A DNA stretch of 55,974 nucleotides, filler included, from Candidatus Tectimicrobiota bacterium (GTDB lineage: Bacteria; JACPUC01): assembly GCA_016192455.1 (NCBI GenBank). It is 3 parts of 3 records of this genome, joined end to end, with 100 filler letters (N's around TTAATTAATTAA, not from the genome) between each part and the next. Parts side by side here need not be neighbours in the genome. Positions count along the whole stretch, not along the records: positions 41,441 to 55,974 come from JACPUC010000026.1; 2 more parts are not named here. One strand, written 5' to 3'. The translations under genes and the position numbers were made by a program. How positions within the stretch are numbered: the first letter of the stretch is position 1; each line of letters starts with the position of its first letter. The notes below the pieces were generated by a model. The model had not been told where the DNA came from. It saw nothing but the letters and a program-made list of their open reading frames with translations, and made no database searches. Below, in pieces: positions 1 to 55,974 of the stretch.

Positions 1-74
1 ACATCGTTGCGGCGCTGTTCGCTGCATTGGCAAGGGGCTTGTGAGGAACCCATGCTCCCCCACACGCCCATCCC

Positions 75-102
75 GTAGGGGCGGTTCGCGAACCGCCCCT
101 CC
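75..102. repeat. GTAG-type REP-like palindrome (copy 1)
   Basis: GTAGGGGCGGTTCGCGAACCGCCCCTCC; near-identical to the copies at 16521, 22465 and 23677. Confidence 0.85.
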
Positions 103-150
103 AAGCCGGGGCGCGCGAGGAGACACGGTTCCTTCCTAGACTGAGGTTGC

Positions 151-174
151 GGGCGGGGCAAGCCCCGCCCCTAC
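151..174 (-). repeat. GTAG-type REP-like variant
   Basis: Minus strand reads GTAGGGGCGGGGCTTGCCCCGCCC; it faces the copy at 75-102. Confidence 0.7.
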
Positions 175-651
175 GATCAGCCCCCGCGGGCGCAGTTGGG
201 GAGAAGGTCCCCACTCAGAATTAGGTGATGGAACGTAGGGGACACGATACTAGCCGCGGGCGCGGCCGAGGAGGGAACGTCGGCGCGGCGTCGCTTCCCT
301 GCTTGCAATGGCGGCAGGGGCGGTCGATATTGTGGAGAGAACCGGCCGCCGGACCTTGCCGCGGCGCAGGTCGGCGGCGGGGGGCGGGTGTGTGCGGCGC
401 CGGCGGCGCGACCCGACCTCGCGGCTCGAACGGCTGGCAACGGGCCGGCCGCCGGGATCGATCGGCAAGGCAGGCTCACGGCAGCCGCGGGCGGGGTGCG
501 TGGGCAGGCCGCCGCGTCAGTGCAACGGGGCAAATCAGAACCGGCGCGTGAGCCTCCTGAAAGTTCCCCGCGCCGAGGCGCGGGGGTTGAAGCGCGGCGG
601 AGGACGGAGGGCCGGTGGCGTTAACTCCCAACAGGAGGTGAGGTGCTGTCC

Positions 652-1494
652 ATGGTTCGAACGATCCACGTGGATGAAGTAGTTCCGGCGGTTGCGGAAC
701 TCTGCATATCTGCGAACTACGACCTGAACGAGGATACAATCCAGTCCCTGAAGCAGGGGATGGAGCACGAAGAGTCCTCCACCGGGGTCGCCGTCCTGCG
801 CCAGATTCTCGATAACGCGGCGATCGCCACCGAGGAGCGCCTGCCGATGTGCCAGGATACCGGCACGGCGGTCTTTTTCGTGGAAGTGGGGCAGGATGTC
901 CACCTCGAGGGCGGGTCGCTTTACGACGCCATCAACGAAGGCGTGCGCCAGGGCTATAAGGAGGGCTACCTGCGCAAGTCGATCTGCGATCCCTTCACGC
1001 GCAAGAACACGGGCGACAATACCCCTGCTATTGTGCACTACGATGTCGTTCCCGGCGACCGCCTGAAGATCACCATGGCCGCCAAGGGGGGCGGCTCTGA
1101 GAACATGAGCTCCGTCGTCATGTTGAAGCCGTCCGACGGCCGCCAGGGGCTCATCAACTACATCGTCAAGCGGGCCGCGGAGATGGGGCCGAACCCCTGC
1201 CCCCCTATCGTCATCGGCATCGGCATCGGCGGCAACTTCGAGAAGGCAGCGCTGCTCGCCAAGAAGGCGATCCTACGCCCCCTCGGTGAGAAGAACCCCG
1301 ATCCGGAGCTGGCGGCCCTTGAGGAGGAGATCCTCAAGAAGACGAACGCTCTCGGCATCGGCCCGCAGGGGATGGGCGGGCGCACCTTCGCCCTGGGAGT
1401 CCACATCCTCAAGCACCCGTGTCATATCGCCAGTATGCCGCTGGGCGTCAACATCCAATGCCATGCCAACCGCCACAAGGACGTGGTGCTGTAG
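652..1494 (+). CDS. Fe-S fumarate hydratase class I, alpha subunit (TtdA/FumA N-terminal family)
   Basis: PMCQDTG, KGGGSEN, PCPP and CHANRH motifs; ATG at 652 follows AGGAGGTGAGG. Confidence 0.93.
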   Translation: MVRTIHVDEVVPAVAELCISANYDLNEDTIQSLKQGMEHEESSTGVAVLRQILDNAAIATEERLPMCQDTGTAVFFVEVGQDVHLEGGSLYDAINEGVRQGYKEGYLRKSICDPFTRKNTGDNTPAIVHYDVVPGDRLKITMAAKGGGSENMSSVVMLKPSDGRQGLINYIVKRAAEMGPNPCPPIVIGIGIGGNFEKAALLAKKAILRPLGEKNPDPELAALEEEILKKTNALGIGPQGMGGRTFALGVHILKHPCHIASMPLGVNIQCHANRHKDVVL

Positions 1495-1503
1495 GGGAGG
1501 AGT

Positions 1504-2076
1504 ATGAGCGAGCCAATTCGCCTCACGACACCGCTGAGCCGCAAGGATGTGGAAGCCCTGAAGATCGGCGACCAGGTGCTGTTGAACGGCGTGATCCTCA
1601 CCGGGCGCGATGCCGCCCATAAGCGTATGGTCGAGATGCTCGACCGCGGCGAGAAGCTGCCGGTCTCCGTGGACGGCCAGGTGATCTACTACGTCGGTCC
1701 CACCCCCGCCAAGCCCGGCGCGGTGATCGGCTCCGCCGGGCCGACCACCTCGAACCGCATGGATGCCTATGCGCACCGTCTCATGGAGCTGGGGCTGCGC
1801 GGCATGATCGGCAAGGGCTCGCGCGGGCGCAACGTCATCGAGGCCATGCAGAAGCACGGCTGCGTCTACTTCGCCGCCATCGGCGGCGCCGGCGCCCTGC
1901 TGGCGCGCTCCATCAAGGAGTCCAGTGTCCTGGCCTGGCCCGACCTGGGAACCGAGGCGATTCACCGCCTCGTGGTGCAGGATTTCCCCGTCGTCGTCAT
2001 CAACGACGTGCGCGGCAACGACCTCTACCAGGAGGGACGCAAGGAGTTCGACCTGACCGCCAAGACGATCGTCTGA
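1504..2076 (+). CDS. Fe-S fumarate hydratase class I, beta subunit
   Basis: TGRDAAH, GPTTSNRM and MIGKG motifs; directly follows the alpha subunit with a GGGAGGAG RBS. Confidence 0.93.
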   Translation: MSEPIRLTTPLSRKDVEALKIGDQVLLNGVILTGRDAAHKRMVEMLDRGEKLPVSVDGQVIYYVGPTPAKPGAVIGSAGPTTSNRMDAYAHRLMELGLRGMIGKGSRGRNVIEAMQKHGCVYFAAIGGAGALLARSIKESSVLAWPDLGTEAIHRLVVQDFPVVVINDVRGNDLYQEGRKEFDLTAKTIV

Positions 2077-2094
2077 TCGAGGCCGTTCCGGCGC

Positions 2095-2128
2095 CCAGGT
2101 AGCTCCCGAGACCAGGTAGCTCCTGAGC
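2095..2128. repeat. Two-unit 17-bp tandem repeat
   Basis: CCAGGTAGCTCCCGAGA / CCAGGTAGCTCCTGAGC just after the beta-subunit stop. Confidence 0.6.
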
Positions 2129-3111
2129 CATGATCCGAGTCGGAGTGAGGCGCCATGCCCGTCAGGGCTGTGATAACTGCCTCGCGCCCGGCGTTTACCC
2201 CAGGGGCATCTCCCCCGGGGATGCCCATTCCCTGCTGGCGCGGCCGGCGGTTGGACGGCTGTCCTTTCCAACCGCAGGAGCCGCGCCATAATTTTTGAAG
2301 TCGAAGGCTGGCGCGCATCCACCCGAGGCCCACGCCACTCTCCAACCCCTTCTCGAATCTGCCCCACGAACCATCACGCAGCCGCACCCTCACCTCTCCT
2401 CCACAGGACGTAGCCCTTTGGCTCTTCCCCTCCCGTCAGCTCGTTTCGACCGCCAAAAGGCCTGGACAGCCTCGACAGATGCACTATCCTAAGAGCGACA
2501 GGCGCTCGTCCATTGCCACTTCCATTGATACGTTTCAGAGGTCCTGGAGCGCGGTTGTTCGCCGACAAGCTGTGGGCACGTGTGGTATCGGCTCCCTCTG
2601 CCGCGGTGGCGCTGCAGCGGCAAGGGCGGGACCCGCTCTGCTCATCTTTCTCCATGATTTCCTTGACCAAGTTGTTGGCGGAATGAGGGAGGAGGCTCCA
2701 TATTAGATGCGTTTTTGGCGCGACCCGGGGCGGAGCGACCTCCTCTGCGGCGCCGGCAGCTCGAATGGGTAGGGGTGTGCCCGCGGCAGGCTTGGCGGGG
2801 GCAGGTGCGCCCGTGCCCCGCATGTGGTATCTTTGCCAAGGGGAGGTTCTGCTCCCATGAGGCGCCGGCGGCGAGGCTGTGCCTCACCGTGGCGCGCGCA
2901 GGGCCGTGCCGCCCTGCACCCCCGGTGGCGTGGGCAGGGAGGCGGGCCGGAGGGGGTAGGATGCCAGCGGAAGGACATGTGTGGGCGAGGGGAGCGCTTC
3001 GCAGGGGCGGCCTGGGCTCCCGGCGTTGGTGTTAAATGGACAACGTTCCAGGTGAAGGACCGTGGGGGGTGGCGTGCAGCCCGTCAGAGCTCAACGCAAG
3101 GGGAACGAAGT

Positions 3112-4821
3112 ATGAGAGTGCATGACGTGGTGGTCGTGGGGTCTGGCTTGGCCGGCATGGAGGCGGCGTTGCGCGCCAGCCAGGACGGCGAGCTGGATGT
3201 GGCGATCGTCTCGAAGGTGTTCCCGACCCGCTCCCACTCCGGCGCGGCCCAGGGGGGCATTGCCTGCGCCATCGGCAACCAGGACCCCGAGGACAACTGG
3301 GAAGTCCACATGTTCGACACGGTGAAGGGCGGCGACTACTTGGTGGACCAGGATGCCGCCGAGCTCATGTGCAAGAAGGCGCCCGAGATCATCTACGAGC
3401 TCGAGCACATGGGGCTGGTCTTCAATCGCCTCCCCGACGGCCGCATGGCGCAGCGCTCCTTCGGCGGCCACAGCAAACCCCGCGCCTGTTTCGCCGCCGA
3501 CTGGACCGGCCACGCCATCCTGCACACCCTCTTCGAGATCGTGCTGAAGCGGAAGGTGAAGGTCTACAGCGAGTGGTACGTCACCTCCCTCATCGTGCGC
3601 GACCACACCTGTCACGGCGTGGTGGCCTACGACATCATGCGCGGCGCCCTCGAGGTCTTCAAGGCGCGCGCCGTCATCTTCTGCACCGGCGGCTACGGGC
3701 GCGCTTACAAGATCACCTCGAACGCCCACGCCAACACCGGCGACGGCCTCAGCATCGCCTATCGCGCCGGCATCCCCCTGGAAGACATGGAGTTCGTGCA
3801 GTTCCATCCCACCGGGCTGTACGGCTCCGGCATCCTCCTGACCGAAGGCGCCAGGGGCGAGGGGGCCTACCTCTTGAACAACGACGGCGAGCGCTTCATG
3901 AAGAAGTACGCTCCCGAGCGCATGGAGCTGGGGCCGCGTGACATCGTGGCGCGCGCCGAGCAGCAGGAGATCGACGAGGGGCGCGGCATCAACGGCAAGA
4001 CGTGCGTCAACGTCGACATCCGCCACCTCGGCAAAGAGCGCATCATGGAGCGCCTGCCGCAGGTCCGCGACCTGGCGTGGGATTTCCTCGGCCTGGATTG
4101 CTTCAGCGAGTGCATCCCCATCCAGCCCACCGCCCACTACTCCATGGGGGGCATCCCGGTCAACCTCGACTGCGAGTGCGTCATCGACGACAAGGGGACG
4201 AAGATCGACGGCTTCTACGCCGCCGGCGAGTGCTCCTGCGTGTCGGTGCACGGAGCGAACCGGCTGGGGACGAACTCGCTCCTCGAAGCCTGCGCCATGG
4301 GGGCCATCGCCGGCACGAGCGCCGCGAAGTACGCCAAGAGCGCTCCCGACCTGAGCCTCCCCGATGATGCCGACGTCGAGGCGAAGCGCGAGATCGACTG
4401 GCTGCTCAACGCCCGCGGCAGTGTAAAGATCGCCGATCTGGGCGATGAGCTGCAGCGGACCATGATGGACGACTGCGGCGTCTTCCGCACCGAGGCGCAG
4501 CTCAAACGCCAGTACGACGTCGTCAAGAACTTGCAGCAGCGTTTCCAGAGCATCGGCCTCAGCGATCGCAGCAAGACCTTCAACACGGAGCTCCTCGGGG
4601 CCCTCGAGCTGAGCCACCTGCTCGACTTCGCAGAGGTCATCGTGCTGGGAGCGCTGAACCGCACCGAGAGCCGCGGCGGTCATTCCCGCAAGGACCACCC
4701 GAAACGCGACGACGCCAACTGGTTGAAGCACACCCTTGCCTATAAAGATGTGGACGGACCGCGGTTTGCCTACAAGCCGGTGACGATTACGCGCTTCCAG
4801 CCCCAGGAGAGGAAGTACTAG
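3112..4821 (+). CDS. sdhA: Succinate dehydrogenase/fumarate reductase flavoprotein subunit
   Basis: GSGLAG dinucleotide fold, [10 protein letters not shown] covalent-FAD His, QFHPTG, HYSMGG, HGANRLG, C-terminal ERKY. The ORF-track extension upstream of ATG 3112 is not homologous. Confidence 0.96.
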
Positions 4822-4822
4822 G

Positions 4823-5779
4823 ATGGCCGAGCACACCACCTTCAAGGTCTTCAGGTACAACCCGGAAACCGACAGCAAGCCCTACTTCCAGAGCTACCAG
4901 GTGCCGCTCCAAGGGGGGAAGACCGTGCTGGACGGTCTGAACGAGATCAAGGGGCAGCAGGACGGCACCCTGACCTACCGGATGTCCTGCCGGAGCGCCA
5001 TCTGCGGCTCCTGCGGCATGGTGGTGAACGGCCACAGCAAGCTCGTCTGCCGCTTGCAGATCGCGGAAGTCTTGAAGAACTTCGACGAGGTTGTCATCGA
5101 GCCGATGCGCAACTTCGAGGTTATCCGCGACCTCGTGGTCAACATGGACCGCTTCTGGGACAAGATGGACAAGGTGACGCCCTGGCTCGTGGCGGACGAG
5201 GAGAACGTCCCCGCCACCGAGCGTTTGCAGTCCCCGGCGGACTTCAACGTCATCCGCGACGCTTCCTCCTGCATCATGTGCGGCGTCTGCCTCTCCGACT
5301 GCACCTCGCTCGAGGTCGACAGCAACTTCCTGGGACCCGCGGCGCTCGCCAAGGCCTTTCGCATGGCGGCGGACAGCCGCAGCGTCGACCGCGAGGAACG
5401 CCTCCTCGAGCTGAGCAAGGAGGGCGGCGTGTGGGATTGCGCCCGCTGCTACGAGTGCGTGCAGGTCTGTCCGAAGTACGTCGCGCCGATGGAAACCATC
5501 ATGAAGCTGCGCGAGATGACGCTGAAGGCGGACCTCGTCGACAACCGCGGCACGCGGCACGTGGAGCACTTCACCGAGTTGGTGCTGGATTCCGGCATCC
5601 TGGATGAGCGCCGCCTGCCCATGAAGACGGTGGGGCTCACCGACCTGAAGGGCATGCTGCACATGGCCCCCACCGGCCTGCGGATGATGCTGAAGGGGAA
5701 GATGCCGTTGATCCATCCGCATATCAAGGACGTTGACGAGCTGCAGCGGATCGCGCACAAGGTGGAGGAATCGAAGTGA
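4823..5779 (+). CDS. sdhB: Succinate dehydrogenase/fumarate reductase iron-sulfur subunit with C-terminal extension
   Basis: CRSAICGSC...C ([2Fe-2S]), CIMCGVCLSDC and CARCYECVQVCP. Confidence 0.95.
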   Translation: MAEHTTFKVFRYNPETDSKPYFQSYQVPLQGGKTVLDGLNEIKGQQDGTLTYRMSCRSAICGSCGMVVNGHSKLVCRLQIAEVLKNFDEVVIEPMRNFEVIRDLVVNMDRFWDKMDKVTPWLVADEENVPATERLQSPADFNVIRDASSCIMCGVCLSDCTSLEVDSNFLGPAALAKAFRMAADSRSVDREERLLELSKEGGVWDCARCYECVQVCPKYVAPMETIMKLREMTLKADLVDNRGTRHVEHFTELVLDSGILDERRLPMKTVGLTDLKGMLHMAPTGLRMMLKGKMPLIHPHIKDVDELQRIAHKVEESK

Positions 5780-6660
5780 AGTACGCCTTCTTTCCGGGAT
5801 GCGTGGCGAAGCAAACCTGTCCCGAGCTCTACCATTCAACAAAGAAGGTCGCCCAGGCGCTCAACATCGACCTCGTCGAGCTGGAGAATGCCGCCTGCTC
5901 CGGCGCCGGCGTGGTGAGCCAGCAGAACGAAGCCTTGAGCGACGCTCTCAACGCCCGCACCTTTGCGATGGCCGAGAAGCAGGCGCTGCCGATCATGACC
6001 ATCTGCAGCACCTGCCAGGGCGCCTTCTGCCGCGCCAACAAGCGCCTGCGGCAGGAACCTTACCGCGACAAGATCAATGGCTACCTCTCCGGCAACGGCA
6101 AGAACGAGGGGGGCTACAAGGGCACCACGAAGATCAAGCACTTCCTCTGGGCGCTCGTCGAGGACCTGGGGATCGAGGAGCTGAAGAAGCGAGTGAAGCG
6201 GCCGCTGCGCAACCTGAAGGTCGCCTCCTTCTACGGCTGTCACCTCCTGCGCCCCTCGGACGCTCTCGGCTTCGACAATCCCGACAACCCCACCTCCCTG
6301 GAAAAGGTCATCGACGCCCTTGGCGCCGAGCCGGTGGACTACGACGGCCGCACCCGCTGCTGTGGCTTCCCGATTCTCCTGGAGAACGAGAACGCCTCCA
6401 TGGCCATGGTCAGCAAGCACACCCTCGAGGCCAAGGAGAAGGGGAGCGACTGCATGGTCACGCCCTGCCCGCTCTGCCACCTCAACCTCGACGTGCAGCA
6501 GCCGAACGCCGAAAAGATAGCCAGGCAGAAGATCGGCCTGCCGGTCCTGCACCTGCCCCAACTTGTCGGCCTGGCCTTGGGCTTCAGCGAGCACGAGATG
6601 GGGCTCCACAAGCACATCGTGCCCACCGGCAGGGTGGTGGAAAAGGCCATCGGCAGCTAG
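5776..6660 (+). CDS. CCG-domain HdrB-like subunit (type E SQOR anchor)
   Basis: FPGC, CSG, TICSTC, YGCH, CCG and TPCPLC motifs; GTGA overlap with the sdhB stop. Confidence 0.9.
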   Translation: MKYAFFPGCVAKQTCPELYHSTKKVAQALNIDLVELENAACSGAGVVSQQNEALSDALNARTFAMAEKQALPIMTICSTCQGAFCRANKRLRQEPYRDKINGYLSGNGKNEGGYKGTTKIKHFLWALVEDLGIEELKKRVKRPLRNLKVASFYGCHLLRPSDALGFDNPDNPTSLEKVIDALGAEPVDYDGRTRCCGFPILLENENASMAMVSKHTLEAKEKGSDCMVTPCPLCHLNLDVQQPNAEKIARQKIGLPVLHLPQLVGLALGFSEHEMGLHKHIVPTGRVVEKAIGS

Positions 6661-6702
6661 CGCGCGGCTCTGCCGCCCGCCGATCATACGCGTGGGGTCC
6701 TC

Positions 6703-6736
6703 ATGGGAGGTCTGGGTTCGGCGCCAGACCTCCCAT
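6703..6736. other. Perfect 13-bp-stem hairpin between the HdrB-like gene and sucC
   Basis: ATGGGAGGTCTGG-GTTCGGCG-CCAGACCTCCCAT; no U-tract, so function is unclear. Confidence 0.55.
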
Positions 6737-6940
6737 CCATGGTAAACCCTTCTGTCGCGAACACCACTGGCTGATCCTGCGGCGTCCCCTTCGGGTGAGA
6801 CCCCGGCCTGCGGTCTCGGGAAAACCCGCGGCGGGAAGAGCGCGGCATCCCAGTGCCCGACCCGTTGCAATGACGAGGTAACGCGCGGCTCCCGCAAGCT
6901 GCGTTGAGGCATGATCCGAGCAGGCGCGCGAGGCGAAGTG

Positions 6941-8098
6941 ATGAAGATCCACGAGTACCAGGCGAAAGAGATTCTGTCGCGCTACGGCGTGCCGGTGCCG
7001 CGCGGAAAGGTGGCGGCCGGCGTCGACGAGGCCGAGGCCATCGCCCGGGAGCTGGGCGGCGCCTGCGTGGTGAAGGCGCAAATTCACGCCGGCGGCCGCG
7101 GCAAGGGGGGCGGCGTGAAGCTGGTGAAATCGCCCCAGGAGGCCCGCGGCGCCGCGCAGGCGATCCTCGGCATGCAGCTCGTGACGCCGCAGACCGGCCC
7201 CGCCGGGCAGAAGGTGAAGCGCGTTCTCGTCGAGCAGGGGATGGCCATCGCCCGCGAGCTCTACCTCGGCATGCTGGTCGATCGCGCCCGCAACGCGCTG
7301 GTGGTGATGGCGAGCGAGGCCGGCGGCATGGAGATCGAAGAGGTCGCCGCCGCCACGCCGGAGAAGATTCTCAAGGAGTACGTCGATCCGGCGGTCGGCC
7401 TGCGACCCTTTCAGACCATGCGCCTTGCCTACGGCCTGCACTTGCCGGCGGAGAGCGTCCGCAAGGCGAGCAGCTTCATGCTGCAGCTCTACCGGGCCTT
7501 CGTCGACATGGACCTGTCGCTGGCGGAGATCAATCCCCTGGTGCTGACCAAGGACGGCAACCTCTTGGCCCTCGACGCCAAGGTGAACTTCGACGACAAC
7601 GCCCTCTTCCGCCATCCGGAGACGAAGGAGCTGCGCGACCTCGATGAAGAGGACCCCAGGGAGATCGAGGCCTCGAAGTACGGTCTCAGCTACATCAAGC
7701 TCGACGGCACGGTCGGCTGCATGGTGAACGGGGCCGGCCTGGCCATGGCGACGATGGACATCATCAAGCACTTCGGAGCGGAGCCGGCGAATTTCCTCGA
7801 TGTCGGCGGCGGCGCCAGCAGCGAGACGGTCGCCAACGCCTTCCGCATCATCATCTCCGATGAGCGGGTGAAGGCGGTGCTCATCAACATCTTCGGCGGC
7901 ATCGTGCGCTGCGACCGGGTGGCGCAGGGGATCATCGAGGCCCTCCAGAAGGTGCAGGTGGAGGTGCCGGTGGTGGTGCGCCTCGAGGGGACGAACGCCA
8001 CGGAAGCCGCCAAGCTGCTCCAGGAATCGCCCCTCAACTTCCGGGTGGCGACGGGCCTCAGCGATGCGGCGCAGAAGGTGGTGGCGGCAAGCGCCTGA
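6941..8098 (+). CDS. sucC: Succinyl-CoA synthetase beta subunit
   Basis: [48 protein letters not shown]. Confidence 0.97.
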
Positions 8099-8224
8099 GA
8101 CGGCGCGCGGCCACGAGGCCACGAGTCGACACGGGCTCTGCGACCACCATCGACGAGGCCGGCTGACGAAGCCGATGGCCCATGCCGCGCGCTGGGAGCA
8201 CGGGCTGCGAAGGACGAAACCCTC

Positions 8225-9100
8225 ATGAGTATCCTGGTTGACGCGACGACGAAGGTGGTGGTGCAGGGAATTACCGGCCGCGAGGGGAGCTTCCACGCTG
8301 GGCAGTGCAAGGAGTATGGCACGCGGATCGTCGCCGGCGTCTCTCCAGGCAAGAGAGGCACGCTGGAACAGGGCGTGCCCGTCTTCAACACGGTGCGCGA
8401 CGCCGTCACCGAGACCGGAGCGAACACCTCGCTCATCTTCGTGCCGCCGGCCTTCGCCGCTGACGCCATTATGGAGGCGGCCGACGCCGGGGTGGCCCTC
8501 ATCGTCTGCATCACCGAGGGCATCCCCACCATCGACATGGTGAAGGCCGCCGAGTACGTCAAGCGCCGCCGCGCGCGCCTTGTCGGCCCGAACTGCCCGG
8601 GCGTCATCACCCCCGGCGCGGCGAAGGTGGGCATCATGCCCGGCTTCATCCACCGCCCGGGTGACGTGGGGATCGTGTCGCGCAGCGGCACCCTCACCTA
8701 CGAGGCTGTCAAGCAGTTGAGCGAGCGCGGCATCGGCCAGTCCACCTGCGTCGGCATCGGCGGCGACCCCATCATCGGCTCGACCTTCCGCGACATCATC
8801 GCGCTCTTCCAGCAGGATGCCGCCACCGCCGCCATCGTCATGATCGGCGAGATCGGCGGCAGCGCCGAGGAGGAGGCGGCGGCCTTCGTGAAGGAGCACG
8901 TGACGAAGCCGGTCGTGAGCTTCATCGCCGGCCAGACCGCCCCGCCGGGACGCCGCATGGGGCATGCCGGCGCCATCATCTCCGGCGGCAAGGGGACCGC
9001 GGCCGAGAAGATGGCCGCCCTGAAGGCGGCCGGCATCCACGTCTGCCCCAGCCCGGCCGAGATCGGCCGGACCATGGCCACGGTGCTCGGACGCGCCTGA
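8225..9100 (+). CDS. sucD: Succinyl-CoA synthetase alpha subunit
   Basis: [20 protein letters not shown] and RMGHAGA (phospho-His). Confidence 0.97.
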
Positions 9101-9177
9101 ACCGCGCCCGTGAAGAACGCCGGCGCCGCGCCGCGGAACCGCTTGGCGTCCAACCTTCTTGCCTGCGAGTGACGACG

Positions 9178-9600
9178 ATGGAACGAACCTTGGCGATTAT
9201 CAAGCCGGACGCCGTGGCAGCCGGGGTTGTCGGCAAGATCCTCAGCCGCGTCGAGGCGGCAGGGTTCACTATCCGCGCCCTGAAGCTCGTGCACCTCAGC
9301 AAGCGGCAGGCCGAAGGGTTCTACCAAGTGCACCGCGAGCGGCCCTTCTTCCAGGACCTCACGACCTTCATGTCGTCCGGGCCCGCCGTCCCCCTCCTTC
9401 TCGAACGCGAGAACGCCATCGCCGCCTGGCGCGAGCTGATGGGAGCAACCAACCCCGCCCAGGCGGCCGAGGGCACCCTGCGCAAGGAGTTCGCCACCGA
9501 CATCGAGAAGAATGCCGTGCACGGCTCCGACTCCCCGGCCACCGCGGCGTATGAGATCGCCTTCTTCTTCTCGGCGCTGGACGTCTGCCCGCGTGATTGA
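9178..9600 (+). CDS. ndk: Nucleoside diphosphate kinase
   Basis: [17 protein letters not shown] and NAVHGSDS. Confidence 0.97.
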
Positions 9601-9823
9601 CGCTCTGACTGACCCGCGCGACTGACCTGGGGGTTGCGCTCATTCTCCAGCACCACTGCCGCCGCCTCCGTCCGCCGTCGGTCTCCGTGGACTCGTCTTG
9701 ACGCCTGCCCGCCCAAGTGGTAGTGGTACTAACGTCGCGGCAGTCAGCATGTCAGCGCACCGCAGCCTGGGCCGCACGCCGGCGAGCGGCGGCTCTGCGC
9801 CTCGGCGGGGGGTGGAAGGCTCC

Positions 9824-11341
9824 ATGTTCCGCAAGGTCCTGGTTGCAAATCGTGGCGAGATCGCCGTCCGCATCTTGCGGGCCCTGCGCGATCTCGGCAT
9901 CGCCTCGGCGACGATCTACTCCGAGGTGGACCGCAATGCCCTGCACGTGCGCTACGCGGATGAAGCCTACCTCGTGGGCCCCAGCCCCTCGACGCAGAGC
10001 TACCTCTGCCTCGAGCGCATTCTCGAAGTAGCCAAGAAGTGCGGCGCCGACGCCCTGCATCCCGGCTACGGCTTCCTGGCCGAGAATGCCGAGTTCGCGC
10101 GCCGGTGCGCGGAGGCCGGCATCACCTTCGTGGGGCCGCCGGCCGAGGCCATCGCCAGCATGGGGAGCAAGACCGAGGCGCGGGCGCTGGCCATGGAGGC
10201 GAAGGTGCCGGTGGTGCCTGGCACCGCCACCGCCCTCCGCAGCGAGACGGAGGCGGCGCGCCTCGCCGACGACATCGGTTTGCCGCTCGTCGTGAAGGCG
10301 GTGGCCGGCGGCGGCGGCAAGGGGATGCGCGTGGTCTCCCGCCGGGAGGACCTGCCGGGCGCCCTGCGGGCCGCGCGCTCCGAGGCAGCCTCGGCCTTCG
10401 GCGATGATACGATCTACCTCGAGCGCTACCTCGAGCGGCCCCGCCACATCGAGATCCAGGTCCTCGGCGACCAGCACGGCAACCTCATCCACCTGGGCGA
10501 GCGCGAGTGCTCGGTGCAGCGCCGGCACCAGAAGGTCATCGAGGAATCCCCCTCGGCGATCATCACCCCGGAACTGCGGAACGCCATGGGCGAGGCCGCC
10601 CTGCGTCTCTGCCGCAAGGTGGGGTACTTCAGCGCCGGCACCGTCGAGTTCCTTGTTGATGGCGAACGCAACTTCTACTTCCTCGAAATGAATACCCGGC
10701 TGCAAGTCGAGCACCCCGTCACCGAGGCGGTCACCGGCATCGACCTGGTCGAGGCGATGCTGCGCATCGCGGCGGGGGAGCCGCTGGGGCTGCGGCAGGA
10801 GGAGGTCCGCTGGCTAGGGCATGCCATCGAGTGCCGCATCTACGCCGAGGACCCTCGCAACGGCTTCCTCCCATCCCCCGGTCGCATTGAGGTGCTCCGC
10901 GCCCCGGGCGGGCCCGGCGTGCGCGACGACTCCGGCGTCTACGAGGGCTTCGAGGTGCCGATCTACTACGATCCGCTCATCTCCAAGCTCGTCACCTGGG
11001 GACCCGACCGGGCCACCGCCTGTCGACGCATGCAGCGCGCCCTGCGGGAGTACGTGGTGGTCGGCATCGCCACCACCATCCCCTTCCACCAGGAGATCAT
11101 GAATCACTCCGCCTTCCTTGCCGGCGAGATCGATACGAACTTCATCGAGCGCGAGTTCGAGCTGAAAGAGCCTGCGCCGGACCCCCAGACGGTGCGGGTC
11201 GCCATTCTTGCGGCGGCGATCGACGAGCACTACCATGAGCTGCGCCTGGGGGCGGCGGCGGCCAGGACGAACGGGCGCGGCGTCGCCCTCCCCGCCTGGC
11301 GCCTGGCGGGACGGCAAGCCCAGCTCCAGCACGGCTGGTAG
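9824..11341 (+). CDS. accC: Biotin carboxylase subunit of an acetyl/propionyl-CoA carboxylase
   Basis: KVLVANRGEIA, HPGYGFLAEN, GGGGKGMR, RECSVQRRHQK, EMNTRLQVEHPVTE. Confidence 0.93.
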   Translation: MFRKVLVANRGEIAVRILRALRDLGIASATIYSEVDRNALHVRYADEAYLVGPSPSTQSYLCLERILEVAKKCGADALHPGYGFLAENAEFARRCAEAGITFVGPPAEAIASMGSKTEARALAMEAKVPVVPGTATALRSETEAARLADDIGLPLVVKAVAGGGGKGMRVVSRREDLPGALRAARSEAASAFGDDTIYLERYLERPRHIEIQVLGDQHGNLIHLGERECSVQRRHQKVIEESPSAIITPELRNAMGEAALRLCRKVGYFSAGTVEFLVDGERNFYFLEMNTRLQVEHPVTEAVTGIDLVEAMLRIAAGEPLGLRQEEVRWLGHAIECRIYAEDPRNGFLPSPGRIEVLRAPGGPGVRDDSGVYEGFEVPIYYDPLISKLVTWGPDRATACRRMQRALREYVVVGIATTIPFHQEIMNHSAFLAGEIDTNFIEREFELKEPAPDPQTVRVAILAAAIDEHYHELRLGAAAARTNGRGVALPAWRLAGRQAQLQHGW

Positions 11342-11378
11342 CGCAGCGCCTGACCATGCCCGCGAGCTCCGGAACCCC

Positions 11379-11876
11379 ATGGCCTACATGATTCAGATCG
11401 GCGAGCAGGTGCACCGCGTCGAGGTGCGCCAGGGTGAGGCTGGCATGGCCGTCGACATCGACGGCCAGCGCTCGGTCATTGACGTGGTCCCCGGCGCAGG
11501 GCGCGTCTACTCGCTCATCGTCGACGGCAGATCGTACGTCATCGACGTGCAGGAGCTGGGCGAGCAGCGGCAGGTGCATGTGAACGGCCTGGCCCTGGTC
11601 GTCGACGTCATCGACGAGCAGCGGCGCCGGCGGCATGGCGCCTCGGGCGGCGGCTTCGAGGGTGAGCAGCTCATCTCCTCCGCCATGCCGGGGAAGGTTG
11701 TGAAGATCCTCGTCGAGGTCGGCCAGCAGGTTACCAAGGGCCAGGGCGTCATCGTCATCGAGGCGATGAAGATGGAGAACGAGCTGAAGGCGCCGCGCGA
11801 CGGCGAGGTGAAGCAGATTCTCGTGCAGGAAGGGCAGGCGGTGGAAGCGCGGGCCGGCCTGCTCCGCATCGAGTAG
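11379..11876 (+). CDS. Biotin carboxyl carrier protein
   Basis: MPGKVVK...EAMKMENE biotinylation motif. Confidence 0.92.
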
Positions 11877-12090
11877 CCGGCGGGGCGACCACGACGCCAG
11901 GTGCGCGGCGAAGCTGGAGCGCGGGCGTCCCCCCCGCAGCGAGCCTCCAACAGCGGCGCGGGGGGAGAGCTGCAAAGCGCCCTGCGGCGGCCTATCCTTA
12001 CAGGTGAAGGAGCCTCCATCCGGTCCCAGGGGCCGAACAAAGAGTCTGTTGCGCAGGGTGGGGAGAGCGCCTCGAAGAGGGGATGCTGCC

Positions 12091-13677
<1,587 letters not shown>

Positions 13678-13787
13678 TGGGATAATGAGCCGGTATCTCA
13701 TTCCCCCATCTCCCGCGAGCCGCGCAGCATCTCGCGTAGATGGGGTGCGCGAGGGGGCAGTGCTCCCTCGCAAGAAAACTCATTTAG

Positions 13788-16472
<2,685 letters not shown>

Positions 16473-16520
16473 TGGAAGGTTTCTTGTGGTGGATCATTGC
16501 TCCCCCACGCCCCCTGTTCC

Positions 16521-16548
16521 GTAGGGGCGGTTCGCGAACCGCCCCTAC
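16521..16548. repeat. GTAG-type REP-like palindrome (copy 2)
   Basis: Perfect 28-bp palindrome GTAGGGGCGGTTCGCGAACCGCCCCTAC between convergent genes. Confidence 0.88.
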
Positions 16549-16619
16549 AAGACGGGGCGCGCGGGGACAAGGTCCCCAGGCGGGAGATCAACGATGTAAG
16601 ACTCTTCCACCCTTCCTCC

Positions 16620-18644
16620 TCACCCCACCCTCTCCACCTCCACGAGACAGTCGTAGAACGTCGCGCCGTGGTTCATGTCGGTGGGCGCGTCGGAGGTGAG
16701 GAAGTTCGTCGTCACCCCGTCCTTGCCGATCCACAGACCCGATTCCAGGTTCACGACCCCCGGCTTCATGGCGTCGTCGAGCTTCACCGGCAGGGTGATG
16801 CTGCCGCGATCGTTGAAGACGCGGGCGCGAGCGCCGTCGGCGAGGCCGCGCGCCGCCGCGTCCAGGGGGTGGATGCGGAGGGCTGCCTGGCCGGAGACGC
16901 GGCGCAGCTTCTCGTCGTTGTTCCACTGCGAGTGGATGCGGTGCTTCGGCTTCGTCGAGAAGAACTGCAGCGGGTAGCGCGCCGCCAGGTCGGGCGACGC
17001 GCCGCGGCTCTCCGCCGGCGGCCGGAAGCGCGGCAGCGGGTCCACCTGCCAGAGCTCCGCCGCTTGTCGGCTGAGCAGCTCGATCTTGCCGCTGGGCGTG
17101 TCGAAGCGGCCGTTGGCGAAGGGGATCGCCTCCGCCGTGGAAGGCAGCACGGCCCCCTGTTCAAGCCTCGCCAGGCTGATGTCGGCCGGCAGCGAGCGCT
17201 CCAGCACCTCCCGCACGTCGAGCTCGAAGTACTTCATCGGCAGGTCGAGGCGGCGCGCCAGCTCGCCGTAGATGCGCAGCTCGCTGCGGCATTCCCCCGG
17301 CGGCTCGATGACCTGCGGGCGGTACTGCAGGTAGGGGTGCCAGTAGCTCGCCAGGAGGTCGGCCTCCTCGAACATCGTCTTGGCCGGCAGCACGATATCC
17401 GCCAGGGCGGCCGTATCGGTCATGAACTGCTCGATCACCACCGTGAAGGGGATGGCGCGGAAGGCCGCCAGGACAGCGCTCGTATCCGGGTTCTGCGTCA
17501 CCGGGCTGGCGCGCTCGACGAGGCAGGCGGCGATCGGCGGATCGGTAGCGGCGAGGGTGGTGCGGCCCAGGGCCGCGCGCCCGCCAAGGGGCCGGATGCG
17601 CTCCCCCGCCGGCGGCTGCGGCAGGCCGTTGCCGTAGACGTAGCTGGCGCGGTTGGCGTAATCCAGGCCGCCGCCGGGGATGCCGATGTTGCCGGTGATC
17701 GCCGCCAGCGCGGCGATGGCGCGCACCGTCTGGCCGCCGTTCGTGTAGCGCTGGATGCCGAAGCCGACGTTGATGTTGGCTGGCCGCCGCGTGGCGTAGT
17801 GGCGCGCCAGCTCGCGGATGGTCGCCGCCGGTACGCCGGTCGCCGCGGCGGACTCTTCCGGGACGTACTCCCGGACCATCGCCGCGAACGCCTCGAAGCC
17901 CTCGATGCGCTGTCGGCAGAAGGCTGCATCGTGCAACCCCTCCGCGAGGATGACGTGCGCCATGGCGAGGGCCAGGGCGCCGTCGCTGCCGGGGTTCGGC
18001 TGGATGTGCCAGGTGGCGCGCGCCGCGGTCTGCGTGCGCAGCGGGTCGATGACGATCAGGCTGGCGCCGCGGCGCACCGCCTCGAGCAGGAACGGCATTT
18101 GGTGCTGGTTGGTGGCGGCGGCGTTCTTCCCCCACAGGATGATGCAGCGGCAGTTGCGGTAATCCTCCGGCGGCTGGTGGGTGAGGCGGCCGAAGGTGAG
18201 GCGGCAGGCCTCGATGCCGGCGGGCCAGCAGAGATCGCCGTAGTGGTAGGAGTAGCCGCCGTACAGGTTGAGGAAGACCGTGCCGATGCCCGCCATCACC
18301 CCCTTCATGCCGGTGCCGGTGCAGTAGAGGAGGGCCTCCGGGCCGTAGCTCTCGCGCACGGTGATGAGCCGCTCGGCGATGCGGTCGAGGGCTTCCTCCC
18401 AGGAGATGGGCCGCCACTGCCCGGCCCCGCGCTCGCCGTCGGCCAGCAGCGGATGCAGGAGGCGCTCGGAGCTGTAGACGCGTTCGACGTAGCGGTAGCC
18501 CTTCGAGCAAAGGCGCCCCTGCGTCGCCGGATGGCTGGGGTCGCCCGTCACCTTGAGCAGGCGGCCGTCCTCGACGTGCGCCAGCATGCCGCAGCCGGAG
18601 TAGCAGTTGCGCGGGCAAACGGTGCGGATGACCTCGCGTGACAT
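16620..18644 (-). CDS. Molybdopterin (bis-MGD) oxidoreductase catalytic subunit, substrate unknown
   Basis: CPRNCYSGC...LCSKG [4Fe-4S] motif, ISWEEALD, PGSDGALA, ADIVLPA, TPSGKIEL, C-terminal molydop-binding domain; no Tat signal. Confidence 0.9.
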   Translation of the reverse strand: MSREVIRTVCPRNCYSGCGMLAHVEDGRLLKVTGDPSHPATQGRLCSKGYRYVERVYSSERLLHPLLADGERGAGQWRPISWEEALDRIAERLITVRESYGPEALLYCTGTGMKGVMAGIGTVFLNLYGGYSYHYGDLCWPAGIEACRLTFGRLTHQPPEDYRNCRCIILWGKNAAATNQHQMPFLLEAVRRGASLIVIDPLRTQTAARATWHIQPNPGSDGALALAMAHVILAEGLHDAAFCRQRIEGFEAFAAMVREYVPEESAAATGVPAATIRELARHYATRRPANINVGFGIQRYTNGGQTVRAIAALAAITGNIGIPGGGLDYANRASYVYGNGLPQPPAGERIRPLGGRAALGRTTLAATDPPIAACLVERASPVTQNPDTSAVLAAFRAIPFTVVIEQFMTDTAALADIVLPAKTMFEEADLLASYWHPYLQYRPQVIEPPGECRSELRIYGELARRLDLPMKYFELDVREVLERSLPADISLARLEQGAVLPSTAEAIPFANGRFDTPSGKIELLSRQAAELWQVDPLPRFRPPAESRGASPDLAARYPLQFFSTKPKHRIHSQWNNDEKLRRVSGQAALRIHPLDAAARGLADGARARVFNDRGSITLPVKLDDAMKPGVVNLESGLWIGKDGVTTNFLTSDAPTDMNHGATFYDCLVEVERVG

Positions 18645-18911
18645 GGGATAGATTCCTTGCCGCGGTCTTGCCGGTGGAGCGCCGCGGCGGTTGATCGAGA
18701 GGAGTGGCCGGCCTCCGCGCCGTGGAAAGCCAGGAGGAGCGGCTGCTGCGGGCTGGATGCGCTCGAGGGGTCGCAAGGAAGCGAGGTCGGCTGGAAGTGC
18801 GTGCGCGTCGGCGTCAGGAGGCGTATCGCAGACCGCAGCCCCAGGCCGGCGTCGCCGCGAAGCTCAGGGCGATGGCCGCTTCGCAGGTCGTCCCGCCGGG
18901 CAGTGCGAGTC

Positions 18912-18993
18912 ATGTACAGTATCTGCAACGCCGCGGGCACGTCAAGGTGTTGCATCGTGGAGGGTCGGCGGACCTTTCTTGCACTGGGCTGGG
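18912..18993 (-). repeat. Left copy of a degenerate direct repeat with a sigma70-like promoter on the minus strand
   Basis: Core CGTCAAGGTGTTGCATCGTGG (18940-18960); minus strand reads TTGACG-N18-TACTGT. Confidence 0.6.
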
Positions 18994-19236
18994 AAGGAGG
19001 CGCTGCTTTTCGCCCGCGGCACCGAGGGCAGGCGTTGTTGCTGCGGCGAGCGCGACCTCGGTGCGAGCGCCTTGCAGCGCTCTACGTTCTGGAAAAAGGC
19101 CAACCTACATCAGCACGCGGCGGTGGCCGTCAAACTACTTATGATGTGTGCGTATGGGCAGGCGAAAAGCGGCAAGATAGGCTCGTTCGCAGTCGTAGGA
19201 GGAGGCATTTCTCACTGCCTACAACCTGAGGCGTCT

Positions 19237-19839
19237 TCAGGCGGCCACCCTGTGAATGGCCTCACACACTGTAGAAACGAAGTCAATCGCCTCTTCGACC
19301 ATCTTCGAATCGATTGGCCACCTGGAACCCGGATAGCTCGGATCGATATCTGCCTCGTGAGCAATCTTGTTGCGGCGATCCACCAAGAGGTTAATTCTCG
19401 TTTTCACATTCTGTGGCTTATCGTTTAACTCTTGACTTACCAAGTTCCATAATTCAATGTCAGAAAACAATCTCACAGCATCAGCGATCTTGTCAGGATG
19501 TTGAAAAGATAAAAAGCTATGCTTTGTCCGAATCTCTGTATCGAGCCATGCCGTTCCCGAAGTGCCGCTCTTTATGAGTAACGTACTCTCAAGTGAGATA
19601 CCGAACTTGAGAAACGCAGGCGTTGGATTCCTTTTTCCTTCATATGCCTGAACCATGCCAAGTCTTGAAAGCTCGTGAATGTAATGATCAAGAGCACTCA
19701 CGACCATGACAATTTCTGCGCGCAATAAGTCCGACAAGTCAAGCGCTTTGGTGACCATCGTCGACATGCTGAGATAAATAGCACGCATGTTACGTACCCG
19801 CTCAAGATTCTGCCGAAACTGATCAAGCGCGTGCTGCAT
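19237..19839 (-). CDS. HEPN-domain protein (RiboL-PSP-HEPN-like), putative RNase
   Basis: VSALDHYIHE N-terminal motif and R-x4-H motif RNKIAH; AT-rich; start overlaps the end of the upstream ATPase gene. Confidence 0.75.
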   Translation of the reverse strand: MQHALDQFRQNLERVRNMRAIYLSMSTMVTKALDLSDLLRAEIVMVVSALDHYIHELSRLGMVQAYEGKRNPTPAFLKFGISLESTLLIKSGTSGTAWLDTEIRTKHSFLSFQHPDKIADAVRLFSDIELWNLVSQELNDKPQNVKTRINLLVDRRNKIAHEADIDPSYPGSRWPIDSKMVEEAIDFVSTVCEAIHRVAA

Positions 19840-20881
19840 GGTCGACGATCCCAATCACGCGATTCGCGGCCTGGGAAAAAAGCTCCCTGAATTTCTCCAT
19901 AGAAGATTTGGTAGTTTGCAGCACCACACCCTGTTGATCAAGCTGCTCATCAGTAAGGGCGAACACAGGCACTTGGTGCTCCTGTGACCGAGCAATCAGT
20001 GAATTGAAGTCTGACATTTGCAGCAATGGCTGTTCCGGTTCAAATCCAACCGCCGCGTAAACGTTAGGTGGCAACAACATATCGGCCTTTGCTAATGCAG
20101 GCAGGAGACGTTCCCTTAATCCCCTCTCAAGCTCATCTATCCACTTTTGAAACGCCTGCGCGGGCACCTTCCCCTTCTGAAGACGGTACCTCTGAATGAT
20201 ACTTCCCATAAATTTTGGTGACAACTTTGGCAAAGGATAGTCCGCTTCTATAAGAACACGATATTCGCGTGCAGACTCCGCCCATTTACGCCATTTAGGA
20301 AGAATGGTGGCCAACGACTCGATTCCCATAGTTGAGAAGTAATCCGGGTGCATCGGAACAAGAAAAAAGTCGCTTGTCATCAGCACGTTTTGGTTAACTG
20401 GGCCAAGACTTGGACTGAGGTCAATAAATACGTAATCAATGTTGTTGGCCGCCGCAGTCACGTCTATTAGATGACGAAGCGATCCCGGTAAGTTACGGAG
20501 CGTAACAACCGATCCCGAAAGTTCCTGCGCGATTGCAAGTGTCACCTCATACTCGGCAAGGCCAACATGCCCGGGAAGTAACATTAGATTGTCGTTTCCT
20601 GGCACTGCGAGGCATTCAACTGCCTGAATCGGTGTAGGTCGTGATTCAAAGGCGGGAGACAACCCATCACGGATGTTCTTCGGCTCTTGATTGCCGACAA
20701 TAGCCTGTAGATCTTCAAGCTTCTTGTATCCGAGAACCATGCCGGTGAGATTGCACTGTGGATCGCAGTCGACGAGCATAACACGCTTTTCTTTAGTGGC
20801 AATCATCCATCCAAGGTTGAAGGTTGTTGTGGTCTTACTTACTCCGCCCTTGTGATTGAACAAGCAAATTACAGTAGCCAT
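19823..20881 (-). CDS. ParA/Soj-family (AAA_31-like) ATPase
   Basis: FNHKGGVSKTT deviant Walker A, VDCDPQCNLT, IDLSPS; GGAG RBS before ATG 20881. Confidence 0.9.
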   Translation of the reverse strand: MATVICLFNHKGGVSKTTTTFNLGWMIATKEKRVMLVDCDPQCNLTGMVLGYKKLEDLQAIVGNQEPKNIRDGLSPAFESRPTPIQAVECLAVPGNDNLMLLPGHVGLAEYEVTLAIAQELSGSVVTLRNLPGSLRHLIDVTAAANNIDYVFIDLSPSLGPVNQNVLMTSDFFLVPMHPDYFSTMGIESLATILPKWRKWAESAREYRVLIEADYPLPKLSPKFMGSIIQRYRLQKGKVPAQAFQKWIDELERGLRERLLPALAKADMLLPPNVYAAVGFEPEQPLLQMSDFNSLIARSQEHQVPVFALTDEQLDQQGVVLQTTKSSMEKFRELFSQAANRVIGIVDHAARA

Positions 20882-21251
20882 GGCATTATCTCCGGGAAGT
20901 AAACTGACTCGGAACGAAAACGTCACGTTCTCGAATCAGTGCATGTTGCACCTATGCTTCACTGACCCGCCTTCATTGTCGAATCCAATGCCGGATTAAG
21001 CCTGTATCTCGATGATAATCGGCGACTTCACCTCTAGAAGATGTACCAACTACAATGCCGTCGCTTCAAAGAAACCGGAAATCTTCTTCCTGGGTTCCGG
21101 TACACAACTTGATGGTGCCCTAGAATTGGTGCATAGTTGCTTGTGGCACGTTTCTATTGTTGGCGGTAGGGTTGTTTGTTAAAGTCCCCTCCGCAGGGTG
21201 AACCGTCACAGACAGTCCGAGCCCCGGTATCCCGAGGCTTCGGCCTGTCGC

Positions 21252-21332
21252 TCGTACGATACTTGAAACACGTAGCTTTCGTCAAGGTATTGCATCGTGG
21301 TCGGTTGGCAGGCTATCTTAGCACGGGGTGGG
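21252..21332 (-). repeat. Right copy of the degenerate direct repeat with promoter-like sequence
   Basis: Core CGTCAAGGTATTGCATCGTGG (21280-21300), 20/21 identical to 18940-18960; minus strand reads TTGACG-N18-TATCGT. Confidence 0.6.
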
Positions 21333-21436
21333 CACGCGGCAGGGAGGTTCGGCGCCGAGACTGCGGCTGCTAGCACGGCGCGGCGGCGCGGCGGCCCGGA
21401 GCGAGGCGCGGCTGGCGGCAGCGAGAGGAGGCATCA

Positions 21437-22228
21437 ATGGCGTGGAAGATCTTCTCCGACATCCATGGGGCGTACGAGGCGGTGATCGCGCAGCTCGCCC
21501 CGGATGATACCGCCTTCCTCCTGGGGGATTACCTCGATCTCCTGGAGTTCGAGCAGCTCGAAGGGATCGTGCCCGACTTGGTGGGGCGGAACGCCGTCGG
21601 CGAGGCGCTGCGCAAGGCGCAGGCGGGCGAGCCGGGCGAGTTTCGGGCCCTGGTGCGGGCCACGCTCCATCCCGGCGGGGAGCACTTCGAGGCCCTGCTG
21701 GGGCGCGCCGCCGGCGAGTATGACCGCTGCCTGGCAAGCCTCCCCTGTCAAAGCTACATCCTGCACGGCAACACCGATTTCCCCGACCTGGTGCGGCAGC
21801 GCTGCAACGGCACGGTGGCGTTTGTGGACGGCCGCAGCATCGAGGTGGACGGCACGCGCGTCGGCTTTGTCGGCGGGTGCCTGCAAACCCCTCATGCCCT
21901 GGCGGGCGAGGAGGAGACAAGCGCCTACGAGGCGAAGTTCGACGCGCTGGGCCAGGTGGACGTCCTCTTCATGCACATCCCGCCGGACCTGCCCGACATC
22001 ACCTACGACGTGAAGGCGCGGCGCAAGGAGGCGTGCAGCAAACGCGCCGTCGAGTACCTGCGCGACGTGCAGCCGGCGTTCGTCTACTTCGGGCACGTGC
22101 ACAACCCGCGCAGCCACACCGCCACCCTGGGCCGCACCCAGATCACCAACGTCGGCTACTTCCGGCGTCACCAGCGCGCCACCATCCATTGGCGAGGCCG
22201 CGGGCGAGCCACGGAGGCCGGAAGGTAG
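21437..22228 (+). CDS. Calcineurin-like metallophosphoesterase
   Basis: SDIHG, GDYLD, GNTD, HIPP and GHVH motifs; GAGGAGG RBS. Confidence 0.88.
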   Translation: MAWKIFSDIHGAYEAVIAQLAPDDTAFLLGDYLDLLEFEQLEGIVPDLVGRNAVGEALRKAQAGEPGEFRALVRATLHPGGEHFEALLGRAAGEYDRCLASLPCQSYILHGNTDFPDLVRQRCNGTVAFVDGRSIEVDGTRVGFVGGCLQTPHALAGEEETSAYEAKFDALGQVDVLFMHIPPDLPDITYDVKARRKEACSKRAVEYLRDVQPAFVYFGHVHNPRSHTATLGRTQITNVGYFRRHQRATIHWRGRGRATEAGR

Positions 22229-22464
22229 CACTCGCCCGCCTCCATCGCTTCACGACGTACCGGCAGTGCTGCAACCGAAAGAGCAGGCTTGCAGCGCGGC
22301 AGCAGTGCTCCCTCGCGCCTCCCCCTCAACCTAGACAGCGCGCACCAAGCCGCGGCGGCCAGCGCTACGTCGCACAAGTTCCATCCGTAGTTCGACGCCT
22401 TCTTCGTGCCATATGGGGAAGAAGTTCTTGTGGGGGACCCTTGCTCCCCCAAACCTCTTGGTCC

Positions 22465-22492
22465 GTAAGGGCGGTTCGCGAACCGCCCCTAC
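22465..22492. repeat. GTAG-type REP-like palindrome (copy 3)
   Basis: GTAAGGGCGGTTCGCGAACCGCCCCTAC, one mismatch to the consensus. Confidence 0.85.
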
Positions 22493-22598
22493 CAGCCGGG
22501 GTGCGCGAGGGGGCGAGGCTGCCTCGCAAATCTCTTCGCTCTCATTTGAGAAACAGCACACCAGTTCCTGGTCATGCCGGGCTCGCGCGCGCCGCAGC

Positions 22599-23486
22599 CT
22601 ACGTCCAGCAGAGCGTCTCATCACACTGGCGCAGCTCGGCTTCAAACCCAGTCAGGTTCTCGCCCAGGATGCGCTGGCGTTTCATGGTGGCGCGTTCGAA
22701 GGCGGCCAGGTAGAGGGCGCGCATATCGGCCTCCCAGCTCCGGTCGTCACCGTTCCAGGTGAAGGGGAGATCGACGATCGACCCCGGTTCGCTGAAGCGG
22801 CTCAGCGTCGCAAGGAAGGCACGGAGCACGGCGCGCTGGTTGGCTGGGTCGTTGGGCCGCCCCGCGGTATTGCCGAGGGGGTAGTCGAGGAAGACCGTGC
22901 GCGGCGGCTTCACCTTCATGGCGATGTCGCGCGCCAGACCGAGGTAGAGAGTGGGAATGCCGGCGGCTTCGACGACGCGGGCGACCAGTCCCACGGACTG
23001 GTGGCACGCCGGTCAGAGCGGGAAGCAGCAGAGGAGGTCCACCCCCTGGCGCTGCAGCTCCTTGGCGATGGCCGGGCCGAACTCCTGGGTGACCTTGTCG
23101 TAGAGCTTGATCGGCCCCACCATGGAGATGTGCTCGTCGGCGAGGCGGCCGATGATCCGCTCGGCCTCGAACTGGCGGAAACGCTCCAGGGGGAAGACGA
23201 CGTTCACGTCCGCGTGGCCAGGCTGGCGCACCGGCGTGGGGTGCGAGGGGGTCAGCGCGGCGGCCGGCGTGTCGCGGTGGATGAGACGGTAGACCATGTC
23301 GTTCGGCGGGTTGAAGGGAGGGTCCGTCTTCAGGTGCACGCCGGCGCTGCCGAGGATGGCCACGGTGCACCGCGCGAGTGGTTTGCGCAGCGGGGTCCAG
23401 GGGCTGTCGTCATGCTCCCACCAGGGCAAGGGGGGCAGCGGGGCGCTCGCCTCGTCAACGAGGTCGATGTATCGGAAGAAGGCCAT
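22599..23486 (-). CDS. PrdB/GrdB-like (glycine/sarcosine/betaine/proline reductase B family) selenoprotein, 295 aa with Sec
   Basis: ORFs 23013-23486 and 22599-22994 are in frame across TGA 23013-23015, giving FPL-U-PACHQSVGLVARVVEAAGIPT (UxxC). Family-like motifs SAGVH, DVNVVFPLERF and PRTVFLDYPLG. Confidence 0.85.
22980..23012 (-). promoter_or_regulatory. Bacterial SECIS-like hairpin
   Basis: UGA, then 10 nt, then ACCAGUCC-GUG-GGACUGGU; a lower GGCG/CGCC stem is possible. Confidence 0.75.
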
Positions 23487-23676
23487 GAGGTTCCTCCTCC
23501 TAAGTGCGGGTCTGTTGAGGTTTCCCTTGTCACTATACAGGAAGTAGAGTCTCGCTGCGAAAGGCGCGGCTCCATCGTCTGCTTGAGGGGCAGTTCCCCA
23601 TGGGCCTCCGGCCCACCCGCAAGGTCATGAAAAGAAGCGGACACTTCTTTCTCGGTAACCTTTCATCCCATCGACC

Positions 23677-23704
23677 GTAGGGGCGGTTCGCGAACCGCCC
23701 CTAC
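23677..23704. repeat. GTAG-type REP-like palindrome (copy 4)
   Basis: Perfect GTAGGGGCGGTTCGCGAACCGCCCCTAC. Confidence 0.88.
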
Positions 23705-23800
23705 ATCGGGATGCAAGGAACCGCGGCTGAACGCAGAGTCAGGAGGATCTCGGTGTGCCTCCGCGTCCCCCTGCGGTTCCTTCCCCTACCTTCCCCGCGC

Positions 23801-23857
23801 CCTCTGCGTCTCCGCGGTGCACTCTATTGAACCGCGGAGGCGCAGAGGACGCAGAGG
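23801..23857. repeat. CGCAGAG-type inverted/tandem repeat
   Basis: CCTCTGCGTCTCCGCGGT (23801-23818) pairs with ACCGCGGAGGCGCAGAGG (23831-23848), followed by another ACGCAGAGG unit. Confidence 0.65.
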
Positions 23858-23969
23858 CGAAGGAGACTGGCCGCGCGAACGTCAACCTCGCCATCACAAG
23901 CAATCAATTACGTAGGGGTTCTTCCCAAACAAGAGGCTGCGCGAGGGCCGGGGAGGGGCCGGCGGCGCG

Positions 23970-25217
23970 CTACGCCGTGGCGCGGGCGGCGAGGGCGCGG
24001 AAATCTTGGCGCTCGAAGAAGAGCGAGGCGAGGAGCCCGCCGAGAATGCCCCAGAAGGGCGCGCCGATGTTGTAAATCGTCAGATTGGAGATAGTGATGA
24101 GGAAGGCGACGAAGGCGCCCGCCTTGAAAGGTCCGCGGAAGGCCTCGAGGAACGAGCTGATGAGCACGCTCACCAGCGCCAGCCCGCCCAGCAGGCTCAC
24201 CAGCGCCAGCGGCAGGATGCGCGCGATGGACGCCGCCACGGGCGAGAAGAGGCCGAAGAAGAACCACATGCCGCCGGTCACCAGGCTGGCGACGTAGCGC
24301 GCTTCCGGCGGTCCGCTCGTCGGCTGCGCGTTGATGGCGTTGGTGGGGCCGGTGACACACGCCGACGGCGCGCCGAAGAGCCCTTGGATGGTGCCGGCGA
24401 TGCCGCAGGTCATCGTCATCGAGTTCACGGGAGGCTCGTAGCGCGCCGCTTTCAGCACCGTGATGCCCTGGATGTTGTGGACCGCCGCCACTGACAGGAA
24501 GAGCGGGATGAGGAGCTCGACCTGCGACGTCAGGGTGAAGCGCGGCGCGACGAACACCGGCCGGCCGATGCTGAGCGAGGCCAGCTCCCACTTCGCAAAC
24601 CCGGCGAGGCTCGCCGCCAGGAGGCCGGCCAGGATGGCCCCGAACATCGGCGGCACGTGGCGGGAGAGGCGCTGGGAGCTGGAGAGAACCGCGTAGACCA
24701 GGACCGTCACGGTGGCGATGAGCGGCAGCGGCGTGAAGGTGCGGATGATGTTTACGCCGAACGGCAGGAAGACGCCGGCCACCATGCCCATGGCGATCGG
24801 CAGGGGCAGCCGCTCCATCAGCGGGCGAATGAGGCCGGTCACCCCGAGGACGAAGAGGAGCGCCGCCGTCGTCAGGTAGACCCCCACCACCTCGTCGAAC
24901 CCCATGTGGGTGAGGGCCACGCCGACAAGCACCGTGCCGGGCATGGTGAAGGCGGTGGAGGTGGGCTGGCGGTAGTAGAGCGCCTGCAGGAAGGTCACCA
25001 CCCCGGCCAGGCCATAGCCCATGAAAATCCAGGAGGAGACGAGGGCGTGGCTGAGGTTGCCCTTCTGCGCCGCCGTCAGCACCAGGAGGAGCGGCCCGGT
25101 CATGCCGAAGAGCGCCGACACGAAGCCGTTGGCGAGGTTGCCGCGCGTGGCGCAGCGGGGGAGGTCGCGGAGGCTGGCGAGGAGGCCCGGGCCGCGTTCA
25201 ACGATCATCGGAGACAC
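23970..25217 (-). CDS. BenE-like benzoate/H+ symporter family transporter
   Basis: Many TM helices; [32 protein letters not shown] and IGAPFWG motifs. Confidence 0.8.
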   Translation of the reverse strand: MSPMIVERGPGLLASLRDLPRCATRGNLANGFVSALFGMTGPLLLVLTAAQKGNLSHALVSSWIFMGYGLAGVVTFLQALYYRQPTSTAFTMPGTVLVGVALTHMGFDEVVGVYLTTAALLFVLGVTGLIRPLMERLPLPIAMGMVAGVFLPFGVNIIRTFTPLPLIATVTVLVYAVLSSSQRLSRHVPPMFGAILAGLLAASLAGFAKWELASLSIGRPVFVAPRFTLTSQVELLIPLFLSVAAVHNIQGITVLKAARYEPPVNSMTMTCGIAGTIQGLFGAPSACVTGPTNAINAQPTSGPPEARYVASLVTGGMWFFFGLFSPVAASIARILPLALVSLLGGLALVSVLISSFLEAFRGPFKAGAFVAFLITISNLTIYNIGAPFWGILGGLLASLFFERQDFRALAARATA

Positions 25218-25377
25218 TTTCGGGAAGCGCAGGTGGCATCTGCAGCGCGGCTACGATACCATGAGCGGCAGCAGGAATCTAGGCTGCGGCAATGGTGCGC
25301 ACCCCTCGCCTGGAGCCCGCGGGGCTGAACCTGGGGAGGGCGCCGTGGCGCGGACTCAAGGTTGATGGAGTAGAACT

Positions 25378-26202
25378 ATGCAGGATGCACAAGCGTTGCG
25401 AATCACCGTCGCGGACCTGAAGGCGAGCCTGGGGGCGGCGAAGGTCCGCCTGATCGATGCGCGCCCGCCGGCGGAGTACGCCGCGGGCCATGTCGCCGGG
25501 GCGGTGAACTTCGATCCGTTTCCCCCGTATGCGACGATCGACACGAGCCCCGCGGGTCTCTCCGCCTTCTTCCACATGATGAGCGAGGTGTTCGGCCGCT
25601 TGGGGATTGCCCCCACCTCGCGGGTGATCTGTTACGACGCCACCTCCGGCGTGCGCGCGGCCAGGCTCGTGTGGCTGCTGCATGCCATGGGGCACGCCGA
25701 GGCGGTCATCGTGGATGGCGGGATGCAGGCCTGGCAGGCCGCCGGCTACCCCGTCGAGGAGGCGGTCCCCGACGTCACCCCCACCACCTTCACGCCGCGG
25801 CTCAGGGGGTCGCTGGTGGCGGGGTTCGAGGATGTCCTGGCTGGCCTCTCCGACCCCAAGGTGGTGCTTTGGGACGTGCGCAGCGAAGGCGAGCACTACG
25901 GCGAAACGGTGCGCTCCAAGCGCGGCGGCACCATCCCCGGCGCCATCCACTACGAGTGGACGAACAACCTCGACGGCAACGGCTGCTTCAAGGACCTCGA
26001 GGTCATCCGCCGCGAGCTGGAGGCGCGGGGGATCACGCCGGAGAAGGAAATCATCCCCTTCTGACAGGGGGGCTACCGTTCGGCGAACGGTTGGCTTGTC
26101 TTGCAGCTCTTGGGCTACCCGAAGGTGCGCAACTACGTCGGCTCGTGGGGCGAATGGGGCAACCGCGAGGACCTGCCGATCGAAAAGCGGCAACGGCCAT
26201 GA
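25378..26202 (+). CDS. Tandem-domain rhodanese/sulfurtransferase with Sec at the catalytic position, 274 aa
   Basis: GHVAGA, DGG, GTIPGA. TGA 26062-26064 sits in IIPF-U-QGGYRS, and the frame continues to the rhodanese signature [10 protein letters not shown] and a stop at 26200-26202. Confidence 0.88.
26065..26098 (+). promoter_or_regulatory. Bacterial SECIS-like hairpin
   Basis: UGA, then 10 nt, then ACCGUUC-GGC-GAACGGU. Confidence 0.72.
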
Positions 26203-26254
26203 CCTTCGCCGCAGGGGCGGATGCTGAACGAGAGGGAAAGATTGAAGGGGGCTT

Positions 26255-26434
26255 CTACGCCAAAATCTCCGGGTCTTGCAGCTCTTTGTACATCTCGCAG
26301 TCGGGGTTGGTGCAGCGCACCCAGACCGTGGTGGAGAACTTGACGCCAAGCTGGATGCTCGGCTGCTGACAGGTGGGGCAGATGAGCCTGGCATCAATCA
26401 CGGCAACGTTCTGGATGTCACCTTTGCCGGTCAT
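26255..26434 (-). CDS. Small 59-aa zinc-ribbon-like protein (missed by the ORF track)
   Basis: MTGKGDIQNVAVIDARLICPTCQQPSIQLGVKFSTTVWVRCTNPDCEMYKELQDPEILA; CxxC...Cx4C; AGGA RBS; G/C-rich third codon positions. Confidence 0.65.
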   Translation of the reverse strand: MTGKGDIQNVAVIDARLICPTCQQPSIQLGVKFSTTVWVRCTNPDCEMYKELQDPEILA

Positions 26435-26586
26435 GGGATGATCCTGCCTTCATTCTGGGGCCGCCTCGGCGCGCCGGCGTCTCGTCCAGCCATGATGGGG
26501 GGAAGCGCCCGCCGACACGCCCCCCCCGCCGAGGGGTAGCAGGGCTCGTCCCCTGGCTCGACCTGGAGGCCCCCCCCCCGGAGGCC

Positions 26587-26799
26587 CTAGGAGCCTGTCG
26601 GAGAAACCCCCGCAGGCGTCTGGTTTTTGGTAGACTGTGAGGTGTTCGCAACCGGCGCGGGGCCGGCCCTGTTCCGCTGTTTGCTGGTGGGGGTGTTATG
26701 CCACGCAAGTTCCGCACCACCAACCCTGATCAGTTGTACCTGCTGCCGCCGTCGCTGCAGGAGTGGCTGCCGGAAGGGCACCTGGCGTACTTCATCCTG
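26587..26799 (+). mobile_element. IS1182-family element, left end and transposase N-terminus (truncated by the gap)
   Basis: CTAG followed by GAGCCTGTCGG; ATG 26698 gives MPRKFRTTNPDQLYLLPPSLQEWLPEGHLAYFIL. Confidence 0.85.
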
Positions 26800-26899
26800 N
26801 NNNNNNNNNNNNNNNNNNNNNNNNNNNNNNNNNNNNNNNNNNNTTAATTAATTAANNNNNNNNNNNNNNNNNNNNNNNNNNNNNNNNNNNNNNNNNNNN
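26800..26899. other. Assembly gap / artificial contig linker
   Basis: N runs flanking TTAATTAATTAA (stops in all six frames). Confidence 0.98.
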
Positions 26900-27446
26900 C
26901 GCAGGCAACGCCCGTCTCGGCGCCGAGGCGTTGCTTCTGCCGCGGCTCCGCCACCACCGCATCCACGGTCAGGGAGGCGCCGCGCCTCCATGGCAGGGCA
27001 AGGCGGCGAGCCAGGCGCTCCGCCGCGGCGAGGAGCGCCGCATCGCTCTTCAGCCAGGCGCGGTACTTTTCGGGAGCTGGAGCATCGTCCGGGCTGCCGC
27101 TCGGACCGGCGTCCAGGCTGTGCCGCCGCACGCTCTCCACGCCGATGAGGTCGCCGACGCGGAGGTGAGGCTGCAGCGCTCCGGCATAGCCGATGGAGAG
27201 CAGGGTGGAGATCGGCCAGCGCGCCAGCACCGCCTCGGCGCTTGCCGCCGCCGCGGCGGGTCCCACGCCGGTGAGCACGAGGAGCACCCGCGCCTCGCCT
27301 CGGGCGACGTAGCGCACGCTGCAGGCAGCCAGCCGTTTCTCCCAGACCGTGGTGACGCCCTGAGAGATGGGCCGGAGCTCCGGCGCAATGGCCGCGAGGA
27401 TTGCAGCGCAGCCGCTCGGCGCGGCGAGATCACCCGGCGCGATCAT
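26900..27446 (-). CDS. Nucleoside phosphorylase / MTA-SAH nucleosidase family protein, 3'-truncated by the gap
   Basis: ILAAIAPEL, TGVGPAAA, SIGYAGALQPHLRVGD and SLTVDAVV motifs. Confidence 0.75.
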
Positions 27447-27665
27447 CGCTGCGACTCCTCCCTTTGCCGGGCGCAGCCGCTCGGCTCGGCGGCCGGTCTG
27501 GCCGGTGTCCCCGCGCTTTGGGACGTCGCTCCTGCAGGGCGCTCTCCGGCAGCCGCCATGGGACCCCGAAGAGCCTTGACAGGTGGGGTGCCGGCGAGTA
27601 CATTCACCCCAGCGTACGCCTGCCGAACGTCAGCTCTCTGGTCGATGCATCCCGGTAGAAGAATC

Positions 27666-29045
27666 GTGGCCACGCAGCTCGAGTTCAATCTTGCAACGCA
27701 TGTGCATATCTTCACCGTCACCGAGCTCACCAAGGCGATCAAGGAGCGGCTCGAGGGCGAGTTCGCCGATCTCTGGATTGAAGGTGAAATCTCCAACCTG
27801 CGTCATCCCTCCTCGGGGCACTACTATTTTACGTTGAAGGATGCGGCTGGGCAAATCCGAGCGGTCCTTTTCAAGGCGCAGCGCCGCCTCATCCAGTTTG
27901 AACCGGAGGACGGGCTGGCGGTGATCCTGCGGGGTCGCCTTTCCGTCTACGAGGCGCGCGGCGAGTACCAGATCATCGCCGACTACCTGGAACCGAAGGG
28001 GGTCGGCGCGCTGCAGCTTGCCTTCGAGCAGCTCAAGAATCGGCTGGCCGCGGAAGGGCTCTTTGATGCGGCGCACAAGCAACCCCTCCCCCTGGTGCCG
28101 CGCCGCATCGGCGTGGTGACCTCGCCGACCGGGGCGGCCATCCGCGACATCCTGCGCGTGCTCGAGCGCCGCTTCGCCACCCTGGAGGTGCAGATTTTCC
28201 CCGCCGTGGTGCAGGGCGAGGAGGCGCCGCGCAGCCTCATGGCCGGGCTGGAGACCTTCAATCGTCGCGGCGAGGTGGAGGTGATCATCCTGACGCGGGG
28301 CGGGGGCTCGATGGAGGACCTCTGGGCTTTCAACGACGAAAGATTGGTGCGGGCGATCTTCGCCTCCCGCATCCCCGTCATCTCTGCGGTGGGGCACGAG
28401 ATCGACTTCACGCTGGCGGACTTCGTGGCGGATGTGCGGGCGCCCACCCCTTCCGCCGCGGCGGAAATGGTAGTGCGGGAGAAGGAGGAGCTGCGGCGCC
28501 ACATCGCAACGTACCGGAAGCGGCTTCGTGCAGCCTTGCAGCGGCGCGCGGGCGAGCTGCGGGCGCATCTTCAGGGGTTGGTGCGGCGGCGCGTCTTCAC
28601 CGACCCAACGGCGCGCCTGCGTGAGGCGCGGGTGTACCTCGACGACCTCGCCGGCGAGGCGCAGGGGGCGGTGCGGCGCCGGCTCGACGGACGCCGGCAG
28701 CGGCTGCAGCACGCGCAGAGGACGCTCGCCTCCCTGAGCCCGCTGGCCCAGGTGGGGCGATTCCGTAGGCTTCTGGCGCGGCGGCAGTGGGAGCTGGCGG
28801 CGGCGGGGCGACATCGCGTGGCCCAGGCCCACGCCCGCTTCCAGGGCCTGGCGGGGCGCCTCCAGGCGCTCAGTCCCCTGGCGGTGCTGGGGCGGGGGTA
28901 CAGCATCTGCACCCGACCGCCCTTGGGAGCCGTGGTGCGAGATGCGGCCGAGGTGCGGGTTGGGGAGGCGGTCGACGTGCTCCTCCAGCGCGGCGCCCTG
29001 GGCTGCCGTGTCGAGGAGGTCCGCCCGCGGCCGCCGGTGAGCTGA
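27666..29045 (+). CDS. xseA: Exodeoxyribonuclease VII large subunit
   Basis: WIEGEISN, SGHYYFTLKD, VTSPTGAAIRD, RGGGSMEDLWAFNDE, SAVGHEID, APTPSAAAE; start position approximate. Confidence 0.96.
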   Translation: MATQLEFNLATHVHIFTVTELTKAIKERLEGEFADLWIEGEISNLRHPSSGHYYFTLKDAAGQIRAVLFKAQRRLIQFEPEDGLAVILRGRLSVYEARGEYQIIADYLEPKGVGALQLAFEQLKNRLAAEGLFDAAHKQPLPLVPRRIGVVTSPTGAAIRDILRVLERRFATLEVQIFPAVVQGEEAPRSLMAGLETFNRRGEVEVIILTRGGGSMEDLWAFNDERLVRAIFASRIPVISAVGHEIDFTLADFVADVRAPTPSAAAEMVVREKEELRRHIATYRKRLRAALQRRAGELRAHLQGLVRRRVFTDPTARLREARVYLDDLAGEAQGAVRRRLDGRRQRLQHAQRTLASLSPLAQVGRFRRLLARRQWELAAAGRHRVAQAHARFQGLAGRLQALSPLAVLGRGYSICTRPPLGAVVRDAAEVRVGEAVDVLLQRGALGCRVEEVRPRPPVS

Positions 29046-29158
29046 GACGGGAGCGGGGCCCTTGGGGGCGGCGGGCCTTGCGCAGGGGAGCGCCGCCGCC
29101 AGGCGATGAGACCGCGGCGGGGGCAGCGCATCCTTACCTTTCCGACAGCGGAGCGGCC

Positions 29159-29407
29159 ATGGAGAAGGTGAAGTTTGAAGATGCGCTGCAGCGCCTGGAA
29201 GAGATTGTGGAGGCGCTCGAGCAGCAGGAGCTGAGCCTCGATGCCTCGCTGGCGATCTTCGAGGAGGGGGTGAAGCTGTCGCGGGCCTGCATGCAACAGC
29301 TTGATGAAGCCGAGCGCAAGATCGAAATTCTGGTGCAGAAGAACGGCGGCGAGTACGAGCCGCAGTCGTTCTCCCCACCGGCAGCCGAGAAGAGTCCCGA
29401 CGAGTAG
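29159..29407 (+). CDS. xseB: Exodeoxyribonuclease VII small subunit
   Basis: FEDALQRLEEIVEALE...LDASLAIFEEGVKL...LDEAERKI; canonical position after xseA. Confidence 0.94.
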   Translation: MEKVKFEDALQRLEEIVEALEQQELSLDASLAIFEEGVKLSRACMQQLDEAERKIEILVQKNGGEYEPQSFSPPAAEKSPDE

Positions 29408-29529
29408 GGCGGGAGCAACGCCCAGCCAGGACCACTCGCCGACTGGGGGCAAGGGGTGGGGCCGGGAGGGCCGCCTCCAACACGCCGAGGACCGAACGCT
29501 AGGGAGCCGTCAGCCGCGTGAACGCCACC

Positions 29530-30423
29530 ATGCAGCACCTGGAAGCGAGTCTCCAGCAGAAGCGCGAGCTCATTGAAGCAGCATTGCGCGAGGAGCTGCC
29601 GGGGCGCGACACGTACCCGGAAGTCCTCTTTGAGTCCATCCACTACAGCCTTTTCGATGGCGGCAAGCGGCTGCGCCCGATCCTCGTGCTGGCGGCGGCG
29701 GAGGCCGTGGGGGGGAAGCTGGAGACAGTCTTGCCGGTGGCCTGCGCCCTGGAGTGCATCCACACCTACTCCCTCATCCATGATGACCTGCCGAGCATCG
29801 ACAACCACGCCTATCGCCGGGGCAAGCTTGCCAATCACCGCAAGTTCGGCCCGGCCACGGCGCTGCTCACCGGCGATGCGCTGCAGAGCCTGGCGTTCGA
29901 GGTGCTGACGCATCCGCGCCATGCGGCGACGGTCAACCCGGAGCGCCTGTTGCAGGTGGTCTACGAGGTGGCGCAGGCGGTCGGCCCGCAGGGAATGGTG
30001 GGAGGGCAGGTCGTTGATACGATCTCCGATCTCTTCCAGGAAGACCTGAAGACACTCGAGTACATCCACCACCACAAGACCGGCGCGCTCATCGAGGTCT
30101 CGGTGCGCGCCGGCGCGCTCCTCAGCGACGCCGCGGAGGAGCAGATCGAGCAGCTCGGACGGTACGCCCGCGCCCTGGGCCTGGCCTTCCAGATCGTCGA
30201 CGACATCCTGGACGTGGTGGGGCAGGCGGAGGAGCTGGGCAAACCGGTGGGGGAGGACGAGAAGCTCTCGAAGATGACCTACCCGGCGCTCCTCGGCCTG
30301 GAACAGTCGCGCCGGCTCGCCCAGCAGCTCGGCCAGGAGGCCCTGGAGACGCTGCGGGGCTTTGGTCCCATGGCCGAGACCTTGCGCGGCCTGGCGCACT
30401 ACGTCGTGGCGCGCACCCACTGA
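29530..30423 (+). CDS. ispA: Farnesyl/geranylgeranyl diphosphate synthase
   Basis: GGKRLRP, SLIHDDLPSID (FARM), GQVVD, KTGAL, FQIVDDILD (SARM). Confidence 0.93.
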   Translation: MQHLEASLQQKRELIEAALREELPGRDTYPEVLFESIHYSLFDGGKRLRPILVLAAAEAVGGKLETVLPVACALECIHTYSLIHDDLPSIDNHAYRRGKLANHRKFGPATALLTGDALQSLAFEVLTHPRHAATVNPERLLQVVYEVAQAVGPQGMVGGQVVDTISDLFQEDLKTLEYIHHHKTGALIEVSVRAGALLSDAAEEQIEQLGRYARALGLAFQIVDDILDVVGQAEELGKPVGEDEKLSKMTYPALLGLEQSRRLAQQLGQEALETLRGFGPMAETLRGLAHYVVARTH

Positions 30424-30589
30424 GGAGGCCGCCGAGCGAGGTGAGGATGCGCGCAAGCGGAACGACAACGGATGCCGGCGCGACGATGGCGCGGGCGTGG
30501 CGGGTGAAGCGGCCGCAACCATTCTGTGAAGGCAAGCGCAAACTCATGGCCCGCAGGGGATGCGGGCAGGTTGGGAGCAAGCCAGGATA

Positions 30590-32473
30590 ATGAGGGACGC
30601 ACACCTCTCCTCCATTCAGTCGCCCAAGGACCTCAAACAACTCCCCCGCCAGGCCTTGCCGAACCTAGCCCTGGAGATTCGGGAGTACCTCCTTGAAGTG
30701 CTGTCGCAGACCGGCGGGCACCTGGCCTCCAACCTCGGCGCCGTGGAGCTGAGCCTTGCCCTGCACTACGTCTTCGACTCGCCGACCGACCGTATCGTCT
30801 GGGACGTGGGACACCAGGGTTACGTGCACAAGATGCTCACCGGGCGCGCCGAGCGCCTGCCGACCATCCGCCAGTACGGTGGCCTGAGCGGCTTCCTGCG
30901 CCGCGAGGAGAGCCCGCACGACGCCTTCAACGCCGGGCACGGCGGCACCTCCATCTCCGCCGCCCTGGGCATGACGATGGCGCGCGACTTCGCCGGCGAT
31001 TCGCACAAGGTGGTGGCGGTCATCGGCGACGGCTCGCTGACGGCCGGCATGGCCTTCGAGGCGCTCAACCATGCCGGCGTGACGAAGCGCGACTTCATCG
31101 TGGTGCTCAACGATAACTCCATGGGCATCTCGCCGAACGTCGGCGCCCTCTCCGCCTACCTCAACCGCATCATCAGCGGGCAGTTCTACAACCGCATGCG
31201 GCGCGACGTCGAAGCTCTGCTGGAGAACATCCCGACGATCGGCACGCCGATGCACAAGGTGGCCTTGCGCTTCAAGGAGGCGGTGAAGGGCTTCCTGGTG
31301 CCCGGGCGCATCTTCGAGGACCTCGGCTTCCGCTACTTCGGGCCGATCGACGGGCATCACCTCGACTCGCTCATTGACACCTTCGACAACATCAAGCACC
31401 TGAGCGGCTGCAACCTCGTGCACGTCATCACCACCAAGGGGAAGGGCTACCACCCCGCGGAGCAGAAGCAGGTGACGTACCACGGGGTCAGCCCCTTCGA
31501 CGTGAAAACCGGGGCGTTCCACCAGAAAAAGTCAGCGGCGCCCTCCTACACGTCGGTGTTCGTGGATGCGCTCATCCACCTGGCGGAACGCGACGAGCGC
31601 GTCGTCGGCATCACCGCGGCGATGGCGGAGGGGACCGGCCTGGCGAAGTTCGCCGAACGCTTTCCGGGGCGTTTCTTCGACGTGGGCATGGCGGAGCAGC
31701 ATGCCGTGACCTTCGCCGCCGGGCTTGCCGCCGAGGGGTACAAGCCGGTGGCGGCCATCTACTCGACGTTCCTGCAGCGCGCCTACGACCAGGTCATCCA
31801 CGACGTCTGCATCATGAACCTGCCGGTCACCTTCGCCCTGGATCGCGCCGGCCTGGCGGGCGAGGACGGGCCGACCCACCACGGCGCCTTCGATCTCACC
31901 TACCTGCGCGCCTTGCCGAACATGGTGGTGATGGCGCCGAAGGATGAGAACGAGCTGCGCCACCTGCTGAAGACGGCGCTCGACCATCCGGGGCCGGCGG
32001 CCGTGCGTTTTCCGCGTGGGGCCGGCGTGGGGGTGGCGCTGGACGAGGAGGTGCGGTGCATCCCCATCGGCGAGGCGGAGCCTCTGGTTGACGGCTCGGA
32101 GGTGGCGCTGCTGGCCGTCGGCGGCATCGTCTCCCCGGCCCTCGAGGCGGCGCGGCTGCTCGCCGGGCACGGCATCAGCGCGGCGGTCGTGAACATGCGC
32201 TTCATCAAACCCCTTGATGAGAAGCTCCTGGGGCGCCTGGCGGAGCGCCGCCTGCCGCTCGTCACCATTGAAGACAACACGCGCCTTGGCGGTTTCGGCT
32301 CGGCCGTCCTGGAGTTCCTCGCCGATCACGGCTACGCCGGCATCCCGGTGTTGCGCCTTGGCCTGCCCGATGCCTTCATCGAGCATGGGGCGCAGAACCT
32401 CCTGCGCAGCCTCTGCGGACTTGACAGCCAGGGGATCGCGGCGAGCACCCGCGCATGGCTCAGGCGCTCCTAA
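30590..32473 (+). CDS. dxs: 1-deoxy-D-xylulose-5-phosphate synthase
   Basis: GGHLASNLG, WDVGHQ, IGDGSLTAGMAFEALN, YSTFLQRAYDQ, DRAG..GEDGPTH. Confidence 0.97.
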   Translation: MRDAHLSSIQSPKDLKQLPRQALPNLALEIREYLLEVLSQTGGHLASNLGAVELSLALHYVFDSPTDRIVWDVGHQGYVHKMLTGRAERLPTIRQYGGLSGFLRREESPHDAFNAGHGGTSISAALGMTMARDFAGDSHKVVAVIGDGSLTAGMAFEALNHAGVTKRDFIVVLNDNSMGISPNVGALSAYLNRIISGQFYNRMRRDVEALLENIPTIGTPMHKVALRFKEAVKGFLVPGRIFEDLGFRYFGPIDGHHLDSLIDTFDNIKHLSGCNLVHVITTKGKGYHPAEQKQVTYHGVSPFDVKTGAFHQKKSAAPSYTSVFVDALIHLAERDERVVGITAAMAEGTGLAKFAERFPGRFFDVGMAEQHAVTFAAGLAAEGYKPVAAIYSTFLQRAYDQVIHDVCIMNLPVTFALDRAGLAGEDGPTHHGAFDLTYLRALPNMVVMAPKDENELRHLLKTALDHPGPAAVRFPRGAGVGVALDEEVRCIPIGEAEPLVDGSEVALLAVGGIVSPALEAARLLAGHGISAAVVNMRFIKPLDEKLLGRLAERRLPLVTIEDNTRLGGFGSAVLEFLADHGYAGIPVLRLGLPDAFIEHGAQNLLRSLCGLDSQGIAASTRAWLRRS

Positions 32474-32516
32474 GCCTGCCGAGCCGCCGCTTCCCAGCAC
32501 CCCTGCCCAGCCCTGC

Positions 32517-33428
32517 ATGGCCGCATCATCCCCACCACCGCCCCAGGGGCCGGAGGAGAGCGGAATCCGCCGGCCCGCCCGACGCCGCCTCGACGCCCTC
32601 CTCGTCGAGCGTGGCCTGGCCCCCAGCCGCGCCAAGGCCCAGGCGCTGATCCTCGCCGGGCAGGTGCTGGTGAACGGGGTCCCCGTCGGCAAGCCCGGCT
32701 CGCTCTACGCCACGGACAGCGCGCTGGCTCTGCGGCAAACAGGCAGCACCTACGTGAGTCGCGGCGGCGAGAAGCTGGCCGGAGCGCTGCGGGACTTCGG
32801 CGTCAACCCCGAGGGCCGGCGCGTCCTCGACCTGGGCGCCTCCACCGGCGGCTTCACGGATTGTCTCCTGCGGCACGGCGCCCGCCAGGTCGTCGCCGTT
32901 GATGTGGGGCATGGCCAGCTCGCCTGGGAGCTGCGCCAGGACCCCCGCGTGGAGGTGCGCGAGCGGACCAACGCGCGCCTGCTCCGCGCCGCCGACTTCG
33001 ACCTCCCCTTCGACCTTGCCACGGTCGATCTCTCCTTCATCTCCGTGCGCCTCGTCCTGCCCGTCCTGGCGGCCCTCCTTACCCCCGCGGCAGAGGCGCT
33101 CATCCTCGTCAAGCCGCAGTTCGAGGTCGGCAAGGGAGAGGTGGGGAAGGGGGGGGTGGTGCGCCACCCGGCGCAGCATGAGACCGTGCTGCGCCGCGTT
33201 GCGGCGGCCGCCGCCGAGGCGGGCTTCCACCTCCGCCGCGTGGCCCTCTCTTGCCTGCGGGGCCCGAAAGGCAACCGCGAGTTCTTCCTGCACCTGGCGC
33301 GGCGGCCTGCGCCGGGCCCCTCGCCCGCCGACATCCTGGAAGCATTCCTGGCGCGCTTCCTCTCTCCTGGAATCGAGCCTCCCGGCGGCAAGCAACACCC
33401 GGCGCCGCCGGGCACGGCGGCGGACTGA
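32517..33428 (+). CDS. tlyA: TlyA-family RNA 2'-O-methyltransferase
   Basis: S4-like RLDALL, YVSRGGEKL, DLGASTGGFTD, DLSFIS, KPQFE, GPKGNREF; start uncertain. Confidence 0.92.
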   Translation: MAASSPPPPQGPEESGIRRPARRRLDALLVERGLAPSRAKAQALILAGQVLVNGVPVGKPGSLYATDSALALRQTGSTYVSRGGEKLAGALRDFGVNPEGRRVLDLGASTGGFTDCLLRHGARQVVAVDVGHGQLAWELRQDPRVEVRERTNARLLRAADFDLPFDLATVDLSFISVRLVLPVLAALLTPAAEALILVKPQFEVGKGEVGKGGVVRHPAQHETVLRRVAAAAAEAGFHLRRVALSCLRGPKGNREFFLHLARRPAPGPSPADILEAFLARFLSPGIEPPGGKQHPAPPGTAAD

Positions 33429-33568
33429 CGCCGCGTTGATTTTTGGCTCCCGGCATGCTAGAGACGGCTTCTAGGAGGAACGGCATCAGCCGCCGCGCAC
33501 GGGGTGTTCGAACACCACGGGGGCGGCTGGCGGGTTCCTGGCACGGAGGGGAAATCGGGGGGCAAACC

Positions 33569-34390
33569 ATGGCACAAGTCGACAGCGAACGGGTTCGCGA
33601 GGAGATCATCAGCATTCTCGACACCTACACCGCGGCCGTGTGCAAGGTGACCGAAGCCTACGCCGGCAGGCGCACGAAGGAGCGTGATATCAATTGGCTG
33701 GCGCTGCAGGCGGCCAAAGAGTACGGGGCGGCCAGGGTGCATGCCGGCATCATGCTGGACAAGGCGAAAGCCATGGCCGCGCTGGAGGATATCGAGAAAT
33801 CACATGGCGACGCCTTCGAGGAGGTGGAGCACTACCACGGCTACATGAAGGTGCTGGCCTGGCTCCTGCAGGGTGAGCCGATACCCGTGCCGGACTTCTG
33901 GGGCTACGGCGATTTCCAGGCGCCCACCTTCCTGCCGGGCCCGGGCCTGCGGCGGGAGCGCTGGCCTTGGAACCACGCCTTCTTCAGCACCGGCATGGAC
34001 TACCTGCTGCACGCCTCATCCCCGTGGATTCGCAGGGCCATGATCACCAGCATCGAAGGAGCCGCCGTGGGGTTCCACTACGCCATGAGCCGCCTGCCCC
34101 GGAGCGATGGTCTGCTGGAGCGCATCCACGTGCTCGAGCAGTCGGTCGTCGATGACGAGCTGCACCATGGTCCCGAGGTGATCGACGAGATCGCCGCCGA
34201 GCCACCCCGGGAAGCGGTGTTCAACGAGGCGCTGGAGAAAATCTGGCACCTGCGCGAACTGGAGCTCTACCAGCGGAACGAGCAGTTCCTCCAGCCGATG
34301 ACCGAGGACGAGGTTCGAGACCTGGCGCGGGCCATGCGGGCGAAGGCCATCGCGCCGGTCGATCTCTATCGCAGCGCCTTGCGCTCCTGA
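33569..34390 (+). CDS. Ferritin-like (diiron-motif) hypothetical protein
   Basis: Predicted helical; AKE...EEVEH...IEG...DDELHH spacing fits E/ExxH x2. Confidence 0.6.
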   Translation: MAQVDSERVREEIISILDTYTAAVCKVTEAYAGRRTKERDINWLALQAAKEYGAARVHAGIMLDKAKAMAALEDIEKSHGDAFEEVEHYHGYMKVLAWLLQGEPIPVPDFWGYGDFQAPTFLPGPGLRRERWPWNHAFFSTGMDYLLHASSPWIRRAMITSIEGAAVGFHYAMSRLPRSDGLLERIHVLEQSVVDDELHHGPEVIDEIAAEPPREAVFNEALEKIWHLRELELYQRNEQFLQPMTEDEVRDLARAMRAKAIAPVDLYRSALRS

Positions 34391-34406
34391 GAGGCGCGCC
34401 GGTGCA

Positions 34407-34422
34407 TGTTCCACGTGGAACA
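34407..34422. promoter_or_regulatory. parS centromere-like site
   Basis: Perfect palindrome TGTTCCACGTGGAACA matching the widespread chromosomal parS consensus; intergenic. Confidence 0.88.
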
Positions 34423-34436
34423 TTCGGGAGAACCGC

Positions 34437-34465
34437 TTGACACGCCGACGGGGCTGAGATATAGA
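34437..34465 (+). promoter_or_regulatory. Putative sigma70 promoter of the bd-like operon
   Basis: TTGACA-N17-TATAGA. Confidence 0.5.
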
Positions 34466-34558
34466 AGGTGCCGCGCCGCGAGCGCCAGGCGTCGGCACAC
34501 CCCTGCGTTTCCCTGAAGATTTTGCGTCCCTTCCCTTCCATCGCCCATGGAGGCGTCC

Positions 34559-36376
34559 ATGAGGTGGAGACTGTTCCGAACGAGGTTGCGATTTGCCGCT
34601 CGGCTGTGGCCACGGCGCCTGCCGGGCTGGCTGCTTGCGGCTGCGGCGCTGGCCAGCCTCGTGGTTGCCGAGGCCGCCTTCGCCGAGGCGCCGAAGCAGA
34701 TGGTCTACCGGGAGTTCCCGCTCATCGGCAGCCGGGTTGCCGTCTGGGTGGTGGCGCAGCTCCACCTCATGTTCGCCGCCTTCGTGCTCGGCGTGCCGAT
34801 GTTCGCCGTCATCGTGGAGATCATCGGGTCGGCCTCGAAGGACCCCGCGCAGGGACAACGCCTCGATAACCTGTCGCGCGAGTTCACCAAGCTCCTCCTG
34901 GTGGCCTTCTCGGCGACGGCCATCCTGGGGGCGCTCCTCCTCTTCCTGTTCATCGGCCTCTACCCCACCTTCTTCACCTACCTGACGAGCATCTTCTTCC
35001 CGACCATGGCGGCCTACGCGGTGCTCTTTTTCGGCGAGTCCTTCACCCTCTACCTCTACTGGTACGGCTGGGACTCGCTGAAGCACCGCAAAGGGGTGCA
35101 CATCGGCCTCGGCGTTCTGCTCAATCTCTTCGGCATCTCCCTGATGTTCATCTCCGATTCCTGGCTCACCTTCATGAGCAGCCCGAACGGCATCGACGAC
35201 GCCGGCAACCTGGTGAGCCTGTGGGGAGCGGTGAACAATTTCACCTGGATGCCGATCAACATCCACCGCTTCATCGCCAACATTGCCTTCGGCGGCTCCA
35301 TCGTTGCCGCCTACGCCGCCTTCCGCTTCCTTGTGTCGAGCACCGAGGAGGAGCGGGCGCATTACGACTGGATGGGTTACATCGGCAACTTTATCGCCAT
35401 CTCCGGCTTCATCCCGCTCCCCTTCGCCGGCTACTGGCTGGGGCGCGAAATCTACAGCTTCAGCCAGCAGATGGGGCTGACGATGATGGGGGGCGTCTTC
35501 TCCTGGCTGTTCATTGTGCAGGCGGTGCTCATCGGCGCCCTCTTCCTGGGCGCCAACTACTACCTCTGGCTGGCGATGGGGCGCATCGAGGGGGGCGAGC
35601 GCTACCAGAAGTACACGAAGTACCTCCTGCTCATCTTGACGGCCTGTTTCCTTATCTGGATGACGCCGCACAGCCTCGTCGCCAGCCTCGAGGAGGCGCG
35701 CAAGATGGGCGGGGCGCACCACCCGCTCCTCGGCGTGCTGGGGGTGATGTCGGCGAAGAACACCGTGGTCAACATCATGATCCTGACGACCTTCCTCAGC
35801 TTCACCCTCTACCGGCGGGCGAACAAGGTCTCGGTGCACCCGCGGCGCCGCCTCCTGAAGACCATCCAGGCGCTGGTGTTCCTGGCGGCGGCCTTCATCG
35901 TCATCTTCTACGGCATCTACGGCTACTATGTGGAAGCCATCGTGCGCATCGGCTTCTCGGTGTATCAGGTGTCGGCGGTGCTCATCACCTTCATCGTGGT
36001 CATCGCGCTCGATGTGCCACTCTTCCGCAAGGCGCGGGCAACGGGGGTGATCCGCTGGGGGAAGGTGCCGGTGCGTTCGCAGTATACGCTCTTTTTGGTG
36101 GCGACTTCGTTCACCTGGCTCATGGGGTTGATGGGCTATGCGCGCTCCGGCCTGCGGCTGCACTGGCACATCTGGGGCGTGCTGCGCGACACCTCGGCGC
36201 ACGCCTTCACCCCCACGCTCGGCTACGCGACGCTCGTCATCTCCATCATTGTGGCGATCTTCCTCGGCTTCATCGGTTTCATCTTCTGGGTCGGTCATCT
36301 CGGCGAAGAGAAGAAGCACCCCACGCCGGAAGCCGCCGGCATGCTGCCTGCCGCGATGGAGCCAGCCACCGTCTAG
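34559..36376 (+). CDS. Cytochrome bd-like oxidoreductase subunit I (CydA-like, atypical)
   Basis: QLHLMFAAFVLGVP and NIHRFIAN heme-b His motifs, GES, many TM helices, LMGYARSGLRLHW in place of GRQPW; no CydB follows. Confidence 0.8.
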   Translation: MRWRLFRTRLRFAARLWPRRLPGWLLAAAALASLVVAEAAFAEAPKQMVYREFPLIGSRVAVWVVAQLHLMFAAFVLGVPMFAVIVEIIGSASKDPAQGQRLDNLSREFTKLLLVAFSATAILGALLLFLFIGLYPTFFTYLTSIFFPTMAAYAVLFFGESFTLYLYWYGWDSLKHRKGVHIGLGVLLNLFGISLMFISDSWLTFMSSPNGIDDAGNLVSLWGAVNNFTWMPINIHRFIANIAFGGSIVAAYAAFRFLVSSTEEERAHYDWMGYIGNFIAISGFIPLPFAGYWLGREIYSFSQQMGLTMMGGVFSWLFIVQAVLIGALFLGANYYLWLAMGRIEGGERYQKYTKYLLLILTACFLIWMTPHSLVASLEEARKMGGAHHPLLGVLGVMSAKNTVVNIMILTTFLSFTLYRRANKVSVHPRRRLLKTIQALVFLAAAFIVIFYGIYGYYVEAIVRIGFSVYQVSAVLITFIVVIALDVPLFRKARATGVIRWGKVPVRSQYTLFLVATSFTWLMGLMGYARSGLRLHWHIWGVLRDTSAHAFTPTLGYATLVISIIVAIFLGFIGFIFWVGHLGEEKKHPTPEAAGMLPAAMEPATV

Positions 36377-36421
36377 CGCCTGCCGCTGCGAAGGGGACCC
36401 GCGGGTCGTCGTGGGAGCGTC

Positions 36422-37243
36422 ATGAAAAAGGTCGTCTTCAAGGTCATTCTTTTCAACGTGCTGGTCATCCTGTTCTACATGTACGTCGGGCAGATCATTC
36501 CGCAGATCGAGAGCCATCCCCCCAAAGAGATCACCATCGCGGCCGGCATGTCCGCCACCGAGCTCGCCGCCGTCGGCAAGGAGCTCTTCTACAGCAAGGG
36601 GACCTGCGTCCTCTGTCACGCCATCGGCGAGAAAGGCCAGCGCGCTCCGGACCTGGCGGGGGTGGGCGAGCGCGCCAAGACGCGCAAGGAGGGGATGAAG
36701 GATTTCGAGTACCTGGCCGAGTCCCTCTACAACCCCACCGCCTACGTGGTCGAGGGCTGGCAGCCGATCATGCCGGTCATCAACAAGCCGCCGATCAACC
36801 TCTCGGATGACGAGATCCATGCCGTCGTCGCCTACCTGCAAACCCTGGGGGGAACGCCGACGGTGACGCTGGAGACGAAGTTCGCCGCCGCCACGGCCCC
36901 GGCGGCTGCCGCGGCGCCGGCCGCGGCGATGAAGGTGGAAGGGGCGGACGCGGCGAGCCGCGCCAAGTCCATCCTCGCCCAAGGCGGCTGCATCGCCTGC
37001 CACAGCCTCGACAAGCCCGACCGCCTCATCGGCCCCAGCCTCTTCGACATCGGCAAGCGCAAGGACAGGGCCTACATCCTCGAATCCATCCTGGAGCCGG
37101 ACAAGGTGATCGCCCAGGGCACCCCGCCCTACCCACCGGGCTTGATGCTGGGCACCCTGCAAGGGATCGGCTTCTACCAGAAAGTGACCGCGGAAAACCT
37201 CCTGACGCTGGTCGATTACCTCAGCACCCTGAAGGGGAAGTGA
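36422..37243 (+). CDS. Membrane-anchored diheme cytochrome c
   Basis: N-terminal TM helix; CVLCH and CIACH with downstream Met candidates. Confidence 0.88.
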   Translation: MKKVVFKVILFNVLVILFYMYVGQIIPQIESHPPKEITIAAGMSATELAAVGKELFYSKGTCVLCHAIGEKGQRAPDLAGVGERAKTRKEGMKDFEYLAESLYNPTAYVVEGWQPIMPVINKPPINLSDDEIHAVVAYLQTLGGTPTVTLETKFAAATAPAAAAAPAAAMKVEGADAASRAKSILAQGGCIACHSLDKPDRLIGPSLFDIGKRKDRAYILESILEPDKVIAQGTPPYPPGLMLGTLQGIGFYQKVTAENLLTLVDYLSTLKGK

Positions 37244-37259
37244 GCAGGAGAGGCCCATC

Positions 37260-38042
37260 GTGAAGAAGAGACAGCCGCCCGTCTTCTTTCTCGCCGTCGT
37301 CGCCTTCATCGTCTCCCTGCTGATCTTCCGCTTCGGCATTCGGCCGCCCATCCCTTCCAGCCTCTTCTATACTTACGTCGCTGCCACCCTCGGAGCGATC
37401 CTGCTCTGGGCCACCTCGAGCGAGGAGGCGCTGGCGGAGTTCGTGCGTCCCATCAAGGCGACCATCGTGAAGGATGACCTGCGCTGGCTGCGCCTTCTTT
37501 TCATCCTCCTGCTGCCGATCGTCATGGGCTATGTGGCGTATTCCCAGGCGAGTGTCGAAATTCAACCGCCGGCGGAGCTGCGCGTCATCCATCCGGCCCC
37601 GCCCGCCTCGATCACCGTACACGGCAAGCAGTTGGCCATCGAGGGGCTGCGCAACCCCTTGCGCGCCGCCAAGGACTTCCAGGCGAAGAAGGCCGAGTAT
37701 CTCGCCGAGGGGCGGCGCATCTACTTCCAGAACTGCTTCTTCTGCCACGGCGATAAGTTTGCCGGCGAGGGGCACTTCGCCCAGGGCTTCAACCCATCCC
37801 CCGCCAATCTTGCCGACCCTGGAACCATTGCGCAGCTTCAGGAATCCTACGTCTTTTGGCGCATCAGCAAGGGGGGGCCGGGCTTGCCCGACCAATCGAC
37901 CCCCTGGAACTCAGCCATGCCGGCGTGGGAGAACATGCTCAGCACGGACGAAATCTGGAAGGTAGTCCTTTACATTTACGAGGCGACCGACCAGCAGCCG
38001 CGCACCTGGGAAGCCGGCCACGGGCAGGAGGCGTCGAAGTGA
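37260..38042 (+). CDS. Membrane-bound monoheme cytochrome c
   Basis: Three N-terminal TM segments; CFFCH; SAMPAWE. Confidence 0.88.
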   Translation: MKKRQPPVFFLAVVAFIVSLLIFRFGIRPPIPSSLFYTYVAATLGAILLWATSSEEALAEFVRPIKATIVKDDLRWLRLLFILLLPIVMGYVAYSQASVEIQPPAELRVIHPAPPASITVHGKQLAIEGLRNPLRAAKDFQAKKAEYLAEGRRIYFQNCFFCHGDKFAGEGHFAQGFNPSPANLADPGTIAQLQESYVFWRISKGGPGLPDQSTPWNSAMPAWENMLSTDEIWKVVLYIYEATDQQPRTWEAGHGQEASK

Positions 38043-38128
38043 GAACCGCCGTGGGCGCCCATGCTCGGGCCGCGGGCATCCTGCCGCCGGCGCCGTTGCG
38101 GCGCAGCAGGGAGCAGGAGGGGAGAGGA

Positions 38129-39760
38129 GTGGAGAGGAGCGTGAACCCGACGCCGGCGGCTTTGACCGGGAGAGAAGCGTCGCTCAAGCTGCGTGGCGGC
38201 CAGTGGGCGCCTCTGCTCGCGGGGCTCGTCGTGGGCGCTCTGGCGCTGCTGGGTCGGCCCGCGCCGTCGTTCGCCCAGGGGAGCGCCGAAGCCGGCAAAC
38301 CCGTCTACGAACGGCGCTGCTCCCACTGCCATGGACCGGAGGGGAAGGGAGACGGACCGGCGGCCGAGCGTCTTCGCCCTCGCCCTCGTGACTTCACCCA
38401 GGGATGGTTCAAGTTCCGCTCCACGCCAAGCGGCTCACTCCCCAGCGATGCCGATCTCCTCCGCACCATCTCCGAGGGCATCCCGGGCACCTCCATGCCG
38501 GGCTGGAACGATCTGCTCTCGGAGAAGCAGCGGCGCGACGTCGTCGCCTACCTGAAAACCTTCTCCGCCCGCTTCAAGGAGGAGAAGATTCCTCCCCCCG
38601 TCGCCTTCAAGCCGGAGATCGCGGTCTCGCAGGAGAGCGTGGAGCGCGGCAAGAAGCTCTTCCTCGACATCGAATGCTGGAAGTGTCACGGCAATTCGGG
38701 ACGGGCCGATGGTCCCTCGGCTCCCACCCTAAAGGATGAGTGGGACCAACCGATTTCGCCGGCCAACCTCACGAAACCTTGGCTCTTCCGCAGTGGGGGA
38801 ACGCGCCGCGACATCTACCGGGCCATCATGACGGGCCTCACCGGGTCGCCCATGCCCTCCTTTGCCGATACCTTCAACCTCCCCGAGGAGGAGCTGAAGG
38901 CGATGGAAAAGGACGGCGTCTTCCTCAATCCCTGGCACCTGGTGAACTACGTTGACTCGCTGCGCCGGCAGCGTCCCCCCGGCGTCCTCCTTGTCGTCAA
39001 GCGGATGGAGGGGGAGCTGCCGACACGCTACGATGATCCCGCCTGGGAGCAGGCGCCGCTCCTCGAGTTCGCCCTCGTCGGACAGGTGATCGAGGATCCG
39101 CGCTGGTTTACGCCAGCCGTCGACAGCGTCTTCATCAAGGGCCTGTATAACGAGCGCGACATCGCCTTCCGGCTGGACTGGGATGATTCCACCAACAGTA
39201 AGAAGGATACCCCGAAGGATGCGGGCGGCACCGGCGTCGTTGACAGGTTCGCCCTGCAGTTCCCGGCGAAGAACCCGGAGGGGGGGGAGCGTCCCTACTT
39301 TTTGGGAGGTACCCCGCAAGCGCCGGTCTATCTCTGGGCTTCTGCCTCGGACCCCGCCGCGATCAAGGAGAAGAATGCCGCCGGCCTGACGAATGAGAAG
39401 GAGCAGCCAGAGGCAAGCCAGGCGCTCAGTGGGCAGGTGGAGTACGTGGAAGGGCAGTACCGCATGGTCGTCAAACGCGCCCTGACCACCAACGACAAAG
39501 AGAATGACGTGCAATTCGAGCCCGGAAAGTTCTTCCCCATCGCCTTCTCGGCTTGGGACGGGGGCAACCATGAGGAGGGGGCGAAGCGCGCGCTGAGCGC
39601 CTGGTACCTTATGTTCCTGCAACCTCCCGAGTCCGCCGCCAGGGTCTCTTACCCCCTGCTTGCCATCGTGCTCACCCTGCTCGTCGAGATGTACATCGTC
39701 CGCGCCGTGCGGCGGAAGGTGCGTCGCGAAAGGGCCCTGGCCCGGCGCGGCAGAGCCTAG
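38129..39760 (+). CDS. Diheme cytochrome c fused to an EbdC/DOMON-like heme-binding domain with a C-terminal TM anchor
   Basis: CSHCH and CWKCH; then IAFRLDWDD, DRFALQFP and IAFSAWDGGNHEEGAKR; start approximate. Confidence 0.82.
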   Translation: MERSVNPTPAALTGREASLKLRGGQWAPLLAGLVVGALALLGRPAPSFAQGSAEAGKPVYERRCSHCHGPEGKGDGPAAERLRPRPRDFTQGWFKFRSTPSGSLPSDADLLRTISEGIPGTSMPGWNDLLSEKQRRDVVAYLKTFSARFKEEKIPPPVAFKPEIAVSQESVERGKKLFLDIECWKCHGNSGRADGPSAPTLKDEWDQPISPANLTKPWLFRSGGTRRDIYRAIMTGLTGSPMPSFADTFNLPEEELKAMEKDGVFLNPWHLVNYVDSLRRQRPPGVLLVVKRMEGELPTRYDDPAWEQAPLLEFALVGQVIEDPRWFTPAVDSVFIKGLYNERDIAFRLDWDDSTNSKKDTPKDAGGTGVVDRFALQFPAKNPEGGERPYFLGGTPQAPVYLWASASDPAAIKEKNAAGLTNEKEQPEASQALSGQVEYVEGQYRMVVKRALTTNDKENDVQFEPGKFFPIAFSAWDGGNHEEGAKRALSAWYLMFLQPPESAARVSYPLLAIVLTLLVEMYIVRAVRRKVRRERALARRGRA

Positions 39761-39886
39761 CGGCGGCCCTGCGGCTCCGCGCGCCGCCCGCGGGCTGGGA
39801 GGCGCCGCCGAGTCAGCGGCGTCTCGGTGTGGATGCCGCCTCTCCTCCTGATGAGCGTCCGATGCTGCGCGCGGAGGGAGCCGCCC

Positions 39887-41203
39887 ATGGACGCGCCCTA
39901 CCTCCATCCCGACGTTGAGACCCTGCCGCGCCAGGAGCGCCGCCGTAGTCAAGCTGCCGCCTTCGCGCGGCAGCTCGCCGCGGTGGCCGCTTCGAGCCCG
40001 TTCTACCAGCGGAAGTTTGCGGCGGTCGGCATCCACCCTTCGCGTCTGCCGCTAGAGCGCCTCACTGATCTTCCCTTCACCACCAAGGATGAGCTGAAAG
40101 CGGACCAGGAGGTCCACGCGCCGTGGGGCGAGTTCCTGGCCGCGCCGCTGACCGCCTGCGTGCGCCTGCACCAGACCTCGGCCACCACAGGTCGACCGCT
40201 CCTCATCCTGGAGAGCCGGCGCGACTGGCAGGACCTCAGCCGCATCTACGCGCGGGCCCTCTACGCCATGGGGGTGCGGAGCACGGACATGGTGCTGCCG
40301 GCCTTCAGCTTCGGGCCGTGGGTGGGATTCTGGGGCGGGGTGTTCGCCATCCAGGAGCTGGGCGCGCTTTTTTTCCCCAGCGGCGGCATGAGCACCGAGC
40401 AGCGCATCGACACTCTGCTGAGCTATCCCATCACCGTGCTCGGCTGCACGCCCTCCTACGGGCTGCACCTTGCCGAAGCCGCGGCCAAGCGCGGCATCGA
40501 CCTCGCCACGCGGAGCCGGCTTCGCCTCTCCTGGCACACCGGCGAGCCCGGCGCCAGCATCCCCACCACGCGCGCGCTGCTCGCCCGCCGGCTTGGCACG
40601 AGGGTCTTCGATCTCCCCGGGCTGACGGAGATCGCGCCCTGGGGGTTTAGCTGCGCCGCCGAATCAGGCCAGGTGCACCTGCATGAGGACGTGATCTACG
40701 CCGAGGTTCTGGATGTCGAGAGCGAGCGCCCCGTCGGGCCGGGGGAGCGTGGCGAGCTCATCCTGACCCACCTGCGCCGCGAGGCCATGCCCTTCATTCG
40801 CTACCGCACCCGCGACCTCGTGGAGGTGGCGCGGCGCCCCTGCCCCTGCGGGCGCACCTTCCTGTCGTTTCAAGGCGGCGTGCTCGGCAGGCTTGATGAC
40901 CTGAAGAAAATCCGCGGCGTCCTCATCTCCCCGGCGCACATCGAGGAGGTGGTGCGCGGCGCGCCCGCGGTGAGCGAGTTCGAGATCGTCCTGCGACGCC
41001 TGCAAGGGCTGGATGATATCCTGGTGCGGCTGGAGGCGCCGGAGCAGGCGCTCAGGGAAGGGTTGCTGACGGAGCTGGCGGCGAACTTGCGGTTGCGTCT
41101 TGGGTTGCGCGTCACCGTGGAGGCCGCGCCCTCCGGCAGTCTGCGGCGCTGGGATCACAAGGCGCGCCGCCTGCGCGACGAACGCCAGGAGGTGCCCTTC
41201 TAG
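39887..41203 (+). CDS. Phenylacetate--CoA ligase (PaaK-like) family adenylate-forming enzyme
   Basis: LPFTTKDEL, QTSATTGRP, GEPG, GLTE, PFIRYRTRD, GRLDD. Confidence 0.85.
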   Translation: MDAPYLHPDVETLPRQERRRSQAAAFARQLAAVAASSPFYQRKFAAVGIHPSRLPLERLTDLPFTTKDELKADQEVHAPWGEFLAAPLTACVRLHQTSATTGRPLLILESRRDWQDLSRIYARALYAMGVRSTDMVLPAFSFGPWVGFWGGVFAIQELGALFFPSGGMSTEQRIDTLLSYPITVLGCTPSYGLHLAEAAAKRGIDLATRSRLRLSWHTGEPGASIPTTRALLARRLGTRVFDLPGLTEIAPWGFSCAAESGQVHLHEDVIYAEVLDVESERPVGPGERGELILTHLRREAMPFIRYRTRDLVEVARRPCPCGRTFLSFQGGVLGRLDDLKKIRGVLISPAHIEEVVRGAPAVSEFEIVLRRLQGLDDILVRLEAPEQALREGLLTELAANLRLRLGLRVTVEAAPSGSLRRWDHKARRLRDERQEVPF

Positions 41204-41340
41204 GAGCCTGTCGGGGTAATGGTTCCCGGCAGGGGTGATAGGTCAGGGTGCGGGGGTCGTCGTCCTGGTGCGTCGGGTTCAGGAAGCTGGACGACGCCTG
41301 CCTGCCCGCAGGCGCCTGTCTGCGTCAACGGAGAGGGAGA
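41200..41340. mobile_element. IS1182-like terminal sequence (likely the other end of the element family at 26587)
   Basis: CTAGGAGCCTGTCGG is identical to 26587-26601; the internal sequence differs; the contig ends about 140 nt later. Confidence 0.75.
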
Positions 41341-41440
41341 NNNNNNNNNNNNNNNNNNNNNNNNNNNNNNNNNNNNNNNNNNNNTTAATTAATTAANNNN
41401 NNNNNNNNNNNNNNNNNNNNNNNNNNNNNNNNNNNNNNNN
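41341..41440. other. Assembly gap / artificial contig linker
   Basis: N runs flanking TTAATTAATTAA. Confidence 0.98.
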
Positions 41441-41689
41441 ATTCGCCCCATTCAAGGGCTGCGCCCAGGAACAATCTCCGTATCCTGGCACTTTGGGCAC
41501 TGGGCATACGGCTCTCAGGATGTAGTCATCGATGGCATCACAATCAAGGGTGACTCGCGCCGGAACACTGGCCTTACTACCAATCCGGTGCTCCTGACGG
41601 ACCCGCTCATCAAGAACGTGTGTCTGACAGACCCAATAGGCGGCAGCGCTTCCTTCTTCGACACCAAGGTCAATCTCGTCAAAGTGTAA
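41441..41689 (+). CDS. C-terminal fragment of a tetrathionate reductase A-like molybdoenzyme (5'-truncated; missed by the ORF track)
   Basis: Open frame IRPIQGLRPGTISVSWHFGHWAYGSQDVVIDGITIKGDSRRNTG...CLTDPIGGSASFFDTKVNLVKV*, typical of a TtrA-type molydop-binding tail. Confidence 0.75.
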   Translation: MRPIQGLRPGTISVSWHFGHWAYGSQDVVIDGITIKGDSRRNTGLTTNPVLLTDPLIKNVCLTDPIGGSASFFDTKVNLVKV

Positions 41690-42135
41690 CTCGATTCCCA
41701 GATATTTTTCGCGTCGCTGGTGAACCTTACACTGGAGGTGTACTGACCCCGATTTCTTGGACACTCAGATCAGCTCGTTTTGGGTCGGCTCCTCTTCCCT
41801 ATCTTGGTCAGCTACAGTTGTGGCTTTGTGCCAAACCTTGAGTCATCACCGAATACAATAACATATCATTAACCACGGGACGAGCTGGCGGCACGTCATC
41901 GAGCCGGCAGCAACCCCGCGGGGAGGCGTGTCTCGTCCGTGCGGCCTCGGTACCGATGTTCCCCCAGCGTTGTTAGACGAGCAATCATGCCGCTGGTCCC
42001 CCTGGTGCTCCCCCGTAGCAGGTTCCAGACTGGGCGCTCCCTGCCGGAAAACACCCCAGCCGCTCCGCACCTGGGAGCGGCTGGGGGTAGGTGATGCGCC
42101 GGCGAGGGGCGCTGGATCCCCTGGTGTCACTCGAC

Positions 42136-44343
42136 TTACGCCGGCAGCTTCTCGACGTTGCCCAGCAGTGCCTTGTAGGACGGGAAGCCGCTGAGGGGGT
42201 CGCGGTTCTCCATGTCGGTGAGCTCGTTGACGTTGGCCTCCCGCCAGGCCTTGGGGCCGAGCGGGCCGCCGCCGCCCATGTTGGCGTCGATGACGCCTGG
42301 GCGGATGTCGTCGGTGACCTGGGCCGTGAAGACGACCTTCTTGCGGCGCGGGCTGGTAACGTAGACCCGGTCGCCGGTCTTGATGCCGCGAGCCTGGGCG
42401 TCCTTGCTGTTGATGACCACGCAGGGATCGGGGCGCCGATTCACCAGCCCGGGGATGTTGTGGTGCTGGCTGCGGAAATCCTCGTTCATGTGCGAGCCGC
42501 TGATGAGGACGAGGGGATACTCCTTGGCCAGCGCGGGGTTCGCCAGCGGCCCCTCGGTCGGCTCGGTGTAGACGGGCAAGGGGTCGATGCCGTGCTGGCG
42601 GAAGAGCCGCGAGGAGAACTCGAACTTGCCCGAAGGGGTGCGGAACCCCGGCTTGCCGTCCTTGCGCAGCTCGCCCGTCTCATACTTGCGGTAGCGCTGC
42701 TCCGGCACCGGCAGCGAGACGCCGGTCGCAGAGGCGCGCACCTCCTCGAGGGACACCGTGCTCTCCGAGAAGGCGTACCGCAGCATCTCCTCCTCGGTCT
42801 GCGGCACGAGGTGGCCGAAGCCGAGGCGGTCGGCGATGGCGGCGTAGATAAGGTAATCGTTGCGGGCCTCGCCGATCGGTTCGACGATGCGCTCGCGCAC
42901 TTGCACGTGCTGGGCCACCGTGGCGCGGTAGGGGTAGCGCTGGTAGGAGAGGATCTCGTACATCGTCGTCGCCGGCAGCACAACGTCGGCATACTTGGCG
43001 TCCTCGGTCATGAAGCGATCGATGACCCCCAGGAAGTCGAGCGCCGCCAGGCTGCGACGCCACACGTCGGGGTTGGGGAAGGAGGTGATGAGCGAGGCGC
43101 CGCCGACGAGGAGGCCGCGCACCGGGTAGGGATCGTTGTGCAGGATGGCGCGGGGCATCTCCATGAAGTGGGCGGCGCGGGTGAAGCGGCAGAAGAGCGG
43201 GAAGCGGTCGGCGCCGATGGGCGGCACGTCCTCCGGCGGATCGAAGCGCAGGAAGCGCGTCGTCGGCTGCCCATGCATGCTGTAGACCATGCCGCCGGGG
43301 ACGTCAATCTGACCCAGGAGCGCCCACAGACACATCGCCGAGCGGATGTTCTGCACGCCGCTGTTGGTGTATTCGAGGCCCGTGTAGGAGACCAGCGAGG
43401 CGGCGCGGGCACGGCCCAGGTCGCGCGCCAGGGCGCGGATCGTCGCCGCCGGGATGTCGCAGATGGCCTCGGCGCGTTCCGGACGGAACTGCCGCGCGTA
43501 GTCGCGCAGCTCCGCGAAGCCTTCCGTCCAGTTCTCCACGAAGTCGTGATCGTAGAGGTCCTCCTCGATGAGCACCTGCATGAGGCTGAGGGCCAGGGCG
43601 CCGTCGCTGCCGGGCCGCACCGGAATCCACTGGTCCTCTTGCCTGGCGATCTCCGCCCGGCGCGGGTCGATGAGCACCACCTTGGCGCCGCGCTGCCGCG
43701 CCGCCTCGATCTTGCGCCGCAGGTCGGGCGGCGAGTCGGTGACCGGATTGGCCCCCCAGATGATGATGAGGTCGGAGCGCTGCACATCGGGGAACCAGGC
43801 CATCCAGGGCAGGCCGGTGGTGGCGTAAGGGGCCATGACGCGCAGGGACATGGCGCAGAGCGAGCTGACGCCGCCGGCGTTCGGCGAACCGAGCAGCGCC
43901 AGCAAGCCGATCGACGATGAGGTGAGGGTGCCGGTGGGGGAGAAGAAGTCGCCGATGGAGTGCTCGAAGTTGCCCCGCCCCCCGTAGGCCGCCAGGGCCC
44001 TGCCGCCGTGCTTCTGAGCCACCTGCTTCAGCCCGGCCGCGACGCGATCGAGGGCTTCATCCCAACTGAGGCGCTCGAGCTTCCCCTCGCCCCGCGCTCC
44101 CACGCGCACCATGGGGTAGCGCAGGCGATCCGGAGAGTAGACGATCTCCTTCGAGTACTCGCCGCGCAGGCAGACGATCCCCTTCGGGTGGTCTTTCAGC
44201 GGCGCGATGGAGTCGATCTTGCCGTCGACCAGTTGAATCTCCACTCCGCAGCCCTCGGCGCAGATGCCGCACAGGCCGATCTTCGTCTCTCGGCGCGTCG
44301 CCTGCGATTCCGACGTTGCTGTAGCTTCGAGTATTCCCGCCAT
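42136..44343 (-). CDS. Molybdopterin/tungsten oxidoreductase (acetylene hydratase-like group), substrate unknown
   Basis: CGICAEGC...CLRG, LSWDEALD, SLC (candidate ligand), PGSDGALA, ADVVLPA, GFRTPSGKFE, ANVNELTD...DPLSGFP; no Tat signal. Confidence 0.88.
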   Translation of the reverse strand: MAGILEATATSESQATRRETKIGLCGICAEGCGVEIQLVDGKIDSIAPLKDHPKGIVCLRGEYSKEIVYSPDRLRYPMVRVGARGEGKLERLSWDEALDRVAAGLKQVAQKHGGRALAAYGGRGNFEHSIGDFFSPTGTLTSSSIGLLALLGSPNAGGVSSLCAMSLRVMAPYATTGLPWMAWFPDVQRSDLIIIWGANPVTDSPPDLRRKIEAARQRGAKVVLIDPRRAEIARQEDQWIPVRPGSDGALALSLMQVLIEEDLYDHDFVENWTEGFAELRDYARQFRPERAEAICDIPAATIRALARDLGRARAASLVSYTGLEYTNSGVQNIRSAMCLWALLGQIDVPGGMVYSMHGQPTTRFLRFDPPEDVPPIGADRFPLFCRFTRAAHFMEMPRAILHNDPYPVRGLLVGGASLITSFPNPDVWRRSLAALDFLGVIDRFMTEDAKYADVVLPATTMYEILSYQRYPYRATVAQHVQVRERIVEPIGEARNDYLIYAAIADRLGFGHLVPQTEEEMLRYAFSESTVSLEEVRASATGVSLPVPEQRYRKYETGELRKDGKPGFRTPSGKFEFSSRLFRQHGIDPLPVYTEPTEGPLANPALAKEYPLVLISGSHMNEDFRSQHHNIPGLVNRRPDPCVVINSKDAQARGIKTGDRVYVTSPRRKKVVFTAQVTDDIRPGVIDANMGGGGPLGPKAWREANVNELTDMENRDPLSGFPSYKALLGNVEKLPA

Positions 44344-45115
44344 ACGCACTCCTCTCGGAGATAACGAACAAGCTCCCGGCCTCGCGCAGGTGTGTCAGAC
44401 GCTCTCCGCCCGGAGCCCACCCGCCGCCACCGATGAAAACGTCACACAATCGCCCGGAATAAGCGCTTCCGGCCTGGCGAAGAAATCGCCCTCTGGGAGG
44501 AGGCTGCGGCGGAGAAAAAACATCTCCTGACTCGTGGGAATCGCCCCGCGCGCCAGAGGATGTGAGTTTTTAGGATGACATGAAGCTCGCCGCGGCGCAA
44601 GCCCAACTTCCCGGCCACTGCTGAGGTCCACCCACCTGACGAGGGAAAGAGGCGGCGGCGCTCCCCTGGCATCTCGCCTCGCCTGCTGCCGCCTCTCCCG
44701 TGCCGAGGCGGGCCCCTCCCCGGGCAGCCGCATTGCGCCGCTTTCTGGAGAGCGCCCAGTTCCTTGAAGGAGTGATCCGAGTCCTGCTCATCAGGGACTC
44801 CCTGCCGCGAGGGATCTCTGCCTCCCATCTCTCGACTTCCAGGCGTGACCGCGAAGGCGCGCGGTTTCGCAGCTCGCGGCGGAACGCGCCGGAAGGAGCG
44901 CACCCCTCGCCCGCCAGGTGCGGATTTGCAAGCCGAGCGATGGTTCGCCCGTAGGCTCAAACCGCGCGTCGCGAGCAGGGGCCGCGCGGGGCACGCCACC
45001 GGCCCGCGCCCCGCCGGGGCTGTAACGGAGCGCAGTCAACGGCGGCGGAGGTAGCCGCTGCTCACCCTCCCGCATTCTGTCCAGCCCATGGGCAAGCATG
45101 GGCGCTAATTTTTCC

Positions 45116-45176
45116 TTGACAGATTTTCCAGCCCACCCTAAAGTACCTTTGATCAGTAGATTAAAAAGGTCCTTTA
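45116..45176 (+). promoter_or_regulatory. Sigma70 promoter overlapped by an inverted-repeat operator upstream of the Rrf2 gene
   Basis: TTGACA(45116)-N17-TAAAGT(45139); TAAAGTACCTTT (45139-45150) and AAAGGTCCTTTA (45165-45176) are inverted with one mismatch. Confidence 0.7.
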
Positions 45177-45182
45177 CATCTA

Positions 45183-45635
45183 ATGAAACTGAACCGCGAA
45201 AGCGAGTACGGCATCCGGGCGCTCATCTTCCTGGCTAGGCAGGGGCGGGAGAGGGTGCTGATGGCCAGTACGGTCGCCCAGGAGCAGGATCTCCCGCAGG
45301 GGTTCCTGGCGAAGATTTTCCAGAAACTCACTCGCCATGGCGTGCTGCGATCCTACCGCGGCAAGCAGCGCGGCTATGCCTTGGCCAGGCCGCCAGAGGA
45401 GATTGCTCTGAAGGAGGTCGTGGAAGCCATTGAAGGGCCGGACCTCATGGACCGCTGCATCTTCTGGAGCAACCGCTGCCCTACCTCCACGCCCTGTCTG
45501 CTGCACGAGTGGTACAAGGAGATCAAGCCCCAGTTCGACCAGATGTTGAGCCAGACCACCCTGGCTGCGGTGGTGCAGCAAGAGGCGTCCCTCTCAGCTC
45601 TGCGTCCTGCGATCGAGCCCAAGCAGGCGGGCTGA
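45183..45635 (+). CDS. Rrf2-family transcriptional regulator (Fe-S-binding type)
   Basis: EYGIRAL, FLAKIFQKL, SYRGKQRGYALARPPEEI, EAIEG, C-x6-C-x5-C-x2-H. Confidence 0.93.
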   Translation: MKLNRESEYGIRALIFLARQGRERVLMASTVAQEQDLPQGFLAKIFQKLTRHGVLRSYRGKQRGYALARPPEEIALKEVVEAIEGPDLMDRCIFWSNRCPTSTPCLLHEWYKEIKPQFDQMLSQTTLAAVVQQEASLSALRPAIEPKQAG

Positions 45636-45914
45636 GGCCCACCCAGGTCGACGCCGGGCCGGCTTGGGGGGCGGCTCGTCGCCTGTCCTGGTCTCCTTGC
45701 CCTCGAACGGCGCGATGCCGCACCCCAGCAAGCAACGAGCCTGGACGTGTATTGCGGTGGAGCTCCCCGCCTGACGTTCCAGGAGACGATGCATGACGCC
45801 GAGGACAAGGAAAAAGGCCCCATTCGGCCGCCTCTCGCGGTGAAGGGGGGTGAGATCGGCGTTCACCTCGACGGGCAAACGTTTTGGAGCGCTTTCTTGG
45901 AGGAGGACAGCTCT

Positions 45915-47270
45915 ATGAGTGGGAGAAAATTGGTCCATCTCGTGAGCCTCATTGTCATCGCCGTTCTCTTCGTTCCCGGCTGGAGCGCCGGCGTGGCCGA
46001 AGCGCAGGAGCGCCGGCTCGTCTATCGCCCCTACGATGTCGGCGAGGTAGATCACGGCAGCCCCGCGCCGGCGACGCCCGCCGCCATTCAAGCAGGCCAA
46101 CGGCTCTACGGGACGAACTGCTCTCGCTGCCACGGCGTGGAAGGCAAGGGGGACGGCCCCACGGCCTACCTCATGAACCCCAAGCCACGGAACTTCGCCC
46201 AAAGACTCTACAAGCTTCACTCCACCCCAAGTGGTCAGCTTCCCACCGACGCCGACCTCTACCGGACGATCACGCTGGGGATGCCGGGGTCGGGCATGCC
46301 TCCCTGGAAGGGCAAGCTCAGCCAAGAGGAACGCTGGCAGCTCGTGCACTACATCAAAACCCTCTACCCGAAATGGGCAGAGGAGGTGAAACGGGAACCG
46401 CTGACCCCGATCGGCATCCCCAAGCCGATGCCGACCTCGGCGGCAAGCATCCAGAAGGGGAAAGAGTTCTACGCCTCGCTGGAGTGCGCGAAGTGTCATG
46501 GAAAAACCGGCAAGGGCGACGGCCCCAGCGCGAATGAGCTGAAGGACGACTGGGGGGACAAGATCCTCCCCACTGACCTGACCAAACCATGGTTCTTCCG
46601 CGCTGGGTCAAAGCCTGAGGATATCTACCGCGTCCTGGTGGCCGGGGTGCCAGGCAGCCCCATGCCATCCTGGGCAGACCTGCTGCCGCAAAACTCGGAC
46701 CTCTGGCACGTGGCCAACTACGTCCTGTCGCTGGCGGAAGGGCAGCCGCCTACGCCGGTGCTGATCGAGACGTTGAAAGGACCCACCTTGGGCGTGAAGG
46801 CGTTCGAGTCGGCGGCGAAGACCGGCTCGGCGGCCGGCAAACCCGAGGTGGTCTTCGATGTAGTCGCCAGCGGCTGGGAGATGTGGATCATGAAGGACGG
46901 CGCCTACCTGCCGCGCGTCAACGGCCTTGCCCAGGCCGGCCACGAGATGCAGGTGAAAAAGGGGCAGGTGGTGCAGATCAACTTCTGGCCGACGGAGAAC
47001 GGCCTGGGCGCTCCCTATGGCCATGGCTTCTCCATCGAGGGCTACGATGACCGGCTCTTCGGCCTGCAGACCGCGGCAGGCCCGGGGGGCGGCTCGGGGG
47101 CCGCCTACCTCGAGCGTCCCCTAGCCTACCGCTTCATCGCCGACCGGGATGGAGAATTTCCTTTCTACTGCTCCGTGCAGTGCGATCCAGGTCAGAGCGA
47201 CGAGATCAAGAAGCTGACCGGCTTGTGGGGCCACGTTTACATGGGCGGCACCTTCCTGGTGAAGCAGTAG
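45915..47270 (+). CDS. Secreted diheme cytochrome c with a C-terminal cupredoxin (CuA-like) domain
   Basis: Signal peptide; CSRCH and CAKCH; VKKGQVV...HGFSI...FIADRDGEFPFYCSVQC...GHVYMGG; GGAGGAGG RBS. Confidence 0.85.
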   Translation: MSGRKLVHLVSLIVIAVLFVPGWSAGVAEAQERRLVYRPYDVGEVDHGSPAPATPAAIQAGQRLYGTNCSRCHGVEGKGDGPTAYLMNPKPRNFAQRLYKLHSTPSGQLPTDADLYRTITLGMPGSGMPPWKGKLSQEERWQLVHYIKTLYPKWAEEVKREPLTPIGIPKPMPTSAASIQKGKEFYASLECAKCHGKTGKGDGPSANELKDDWGDKILPTDLTKPWFFRAGSKPEDIYRVLVAGVPGSPMPSWADLLPQNSDLWHVANYVLSLAEGQPPTPVLIETLKGPTLGVKAFESAAKTGSAAGKPEVVFDVVASGWEMWIMKDGAYLPRVNGLAQAGHEMQVKKGQVVQINFWPTENGLGAPYGHGFSIEGYDDRLFGLQTAAGPGGGSGAAYLERPLAYRFIADRDGEFPFYCSVQCDPGQSDEIKKLTGLWGHVYMGGTFLVKQ

Positions 47271-47358
47271 CGCTCCCGAGGCTTGCAGCGCGGCACACCA
47301 CGTGTCGTTCTCCGGTGAGGGAAGGACCTTGTTCCCTGACTCAAAGGGGGGAGGCAAG

Positions 47359-49227
47359 ATGAGAGGGTATGTGAGATTCTTGCTTGCTGGGCTGATCCTG
47401 GGGATCGCGATCCCCCTTCTCATGGGCGCCGCAAAAGACGAGAACCCGGCGGAGGTGATCTACCACGGCCCCTTCGAGCGCGACGCCTACTACATGTTCT
47501 CGAGTAGCGGCCAGTCCGGGGGAGTATTCGTCATCGGCATCCCCTCGGGGAGGCTGTTCATGGACCTTCCCGTCTTCGAGCCCCGGCAGGCCTATGGGTA
47601 CGCGGGCATCGGCACGCCGGAGCGGGAGATGCTGGAGAAGACCGGCGGCCTCTGGGGAGACACCCACCATCCCCGCTTAAGCCACACCGGCTGGAAACCC
47701 GACGGCAAGTGGCTCTACATCAATGACAAAGCCAGCACGCGGGTGGCGAAGATCGACCTGCGGACCTTCCGCACGGTCCTCATCAAGAAGGCCCCGAACA
47801 CGCAGGTCTGGCACGGCATCGCCCTGGTGCCCGACCGAAACGGCACCACCAAGTACGTCTGCGCCAATGGCGAGTTCGAGGCCCCGATTCCACCACGCCC
47901 GGGGCTGCCGGGCGGCTACTCGGAAAAGCTGATCCCGCCGATCGGTGCCAAGGTTCCCGACGACTGGAAGAGCCCCGTCACCTGTCTGGACGCCGAGACG
48001 CTCGATCCGGTCTTCCAGGTGATCAGCGGCTACGGCAACTTCGATATCATGGATAACTCCCCCTCCGGCCGCTGGCTTCTCTCCAACATGTACAACACCG
48101 AGAAGGGCGCGAATATCGACGAGATGATCAAGGCCCCCGAGGACGTGACGCAGTTCCTCGATGTGTGGAAAGCCGAGGAGGAGCTGAAAGCGGGGAGGTT
48201 CACCCTGGTCAACGGGGTGAAAGTACTGGATGCGCGCCAAAGCCCGGGGCTGATCTACCTTCTCCCCACCCCCAGGAACCCGCACGGGATCCACTGCCAA
48301 CGCCTGGATACCCGCGTGCATGGCGAGAAGTCCCTGGGCAAGGATACAGTCTGCATCTCCGGCGGCAAGCTGGTGCCGCGGGTCTACATCTACGATGTCT
48401 CGGGAGACCGCCCGAAGCTGGTGAGCACCCCCTGGGTCGGCCTGGGTCCCCTGCACGTGCAGTACGACGGGCGGGGGAACTTCTACGTGTCGCTCTTCGT
48501 CGACAGCCAGATCGGCGCCTATAACATCGAGAAAGCGATCAAGTTCCCCAACGATCCGGACAAGTACACCGTCGACAAGATCGACATCCATTACAACGTC
48601 GGTCACCTGAGCACGGTGATGAACTACTCGACCCCGAAGGGGGATTGGCTCATCTCGCAGAACAAAATGACCAAGGGCCTTCCCGGCTTCCTTCCCACGG
48701 GTCCTCTGGAGCCGGAAGTTCAGGAGCTGATCGATATCCGCAAGATCACCGCCGACGGCAAGGGAAAGATGCGGCTCATCTACCAGTTCCCGACGCCGCC
48801 CGAGCCGCACGAGTCCGACTTCGTGGAAGCGGAGAAGCTGGCGCCGTTGGTCTGGACGAAGTACAAGAAGCCATATAATGAAGCGATCAAGTTCGTCGGC
48901 CCGGGCGAGTCGCGGGTGGTGCGCAGCGGGCCGAAGAACGTCGATGTCTACCTGACCGCGGTGCGCAGCCGTTACGGACTGGACGAGGTGCGGGTGAAGC
49001 AGGGGGATACGGTCACCCTCTACCTCTCAAATATCGAACGTCTCCGGGACGTCACCCATGGGTTTGCGCTGCAGGAGTATGGCGTCCATTTCGCCATCGA
49101 CCCGGGCGACACGCAGAAGTTCACCTTCGTGGCGGATAAACCCGGGGTGTACTGGTTCTTCTGCACCTGGTTCTGCAGCGCTCTGCACATGGAGATGCGG
49201 GCCAAGCTGATCGTGGATCCAGCCTAG
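47359..49227 (+). CDS. nosZ: Nitrous oxide reductase, non-Tat (Sec-type leader), divergent
   Basis: Seven CuZ His in order (DTHH, WHG, PHG, PLH, VGH, EPH); CuA site HGF...CTWFCSALHMEM; hydrophobic leader without a twin-Arg motif. Confidence 0.92.
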   Translation: MRGYVRFLLAGLILGIAIPLLMGAAKDENPAEVIYHGPFERDAYYMFSSSGQSGGVFVIGIPSGRLFMDLPVFEPRQAYGYAGIGTPEREMLEKTGGLWGDTHHPRLSHTGWKPDGKWLYINDKASTRVAKIDLRTFRTVLIKKAPNTQVWHGIALVPDRNGTTKYVCANGEFEAPIPPRPGLPGGYSEKLIPPIGAKVPDDWKSPVTCLDAETLDPVFQVISGYGNFDIMDNSPSGRWLLSNMYNTEKGANIDEMIKAPEDVTQFLDVWKAEEELKAGRFTLVNGVKVLDARQSPGLIYLLPTPRNPHGIHCQRLDTRVHGEKSLGKDTVCISGGKLVPRVYIYDVSGDRPKLVSTPWVGLGPLHVQYDGRGNFYVSLFVDSQIGAYNIEKAIKFPNDPDKYTVDKIDIHYNVGHLSTVMNYSTPKGDWLISQNKMTKGLPGFLPTGPLEPEVQELIDIRKITADGKGKMRLIYQFPTPPEPHESDFVEAEKLAPLVWTKYKKPYNEAIKFVGPGESRVVRSGPKNVDVYLTAVRSRYGLDEVRVKQGDTVTLYLSNIERLRDVTHGFALQEYGVHFAIDPGDTQKFTFVADKPGVYWFFCTWFCSALHMEMRAKLIVDPA

Positions 49228-49289
49228 GGTCCGCGCCACGATCGAGGGCGGAGGGGAGGAGGCCGCCTCTCCTCCGCAGGGGAGAAACG

Positions 49290-49688
49290 GTGCGGCGCCT
49301 GGTGCTTCTTGGGATCGTGGTGATCGCCGTCGGTGGGCTTGCGGGTACCGCGCTGCTGCTTTTCCGCTCGGGCTCGCCGGCGGGGCCGCAATGTCCGTTG
49401 TCGTTCTCTGAGTTCGCGGTGGCCTCGAAGGCGGGGAAAATCCGCGTCAGTGGCCAGGCGGGGTACGCCAATGGCGCTCCCTTCGCCAAGGGCCCGGTGC
49501 TGCTCAATCTGACCTTCGTGATGCCGGGATGCGGCGCCCTCCCCTTGACGGCAACGACGGAAGGGGATGGACGCTTCCTCGTTGATGCCTCGCCGACCGA
49601 TGCCGCCTGCGCGCAGCAGGGCGGCACGGTCACCGCCAGTACGCGCGCCGGCTGTTCCATCGAGGGCATGACGCAGGGAGAGTGGTAG
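49290..49688 (+). CDS. Hypothetical exported/membrane-anchored small beta-rich protein with four Cys
   Basis: GGAG RBS, N-terminal hydrophobic helix, TATTEGDGRF beta motif; stop is 1 nt before the next ATG. Confidence 0.6.
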   Translation: MRRLVLLGIVVIAVGGLAGTALLLFRSGSPAGPQCPLSFSEFAVASKAGKIRVSGQAGYANGAPFAKGPVLLNLTFVMPGCGALPLTATTEGDGRFLVDASPTDAACAQQGGTVTASTRAGCSIEGMTQGEW

Positions 49689-49689
49689 G

Positions 49690-50286
49690 ATGAGAACGCC
49701 CGTTCGGATGGCGAATCTCTTGTGCCTCGGGGCGGCCCTGCTGATCGGCGCTTCCTTCCTCACGCCGCTCTGGTCGCTGACGGCACAGGCCGTTCAGTAC
49801 AAGATGGACTTCCCGCAAGGGCTGAAAGTCTACCTCTACCTCTGGAAGATCGCCGGCGAGATGTATGAGCTCAACCTCATGAACAAGTGGATTGGGGCCC
49901 ATTTCCCGGAGCGCGCCCTTGAGATGATCCTCTTCCCAATCCTCTTTGGGGGGGTGGCCCTTGCCTGCGTCGCCTGCCTCTTTCTCAGCCGCTGGAAGAA
50001 GCGCGCCTTGATGGCGGCGCTCCTCGGCCTGCTCCTGCTTACCCTTGTCGGGCTGGTCAGCCTGCAGGGCCGGCTCTATGCATTCGGGCATGTGCGGGAC
50101 GCCAACCCGCCGATCGTGGTTCCTGATTTCACCGTCCCCATCCTGGGAACGATGCAGCTCTGGAACTGGACCATCAGCACCGCCTTCGGCGTTGGCGCCT
50201 ACATCCTGGCCCTCGCCGCCCTCCTGCTCGCGCTGGCTTACGTGGTCACCGCCAGGGAGGCGCGGAACGAGCGGACGTGGTCATGA
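49690..50286 (+). CDS. nosB: NosB-like membrane protein
   Basis: PLWSLTAQAVQY...PQGL...ELNLMNKWIG, LYAFGH..D.NPPI.VPDF..PILG..QL.NW pattern of the clade II nos membrane protein; four TM helices. Confidence 0.78.
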   Translation: MRTPVRMANLLCLGAALLIGASFLTPLWSLTAQAVQYKMDFPQGLKVYLYLWKIAGEMYELNLMNKWIGAHFPERALEMILFPILFGGVALACVACLFLSRWKKRALMAALLGLLLLTLVGLVSLQGRLYAFGHVRDANPPIVVPDFTVPILGTMQLWNWTISTAFGVGAYILALAALLLALAYVVTAREARNERTWS

Positions 50287-51695
50287 AGAAACCCGTCATC
50301 ATCCTCGGCCTCGTCATCCTCCTCGCCGCTCTCTTCGTGACCGTGGGCCTCTACTTCATTCCCAAGCTGAAAGTGAAAGCGGAGCTGGCGGGGGGGCTGG
50401 GGGAGTTCCTGAAATCCGATGCGGACAAGGTGCGCCGGGCCAGCGACATCTACATCGACATCACCTTCGCCAGCGACGCATTCCTGAAGCGCGTGCGCCT
50501 GCAAGAGTACATCGGCAAGTACCGCTACGGGCAGCCGTTCCTCGTCTCCCTGAACACCCATGCGGGTAATCTCGAGGGCATTGTCAGCCTGGAGGGGAAG
50601 ATTTTCCTGCTCGACGATCATGGCAACCGCTATCCCCACCTGGGGAGCCCCATCATGACGTCCCTGCACCACAACACGTATCTGCTGATCTTCCCCAACG
50701 TCGATCACCAGGGGAAGCCCCTCTTCAGCGCCGACCGGAAACACTTCAGCATCAAGGTGAGCGGCATCCCCCCCATCGAGCAGCGCGAGTTCACCTGGCG
50801 GCTCCCGCTGCAGACCGCCATCCCCGCCGCCACACCCTGGGAGGCCTGGACGCGGCATCTCATGCTGGCCCTGGCCCTCATCGGCGCCCTCACCATCACG
50901 CTCTCCCCCTGCGCCCTGAACGTCAGCGCCTTCTATAGCGCCGTCCTCGCCACCACCCTGGGACGCCCGGACATGGCGGCGATCTCCGACCGGCAGGTGA
51001 AGCGTGAACTGCTGCGCATCCTCATCCCCTTCGCTCTCGGCTTTGTCATCCTGTTTTCCGCCGGCGGCGCCCTCATCGGCCTCACCGGAAGTGTCCTGCG
51101 CAACCCACTCGAGCAGCTTGGCAGCTTCTGGTCGTATATCCGGGTGGGCGCCGGGCTCCTCATGTTCTACCTCGGTTTGAAGCTCATTCTCTTGGCCCTC
51201 GCCAAGAGAGGCGCCGGACGGCTGGCCATGGCAATGGGGCGGCTATGGCGCCGCGGCCTCGCGAAGGCCTTCAGCCTGATTTCCGGAGAGAGGTTACCGG
51301 CCGAGCCGCAATCCTTCCGCGACACCCCCTTTACGCCCCTCTCCTCCCTTCTCATGGGCGTCGCCCTCTCCACGGAGTGCGCCATCTGTCTCGGCACGGG
51401 CATCTTCTTCCCCTTGGCGGTCTATGCCGGAACAACCTCCTGGTACTGGGGCATGGCGGTCCTCGGCGCCTTCTCCGTGGCCCTCGTCATCCCGATGCTC
51501 CTCGTCGCCATGGGCGTGCGTGATCTGCGGCTGACCCTGCCGAAGAAGCTCACAATCATCCGCACGCTCAACATTGCCGCCGGGCTGATCATCGGTTTTG
51601 TGGGCATCGAGTTGATTCGGGACGCTGATCCGCACCGCTTTACCAATCTCATCCTCAACGTCGTCTTCGGTGGAAGCGCCTGGCTATACCGTTAG
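50283..51695 (+). CDS. CcdA/DsbD-like transmembrane thiol-redox protein with an N-terminal extracytoplasmic domain
   Basis: TLSPC in the first core TM helix, FALGFVILF, second Cys site ECAIC; ATGA overlap with nosB. Confidence 0.75.
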   Translation: MKKPVIILGLVILLAALFVTVGLYFIPKLKVKAELAGGLGEFLKSDADKVRRASDIYIDITFASDAFLKRVRLQEYIGKYRYGQPFLVSLNTHAGNLEGIVSLEGKIFLLDDHGNRYPHLGSPIMTSLHHNTYLLIFPNVDHQGKPLFSADRKHFSIKVSGIPPIEQREFTWRLPLQTAIPAATPWEAWTRHLMLALALIGALTITLSPCALNVSAFYSAVLATTLGRPDMAAISDRQVKRELLRILIPFALGFVILFSAGGALIGLTGSVLRNPLEQLGSFWSYIRVGAGLLMFYLGLKLILLALAKRGAGRLAMAMGRLWRRGLAKAFSLISGERLPAEPQSFRDTPFTPLSSLLMGVALSTECAICLGTGIFFPLAVYAGTTSWYWGMAVLGAFSVALVIPMLLVAMGVRDLRLTLPKKLTIIRTLNIAAGLIIGFVGIELIRDADPHRFTNLILNVVFGGSAWLYR

Positions 51696-51719
51696 CGATC
51701 ACCTGGGCAGGAAGGCGCC

Positions 51720-52148
51720 ATGCGCGAAGCCTACAGTGTTGGAGCCAAGGCTACCCAGGTCCAGGAGACCCTCACGGGGTATCGACTGAGCCTGGTGGCG
51801 ACGCTGGCGTGTCTGGCCCTGGCCCTTCTGGCTATGGTGGATTTCCGCCGCGGCTTCCTGTTTACCGGCGCGACAGATTTCGGCCGCTACGTCCTCAGCA
51901 CGCCCTCCTTCCGGTTCAGTCCATGGCACCTCCTGATGCTCGGCATCGGCCTGGCGGGGTTTGTGAGCTCTCTTCGCAGGCTTCAACGCTGCGAGGCGGA
52001 GCTGCGTGGAGAGAAACTGGAGGGGGTGACGCGCTGGCTGGCGGCGGGCCTCTTCGGCTTGCTGGTCGTGGACCTGTTTACCTACCGCGGGGTGCCGACG
52101 GTGCGCGCCGCGTTGGCGGGGATCGCCGCCGGCGCGCTGTTCCTGTAG
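51720..52148 (+). CDS. Hypothetical membrane protein, possibly truncated
   Basis: AGGAAGG RBS, 3-4 hydrophobic segments, same strand as the operon. Confidence 0.6.
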   Translation: MREAYSVGAKATQVQETLTGYRLSLVATLACLALALLAMVDFRRGFLFTGATDFGRYVLSTPSFRFSPWHLLMLGIGLAGFVSSLRRLQRCEAELRGEKLEGVTRWLAAGLFGLLVVDLFTYRGVPTVRAALAGIAAGALFL

Positions 52149-52243
52149 TCCGCCGCTCGCCGGGCTTCCTCTTCAACCGTGAGGTGGATCTTCGCACCTC
52201 CTCGCGGAGAACTCCCCGACCTAGAACCAGAGGATCGCGAGCC

Positions 52244-52822
52244 GTGTATCAGGTCGTGCTGATCTTCCACATTGTCAACGTCGTCCTGATGGCCGCGCCC
52301 TACTACAACCTCGTCGTCGTGAGCGAGCGGAGCAAATTTGGCCCGGCGCACGTGCAGGTGGACCGCTACTTCGAGCAGATCGTCAGGGGTATCCTCTTCC
52401 GCTGCTACTTCATCCAGTGGAGTGTCCTCCTGCTGGGACTTCTCCTCGTCGGCCTGCACAACAACTGGAGCTTCCAGTCGCTGCTCACGCAGTGGCAACT
52501 GCTGATCAAAGAAGCAGCCTGGGTGGCGATCATGGTGGTGCATAACCTCGTCTACTTTGGCATCCAGCCGCGCATCGAGGCGCTGTTGCGGGGGCTCCAG
52601 GGAGAATCTATCCCGCCCGAGATCACCAGCCGTGTCACAACCCTGCGAATCCGCAGGAAACAGGGGGCCGCCGCCTGCTTTTTCTTCGTGCTGGTGGCGG
52701 TGATCATGGGGGTCCAGATCAGCCGGCCGCTTGGCCCCGGAACCACGGTGGCGCTCACCCTCCTCGCCCTCCTCTTCGCCTGGCGGGCGTATCGCAGCGG
52801 TGTGCAGTATGGCTGGGTCTAG
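52244..52822 (+). CDS. Hypothetical integral membrane protein with intramembrane His residues
   Basis: GTG after GAGGA; about five TM helices; IFHIV in TM1 and LLIK...VVH in TM3. Confidence 0.7.
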   Translation: MYQVVLIFHIVNVVLMAAPYYNLVVVSERSKFGPAHVQVDRYFEQIVRGILFRCYFIQWSVLLLGLLLVGLHNNWSFQSLLTQWQLLIKEAAWVAIMVVHNLVYFGIQPRIEALLRGLQGESIPPEITSRVTTLRIRRKQGAAACFFFVLVAVIMGVQISRPLGPGTTVALTLLALLFAWRAYRSGVQYGWV

Positions 52823-53474
52823 GAAGGCGGCAGCCCTTCTCGTTCTGCTCCTCGCCGTTTCACCAAGAGCCGCAGCGGCCCACACACCGGACTGGGTCAG
52901 CCACCTCTTCGAATGGGTCCTGGGAAAGAAGGCCGCCGTCGGCGAGGCTCCTTCTGCCGGCTGGCTCGAACCCGAGCCGGCGCACGACTTCCGGCTGCTG
53001 GATCAGGAGGGCGGCGAGAAGACACTGCGGGACTATCGCGGCAGGGTGGTGGTGATGAATTTCTTCCACGCCACCTGCGGGAACACCTGCGGCAGCATGA
53101 AAGAGCTGAGAATCCTGGCAAGGAGTCTGGGGAAGAAGATGGGCGCCGAGGTGGTCTTCCTCTCCGTGAGCCTCGATGCCGCGGAACACCCCTCCGGGGA
53201 GGCGGGAACCTTTGACCGGCAATGGCGGATGGGCCCACGATGGCAGCTCCTGCACGGTCCGTCCGCGGCCATCGAAGAGCTGGCGAAAGCGTATGGCGTA
53301 TATTTCAAGAAGATCGAATCCGCCGAGGGGAAAAACGCTCGCACTGTCGAGTACAGCGACGTGATCCTCTTTCTCGATCAGCAGGGGAGGCTCCGCAAGC
53401 GGGTGCTGCCGCATCTCCTGCAGCTCAGCGGACGCGAAGATGTCGGGTGGCTGCTCCAGCAAGCTGCCCATTGA
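52809..53474 (+). CDS. SCO/SenC-family protein lacking the conserved His
   Basis: Signal peptide; FRLLDQEG, CGNTC, FLSVSLD, VEYSDVILFLD. Confidence 0.82.
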   Translation: MAGSRKAAALLVLLLAVSPRAAAAHTPDWVSHLFEWVLGKKAAVGEAPSAGWLEPEPAHDFRLLDQEGGEKTLRDYRGRVVVMNFFHATCGNTCGSMKELRILARSLGKKMGAEVVFLSVSLDAAEHPSGEAGTFDRQWRMGPRWQLLHGPSAAIEELAKAYGVYFKKIESAEGKNARTVEYSDVILFLDQQGRLRKRVLPHLLQLSGREDVGWLLQQAAH

Positions 53475-53497
53475 GGATACAGCGTGAGGATACCGAC

Positions 53498-54424
53498 ATG
53501 GCAATAACCAAGTGGCGTTGGTCCAGGAAGGGTGTCGCGCGGCTGGCGGGTGTGCTGGCCTTCTTCGCTGTTGGTCTGGCCGGCGGGGCCATACTCTCGC
53601 AGCGACTGGTGTTCGGCACCAACGGGGGGCCGGTCCCGAAGCTCAGCGAGGTTGCCGCCAGCCCTGAGCAGATCGACCAGCTCAACCCCTCCTCGCTCCC
53701 TCCCATCGGCATCTCCCCCGTGCCGCCCAGGGCGCAGGAGGGTCGGAGCCCGCAAGTGTCCGCCGACCCGGCGCCCACGTCGGCCGCGAACCTGCACGCC
53801 GATGGGGGGCATGCTCAGCCCGCCGACCCCGGCGGCGCAAAGGTGGACAACCTCACCACCATACCCTGGGCTGATCCTTACCCGGCCTCCCCCTTCAGCC
53901 TAACCGACCAGGATGGCAGGCTCGTTGCGCTCAACAGCCTCCAGGGCAGGGTTGTGGTCTTGAGCTTTCTCTACACCCACTGCAAGACCGTCTGTCCCCT
54001 CTTGGCACGGCAGTTGACGCAGCTCCAGCATGATCTCGGCCCCTTGATGAGGAGGGACATCCTCTTCCTGTCGGTCACCATCGACCCGAAGCGCGACACC
54101 CCCGAAGTGCTGAAGCGGTACGGCGAAACGCTCGGCATTGATTTCAGGAGTTGGCGGCTTCTCACCGGCCCGGAGGAGAGGGTTCAGGAGGTTCTGCGGG
54201 CCTATCGCGTCCACGTCGAGGTGGAGAAGGAGCCGCACGGGCCCCAGCAGGGGGAGGGCTACGAGCTTGCCCATGGCGCCCCCATCTACTTTATTGATCA
54301 GTGGGGGCGCGTGCGCAAGCGCACCGCGCCCACCATGCTGCCGCGCCTCGGTCAGCCGGCTCTCGAGTGGTTGGTGAAGCAGGGTGCGAGCGATACGACC
54401 AACGGCAAGGGGGGCCGCCACTAA
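53498..54424 (+). CDS. SCO/SenC-family copper chaperone
   Basis: N-terminal TM helix and Pro-rich linker; FSLTDQDG, YTHCKTVCP, SVTIDPKRDTPE, LAHGAPIYFID. Confidence 0.9.
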   Translation: MAITKWRWSRKGVARLAGVLAFFAVGLAGGAILSQRLVFGTNGGPVPKLSEVAASPEQIDQLNPSSLPPIGISPVPPRAQEGRSPQVSADPAPTSAANLHADGGHAQPADPGGAKVDNLTTIPWADPYPASPFSLTDQDGRLVALNSLQGRVVVLSFLYTHCKTVCPLLARQLTQLQHDLGPLMRRDILFLSVTIDPKRDTPEVLKRYGETLGIDFRSWRLLTGPEERVQEVLRAYRVHVEVEKEPHGPQQGEGYELAHGAPIYFIDQWGRVRKRTAPTMLPRLGQPALEWLVKQGASDTTNGKGGRH

Positions 54425-54672
54425 CGTAGCGTTGCAACCCCTCCTTCACGAAAAGAAAGGTCGTTCCCAATCAAAAGGCGGCGCTTGGGCGAGAAAGAGG
54501 CGCCGCAGCGCGAGAGGCAAAAAGAGAAAGGAGAGCACCCGGAATTCTCCTTTCCTCATTCTCCTCGTTCCCCTCTCATTGGCGGTGCGAGGGCACGGCT
54601 TCCCCACAACTCCCCCTGCCAATGCCGCCTGCAACACCCCACGTTGCCTCAGTGGACCCTCGAGACGTACAA

Positions 54673-55683
54673 CTAGAAGGCAATCTCTTTCGGCATGTGC
54701 GAGAAGACCGTATCGATGTGCTGTGCGGCTTCCGCGGGCAGCAACCCGAACTCGATGTTCTTCCGCAGGAAGAGCTTGGTGCTCTCCAGGAGCTTGGGGT
54801 TCCAGGCGCTCGGATACATGCGGGGGAGCATCTTGACCATGAGCTGCATCTGCGCCTCGGTCTTGATGCCGAGTATCTCCTTGGCGGCGGCGAACGTCTC
54901 GGCGGGGTGCGCCCTGACAAATCCGAGGGACTCCGCGATGGTCCGCACGAGGCGCTGCGAGCGTTGCGGGTTCTCCTTCACCCAGCCCTCATCCACGCCG
55001 ACGGCCACCGAGGTGAGGAACTCAGCGCCGGTCAGGTCGGTCCAAATCTCACCCAGGTTCGCCAACTCCCGGAACTCGCCGTCCGCAATCTTGCGGATGG
55101 TATTCTGGTCGGACTGGATGACTCCCGCCAGCTCCTTCTTCAAGAGAAGCCCCTGCAGCACCTGCGGAGCCCCGAAAACCAGCTTGAAGTCATTGTCGAT
55201 GTCGATGCCGCGCATCTTCAAGATGAGCTTGGCGATGTTGTAGATGCCGGTGACCTGGGAGAGGGACCCCACCCGCTGACCCTTCAGATCGGCAAAGCTC
55301 TTGGCGGGGGAATCGGCGGGCACCACCACGCTCCAGTGCGAGGTCATGAGCGGGGCGATGATGCGGATCGGGTTATTTCGCGCATTGGCGCGCACGGCCG
55401 CGACGACCCCCAGGATGCCGGCATCCACGTTCTTCTGCACCAGCGCCTGCATGGCCCGGTCCGGGGGAAAGCTCTTCAGATCGAGATCGATGCCGTTCTT
55501 GGCGTCGAACTGCTTGCTTTTCGCGATGCTCGTCACCACGCCGACGACGCTGCCGGTGGTGGCGAAGACGACCTTCTCCGCCGCCGCTGCTGGTTGCGCC
55601 GCTCGCGCCAGGAGCAGCGCACCCATGACCGCTACGACGGCGAGCCTCCCGGTGACGCCCCCAACGCTCCTGCAGGTACCCAT
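54673..55683 (-). CDS. ABC transporter substrate-binding protein (SsuA/NMT1/TauA-like)
   Basis: Signal peptide; [44 protein letters not shown]. Confidence 0.85.
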   Translation of the reverse strand: MGTCRSVGGVTGRLAVVAVMGALLLARAAQPAAAAEKVVFATTGSVVGVVTSIAKSKQFDAKNGIDLDLKSFPPDRAMQALVQKNVDAGILGVVAAVRANARNNPIRIIAPLMTSHWSVVVPADSPAKSFADLKGQRVGSLSQVTGIYNIAKLILKMRGIDIDNDFKLVFGAPQVLQGLLLKKELAGVIQSDQNTIRKIADGEFRELANLGEIWTDLTGAEFLTSVAVGVDEGWVKENPQRSQRLVRTIAESLGFVRAHPAETFAAAKEILGIKTEAQMQLMVKMLPRMYPSAWNPKLLESTKLFLRKNIEFGLLPAEAAQHIDTVFSHMPKEIAF

Positions 55684-55856
55684 GCTCCCTCCCTTGCCAG
55701 ACACCCTGGTCGATACGGTCGAGGCCATTGCGCCTCTCATGCGGCGCATCCGTCCTTGCAAGGAGAACCCTCTTCGAAGCAGCCGTTGCGCTCGCGCTGC
55801 GCCAGCTCTCAGCGCCAGGTTGCCCTCGCAAGGCACGCTGCGAGATATTTGCCGGA

Positions 55857-55974
55857 CTAGTACTTAGTTGCGTAATTCAGTTATACGCCTCGTAAGGGTG
55901 ACTGGGTGGACGACCGTTTTGCGCCACTCGAAGGGGGCGGCCTCAGGATTATAGGCGGCGATGAACGCTTCGAT
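55857..55974 (-). mobile_element. IS630-family element, right end and transposase C-terminus
   Basis: Minus strand gives IEAFIAAYNPEAAPFEWRKTVVHPVTLTRRITELRN* (stop 55864-55866), immediately followed by GTACTAG. Confidence 0.8.

Follow-up and report, generated by a model that had tools for sequence, protein, structure and literature searches.

The gene cluster at positions 45183-54424 of the window (the whole stretch of 55,974 nucleotides that was analysed) is, on balance, likely to be a real and conserved variant of the Sec-type (clade II-like) nos operon in which the CuZ site of nitrous oxide reductase (NosZ) would be filled without NosDFY. The evidence consists of the gene content and synteny of the operon, the selection acting on its genes, the conservation of its copper ligands, and the absence of NosD and NosL matches in both the window and G001, the closest genome compared (NosZ 86% identity, labelled Ca. 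Methylomirabilales).

Organization of the operon

The cluster had been described in the first-pass annotation as ten co-oriented genes with several overlapping or abutting ends, bounded on both sides by opposite-strand genes, and the ORF reading of the window bore out each of these points (Table 1). All ten plus-strand ORFs (g1-g10) were confirmed, and with corrected starts the gene spacing is operon-like, with a gap of 1 nt between g4 and g5, an overlap of 10 nt between g5 and g6, and a gap of 24 nt between g6 and g7. No internal stops were present in the nine ORFs other than g7, and the operon looks intact. Comparison of seven operon genes with their G001 orthologues gave dS values of 1.1-1.6 and dN/dS values of 0.07 (nosZ), 0.14 (g6), 0.17 (g2), 0.20 (g4), 0.23 (g10), 0.26 (g9), and 0.32 (g7, the highest of the set); purifying selection acts on the operon genes compared.

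Table 1. Features of the nos operon and its flanks (positions in the window)
Feature	Position	Strand	Description	Evidence and start
Upstream boundary	42136-44349	-	Molybdopterin oxidoreductase	Pfam Molybdopterin 147 bits, Molydop_binding 77.5 bits
g1	45183-45635	+	Rrf2-family regulator, 150 aa	Pfam Rrf2 114.5 bits, TIGR00738 116.7 bits, both above cut-off
g2	45747-47270	+	Membrane-anchored diheme cytochrome c + CuA-type cupredoxin fusion	Two Pfam cytochrome c stretches; true start probably 45915 (MSGRKLV...)
g3	47302-49227; true start 47359	+	NosZ, nitrous oxide reductase	Profile matches, ligands, structure alignment
g4	49290-49688	+	132 aa, one N-terminal membrane helix + beta-sandwich, four invariant Cys	
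g5	49690-50286	+	198-aa polytopic membrane protein, nosB position of Sec-type nos operons	
g6	50277-51695	+	472 aa, N-terminal anchor, periplasmic beta-sandwich, multi-helix membrane domain	
g7	51720-52148	+	142-aa in-frame remnant of PF03773 (ArsP/YraQ-type) permease	
Deletion junction	52110-52122	+	13 nt fitting both sides of the missing 927-nt permease segment	
g8	52244-52822	+	192-aa four-helix membrane protein, DUF2269/CopD/DUF4149-like	GTG start, AGAGGA 9 nt upstream
g9	52731-53474	+	Exported thioredoxin-fold SCO/TlpA-like protein	SCO1-SenC 49.7 bits, AhpC-TSA 35.6 bits; true start likely 52809
g10	53222-54424	+	Membrane-anchored SCO-family copper chaperone	SCO1-SenC 108.1 bits; true start likely 53498
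Downstream boundary	54673-55836	-	NMT1-like periplasmic binding protein	Pfam NMT1 48 bits

Nitrous oxide reductase, regulator, and presumed electron donor

Nitrous oxide is a greenhouse gas. The nosZ start at 47302 in the first-pass annotation was rejected in favor of 47359 (MRGYV...), which gives a protein of 622 aa. This protein matched nos_propeller in Pfam (72.5 bits) and TIGR04244 and TIGR04246 in NCBIfam (451 and 410.6 bits, both below the cut-off of 625), and was aligned end to end with the solved clade I NosZ 5i5i (E 6e-108). Its N-terminus is Sec-like and lacks both a twin-arginine motif and a lipobox. The seven CuZ histidines and the CuA ligands are all invariant in the clade (H122, H123, H171, H328, H385, H435, H503, H586, C621, C625, H629, and M632 in nine members), which argues against the modified active site that had earlier been offered as an option.

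Nine relatives are 66-98% identical to this NosZ and the next sequences are at most 49% identical. Monophyly of the clade has an SH-aLRT support of 100, its stem measures 0.62, the lipoprotein-type NosZ clade is its sister (support 87), and the Tat-type group falls outside both; the subfamily is small, deeply branching, and from groundwater and soil metagenomes.

Upstream of nosZ, in the subfamily as in the sister clade, lies g2, the presumed electron donor to NosZ, whose homologues share an invariant GHG...YCxxQC...HxxM pattern in 34 aligned sequences; the cupredoxin domain gave no Pfam match in this sequence, though its CuA-type ligands are conserved. Three clustered cysteines (C-x7-C-x5-C, by eye) are present in g1, and the sister-clade operon likewise has rrf2 in front.

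Absence of nosDFY and nosL

NosD, an ABC ATPase, and NosY had been reported as missing from the cluster, and tblastn of the entire window with NosD, NosF, and NosY from the sister-clade locus L015 matched nothing at E <= 0.01; this search covered the 56-kb window of a source contig of at least 277 kb. The reported lack of NosL, NosR, and NosGH-type genes also held, as none of the ten ORFs matched the NosL, NosR, or NapGH-type families in Pfam and NCBIfam. The same nosDFY-less gene order was found in G001 at ~75% DNA identity, divided between two contigs, and a search of that whole genome gave no match to TIGR04247, PF05048, the L015 NosD protein, or NosL PF05573. G001 is a fragmented 2.7-Mb MAG in which RecA, SecY, and RpoB were each found once, three markers being a weak completeness check. 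Of three control genomes of the phylum, G140 and G208, whose NosZ is ordinary, scored above cut-off with PF05048.

The sister clade keeps nosD-nosF-nosY at the position where the window operon carries other genes. The order in L015 is rrf2, cytochrome c, nosZ, a g5-like gene, a g6-like gene, NosD (158.7 bits), an ABC ATPase, an ABC-2 permease, and a CusF-SCO fusion, which in the sister clade stands 3' of nosY. NosD lies 1.7-2.2 kb 3' of nosZ in 26/26 sister loci whose flank reaches 1.9 kb or more, and follows nosZ in 31/31 Tat-type loci that have 0.9 kb or more (within ~150 nt, once at 2.5 kb).

The gene set without nosDFY was seen again in relatives: besides G001, it is carried by contigs X5 and X7 from two further studies and, judging by g4 and the permease on contigs of equal size, by a 7,561-bp JGI contig. 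By the same reasoning, NosZ and the permease would share contigs of 8,667 and 31,269 bp. This recurrence, together with purifying selection, argues against the suggestion that the cluster is a one-off product of decay. Among the nine closest NosZ relatives, operon context covers all but five (P0002, P0005, P0007, P0008, and P0009), so that the loss of nosDFY may be confined to part of the NosZ clade. The sole hint of context for P0006 comes from a different contig, on which a MAG with the same label has a permease, and the 74-kb contig of P0007 is equal in length to none of those of the 120 permeases listed of 193.

Genes in the nosDFY position

The 'two membrane proteins' of the first-pass annotation do correspond to two ORFs, although one (g7) is a permease remnant and the other (g8) a DUF2269/CopD-like protein. 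Of the permease, g7 retains ~126 residues at the N-terminus and ~13 at the C-terminus, 309 of 451 codons having been deleted; the remnant has no Pfam match and aligns at 61% identity with the stretch 12-126 of the G001 permease (448 aa). PF03773 is present in the full-length permeases P0127 (451 aa), P0125, P0123, and P0122, and this permease appears to have replaced nosDFY in the relatives. The X5 contig (8,667 bp) matches 46872-52122 and 52110-54419 with 914 extra letters between, ~6% of positions differing. The deletion junction is spanned by the X1 and X3 contigs with no differences, and the X7 contig is collinear over 49964-52281 with 160 differences (6.9%) and no gaps; the short permease form has thus persisted, since this contig of another study carries it.

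The exact 192-aa sequence of g8 is present in the Atlas, where its nearest clusters are DUF2269 (0.95) and CopD/DUF4149 (TM 0.63-0.75), and it has no Pfam match. It occurs in the X5 strain and was not found in G001. The added genes are not a fixed set, given that G001 lacks g8 and that the permease is mostly deleted in the window and X7.

Other accessory proteins

No Pfam or NCBIfam match was obtained for g4, which falls in only 8 clusters among 5.8 billion, is absent from 46/46 sister-clade loci, and is specific to this NosZ subfamily. Its C35, C81, C107, and C122 are invariant and its AF2 model (pLDDT 67.9) is all-beta. Binding of g4 to NosZ is predicted: the modeled complex had a median score of 0.79 against 0.00 for the best control (partner pLDDT at least 79), with one of three runs scoring 0.00 and contact agreement between runs of at least 0%; 58 of 80 solved complexes attained the mark, as did 2 of 110 mismatched pairs.

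Homologues of g5 (27-34% identity) lie directly 3' of nosZ in sister-clade loci and in no Tat-type locus; g5 itself matched no family in Pfam or NCBIfam. The sister clade also has g6, at 31-36% identity. Its beta-sandwich has three invariant histidines and its membrane domain SPC and CxxC motifs (H95, H131, H132, S210-P211-C212, C368, and C371, invariant in nine aligned sequences). The g6 model has pLDDT 63, with fold matches at noise level (DUF4426 Z 8.3, CrdA Z 7.6). Its earlier description as CcdA/DsbD-like has weak support, a DsbD_TM match at E 0.038 in one of nine family members. Family and fold searches gave no family match supporting a function for g4, g6, or the permease.

Two SCO proteins had been claimed, and g9 and g10 both match SCO1-SenC. 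Weak TlpA and ResA matches in NCBIfam and a CxxxC motif were found in g9 (55% identity to its G001 orthologue), with the histidine at the SCO copper-ligand position missing by eye; in g10, a histidine lies downstream of a CxxxCP motif (by eye). Because the sister clade has g5, g6, and SCO in addition to nosDFY, these genes are not necessarily its replacement.

Comparison with known systems

In clades I and II, copper is delivered to NosZ by the NosDFY-NosL machinery. The window system has the same task, namely filling CuZ and CuA in exported apo-NosZ, but none of the four components was detected in the window or G001. Sco/TlpA/CcdA-type CuA maturation serves cytochrome oxidase subunit II, and building a CuZ site is not a known role of such factors. 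Its likeness to the window operon lies in g10 (SCO), g9 (SCO/TlpA-like, with CxxxC), and the membrane cysteine motifs of g6, whose relation to CcdA is a candidate one; two CuA-type targets, NosZ and g2, are encoded here. An essential role of NosDFY-NosL in copper delivery is given in the available text of PMC13685413.

The Sec-type clade II clusters of Verrucomicrobiota and Acidobacteriota (e.g. Opitutus terrae and Luteitalea pratensis), represented here by sister-clade loci L010-L053, L065, and L074, comprise nosZ, transmembrane genes, nosDFY, and SCO in the portion of PMC13122619 available. The window operon shares with them, in the same order, rrf2, cytochrome c/CuA cupredoxin, nosZ, g5 (NosB position), a g6-type gene, and SCO, as well as a NosZ without a Tat signal; the DxHH and EPH motifs have the forms reported for clade II in the accessible part of 10.1101/2024.01.15.574570. 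Unlike the sister loci, it lacks nosD, nosF, and nosY, its NosZ is 42-48% identical to theirs on a long separate branch without a lipobox, and it carries g4, the PF03773 permease, and g8 (each in 0/46 sister loci) and a second thioredoxin-fold protein, all confined to this subfamily in the comparison. Clade III L-NosZ clusters, as described in the available text of PMC13685413 and PMC13477213, likewise have a nosZ-type gene without nosDFYL and pose the same CuZ-assembly question. The window NosZ differs in being full-length and canonical (L-NosZ model 140.6 bits, mostly from the C-terminal cupredoxin, where the cut-off is 700), and the b-type cytochromes and ABC/MacB-type transporters which those sources describe are absent here.

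Proposed route and alternatives

The ancestor common with the sister clade would have carried rrf2, cytochrome c/CuA, nosZ, a nosB-like gene, g6, nosD, nosF, nosY, and SCO. In the subfamily the nosDFY block would have given way to the PF03773 permease, with a CopD/DUF2269-like protein in some strains, and the clade-specific, anchored 4-Cys g4 and a second thioredoxin-fold protein would have been added. Electrons would reach NosZ via g2, and g10 would load the CuA sites, being kept reduced by TlpA-like g9 and possibly by the cysteine pairs of g6. CuZ would be filled without NosDFY or NosL: g4 would dock on the propeller of NosZ, and Cu(I) or reductant would come from g6 and/or the permease. Because the permease is a 142-aa remnant in the window strain, either it is dispensable or enzyme maturation is impaired. 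The first-pass interpretation is partly supported; all of the copper- and electron-delivery steps and independence from NosDFY are what we infer.

An ordinary Sec-type nos cluster with relocated maturation genes, nosDFY (perhaps with nosL) being unlinked elsewhere in the genome, is unlikely. The 56 kb that were searched belong to a contig at least 277 kb long, G001 may be incomplete, and NosF/NosY-like genes distant from nosZ are described for clade III MAGs in the available part of PMC13477213; however, in 57/57 other NosZ loci with enough flank the distance between nosZ and nosD is under 2.6 kb, and other conserved genes fill its position in at least four independent assemblies. The four negative NosD/NosL queries in G001, set against two of three positive controls, weaken this option of the first-pass annotation without refuting it, G001 being a fragmented MAG.

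Decay in the window strain, with the permease deletion marking an outgoing system or a NosZ without working CuZ, seems quite unlikely: the full-length gene in an X5 strain differing at ~6% of positions, the loss of 309 codons, and the top dN/dS of g7 would fit it, but the deletion preserves the reading frame, the remaining nine ORFs are intact, the short form persists without gaps on X7 at 6.9% difference, and NosZ combines the dN/dS of 0.07 with every ligand kept. Hardly probable is the lack of any dedicated replacement, the extra genes serving CuA loading, tethering, and electron transfer while CuZ draws on general copper/sulfur pools or housekeeping chaperones. Known CuA factors include SCO and TlpA-type proteins, g5, g6, and SCO accompany nosDFY in the sister clade, and the permease was dispensable enough to be deleted. 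Sister NosZ proteins are lipoproteins, whereas in this clade the lipobox was lost and the anchored g4, which could be a mere tether, was gained. Against this, nosDFY loss abolishes CuZ in the clade I enzymes covered by the available text of PMC13685413, and g4 and the permease were gained when nosDFY was lost in the clade. On the favored reading of a conserved Sec-type variant, the usual copper-site assembly genes are replaced, and an N2O-destroying enzyme may therefore be built by an undescribed route.

Gene content of the operon

The first-pass annotation had described ten co-oriented nos-region genes (g1-g10) without nosDFY, and this description was borne out by ORF and family scans, by opposite-strand genes on both flanks, and by tblastn of the window. 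The g1 product scored 114.5 bits against a cut-off of 30 for the Rrf2 family (PF02082) and fell under the equivalog cut-offs of NsrR, IscR, and RirA in NCBIfam. Two further ORFs were recorded outside the operon: a 634-aa ORF about 6 kb upstream of it, and a 1,111-aa ORF that may be a spurious frame over plus-strand genes, the DNA being 65% G+C. Short contigs of other organisms pile up at 45000-45500 and 49100-49220, with depth spikes and joints, and these stretches appear to be conserved or repeated sequence common to other community members.

Features of the nos operon and its surroundings, in window positions
Feature	Position	Strand	Assignment (basis)	Start site
1,111-aa ORF	34016-37351	-	no Pfam match at E <= 1e-5	
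634-aa ORF	37856-39760	+	cytochrome c domains and EB_dh (ethylbenzene dehydrogenase gamma-like, heme-binding)	
Molybdopterin oxidoreductase	42136-44349	-	flanks operon	
g1	45183-45635	+	Rrf2 regulator (Pfam, NCBIfam)	
g2	45747-47270	+	two cytochrome c domains (Pfam, NCBIfam)	45915 (probable)
g3 (NosZ)	47302-49227	+	NosZ (family scans)	47359 (alignment with nine relatives)
g4, g5, g6, g7, and g8 frame	49290-52822	+	no family match (Pfam/NCBIfam)	
g9	52731-53474	+	SCO1/SenC-fold	52809 (probable)
g10	53222-54424	+	SCO1/SenC-fold	53498 (probable)
NMT1-like binding protein	54673-55836	-	flanks operon	

Absence of nosDFY and nosL

No Pfam or NCBIfam match to NosD, NosF, NosY, or NosL was obtained among the ten ORFs, and the NosD, NosF, and NosY proteins of the reference sister-clade locus L015 gave no tblastn match across the whole 56-kb window. 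The window locus does not hold a canonical nos operon, for which nosD, nosF, nosY, and usually nosL are expected with nosZ. Among comparison loci with enough flanking sequence, nosD lay near nosZ in 57 of 57. In the sister clade, all 26 loci whose downstream sequence extends 1.9 kb or more have NosD 1.7-2.2 kb after nosZ; in the Tat-type group, NosD came after nosZ in all 31 loci where the flank is 0.9 kb or longer.

The order rrf2, cytochrome c/cupredoxin, nosZ, g5-like, g6-like is common to the sister clade and the window, and is continued in L015 by NosD (PF05048, 158.7 bits), an ABC ATPase, an ABC-2 permease, and a CusF-SCO fusion. By this comparison, the window operon is the same operon with its nosDFY block exchanged. 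None of the 46 sister loci carried g4, the permease, or g8. At 8621-10342 of L015, one 573-aa ORF spans the Rrf2 domain as well as the diheme cytochrome c/cupredoxin, perhaps through genuine fusion, perhaps as an artefact of an upstream start.

Classification and relatives of NosZ

We take the CuZ ligands to be the seven propeller histidines, and the CuA ligands to be H...C-x3-C-x3-H-x2-M in the C-terminal cupredoxin domain. Residues H122, H123, H171, H328, H385, H435, H503, H586, C621, C625, H629, and M632 were invariant in an alignment of nine clade sequences, so that the window protein, with positions assigned by alignment, has the CuZ and CuA ligands of a NosZ. It aligned end to end with the solved NosZ structure 5i5i (E 6e-108), and the ligand motifs coincided.

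Three named classes were tried and rejected by score. The clade I TAT-dependent model (TIGR04244) gave 451.1 bits against a cut-off of 625, and the N-terminus (MRGYVRFLLAG...) has no RR, in contrast with the SRRQ or RRx found at the N-termini of Tat-type loci. The clade II Sec-dependent model (TIGR04246) gave 410.6 bits against a cut-off of 625, and the clade III L-NosZ model (NF052460) gave 140.6 bits against a cut-off of 700, its best stretch being residues 548-639 only. A twin-arginine motif and a lipobox are both absent from the N-terminus. Clade II-like traits of the enzyme and its operon are a Sec-like signal, a gene at the nosB position, and the DTHHPR and EPHE motif forms, which one source reports for clade II (10.1101/2024.01.15.574570).

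In a tree of 44 sequences, the window NosZ clade was recovered with an SH-aLRT of 100 on a long stem (0.62), and its sister (support 87) was a clade with lipoprotein-signal NosZ, both lying outside the Tat-signal group. Labelled clade II references, e.g. Wolinella or Bacteroidota, were absent from the tree, so that the clade II-like placement comes from the signal type, the motifs, and the order of genes and not from phylogeny. Several of the sister-clade proteins (P0034, P0043, P0046, and P0054) bear the name 'TAT-dependent nitrous-oxide reductase' in a source; at the loci examined (L010-L053), their clade has L-x-G-C lipoprotein-type Sec signals and no twin-arginine motif, and it was apparently the HMM score, not the signal, that determined the name.

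A search of 5.8 billion protein clusters returned about ten NosZ relatives at 66-98% identity, the next being at 49% or less. The close relatives are labelled Ca. Methylomirabilales, Ca. Tectomicrobia, and, in one case, an 'Alphaproteobacteria' MAG. Among 251 genomes of the phylum of G001, the nearest genome examined, this NosZ type was found in G001 only; a scan of genome contigs for close relatives likewise returned G001 alone, plus two Halomonas loci. A metagenome scan with the subfamily alignment returned 80 loci, all at 48% identity or less.

Recurrence in G001 and other contigs

It had been proposed that close NosZ relatives be examined for the same gene set, and the nosDFY-less order was indeed found again in G001, whose NosZ is 86% identical. 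There the operon is split over two contigs that abut within g5, one with cytochrome, nosZ, g4, and g5, and the other with g5, g6, a 448-aa PF03773 permease, an SCO-like gene, and an SCO gene; no nosDFY is present. Further pairs were linked indirectly through contigs of equal length: NosZ P0001 with permease P0127 (8,667 bp), NosZ P0004 with permease P0125 (31,269 bp), and the g4 relative P0242 with permease P0122 (7,561 bp).

Positions 1-40,000 of the window matched G001 DNA in scattered patches of 66-74% identity on many contigs, with no synteny shown. On G001 contig C44 (locus L096), both SCO genes are followed immediately, at 10522-12852 (minus strand), by a gene for an HPP-family membrane protein (193.5 bits) and by a pair of genes for PCP_red-domain proteins; the window has an unrelated binding-protein gene in this place, and the surroundings of the operon thus differ between the two genomes.

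Accessory proteins of the operon

The C-terminal domain of g2 keeps GHG...YCxxQC...HxxM, the ligands of a CuA-type site, in all 34 aligned homologues. Counting the CuA of NosZ, the operon has two CuA-type sites that must be filled, in keeping with the presence of the SCO protein g10 and the SCO/TlpA-like g9. The g10 product belongs to SCO1/SenC (PF02630; 108.1 bits against a cut-off of 22.8) and shows, by eye, a CKTVCP motif and a later histidine. The g9 product scored 49.7 bits for SCO1/SenC, gave weak TlpA/ResA matches in NCBIfam, and has CGNTC with, by eye, no histidine at the aligned place, for which reason it may be a TlpA-like reductase. An SCO gene in Sec-type nos clusters has been described previously (PMC13122619). 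The g5 product is called NosB-like from its position after nosZ and its membrane character.

The g6 product, a 472-aa membrane protein, has a periplasmic beta-sandwich with three invariant histidines, and its membrane motifs SPC212 and C368-x2-C371 are invariant. It had been annotated as CcdA/DsbD-like (PF02683), a family with two conserved membrane Cys; a DsbD_TM match appeared in one of nine family members, weakly (E 0.038), and no convincing fold match was found. Its model had a middling pLDDT of 63 with the membrane part at low confidence, Foldseek returned no match at E <= 0.001, and the best VIA wide results (Z 8.3 for DUF4426, 7.6 for CrdA, 6.5 for FtrA-P19), among them metal-binding sandwiches such as CrdA and P19, are at noise level, in a range common for unmatched models. 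Six of seven aligned sister-clade g6 homologues, L012 being the exception, contain a loop some 45 residues long in which Cys and His are conserved (CG..P...GH.NHG; columns ~330-375 of alignment A2, the L015 gene being at 12856-14388); this loop is absent from g6 of the window and of G001.

The protein-cluster search found g4 in eight clusters only, all of this lineage, with four invariant Cys. It is predicted to be an anchored beta-sandwich; Foldseek gave no match at E <= 0.001 beyond generic Ig-like sandwiches, and Atlas scores were 0.87 at most. The predicted complex of g4 with NosZ had a median score of 0.79 against 0.00 for the best control, with partner pLDDT of at least 79, one of three runs scoring 0.00 and contact agreement between runs being at least 0%; 58 of 80 solved complexes attained the mark used for such scores, as did 2 of 110 mismatched pairs. 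The predicted interface lies on the NosZ propeller (residues 242-244, 266, 278-284, 311-322, 360, 372-378, and 416-419), and the model supports a putative binding of g4 to NosZ.

Permease remnant and g8

The first-pass annotation had listed two membrane proteins after g6. Of these, g7 is a permease remnant and g8 a four-helix protein. In its 142 aa, g7 joins the initial ~126 residues of the permease to its final ~13, so that it holds ~139 of ~450 residues and gives no Pfam match, while the full-length relatives P0121-P0127 have PF03773 (ArsP_1/YraQ). Public assemblies of the probable source study showed 0 differences from the window. An 8,667-bp contig of a second study (X5) aligns to 46872-52122 and, after 914 extra letters, to 52110-54419; these letters supply a full-length permease, and g8 and both SCO genes come next; the permease lengths differ by 927 nt (309 codons), and 13 nt are common at the junction. 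A contig of a third study (X7) is collinear with the window over 49964-52281, with 160 differences and 0 gaps, and hence has the short form. The permease deletion is thus a real polymorphism, and its short allele has been maintained over ~7% divergence.

The g8 gene has a GTG start at 52244 with an AGAGGA box, and encodes 192 aa. No Pfam match was obtained and it was not found in G001; in the Atlas it resembles DUF2269/CopD/DUF4149 clusters (feature score 0.95, structure TM 0.63-0.75).

Interpretation and alternatives

The explanation we prefer, at slightly better than an even chance, is a lineage-wide variant of the Sec-type nos operon in which nosDFY was lost, nosL was never in the cluster, and g4, a PF03773 permease, and a second thioredoxin-fold protein were gained, NosZ being matured by another route; its copper and electron steps we infer. 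The fuller proposal is tentative and falls appreciably short of an even chance: that an undescribed pathway, with no part for NosD/F/Y/L, matures a canonical-fold, clade II-like NosZ, and that in this pathway the NosZ-binding 4-Cys g4, the His-triad/Cys-motif g6, and, in most strains, the PF03773 permease would act, with the SCO/TlpA-like proteins handling CuA.

An unlinked nosDFY elsewhere in the genome is unlikely in our view. Searches of G001, a genome of unreported completeness in which RecA, SecY, and RpoB are each found once, gave no match to TIGR04247, PF05048, a sister-clade NosD protein, or NosL (PF05573), and NosD exceeded its cut-off in two of three control genomes, which belong to the phylum of G001 and have an ordinary NosZ. 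Somewhat less likely again is decay of the operon in the window strain, which the permease deletion suggests. Between the window and G001, dS was 1.1-1.6 and dN/dS was 0.07 for nosZ, 0.14 for g6, 0.17 for g2, 0.20 for g4, 0.23 for g10, 0.26 for g9, and 0.32 for the retained part of g7, which indicates that the nosDFY-less operon has long been kept under selection. It is quite improbable that nosDFY has no dedicated replacement at all.

Implications

To our knowledge, NosZ is the sole biological sink of N2O, and CuZ assembly, including the sulfide source, is still unresolved. The enzymes of clades I and II are considered unable to do without NosDFY. Reviews and surveys describe nosDFY(L) as conserved in both of these clades, with clade III alone lacking it (PMC13685413, PMC13477213, PMC11828985). 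Full-text literature searches for nosZ clusters without nosD gave only the clade III statements and a review, and no description of the subfamily or gene order; supplementary tables, e.g. the nos contig tables of PMC11828985, could hold such clusters.

The finding appears to exceed routine annotation, and its central claim, maturation without NosDFY, is put forward from sequence. If true, the classical NosZ family would have two independent ways of assembling CuZ. A nosDFY-less classical NosZ with every ligand kept would offer a compact gene set of ~9 kb in which an alternative assembly route could be sought. Many metagenomic pipelines demand nosD, nosF, and nosY, so a natural NosDFY-free NosZ would alter how surveys score 'functional' nosZ. 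N2O reduction would also join the traits attributed to a groundwater relative of the Methylomirabilales, which are known mainly for NO dismutation.

Follow-up and report, generated by a model that had tools for sequence, protein, structure and literature searches.

The gene at positions 45915-47270 (plus strand) of the window, by which is meant the whole 55,974-nucleotide stretch of DNA that was analyzed, encodes a secreted 451-residue protein, P0001, in which a diheme cytochrome c is followed by a C-terminal CuA-like cupredoxin domain. This protein is probably a periplasmic heme-heme-copper electron wire that serves NosZ, the N2O reductase encoded by the next gene; copper binding, the binuclear character of the site, the direction of electron flow, and the identity of the acceptor are elements of this proposal that we infer from sequence. 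No account of such a diheme-CuA-like architecture was found in the literature searched.

Translation of the plus strand gives an open frame without a stop codon over the 451 residues, and the opposite strand of the same interval contains stops. The start is the ATG at 45915, with GGAGGAGG just 5′ of the start codon, and the first Met of the homologs lies at the same position as that of P0001; a GTG at 45747 was considered as an alternative start and was rejected on the basis of the homolog starts and of the Shine-Dalgarno sequence leading to the ATG at 45915. Residues 1-31 (45915-46007, +) read as a Sec-type signal peptide with a basic n-region, a hydrophobic core, and the cleavage motif AEA-Q, and in the full-length AlphaFold2 (AF2) model residues 4-18 form a helix that is followed by a disordered stretch. 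The signal peptide of P0001 has no lipobox, whereas relatives with a five-residue ligand loop carry one. One family member, P0283, is a read-through of 665 residues, the extra part of which is an out-of-frame tail only.

The diheme class I cytochrome c module extends over residues ∼47-277 (46053-46745, +), as delimited by Pfam and PDB matches. Pfam identifies Cytochrome_CBB3 (PF13442; 1.7e-24) and Cytochrom_C (PF00034; 2.1e-23), each in two stretches, and residues 58-275 match chain B of PDB 6H5L with an E value of 2.4e-51. The first heme motif, CSRCH (residues 69-73; 46119-46133, +), has Met128 (46296-46298) as its probable sixth ligand, and the second, CAKCH (residues 191-195; 46485-46499, +), has Met250 (46662-46664); both motifs and both Met residues are invariant in the alignment. 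Two CxxCH motifs, a distal Met for each, two domains, and a secretion signal ahead of them, the features of a diheme class I cytochrome, are thus all present. The database entry describes 6H5L as a Kuenenia HAO-type structure, and its chain B is presumably Kustc0457 of Kuenenia stuttgartiensis, a homologous diheme module that has no cupredoxin domain of its own and whose partner is an octaheme HAO-type enzyme, in contrast to NosZ, the presumed partner of P0001. The HAO-type Kustc0458 is described as purifying and crystallizing stably bound to the diheme cytochrome c Kustc0457, by which the heme circuit is extended (PMC8042395). A diheme module of this kind therefore serves elsewhere as the bound electron transfer partner of a periplasm-type nitrogen-oxide reductase.

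The cupredoxin domain comprises residues ∼308-451 (46836-47267, +) and is homologous to the CuA domains of NosZ and of cytochrome oxidase subunit II (CoxII), as judged by hhalign, AF2, Foldseek, and VIA-align. From profile alignment and invariance, His370 (47022-47024, +) in the motif GHGF (369-372), which is THGF in NosZ, corresponds to the N-terminal His ligand of CuA, and C419-S-V-Q-C423 (47169-47183, +), in which Gln422 is also invariant, contains the counterparts of the two bridging Cys; by alignment and in the model, H440-V-Y-M443 (47232-47243, +) supplies those of the C-terminal His and Met ligands and is directly followed by the final β-strand. Comparison by hhalign of the family profile, which is dominated by short-loop relatives, with a profile of 19 NosZ sequences gave a probability of 98.1% and an E value of 8e-14 over 106 columns, and all five side-chain ligands of CuA (His, two Cys, His, and Met) are aligned between the cytochrome family and NosZ. 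With whole P0001 and with its C-terminal 167 residues, only cytochrome c matches were obtained in Pfam, NCBIfam, and PDB, and the copper domain itself had no match there at E values up to 5, so that its membership of the CuA group rests on the family profile; the NCBIfam CoxB and CtaC models also did not match P0001. A protein atlas returned cupredoxin-type leads only, at 0.84-0.86, which is under the level that counts. Among solved structures, the short-loop relative P0016 matches Thermus CuA domains (E 2.5e-7), the best being the loop-swapped domains 6PTT and 6PTY, and NosZ (E ∼2e-3); when 401 assorted genomes were searched with P0016, everything matched beyond the genome of the window was the CuA end of a NosZ gene, 8 in all. 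These comparisons indicate that the copper domain shares ancestry with the CuA domains of NosZ and CoxII, and it most likely binds a Cys-bridged copper center through His370, Cys419, Cys423, His440, and Met443.

The spacing of the ligands in P0001 is C-x3-C-x16-H-x2-M as opposed to the canonical C-x3-C-x3-H-x2-M, which is seen in the NosZ of the window (CTWFCSALHMEM), in 8 of 8 NosZ genes of other genomes, and in Thermus CuA. The extension, D424-G439 (DPGQSDEIKKLTGLWG; 47184-47231, +), has 16 residues where canonical CuA has 3, and in the solved CuA proteins matched, at most three residues separate the second Cys from the His. In close relatives the loop is conserved as CDPGQxDxxKKxTGLWGH, and the 16-residue form is common to all 14 clusters of its subfamily. 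Two further insertions distinguish P0001 from P0012-P0014 and from the class with a five-residue loop, in which both are absent: a Gly-rich insert, AAGPGGGSGAA (residues 387-397; 47073-47105, +), which is variable and modeled with low confidence, and a second insert that separates the first strand from the second (residues 325-343; 46887-46943, +). By this distribution both are young, lineage-specific gains, unlike the 16-residue loop. The preliminary description of this DNA, which had reported a diheme cytochrome c fused to a CuA-like domain, a complete set of CuA-type ligands, a 16-residue stretch between the second Cys and HVYM, and the Gly-rich insert, is borne out on these points: a signal, two class I heme c domains, and a C-terminal cupredoxin domain were found, the five ligands align with those of NosZ CuA, and residues 424-439 number exactly 16.

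The AF2 model of the copper domain is a seven-stranded β-sandwich with a pLDDT of 73.5, and Foldseek searches with this model gave NosZ structures as the top matches (E 1e-6). In VIA-align the model has Z scores of 9.3-10.8 to cupredoxin domains, including CoxII (4W9Z and 8OVC), but cupredoxin domains of the type-1 and multicopper kinds, from NirK and multicopper oxidases, score level with CoxII (Z 9-11), and so the fold by itself does not identify CuA. The ligand loop is modeled with a pLDDT of 56-65 in the isolated domain, and in the full-length model the values fall below 50 at residues 424-431 and 433-438; residues 429-435 form a short helix. It is unlikely, but the best placed of the alternatives, that P0001 serves NosZ with a domain that is not a binuclear CuA, being instead a mononuclear or altered copper site, or a copper-free docking domain with the hemes transferring the electrons. 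The low confidence of the loop, its noncanonical length in every member of the family, the lack of a direct family match for the P0001 domain, and the equally good structural match to type-1 domains can all be read in this way, as can the score of P0016 with the Pfam Copper-bind model, which falls just below the cut-off (20.0 versus 21.2 bits). Against this, the two Cys, two His, and one Met do not vary among 32 sequences that are 35-70% identical to P0001, whereas one Cys is sufficient for a mononuclear type-1 site; the five residues match the CuA ligands of NosZ in the alignment; and, in the model, the insertion lies wholly between two ligands that are fixed beside β-strands, which would be compatible with an intact site. 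A type-1 (blue) copper protein, which would have a single Cys and a short C-x(2-4)-H-x(2-4)-M loop, was considered and rejected on account of the two invariant Cys, four positions apart, and the 16-residue spacer; the Pfam Copper-bind model does not match the P0001 domain.

The full-length alignment of 32 sequences includes both loop classes and has a mean column identity of 47%; the residues invariant in it are Cys69, Cys72, His73, Met128, Cys191, Cys194, His195, Met250, His370, Cys419, Cys423, His440, and Met443, and this invariance of heme and copper ligands places the motif beyond chance. The five copper ligands are unchanged in 13 of 13 close relatives. Conservation of the His/Cys/Met set in homologs, on which the earlier assignment depended, was examined more widely, and the full set is kept in 138 of the 140 family proteins that cover the site, the exceptions being P0023 and P0124. 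Among 143 family proteins the spacer from the second Cys to the His is 5 residues in 124 and 16 in 14, and by cluster the short-loop class (404) is far larger than the 16-residue class (13-14). The short-loop sister class, from Acidobacteriota of the Vicinamibacterales and other metagenome-assembled genomes (MAGs), has the same three domains and the same ligands at 35-39% overall identity, but differs in its 5-residue spacer (STTEL in 89 of the 124), in its mostly lipoprotein-type signals, in having no inserts, and in reaching the Pfam Cupredoxin_1 cut-off; its database label is merely "c-type cytochrome." A genome scan and a metagenome scan gave one locus each (L001 and L002), the gene standing alone in L002, and among 251 genomes of the Methylomirabilota an ortholog is present in G101 only, nine others matching weakly (E 2e-5 to 3.4e-4) in a segment of 30-33 residues that includes the Cys motif. 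No gene context for the short-loop class was obtained from the 401 assorted genomes, where the matches outside the genome of the window were to NosZ, or from 301 genomes of the phylum of G609.

The gene that follows P0001, nosZ (47359-49227, +), was recognized by family match and by its homolog P0145, which is 98% identical and likewise has 622 residues. It starts at the ATG at 47359, the ORF list giving a GTG at 47302, and encodes a protein with a Sec-type N terminus that retains the CuA ligands and the eight invariant His of the propeller; this NosZ, a divergent candidate for the acceptor, looks functional from its residues. The stop codon of P0001 lies 88 nt before the nosZ ATG, nosZ has its own Shine-Dalgarno sequence, and no terminator-like site was found in the gap. 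Upstream of P0001 by 280 nt and on the same strand is a gene for an Rrf2-family regulator with three Cys (C92, C99, and C105; 45183-45635, +), assigned by family match. The order cytochrome-nosZ is repeated in L001, a Methylomirabilales MAG, where the neighbor was confirmed as NosZ. Consecutive NCBI accessions for cytochrome and NosZ were also seen on two contigs, one of 74,164 nt with a cytochrome of the 16-residue class and one of 74,999 nt, from Acidobacteria, with a cytochrome of the 5-residue class; the latter represents the one MAG in which the short-loop class is linked to nosZ. In three further pairs of cytochrome and NosZ clusters, the longest contigs are identical in size (31269, 9585, and 10979). 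Ten NosZ clusters are 66-98% identical to the NosZ of the window, after which there is a gap to ≤49%, and at least 5 of the ten share a contig or a contig size with the cytochrome; judged from these pairings, the 16-residue class tracks one distinct NosZ clade. Being encoded with nosZ, one of the marks of a NosZ donor, is accordingly seen here both as adjacency and as recurrence, and the same architecture beside other nosZ genes, which the preliminary description had suggested looking for, was found in L001 and in one MAG of each loop class. The description had gone further in regarding P0001 as a dedicated heme-heme-copper donor to NosZ. The support for that role is gene order, which shows an association and not the direction or the specificity of electron flow, and P0001 is a candidate donor.

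In the proposed mechanism, P0001 and nosZ would be co-transcribed, and electrons drawn by P0001 from the respiratory chain of the membrane would move from heme to heme to copper, or in the opposite order, and then to the CuA of NosZ for the reduction of N2O. The 16-residue excursion would bulge off the copper site and may shape the surface beside the copper.

A less probable explanation is that P0001 is a general periplasmic carrier, or a subunit of another respiratory enzyme such as an oxidase, NO reductase, or dehydrogenase, and that its adjacency to nosZ reflects shared regulation. The diheme module is of a widespread type that would suit such a role: this part of P0001 also matches CcoP models, a plasmid search matched it alone (40 records at 55-56% coverage), and on rhizobial replicons it is annotated as a cbb3 oxidase subunit or c-type cytochrome. 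Fusion of cytochrome c with CuA also has a precedent in subunit II of caa3 oxidase (2YEV chain B, which is among the weak matches), where a CuA-type cupredoxin and a c-type heme are on one chain, as in P0001, so that the heme can feed the copper within the chain. To our knowledge, this subunit is the only well-known natural CuA-cytochrome c fusion. However, the order in P0001 is reversed (heme, heme, copper), there are two hemes as compared with one, and the transmembrane helices of the subunit II type are absent, a single N-terminal hydrophobic helix being present; together with the lack of a subunit I gene nearby, these differences led to the rejection of P0001 as a caa3 subunit II. Several points argue against a general carrier: P0001 is flanked by genes for an Rrf2 regulator and NosZ, its pairing with nosZ is repeated in both loop classes and in MAGs labeled as different phyla, and the 16-residue class follows one NosZ clade.

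Two genes further along were earlier taken to encode SCO proteins, for which a second CuA-type site was offered as a possible reason. This argument is weakened because the first SCO-like protein (52731-53474) does not have the copper-ligand His: it has a Tyr at the position of that residue in Bradyrhizobium japonicum ScoI, and among solved structures it is closest to a thiol-disulfide oxidoreductase. Of the two, only the second (53495-54424) is a canonical Sco. A 472-residue membrane protein (50277-51695) was considered as DsbD/CcdA-like and was given no support by Pfam. Luteitalea and Opitutus are also reported to carry an SCO gene upstream of nosZ (PMC13122619). The Sco and Sco/TlpA-like proteins of the cluster, its lack of the usual NosD, NosF, NosY, and NosL, and the finding of no NosD or NosL Pfam matches in the genome of the window (88% complete) raise the further idea that P0001 is a maturation factor, its CuA-like domain holding or passing copper or keeping thiols reduced for NosZ assembly. 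This is highly improbable, since two covalent His/Met hemes are the signature of electron transfer and the copper ligands are those of a redox site buried in the protein and not of a surface Cu(I) chaperone motif; we know of no copper chaperone with two covalently bound hemes of the His/Met type. The short-loop class, moreover, occurs in Acidobacteriota, a phylum of which a cultured member, a strain not linked to the family, is reported to have nosZDFY (PMC13122619).

The CuA domain of NosZ (PDB 3SBP and 1FWX) shares with the copper domain of P0001 the cupredoxin fold, the His of the HGF motif, Cys residues four positions apart, and His-x2-Met before the last strand. It differs in being fused to a seven-bladed propeller, where that of P0001 is fused to two heme c domains, in having Trp, Glu, or Asn between the Cys residues as opposed to Val, Ile, or Thr in the P0001 family, and in its spacer of 3 residues, compared with 16 in P0001 and 5 in the sister class. 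Pseudoazurin, one of the known donors to NosZ, is a one-Cys type-1 protein. Like the other known donors (cytochrome c550/c552, the NosC cytochromes, and the fused heme domain of clade II), it is a small redox protein of the periplasm that reduces NosZ at CuA, and the genes for such donors often lie within nos clusters or close to them; none is known to pair heme with a CuA-type two-Cys site as is proposed for P0001. Clade II nos clusters are described as encoding c-type cytochromes, and one review gives c-type cytochromes and NosGH as the only electron supply of that clade (PMC13685413). PmoD of methane and ammonia oxidizers is described as a small secreted cupredoxin with a CuA-like center outside oxidase and NosZ (PMC6189053). 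Its site lies across a homodimer interface, it has no heme, and it is unrelated to nos clusters, whereas P0001 is heme-bearing and lies beside nosZ; no sequence match to PmoD was seen in these searches.

The electron routes to nonclassical NosZ are poorly known, and P0001 is a candidate donor. NO reductases are counted among the natural settings of CuA. If the proposal is correct, P0001 represents a fourth natural CuA setting beside oxidase, NosZ, and the cases of NO reductase and PmoD (PMC6189053), and the family supplies two natural loop-length variants, of 5 and 16 residues compared with 3, of a kind that has until now been engineered by bioinorganic chemists. A more far-reaching version, which we put forward tentatively, is that P0001 carries a free-standing natural CuA, with a loop 13 residues longer than in any characterized CuA, that ends a two-heme wire and would pass electrons from copper pair to copper pair into NosZ. 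With its 5-residue-loop relatives from Acidobacteriota and other soil and groundwater bacteria, it might then be an unrecognized and widespread electron entry to N2O reductases whose scores with both classical NosZ models are close to or under the cut-offs, and the conserved loop could tune the potential or recognize its own NosZ clade. P0001 is small, soluble, and easy to express, so that its function is open to direct testing. NosZ is described as the sole enzyme known to remove N2O, and the nosZ of the class to which the Vicinamibacterales belong is reportedly among the most abundant in soils (PMC13122619). Because the short-loop class occurs in Vicinamibacterales MAGs, the family may be of importance to soils as an N2O sink.

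The open frame of 451 codons at 45915-47270 (+), whose opposite strand is interrupted by stops on translation, encodes P0001, a cytochrome c with two haem motifs and a C-terminal CuA-like cupredoxin domain. The ATG at 45915 is preceded by GGAGGAGG, and homologues share the same first Met; the N terminus is basic, then hydrophobic, ending AEA-Q. The haem motifs are CSRCH (residues 69-73) and CAKCH (191-195), and the copper domain contains GHGF (369-372), a Gly-rich insert, AAGPGGGSGAA (387-397), CSVQC (419-423), a 16-residue ligand loop, DPGQSDEIKKLTGLWG (424-439), and HVYM (440-443). The preliminary description had reported a dihaem cytochrome c fused to a CuA-like domain at these positions, with CuA-type ligands, the long loop, and the Gly-rich insert, and this was confirmed. 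The canonical arrangement, C-x3-C-x3-H-x2-M, is that of the NosZ encoded in the window (CTWFCSALHMEM), of the CuA domain from Thermus, and of 8/8 NosZ genes of other genomes, and P0001 departs from this spacing. The overall architecture of P0001 can be regarded as close to certain.

Pfam recognizes only two cytochrome c domains in P0001 (PF13442, 1.7e-24; PF00034, 2.1e-23). Among solved structures, residues 58-275 find chain B of 6H5L (PDB; E 2.4e-51), a Kuenenia stuttgartiensis HAO-type structure. As described in PMC8042395, the HAO-type nitrite reductase Kustc0458 associates stably with a dihaem cytochrome, Kustc0457. The latter is presumably chain B of 6H5L; the homologous dihaem module in Kuenenia is thus the bound partner of a nitrogen-oxide reductase.

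Because the last 167 residues of P0001 gave no direct copper-domain match in Pfam, NCBIfam, or PDB, the copper domain was approached through its relatives. A word-indexed search returned 13 clusters including the query, with 53-100% identity in this part of the protein. When 1.84 billion representatives were searched exhaustively with HMMER (E up to 0.001), 11 proteins emerged, including one relative with a similarly long loop (P0014) and one unrelated 1293-aa protein (P0019); most of the others are fragments or proteins of ~390-425 residues that have the dihaem plus cupredoxin build with a shorter ligand loop. A search from one of these short-loop relatives, P0021, yielded 404 clusters among 440 candidates, most with a precomputed Pfam Cupredoxin_1 match; those that are named are called "c-type cytochrome" and come from MAGs of Acidobacteria, Vicinamibacterales, or Betaproteobacteria. 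In a census of 143 collected proteins, the spacer between the second Cys and the His has 5 residues in 120 proteins with two CxxCH motifs and 16 residues in 13 others, and no other length was found; the rest comprise five fragments in which the copper site is still visible (four x5, one x16), two proteins that have lost ligands (P0023 and P0124), two fragments in which the site is truncated or frameshifted (P0018 and P0024), and the unrelated P0019. Both haem motifs are present in P0023, which is without the first Cys, second His, and Met, and in P0124, in which Asn replaces the second His; decay of the site or errors in sequencing may account for these cases. Most short-loop relatives (among P0015-P0143) start with a signal of the lipoprotein type, in which a short hydrophobic stretch is followed by a Cys, whereas the signal peptide of the long-loop class is ordinary, and the two classes may therefore differ in being membrane-tethered and free, respectively.

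The kinship of the domain with CuA is apparent from the short-loop relative P0016, whose best matches among solved structures are loop-engineered Thermus CuA domains (6PTT, 2.5e-7), with NosZ at ~2e-3; P0016 carries two extra residues, placed immediately behind the second Cys. In 401 assorted genomes (E up to 1e-8), P0016 matched, outside the window's genome, only the C-terminal ends of 8 genes, all 8 of which are NosZ by NCBIfam (seven Sec-type, one Tat-type). A profile of the domain family (35 rows) aligned with one built from 19 NosZ sequences over 106 columns (98.1% probability, E 8e-14), pairing GHGF with THGF, YC..QC with YC..FC, and H..M with H.EM. The AF2 model of the domain is a beta-sandwich (pLDDT 73.5) for which Foldseek ranks NosZ structures first (E 1e-6) and three-domain NirK and CoxII next. 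VIA-align gives Z of 9-11 to many cupredoxin domains, type-1 included, so that the model identifies the fold as cupredoxin and the CuA type comes from sequence. By homology and ligand set, the domain can be classed as a member of the CuA-domain superfamily. Identities as a caa3 subunit II or a type-1 copper protein were considered and rejected, the defining characters of each being absent.

When 32 sequences drawn from the two loop classes (35-70% identical to the query) were aligned over their full length, all four Cys and two His of the haem motifs were invariant, as were Met128, Met250, and Gln422, and conservation of the His/Cys/Met set was borne out in 32/32 (H370, C419, C423, H440, M443). 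The long loop is kept in close relatives as CDPGQxDxxKKxTGLWGH. Two inserts, the Gly-rich one and another of 19 residues (325-343), are absent from the long-loop relatives P0012-P0014 and are therefore younger. Loop confidence in the domain model is low (block means 56-65); in the model of the whole protein (mean pLDDT 74.0, pTM 0.71), values drop under 50 at residues 424-431 and 433-438, and a short helix is predicted at 429-435. With the spacing and the weakly modeled loop on one side and the invariant ligands on the other, an altered or copper-free domain seems unlikely, and the balance tilts slightly toward a putative binuclear copper site.

The nosZ gene (47359-49227 +) begins with an ATG at 47359, 88 nt past the cytochrome gene and with GGGGGGAGG ahead of it, and no terminator-like site was found between the two. 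Its product has a Sec-type N terminus and is divergent in sequence: with the NCBIfam models it reaches 451 bits (Tat-type) and 411 bits (Sec-type), where the cut-off is 625 for both. Only ten clusters are related to it at 66-98% identity, and beyond them identity does not exceed 49%; across 19 NosZ sequences, the CuA ligands and eight His of the propeller are invariant. The region 45915-49227 is fully present in four groundwater metagenome runs of one study, possibly its source, and runs of two other groundwater studies contain 21-30% of its sampled words.

The same architecture was looked for beside other nosZ genes and was found. The sole species-representative genome with an orthologue, a Methylomirabilales-labelled MAG, has the gene order of the window (cytochrome, NosZ, 132-aa ORF, and the beginning of the ORF after it). 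The long-loop P0013 (HXH11281.1) and NosZ P0151 (HXH11280.1) have consecutive accessions on one 74,164-nt contig, as do the short-loop P0082 (MCC7416209.1) and NosZ P0238 (MCC7416208.1) on an Acidobacteria contig of 74,999 nt; P0238, whose signal is of the lipoprotein type, scores 592 (Tat-type) and 527 bits against the NCBIfam NosZ models, both under cut-off. Three further cytochrome/NosZ cluster pairs have a longest contig of identical length (31269, 9585, and 10979). The other long-loop clusters, on short contigs without a match, are uninformative on linkage. For the short-loop class, linkage is a single case (P0082/P0238), and no further gene context was found in the 401 assorted genomes, 301 genomes of one phylum, or plasmids. 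Set beside these pairings, a role for P0001 as a general carrier is improbable, and NosZ is rather probably the acceptor of its electrons.

Upstream of the cytochrome gene by 280 nt is an Rrf2-family regulator (45183-45635 +) with clustered C92, C99, and C105, which is of the iron-sulfur type and scores alike against IscR and NsrR models, under their cut-offs; a promoter-like site (45116-45144) lies just ahead of it. A molybdopterin oxidoreductase with Molybdopterin, Molydop_binding, and Fe4S4 domains (42136-44349 -) is encoded upstream of the cytochrome gene by ~1.5 kb and of the regulator by ~0.8 kb. Downstream of nosZ, 49290-54424 encodes a 132-aa signal-anchored protein, 198-aa and 472-aa membrane proteins, and a further membrane protein, for none of which was a family match found (E up to 5), then a Sco/TlpA-like protein and a canonical Sco. 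Pfam NosD and NosL had no match in the window's genome (88% complete). An unrelated gene follows (54673-55836 -). The window is not continuous, having four runs of 44 N (26800-26899, 41341-41440); positions 1-26799 are contig C25, and the cytochrome and nosZ genes are on contig C31, which ends at the window end, so that the nos region is ~1.5 kb from a contig end.

The proposal that two SCO proteins serve two CuA-type sites is weakened by these genes. The first (52731-53474 +) has CGNTC but a Tyr at the position of the ligand His of B. japonicum ScoI, and its best solved and NCBIfam matches are a thiol-disulfide oxidoreductase and TlpA. The second (53495-54424 +) aligns with B. subtilis Sco1, with CxxxC and His both present, and only this protein is recognizable as a canonical Sco; the listed ORFs overlap by ~250 nt, and the second gene therefore probably starts at a Met near 53495. 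A plausible division of labour, which we infer, is that the first protein keeps CuA cysteines reduced and Sco inserts copper. A maturation role for P0001 itself, in a region with such genes, is very improbable.

No account of a dihaem cytochrome joined to a CuA-type domain and encoded beside nosZ emerged from full-text literature searches. The nearest published statement, in PMC13122619, concerns genes for SCO and for "azurin" located upstream of nosZ in Luteitalea pratensis and Opitutus terrae, which may or may not belong to the short-loop family. The earlier interpretation stands in part, for the architecture, the CuA-type ligands and homology, and the pairing with nosZ elsewhere, and is weakened for the two-SCO link. 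The caa3 oxidases rely on haem c fused to a CuA domain, and P0001 is likewise a fusion, with a CuA-like domain. One secreted chain with two His/Met haems and a putative Cys-bridged copper site, probably co-transcribed with nosZ, would form an electron wire terminating at the CuA of NosZ, and this haem-haem-copper route is, taken as a whole, the reading that we moderately favor.
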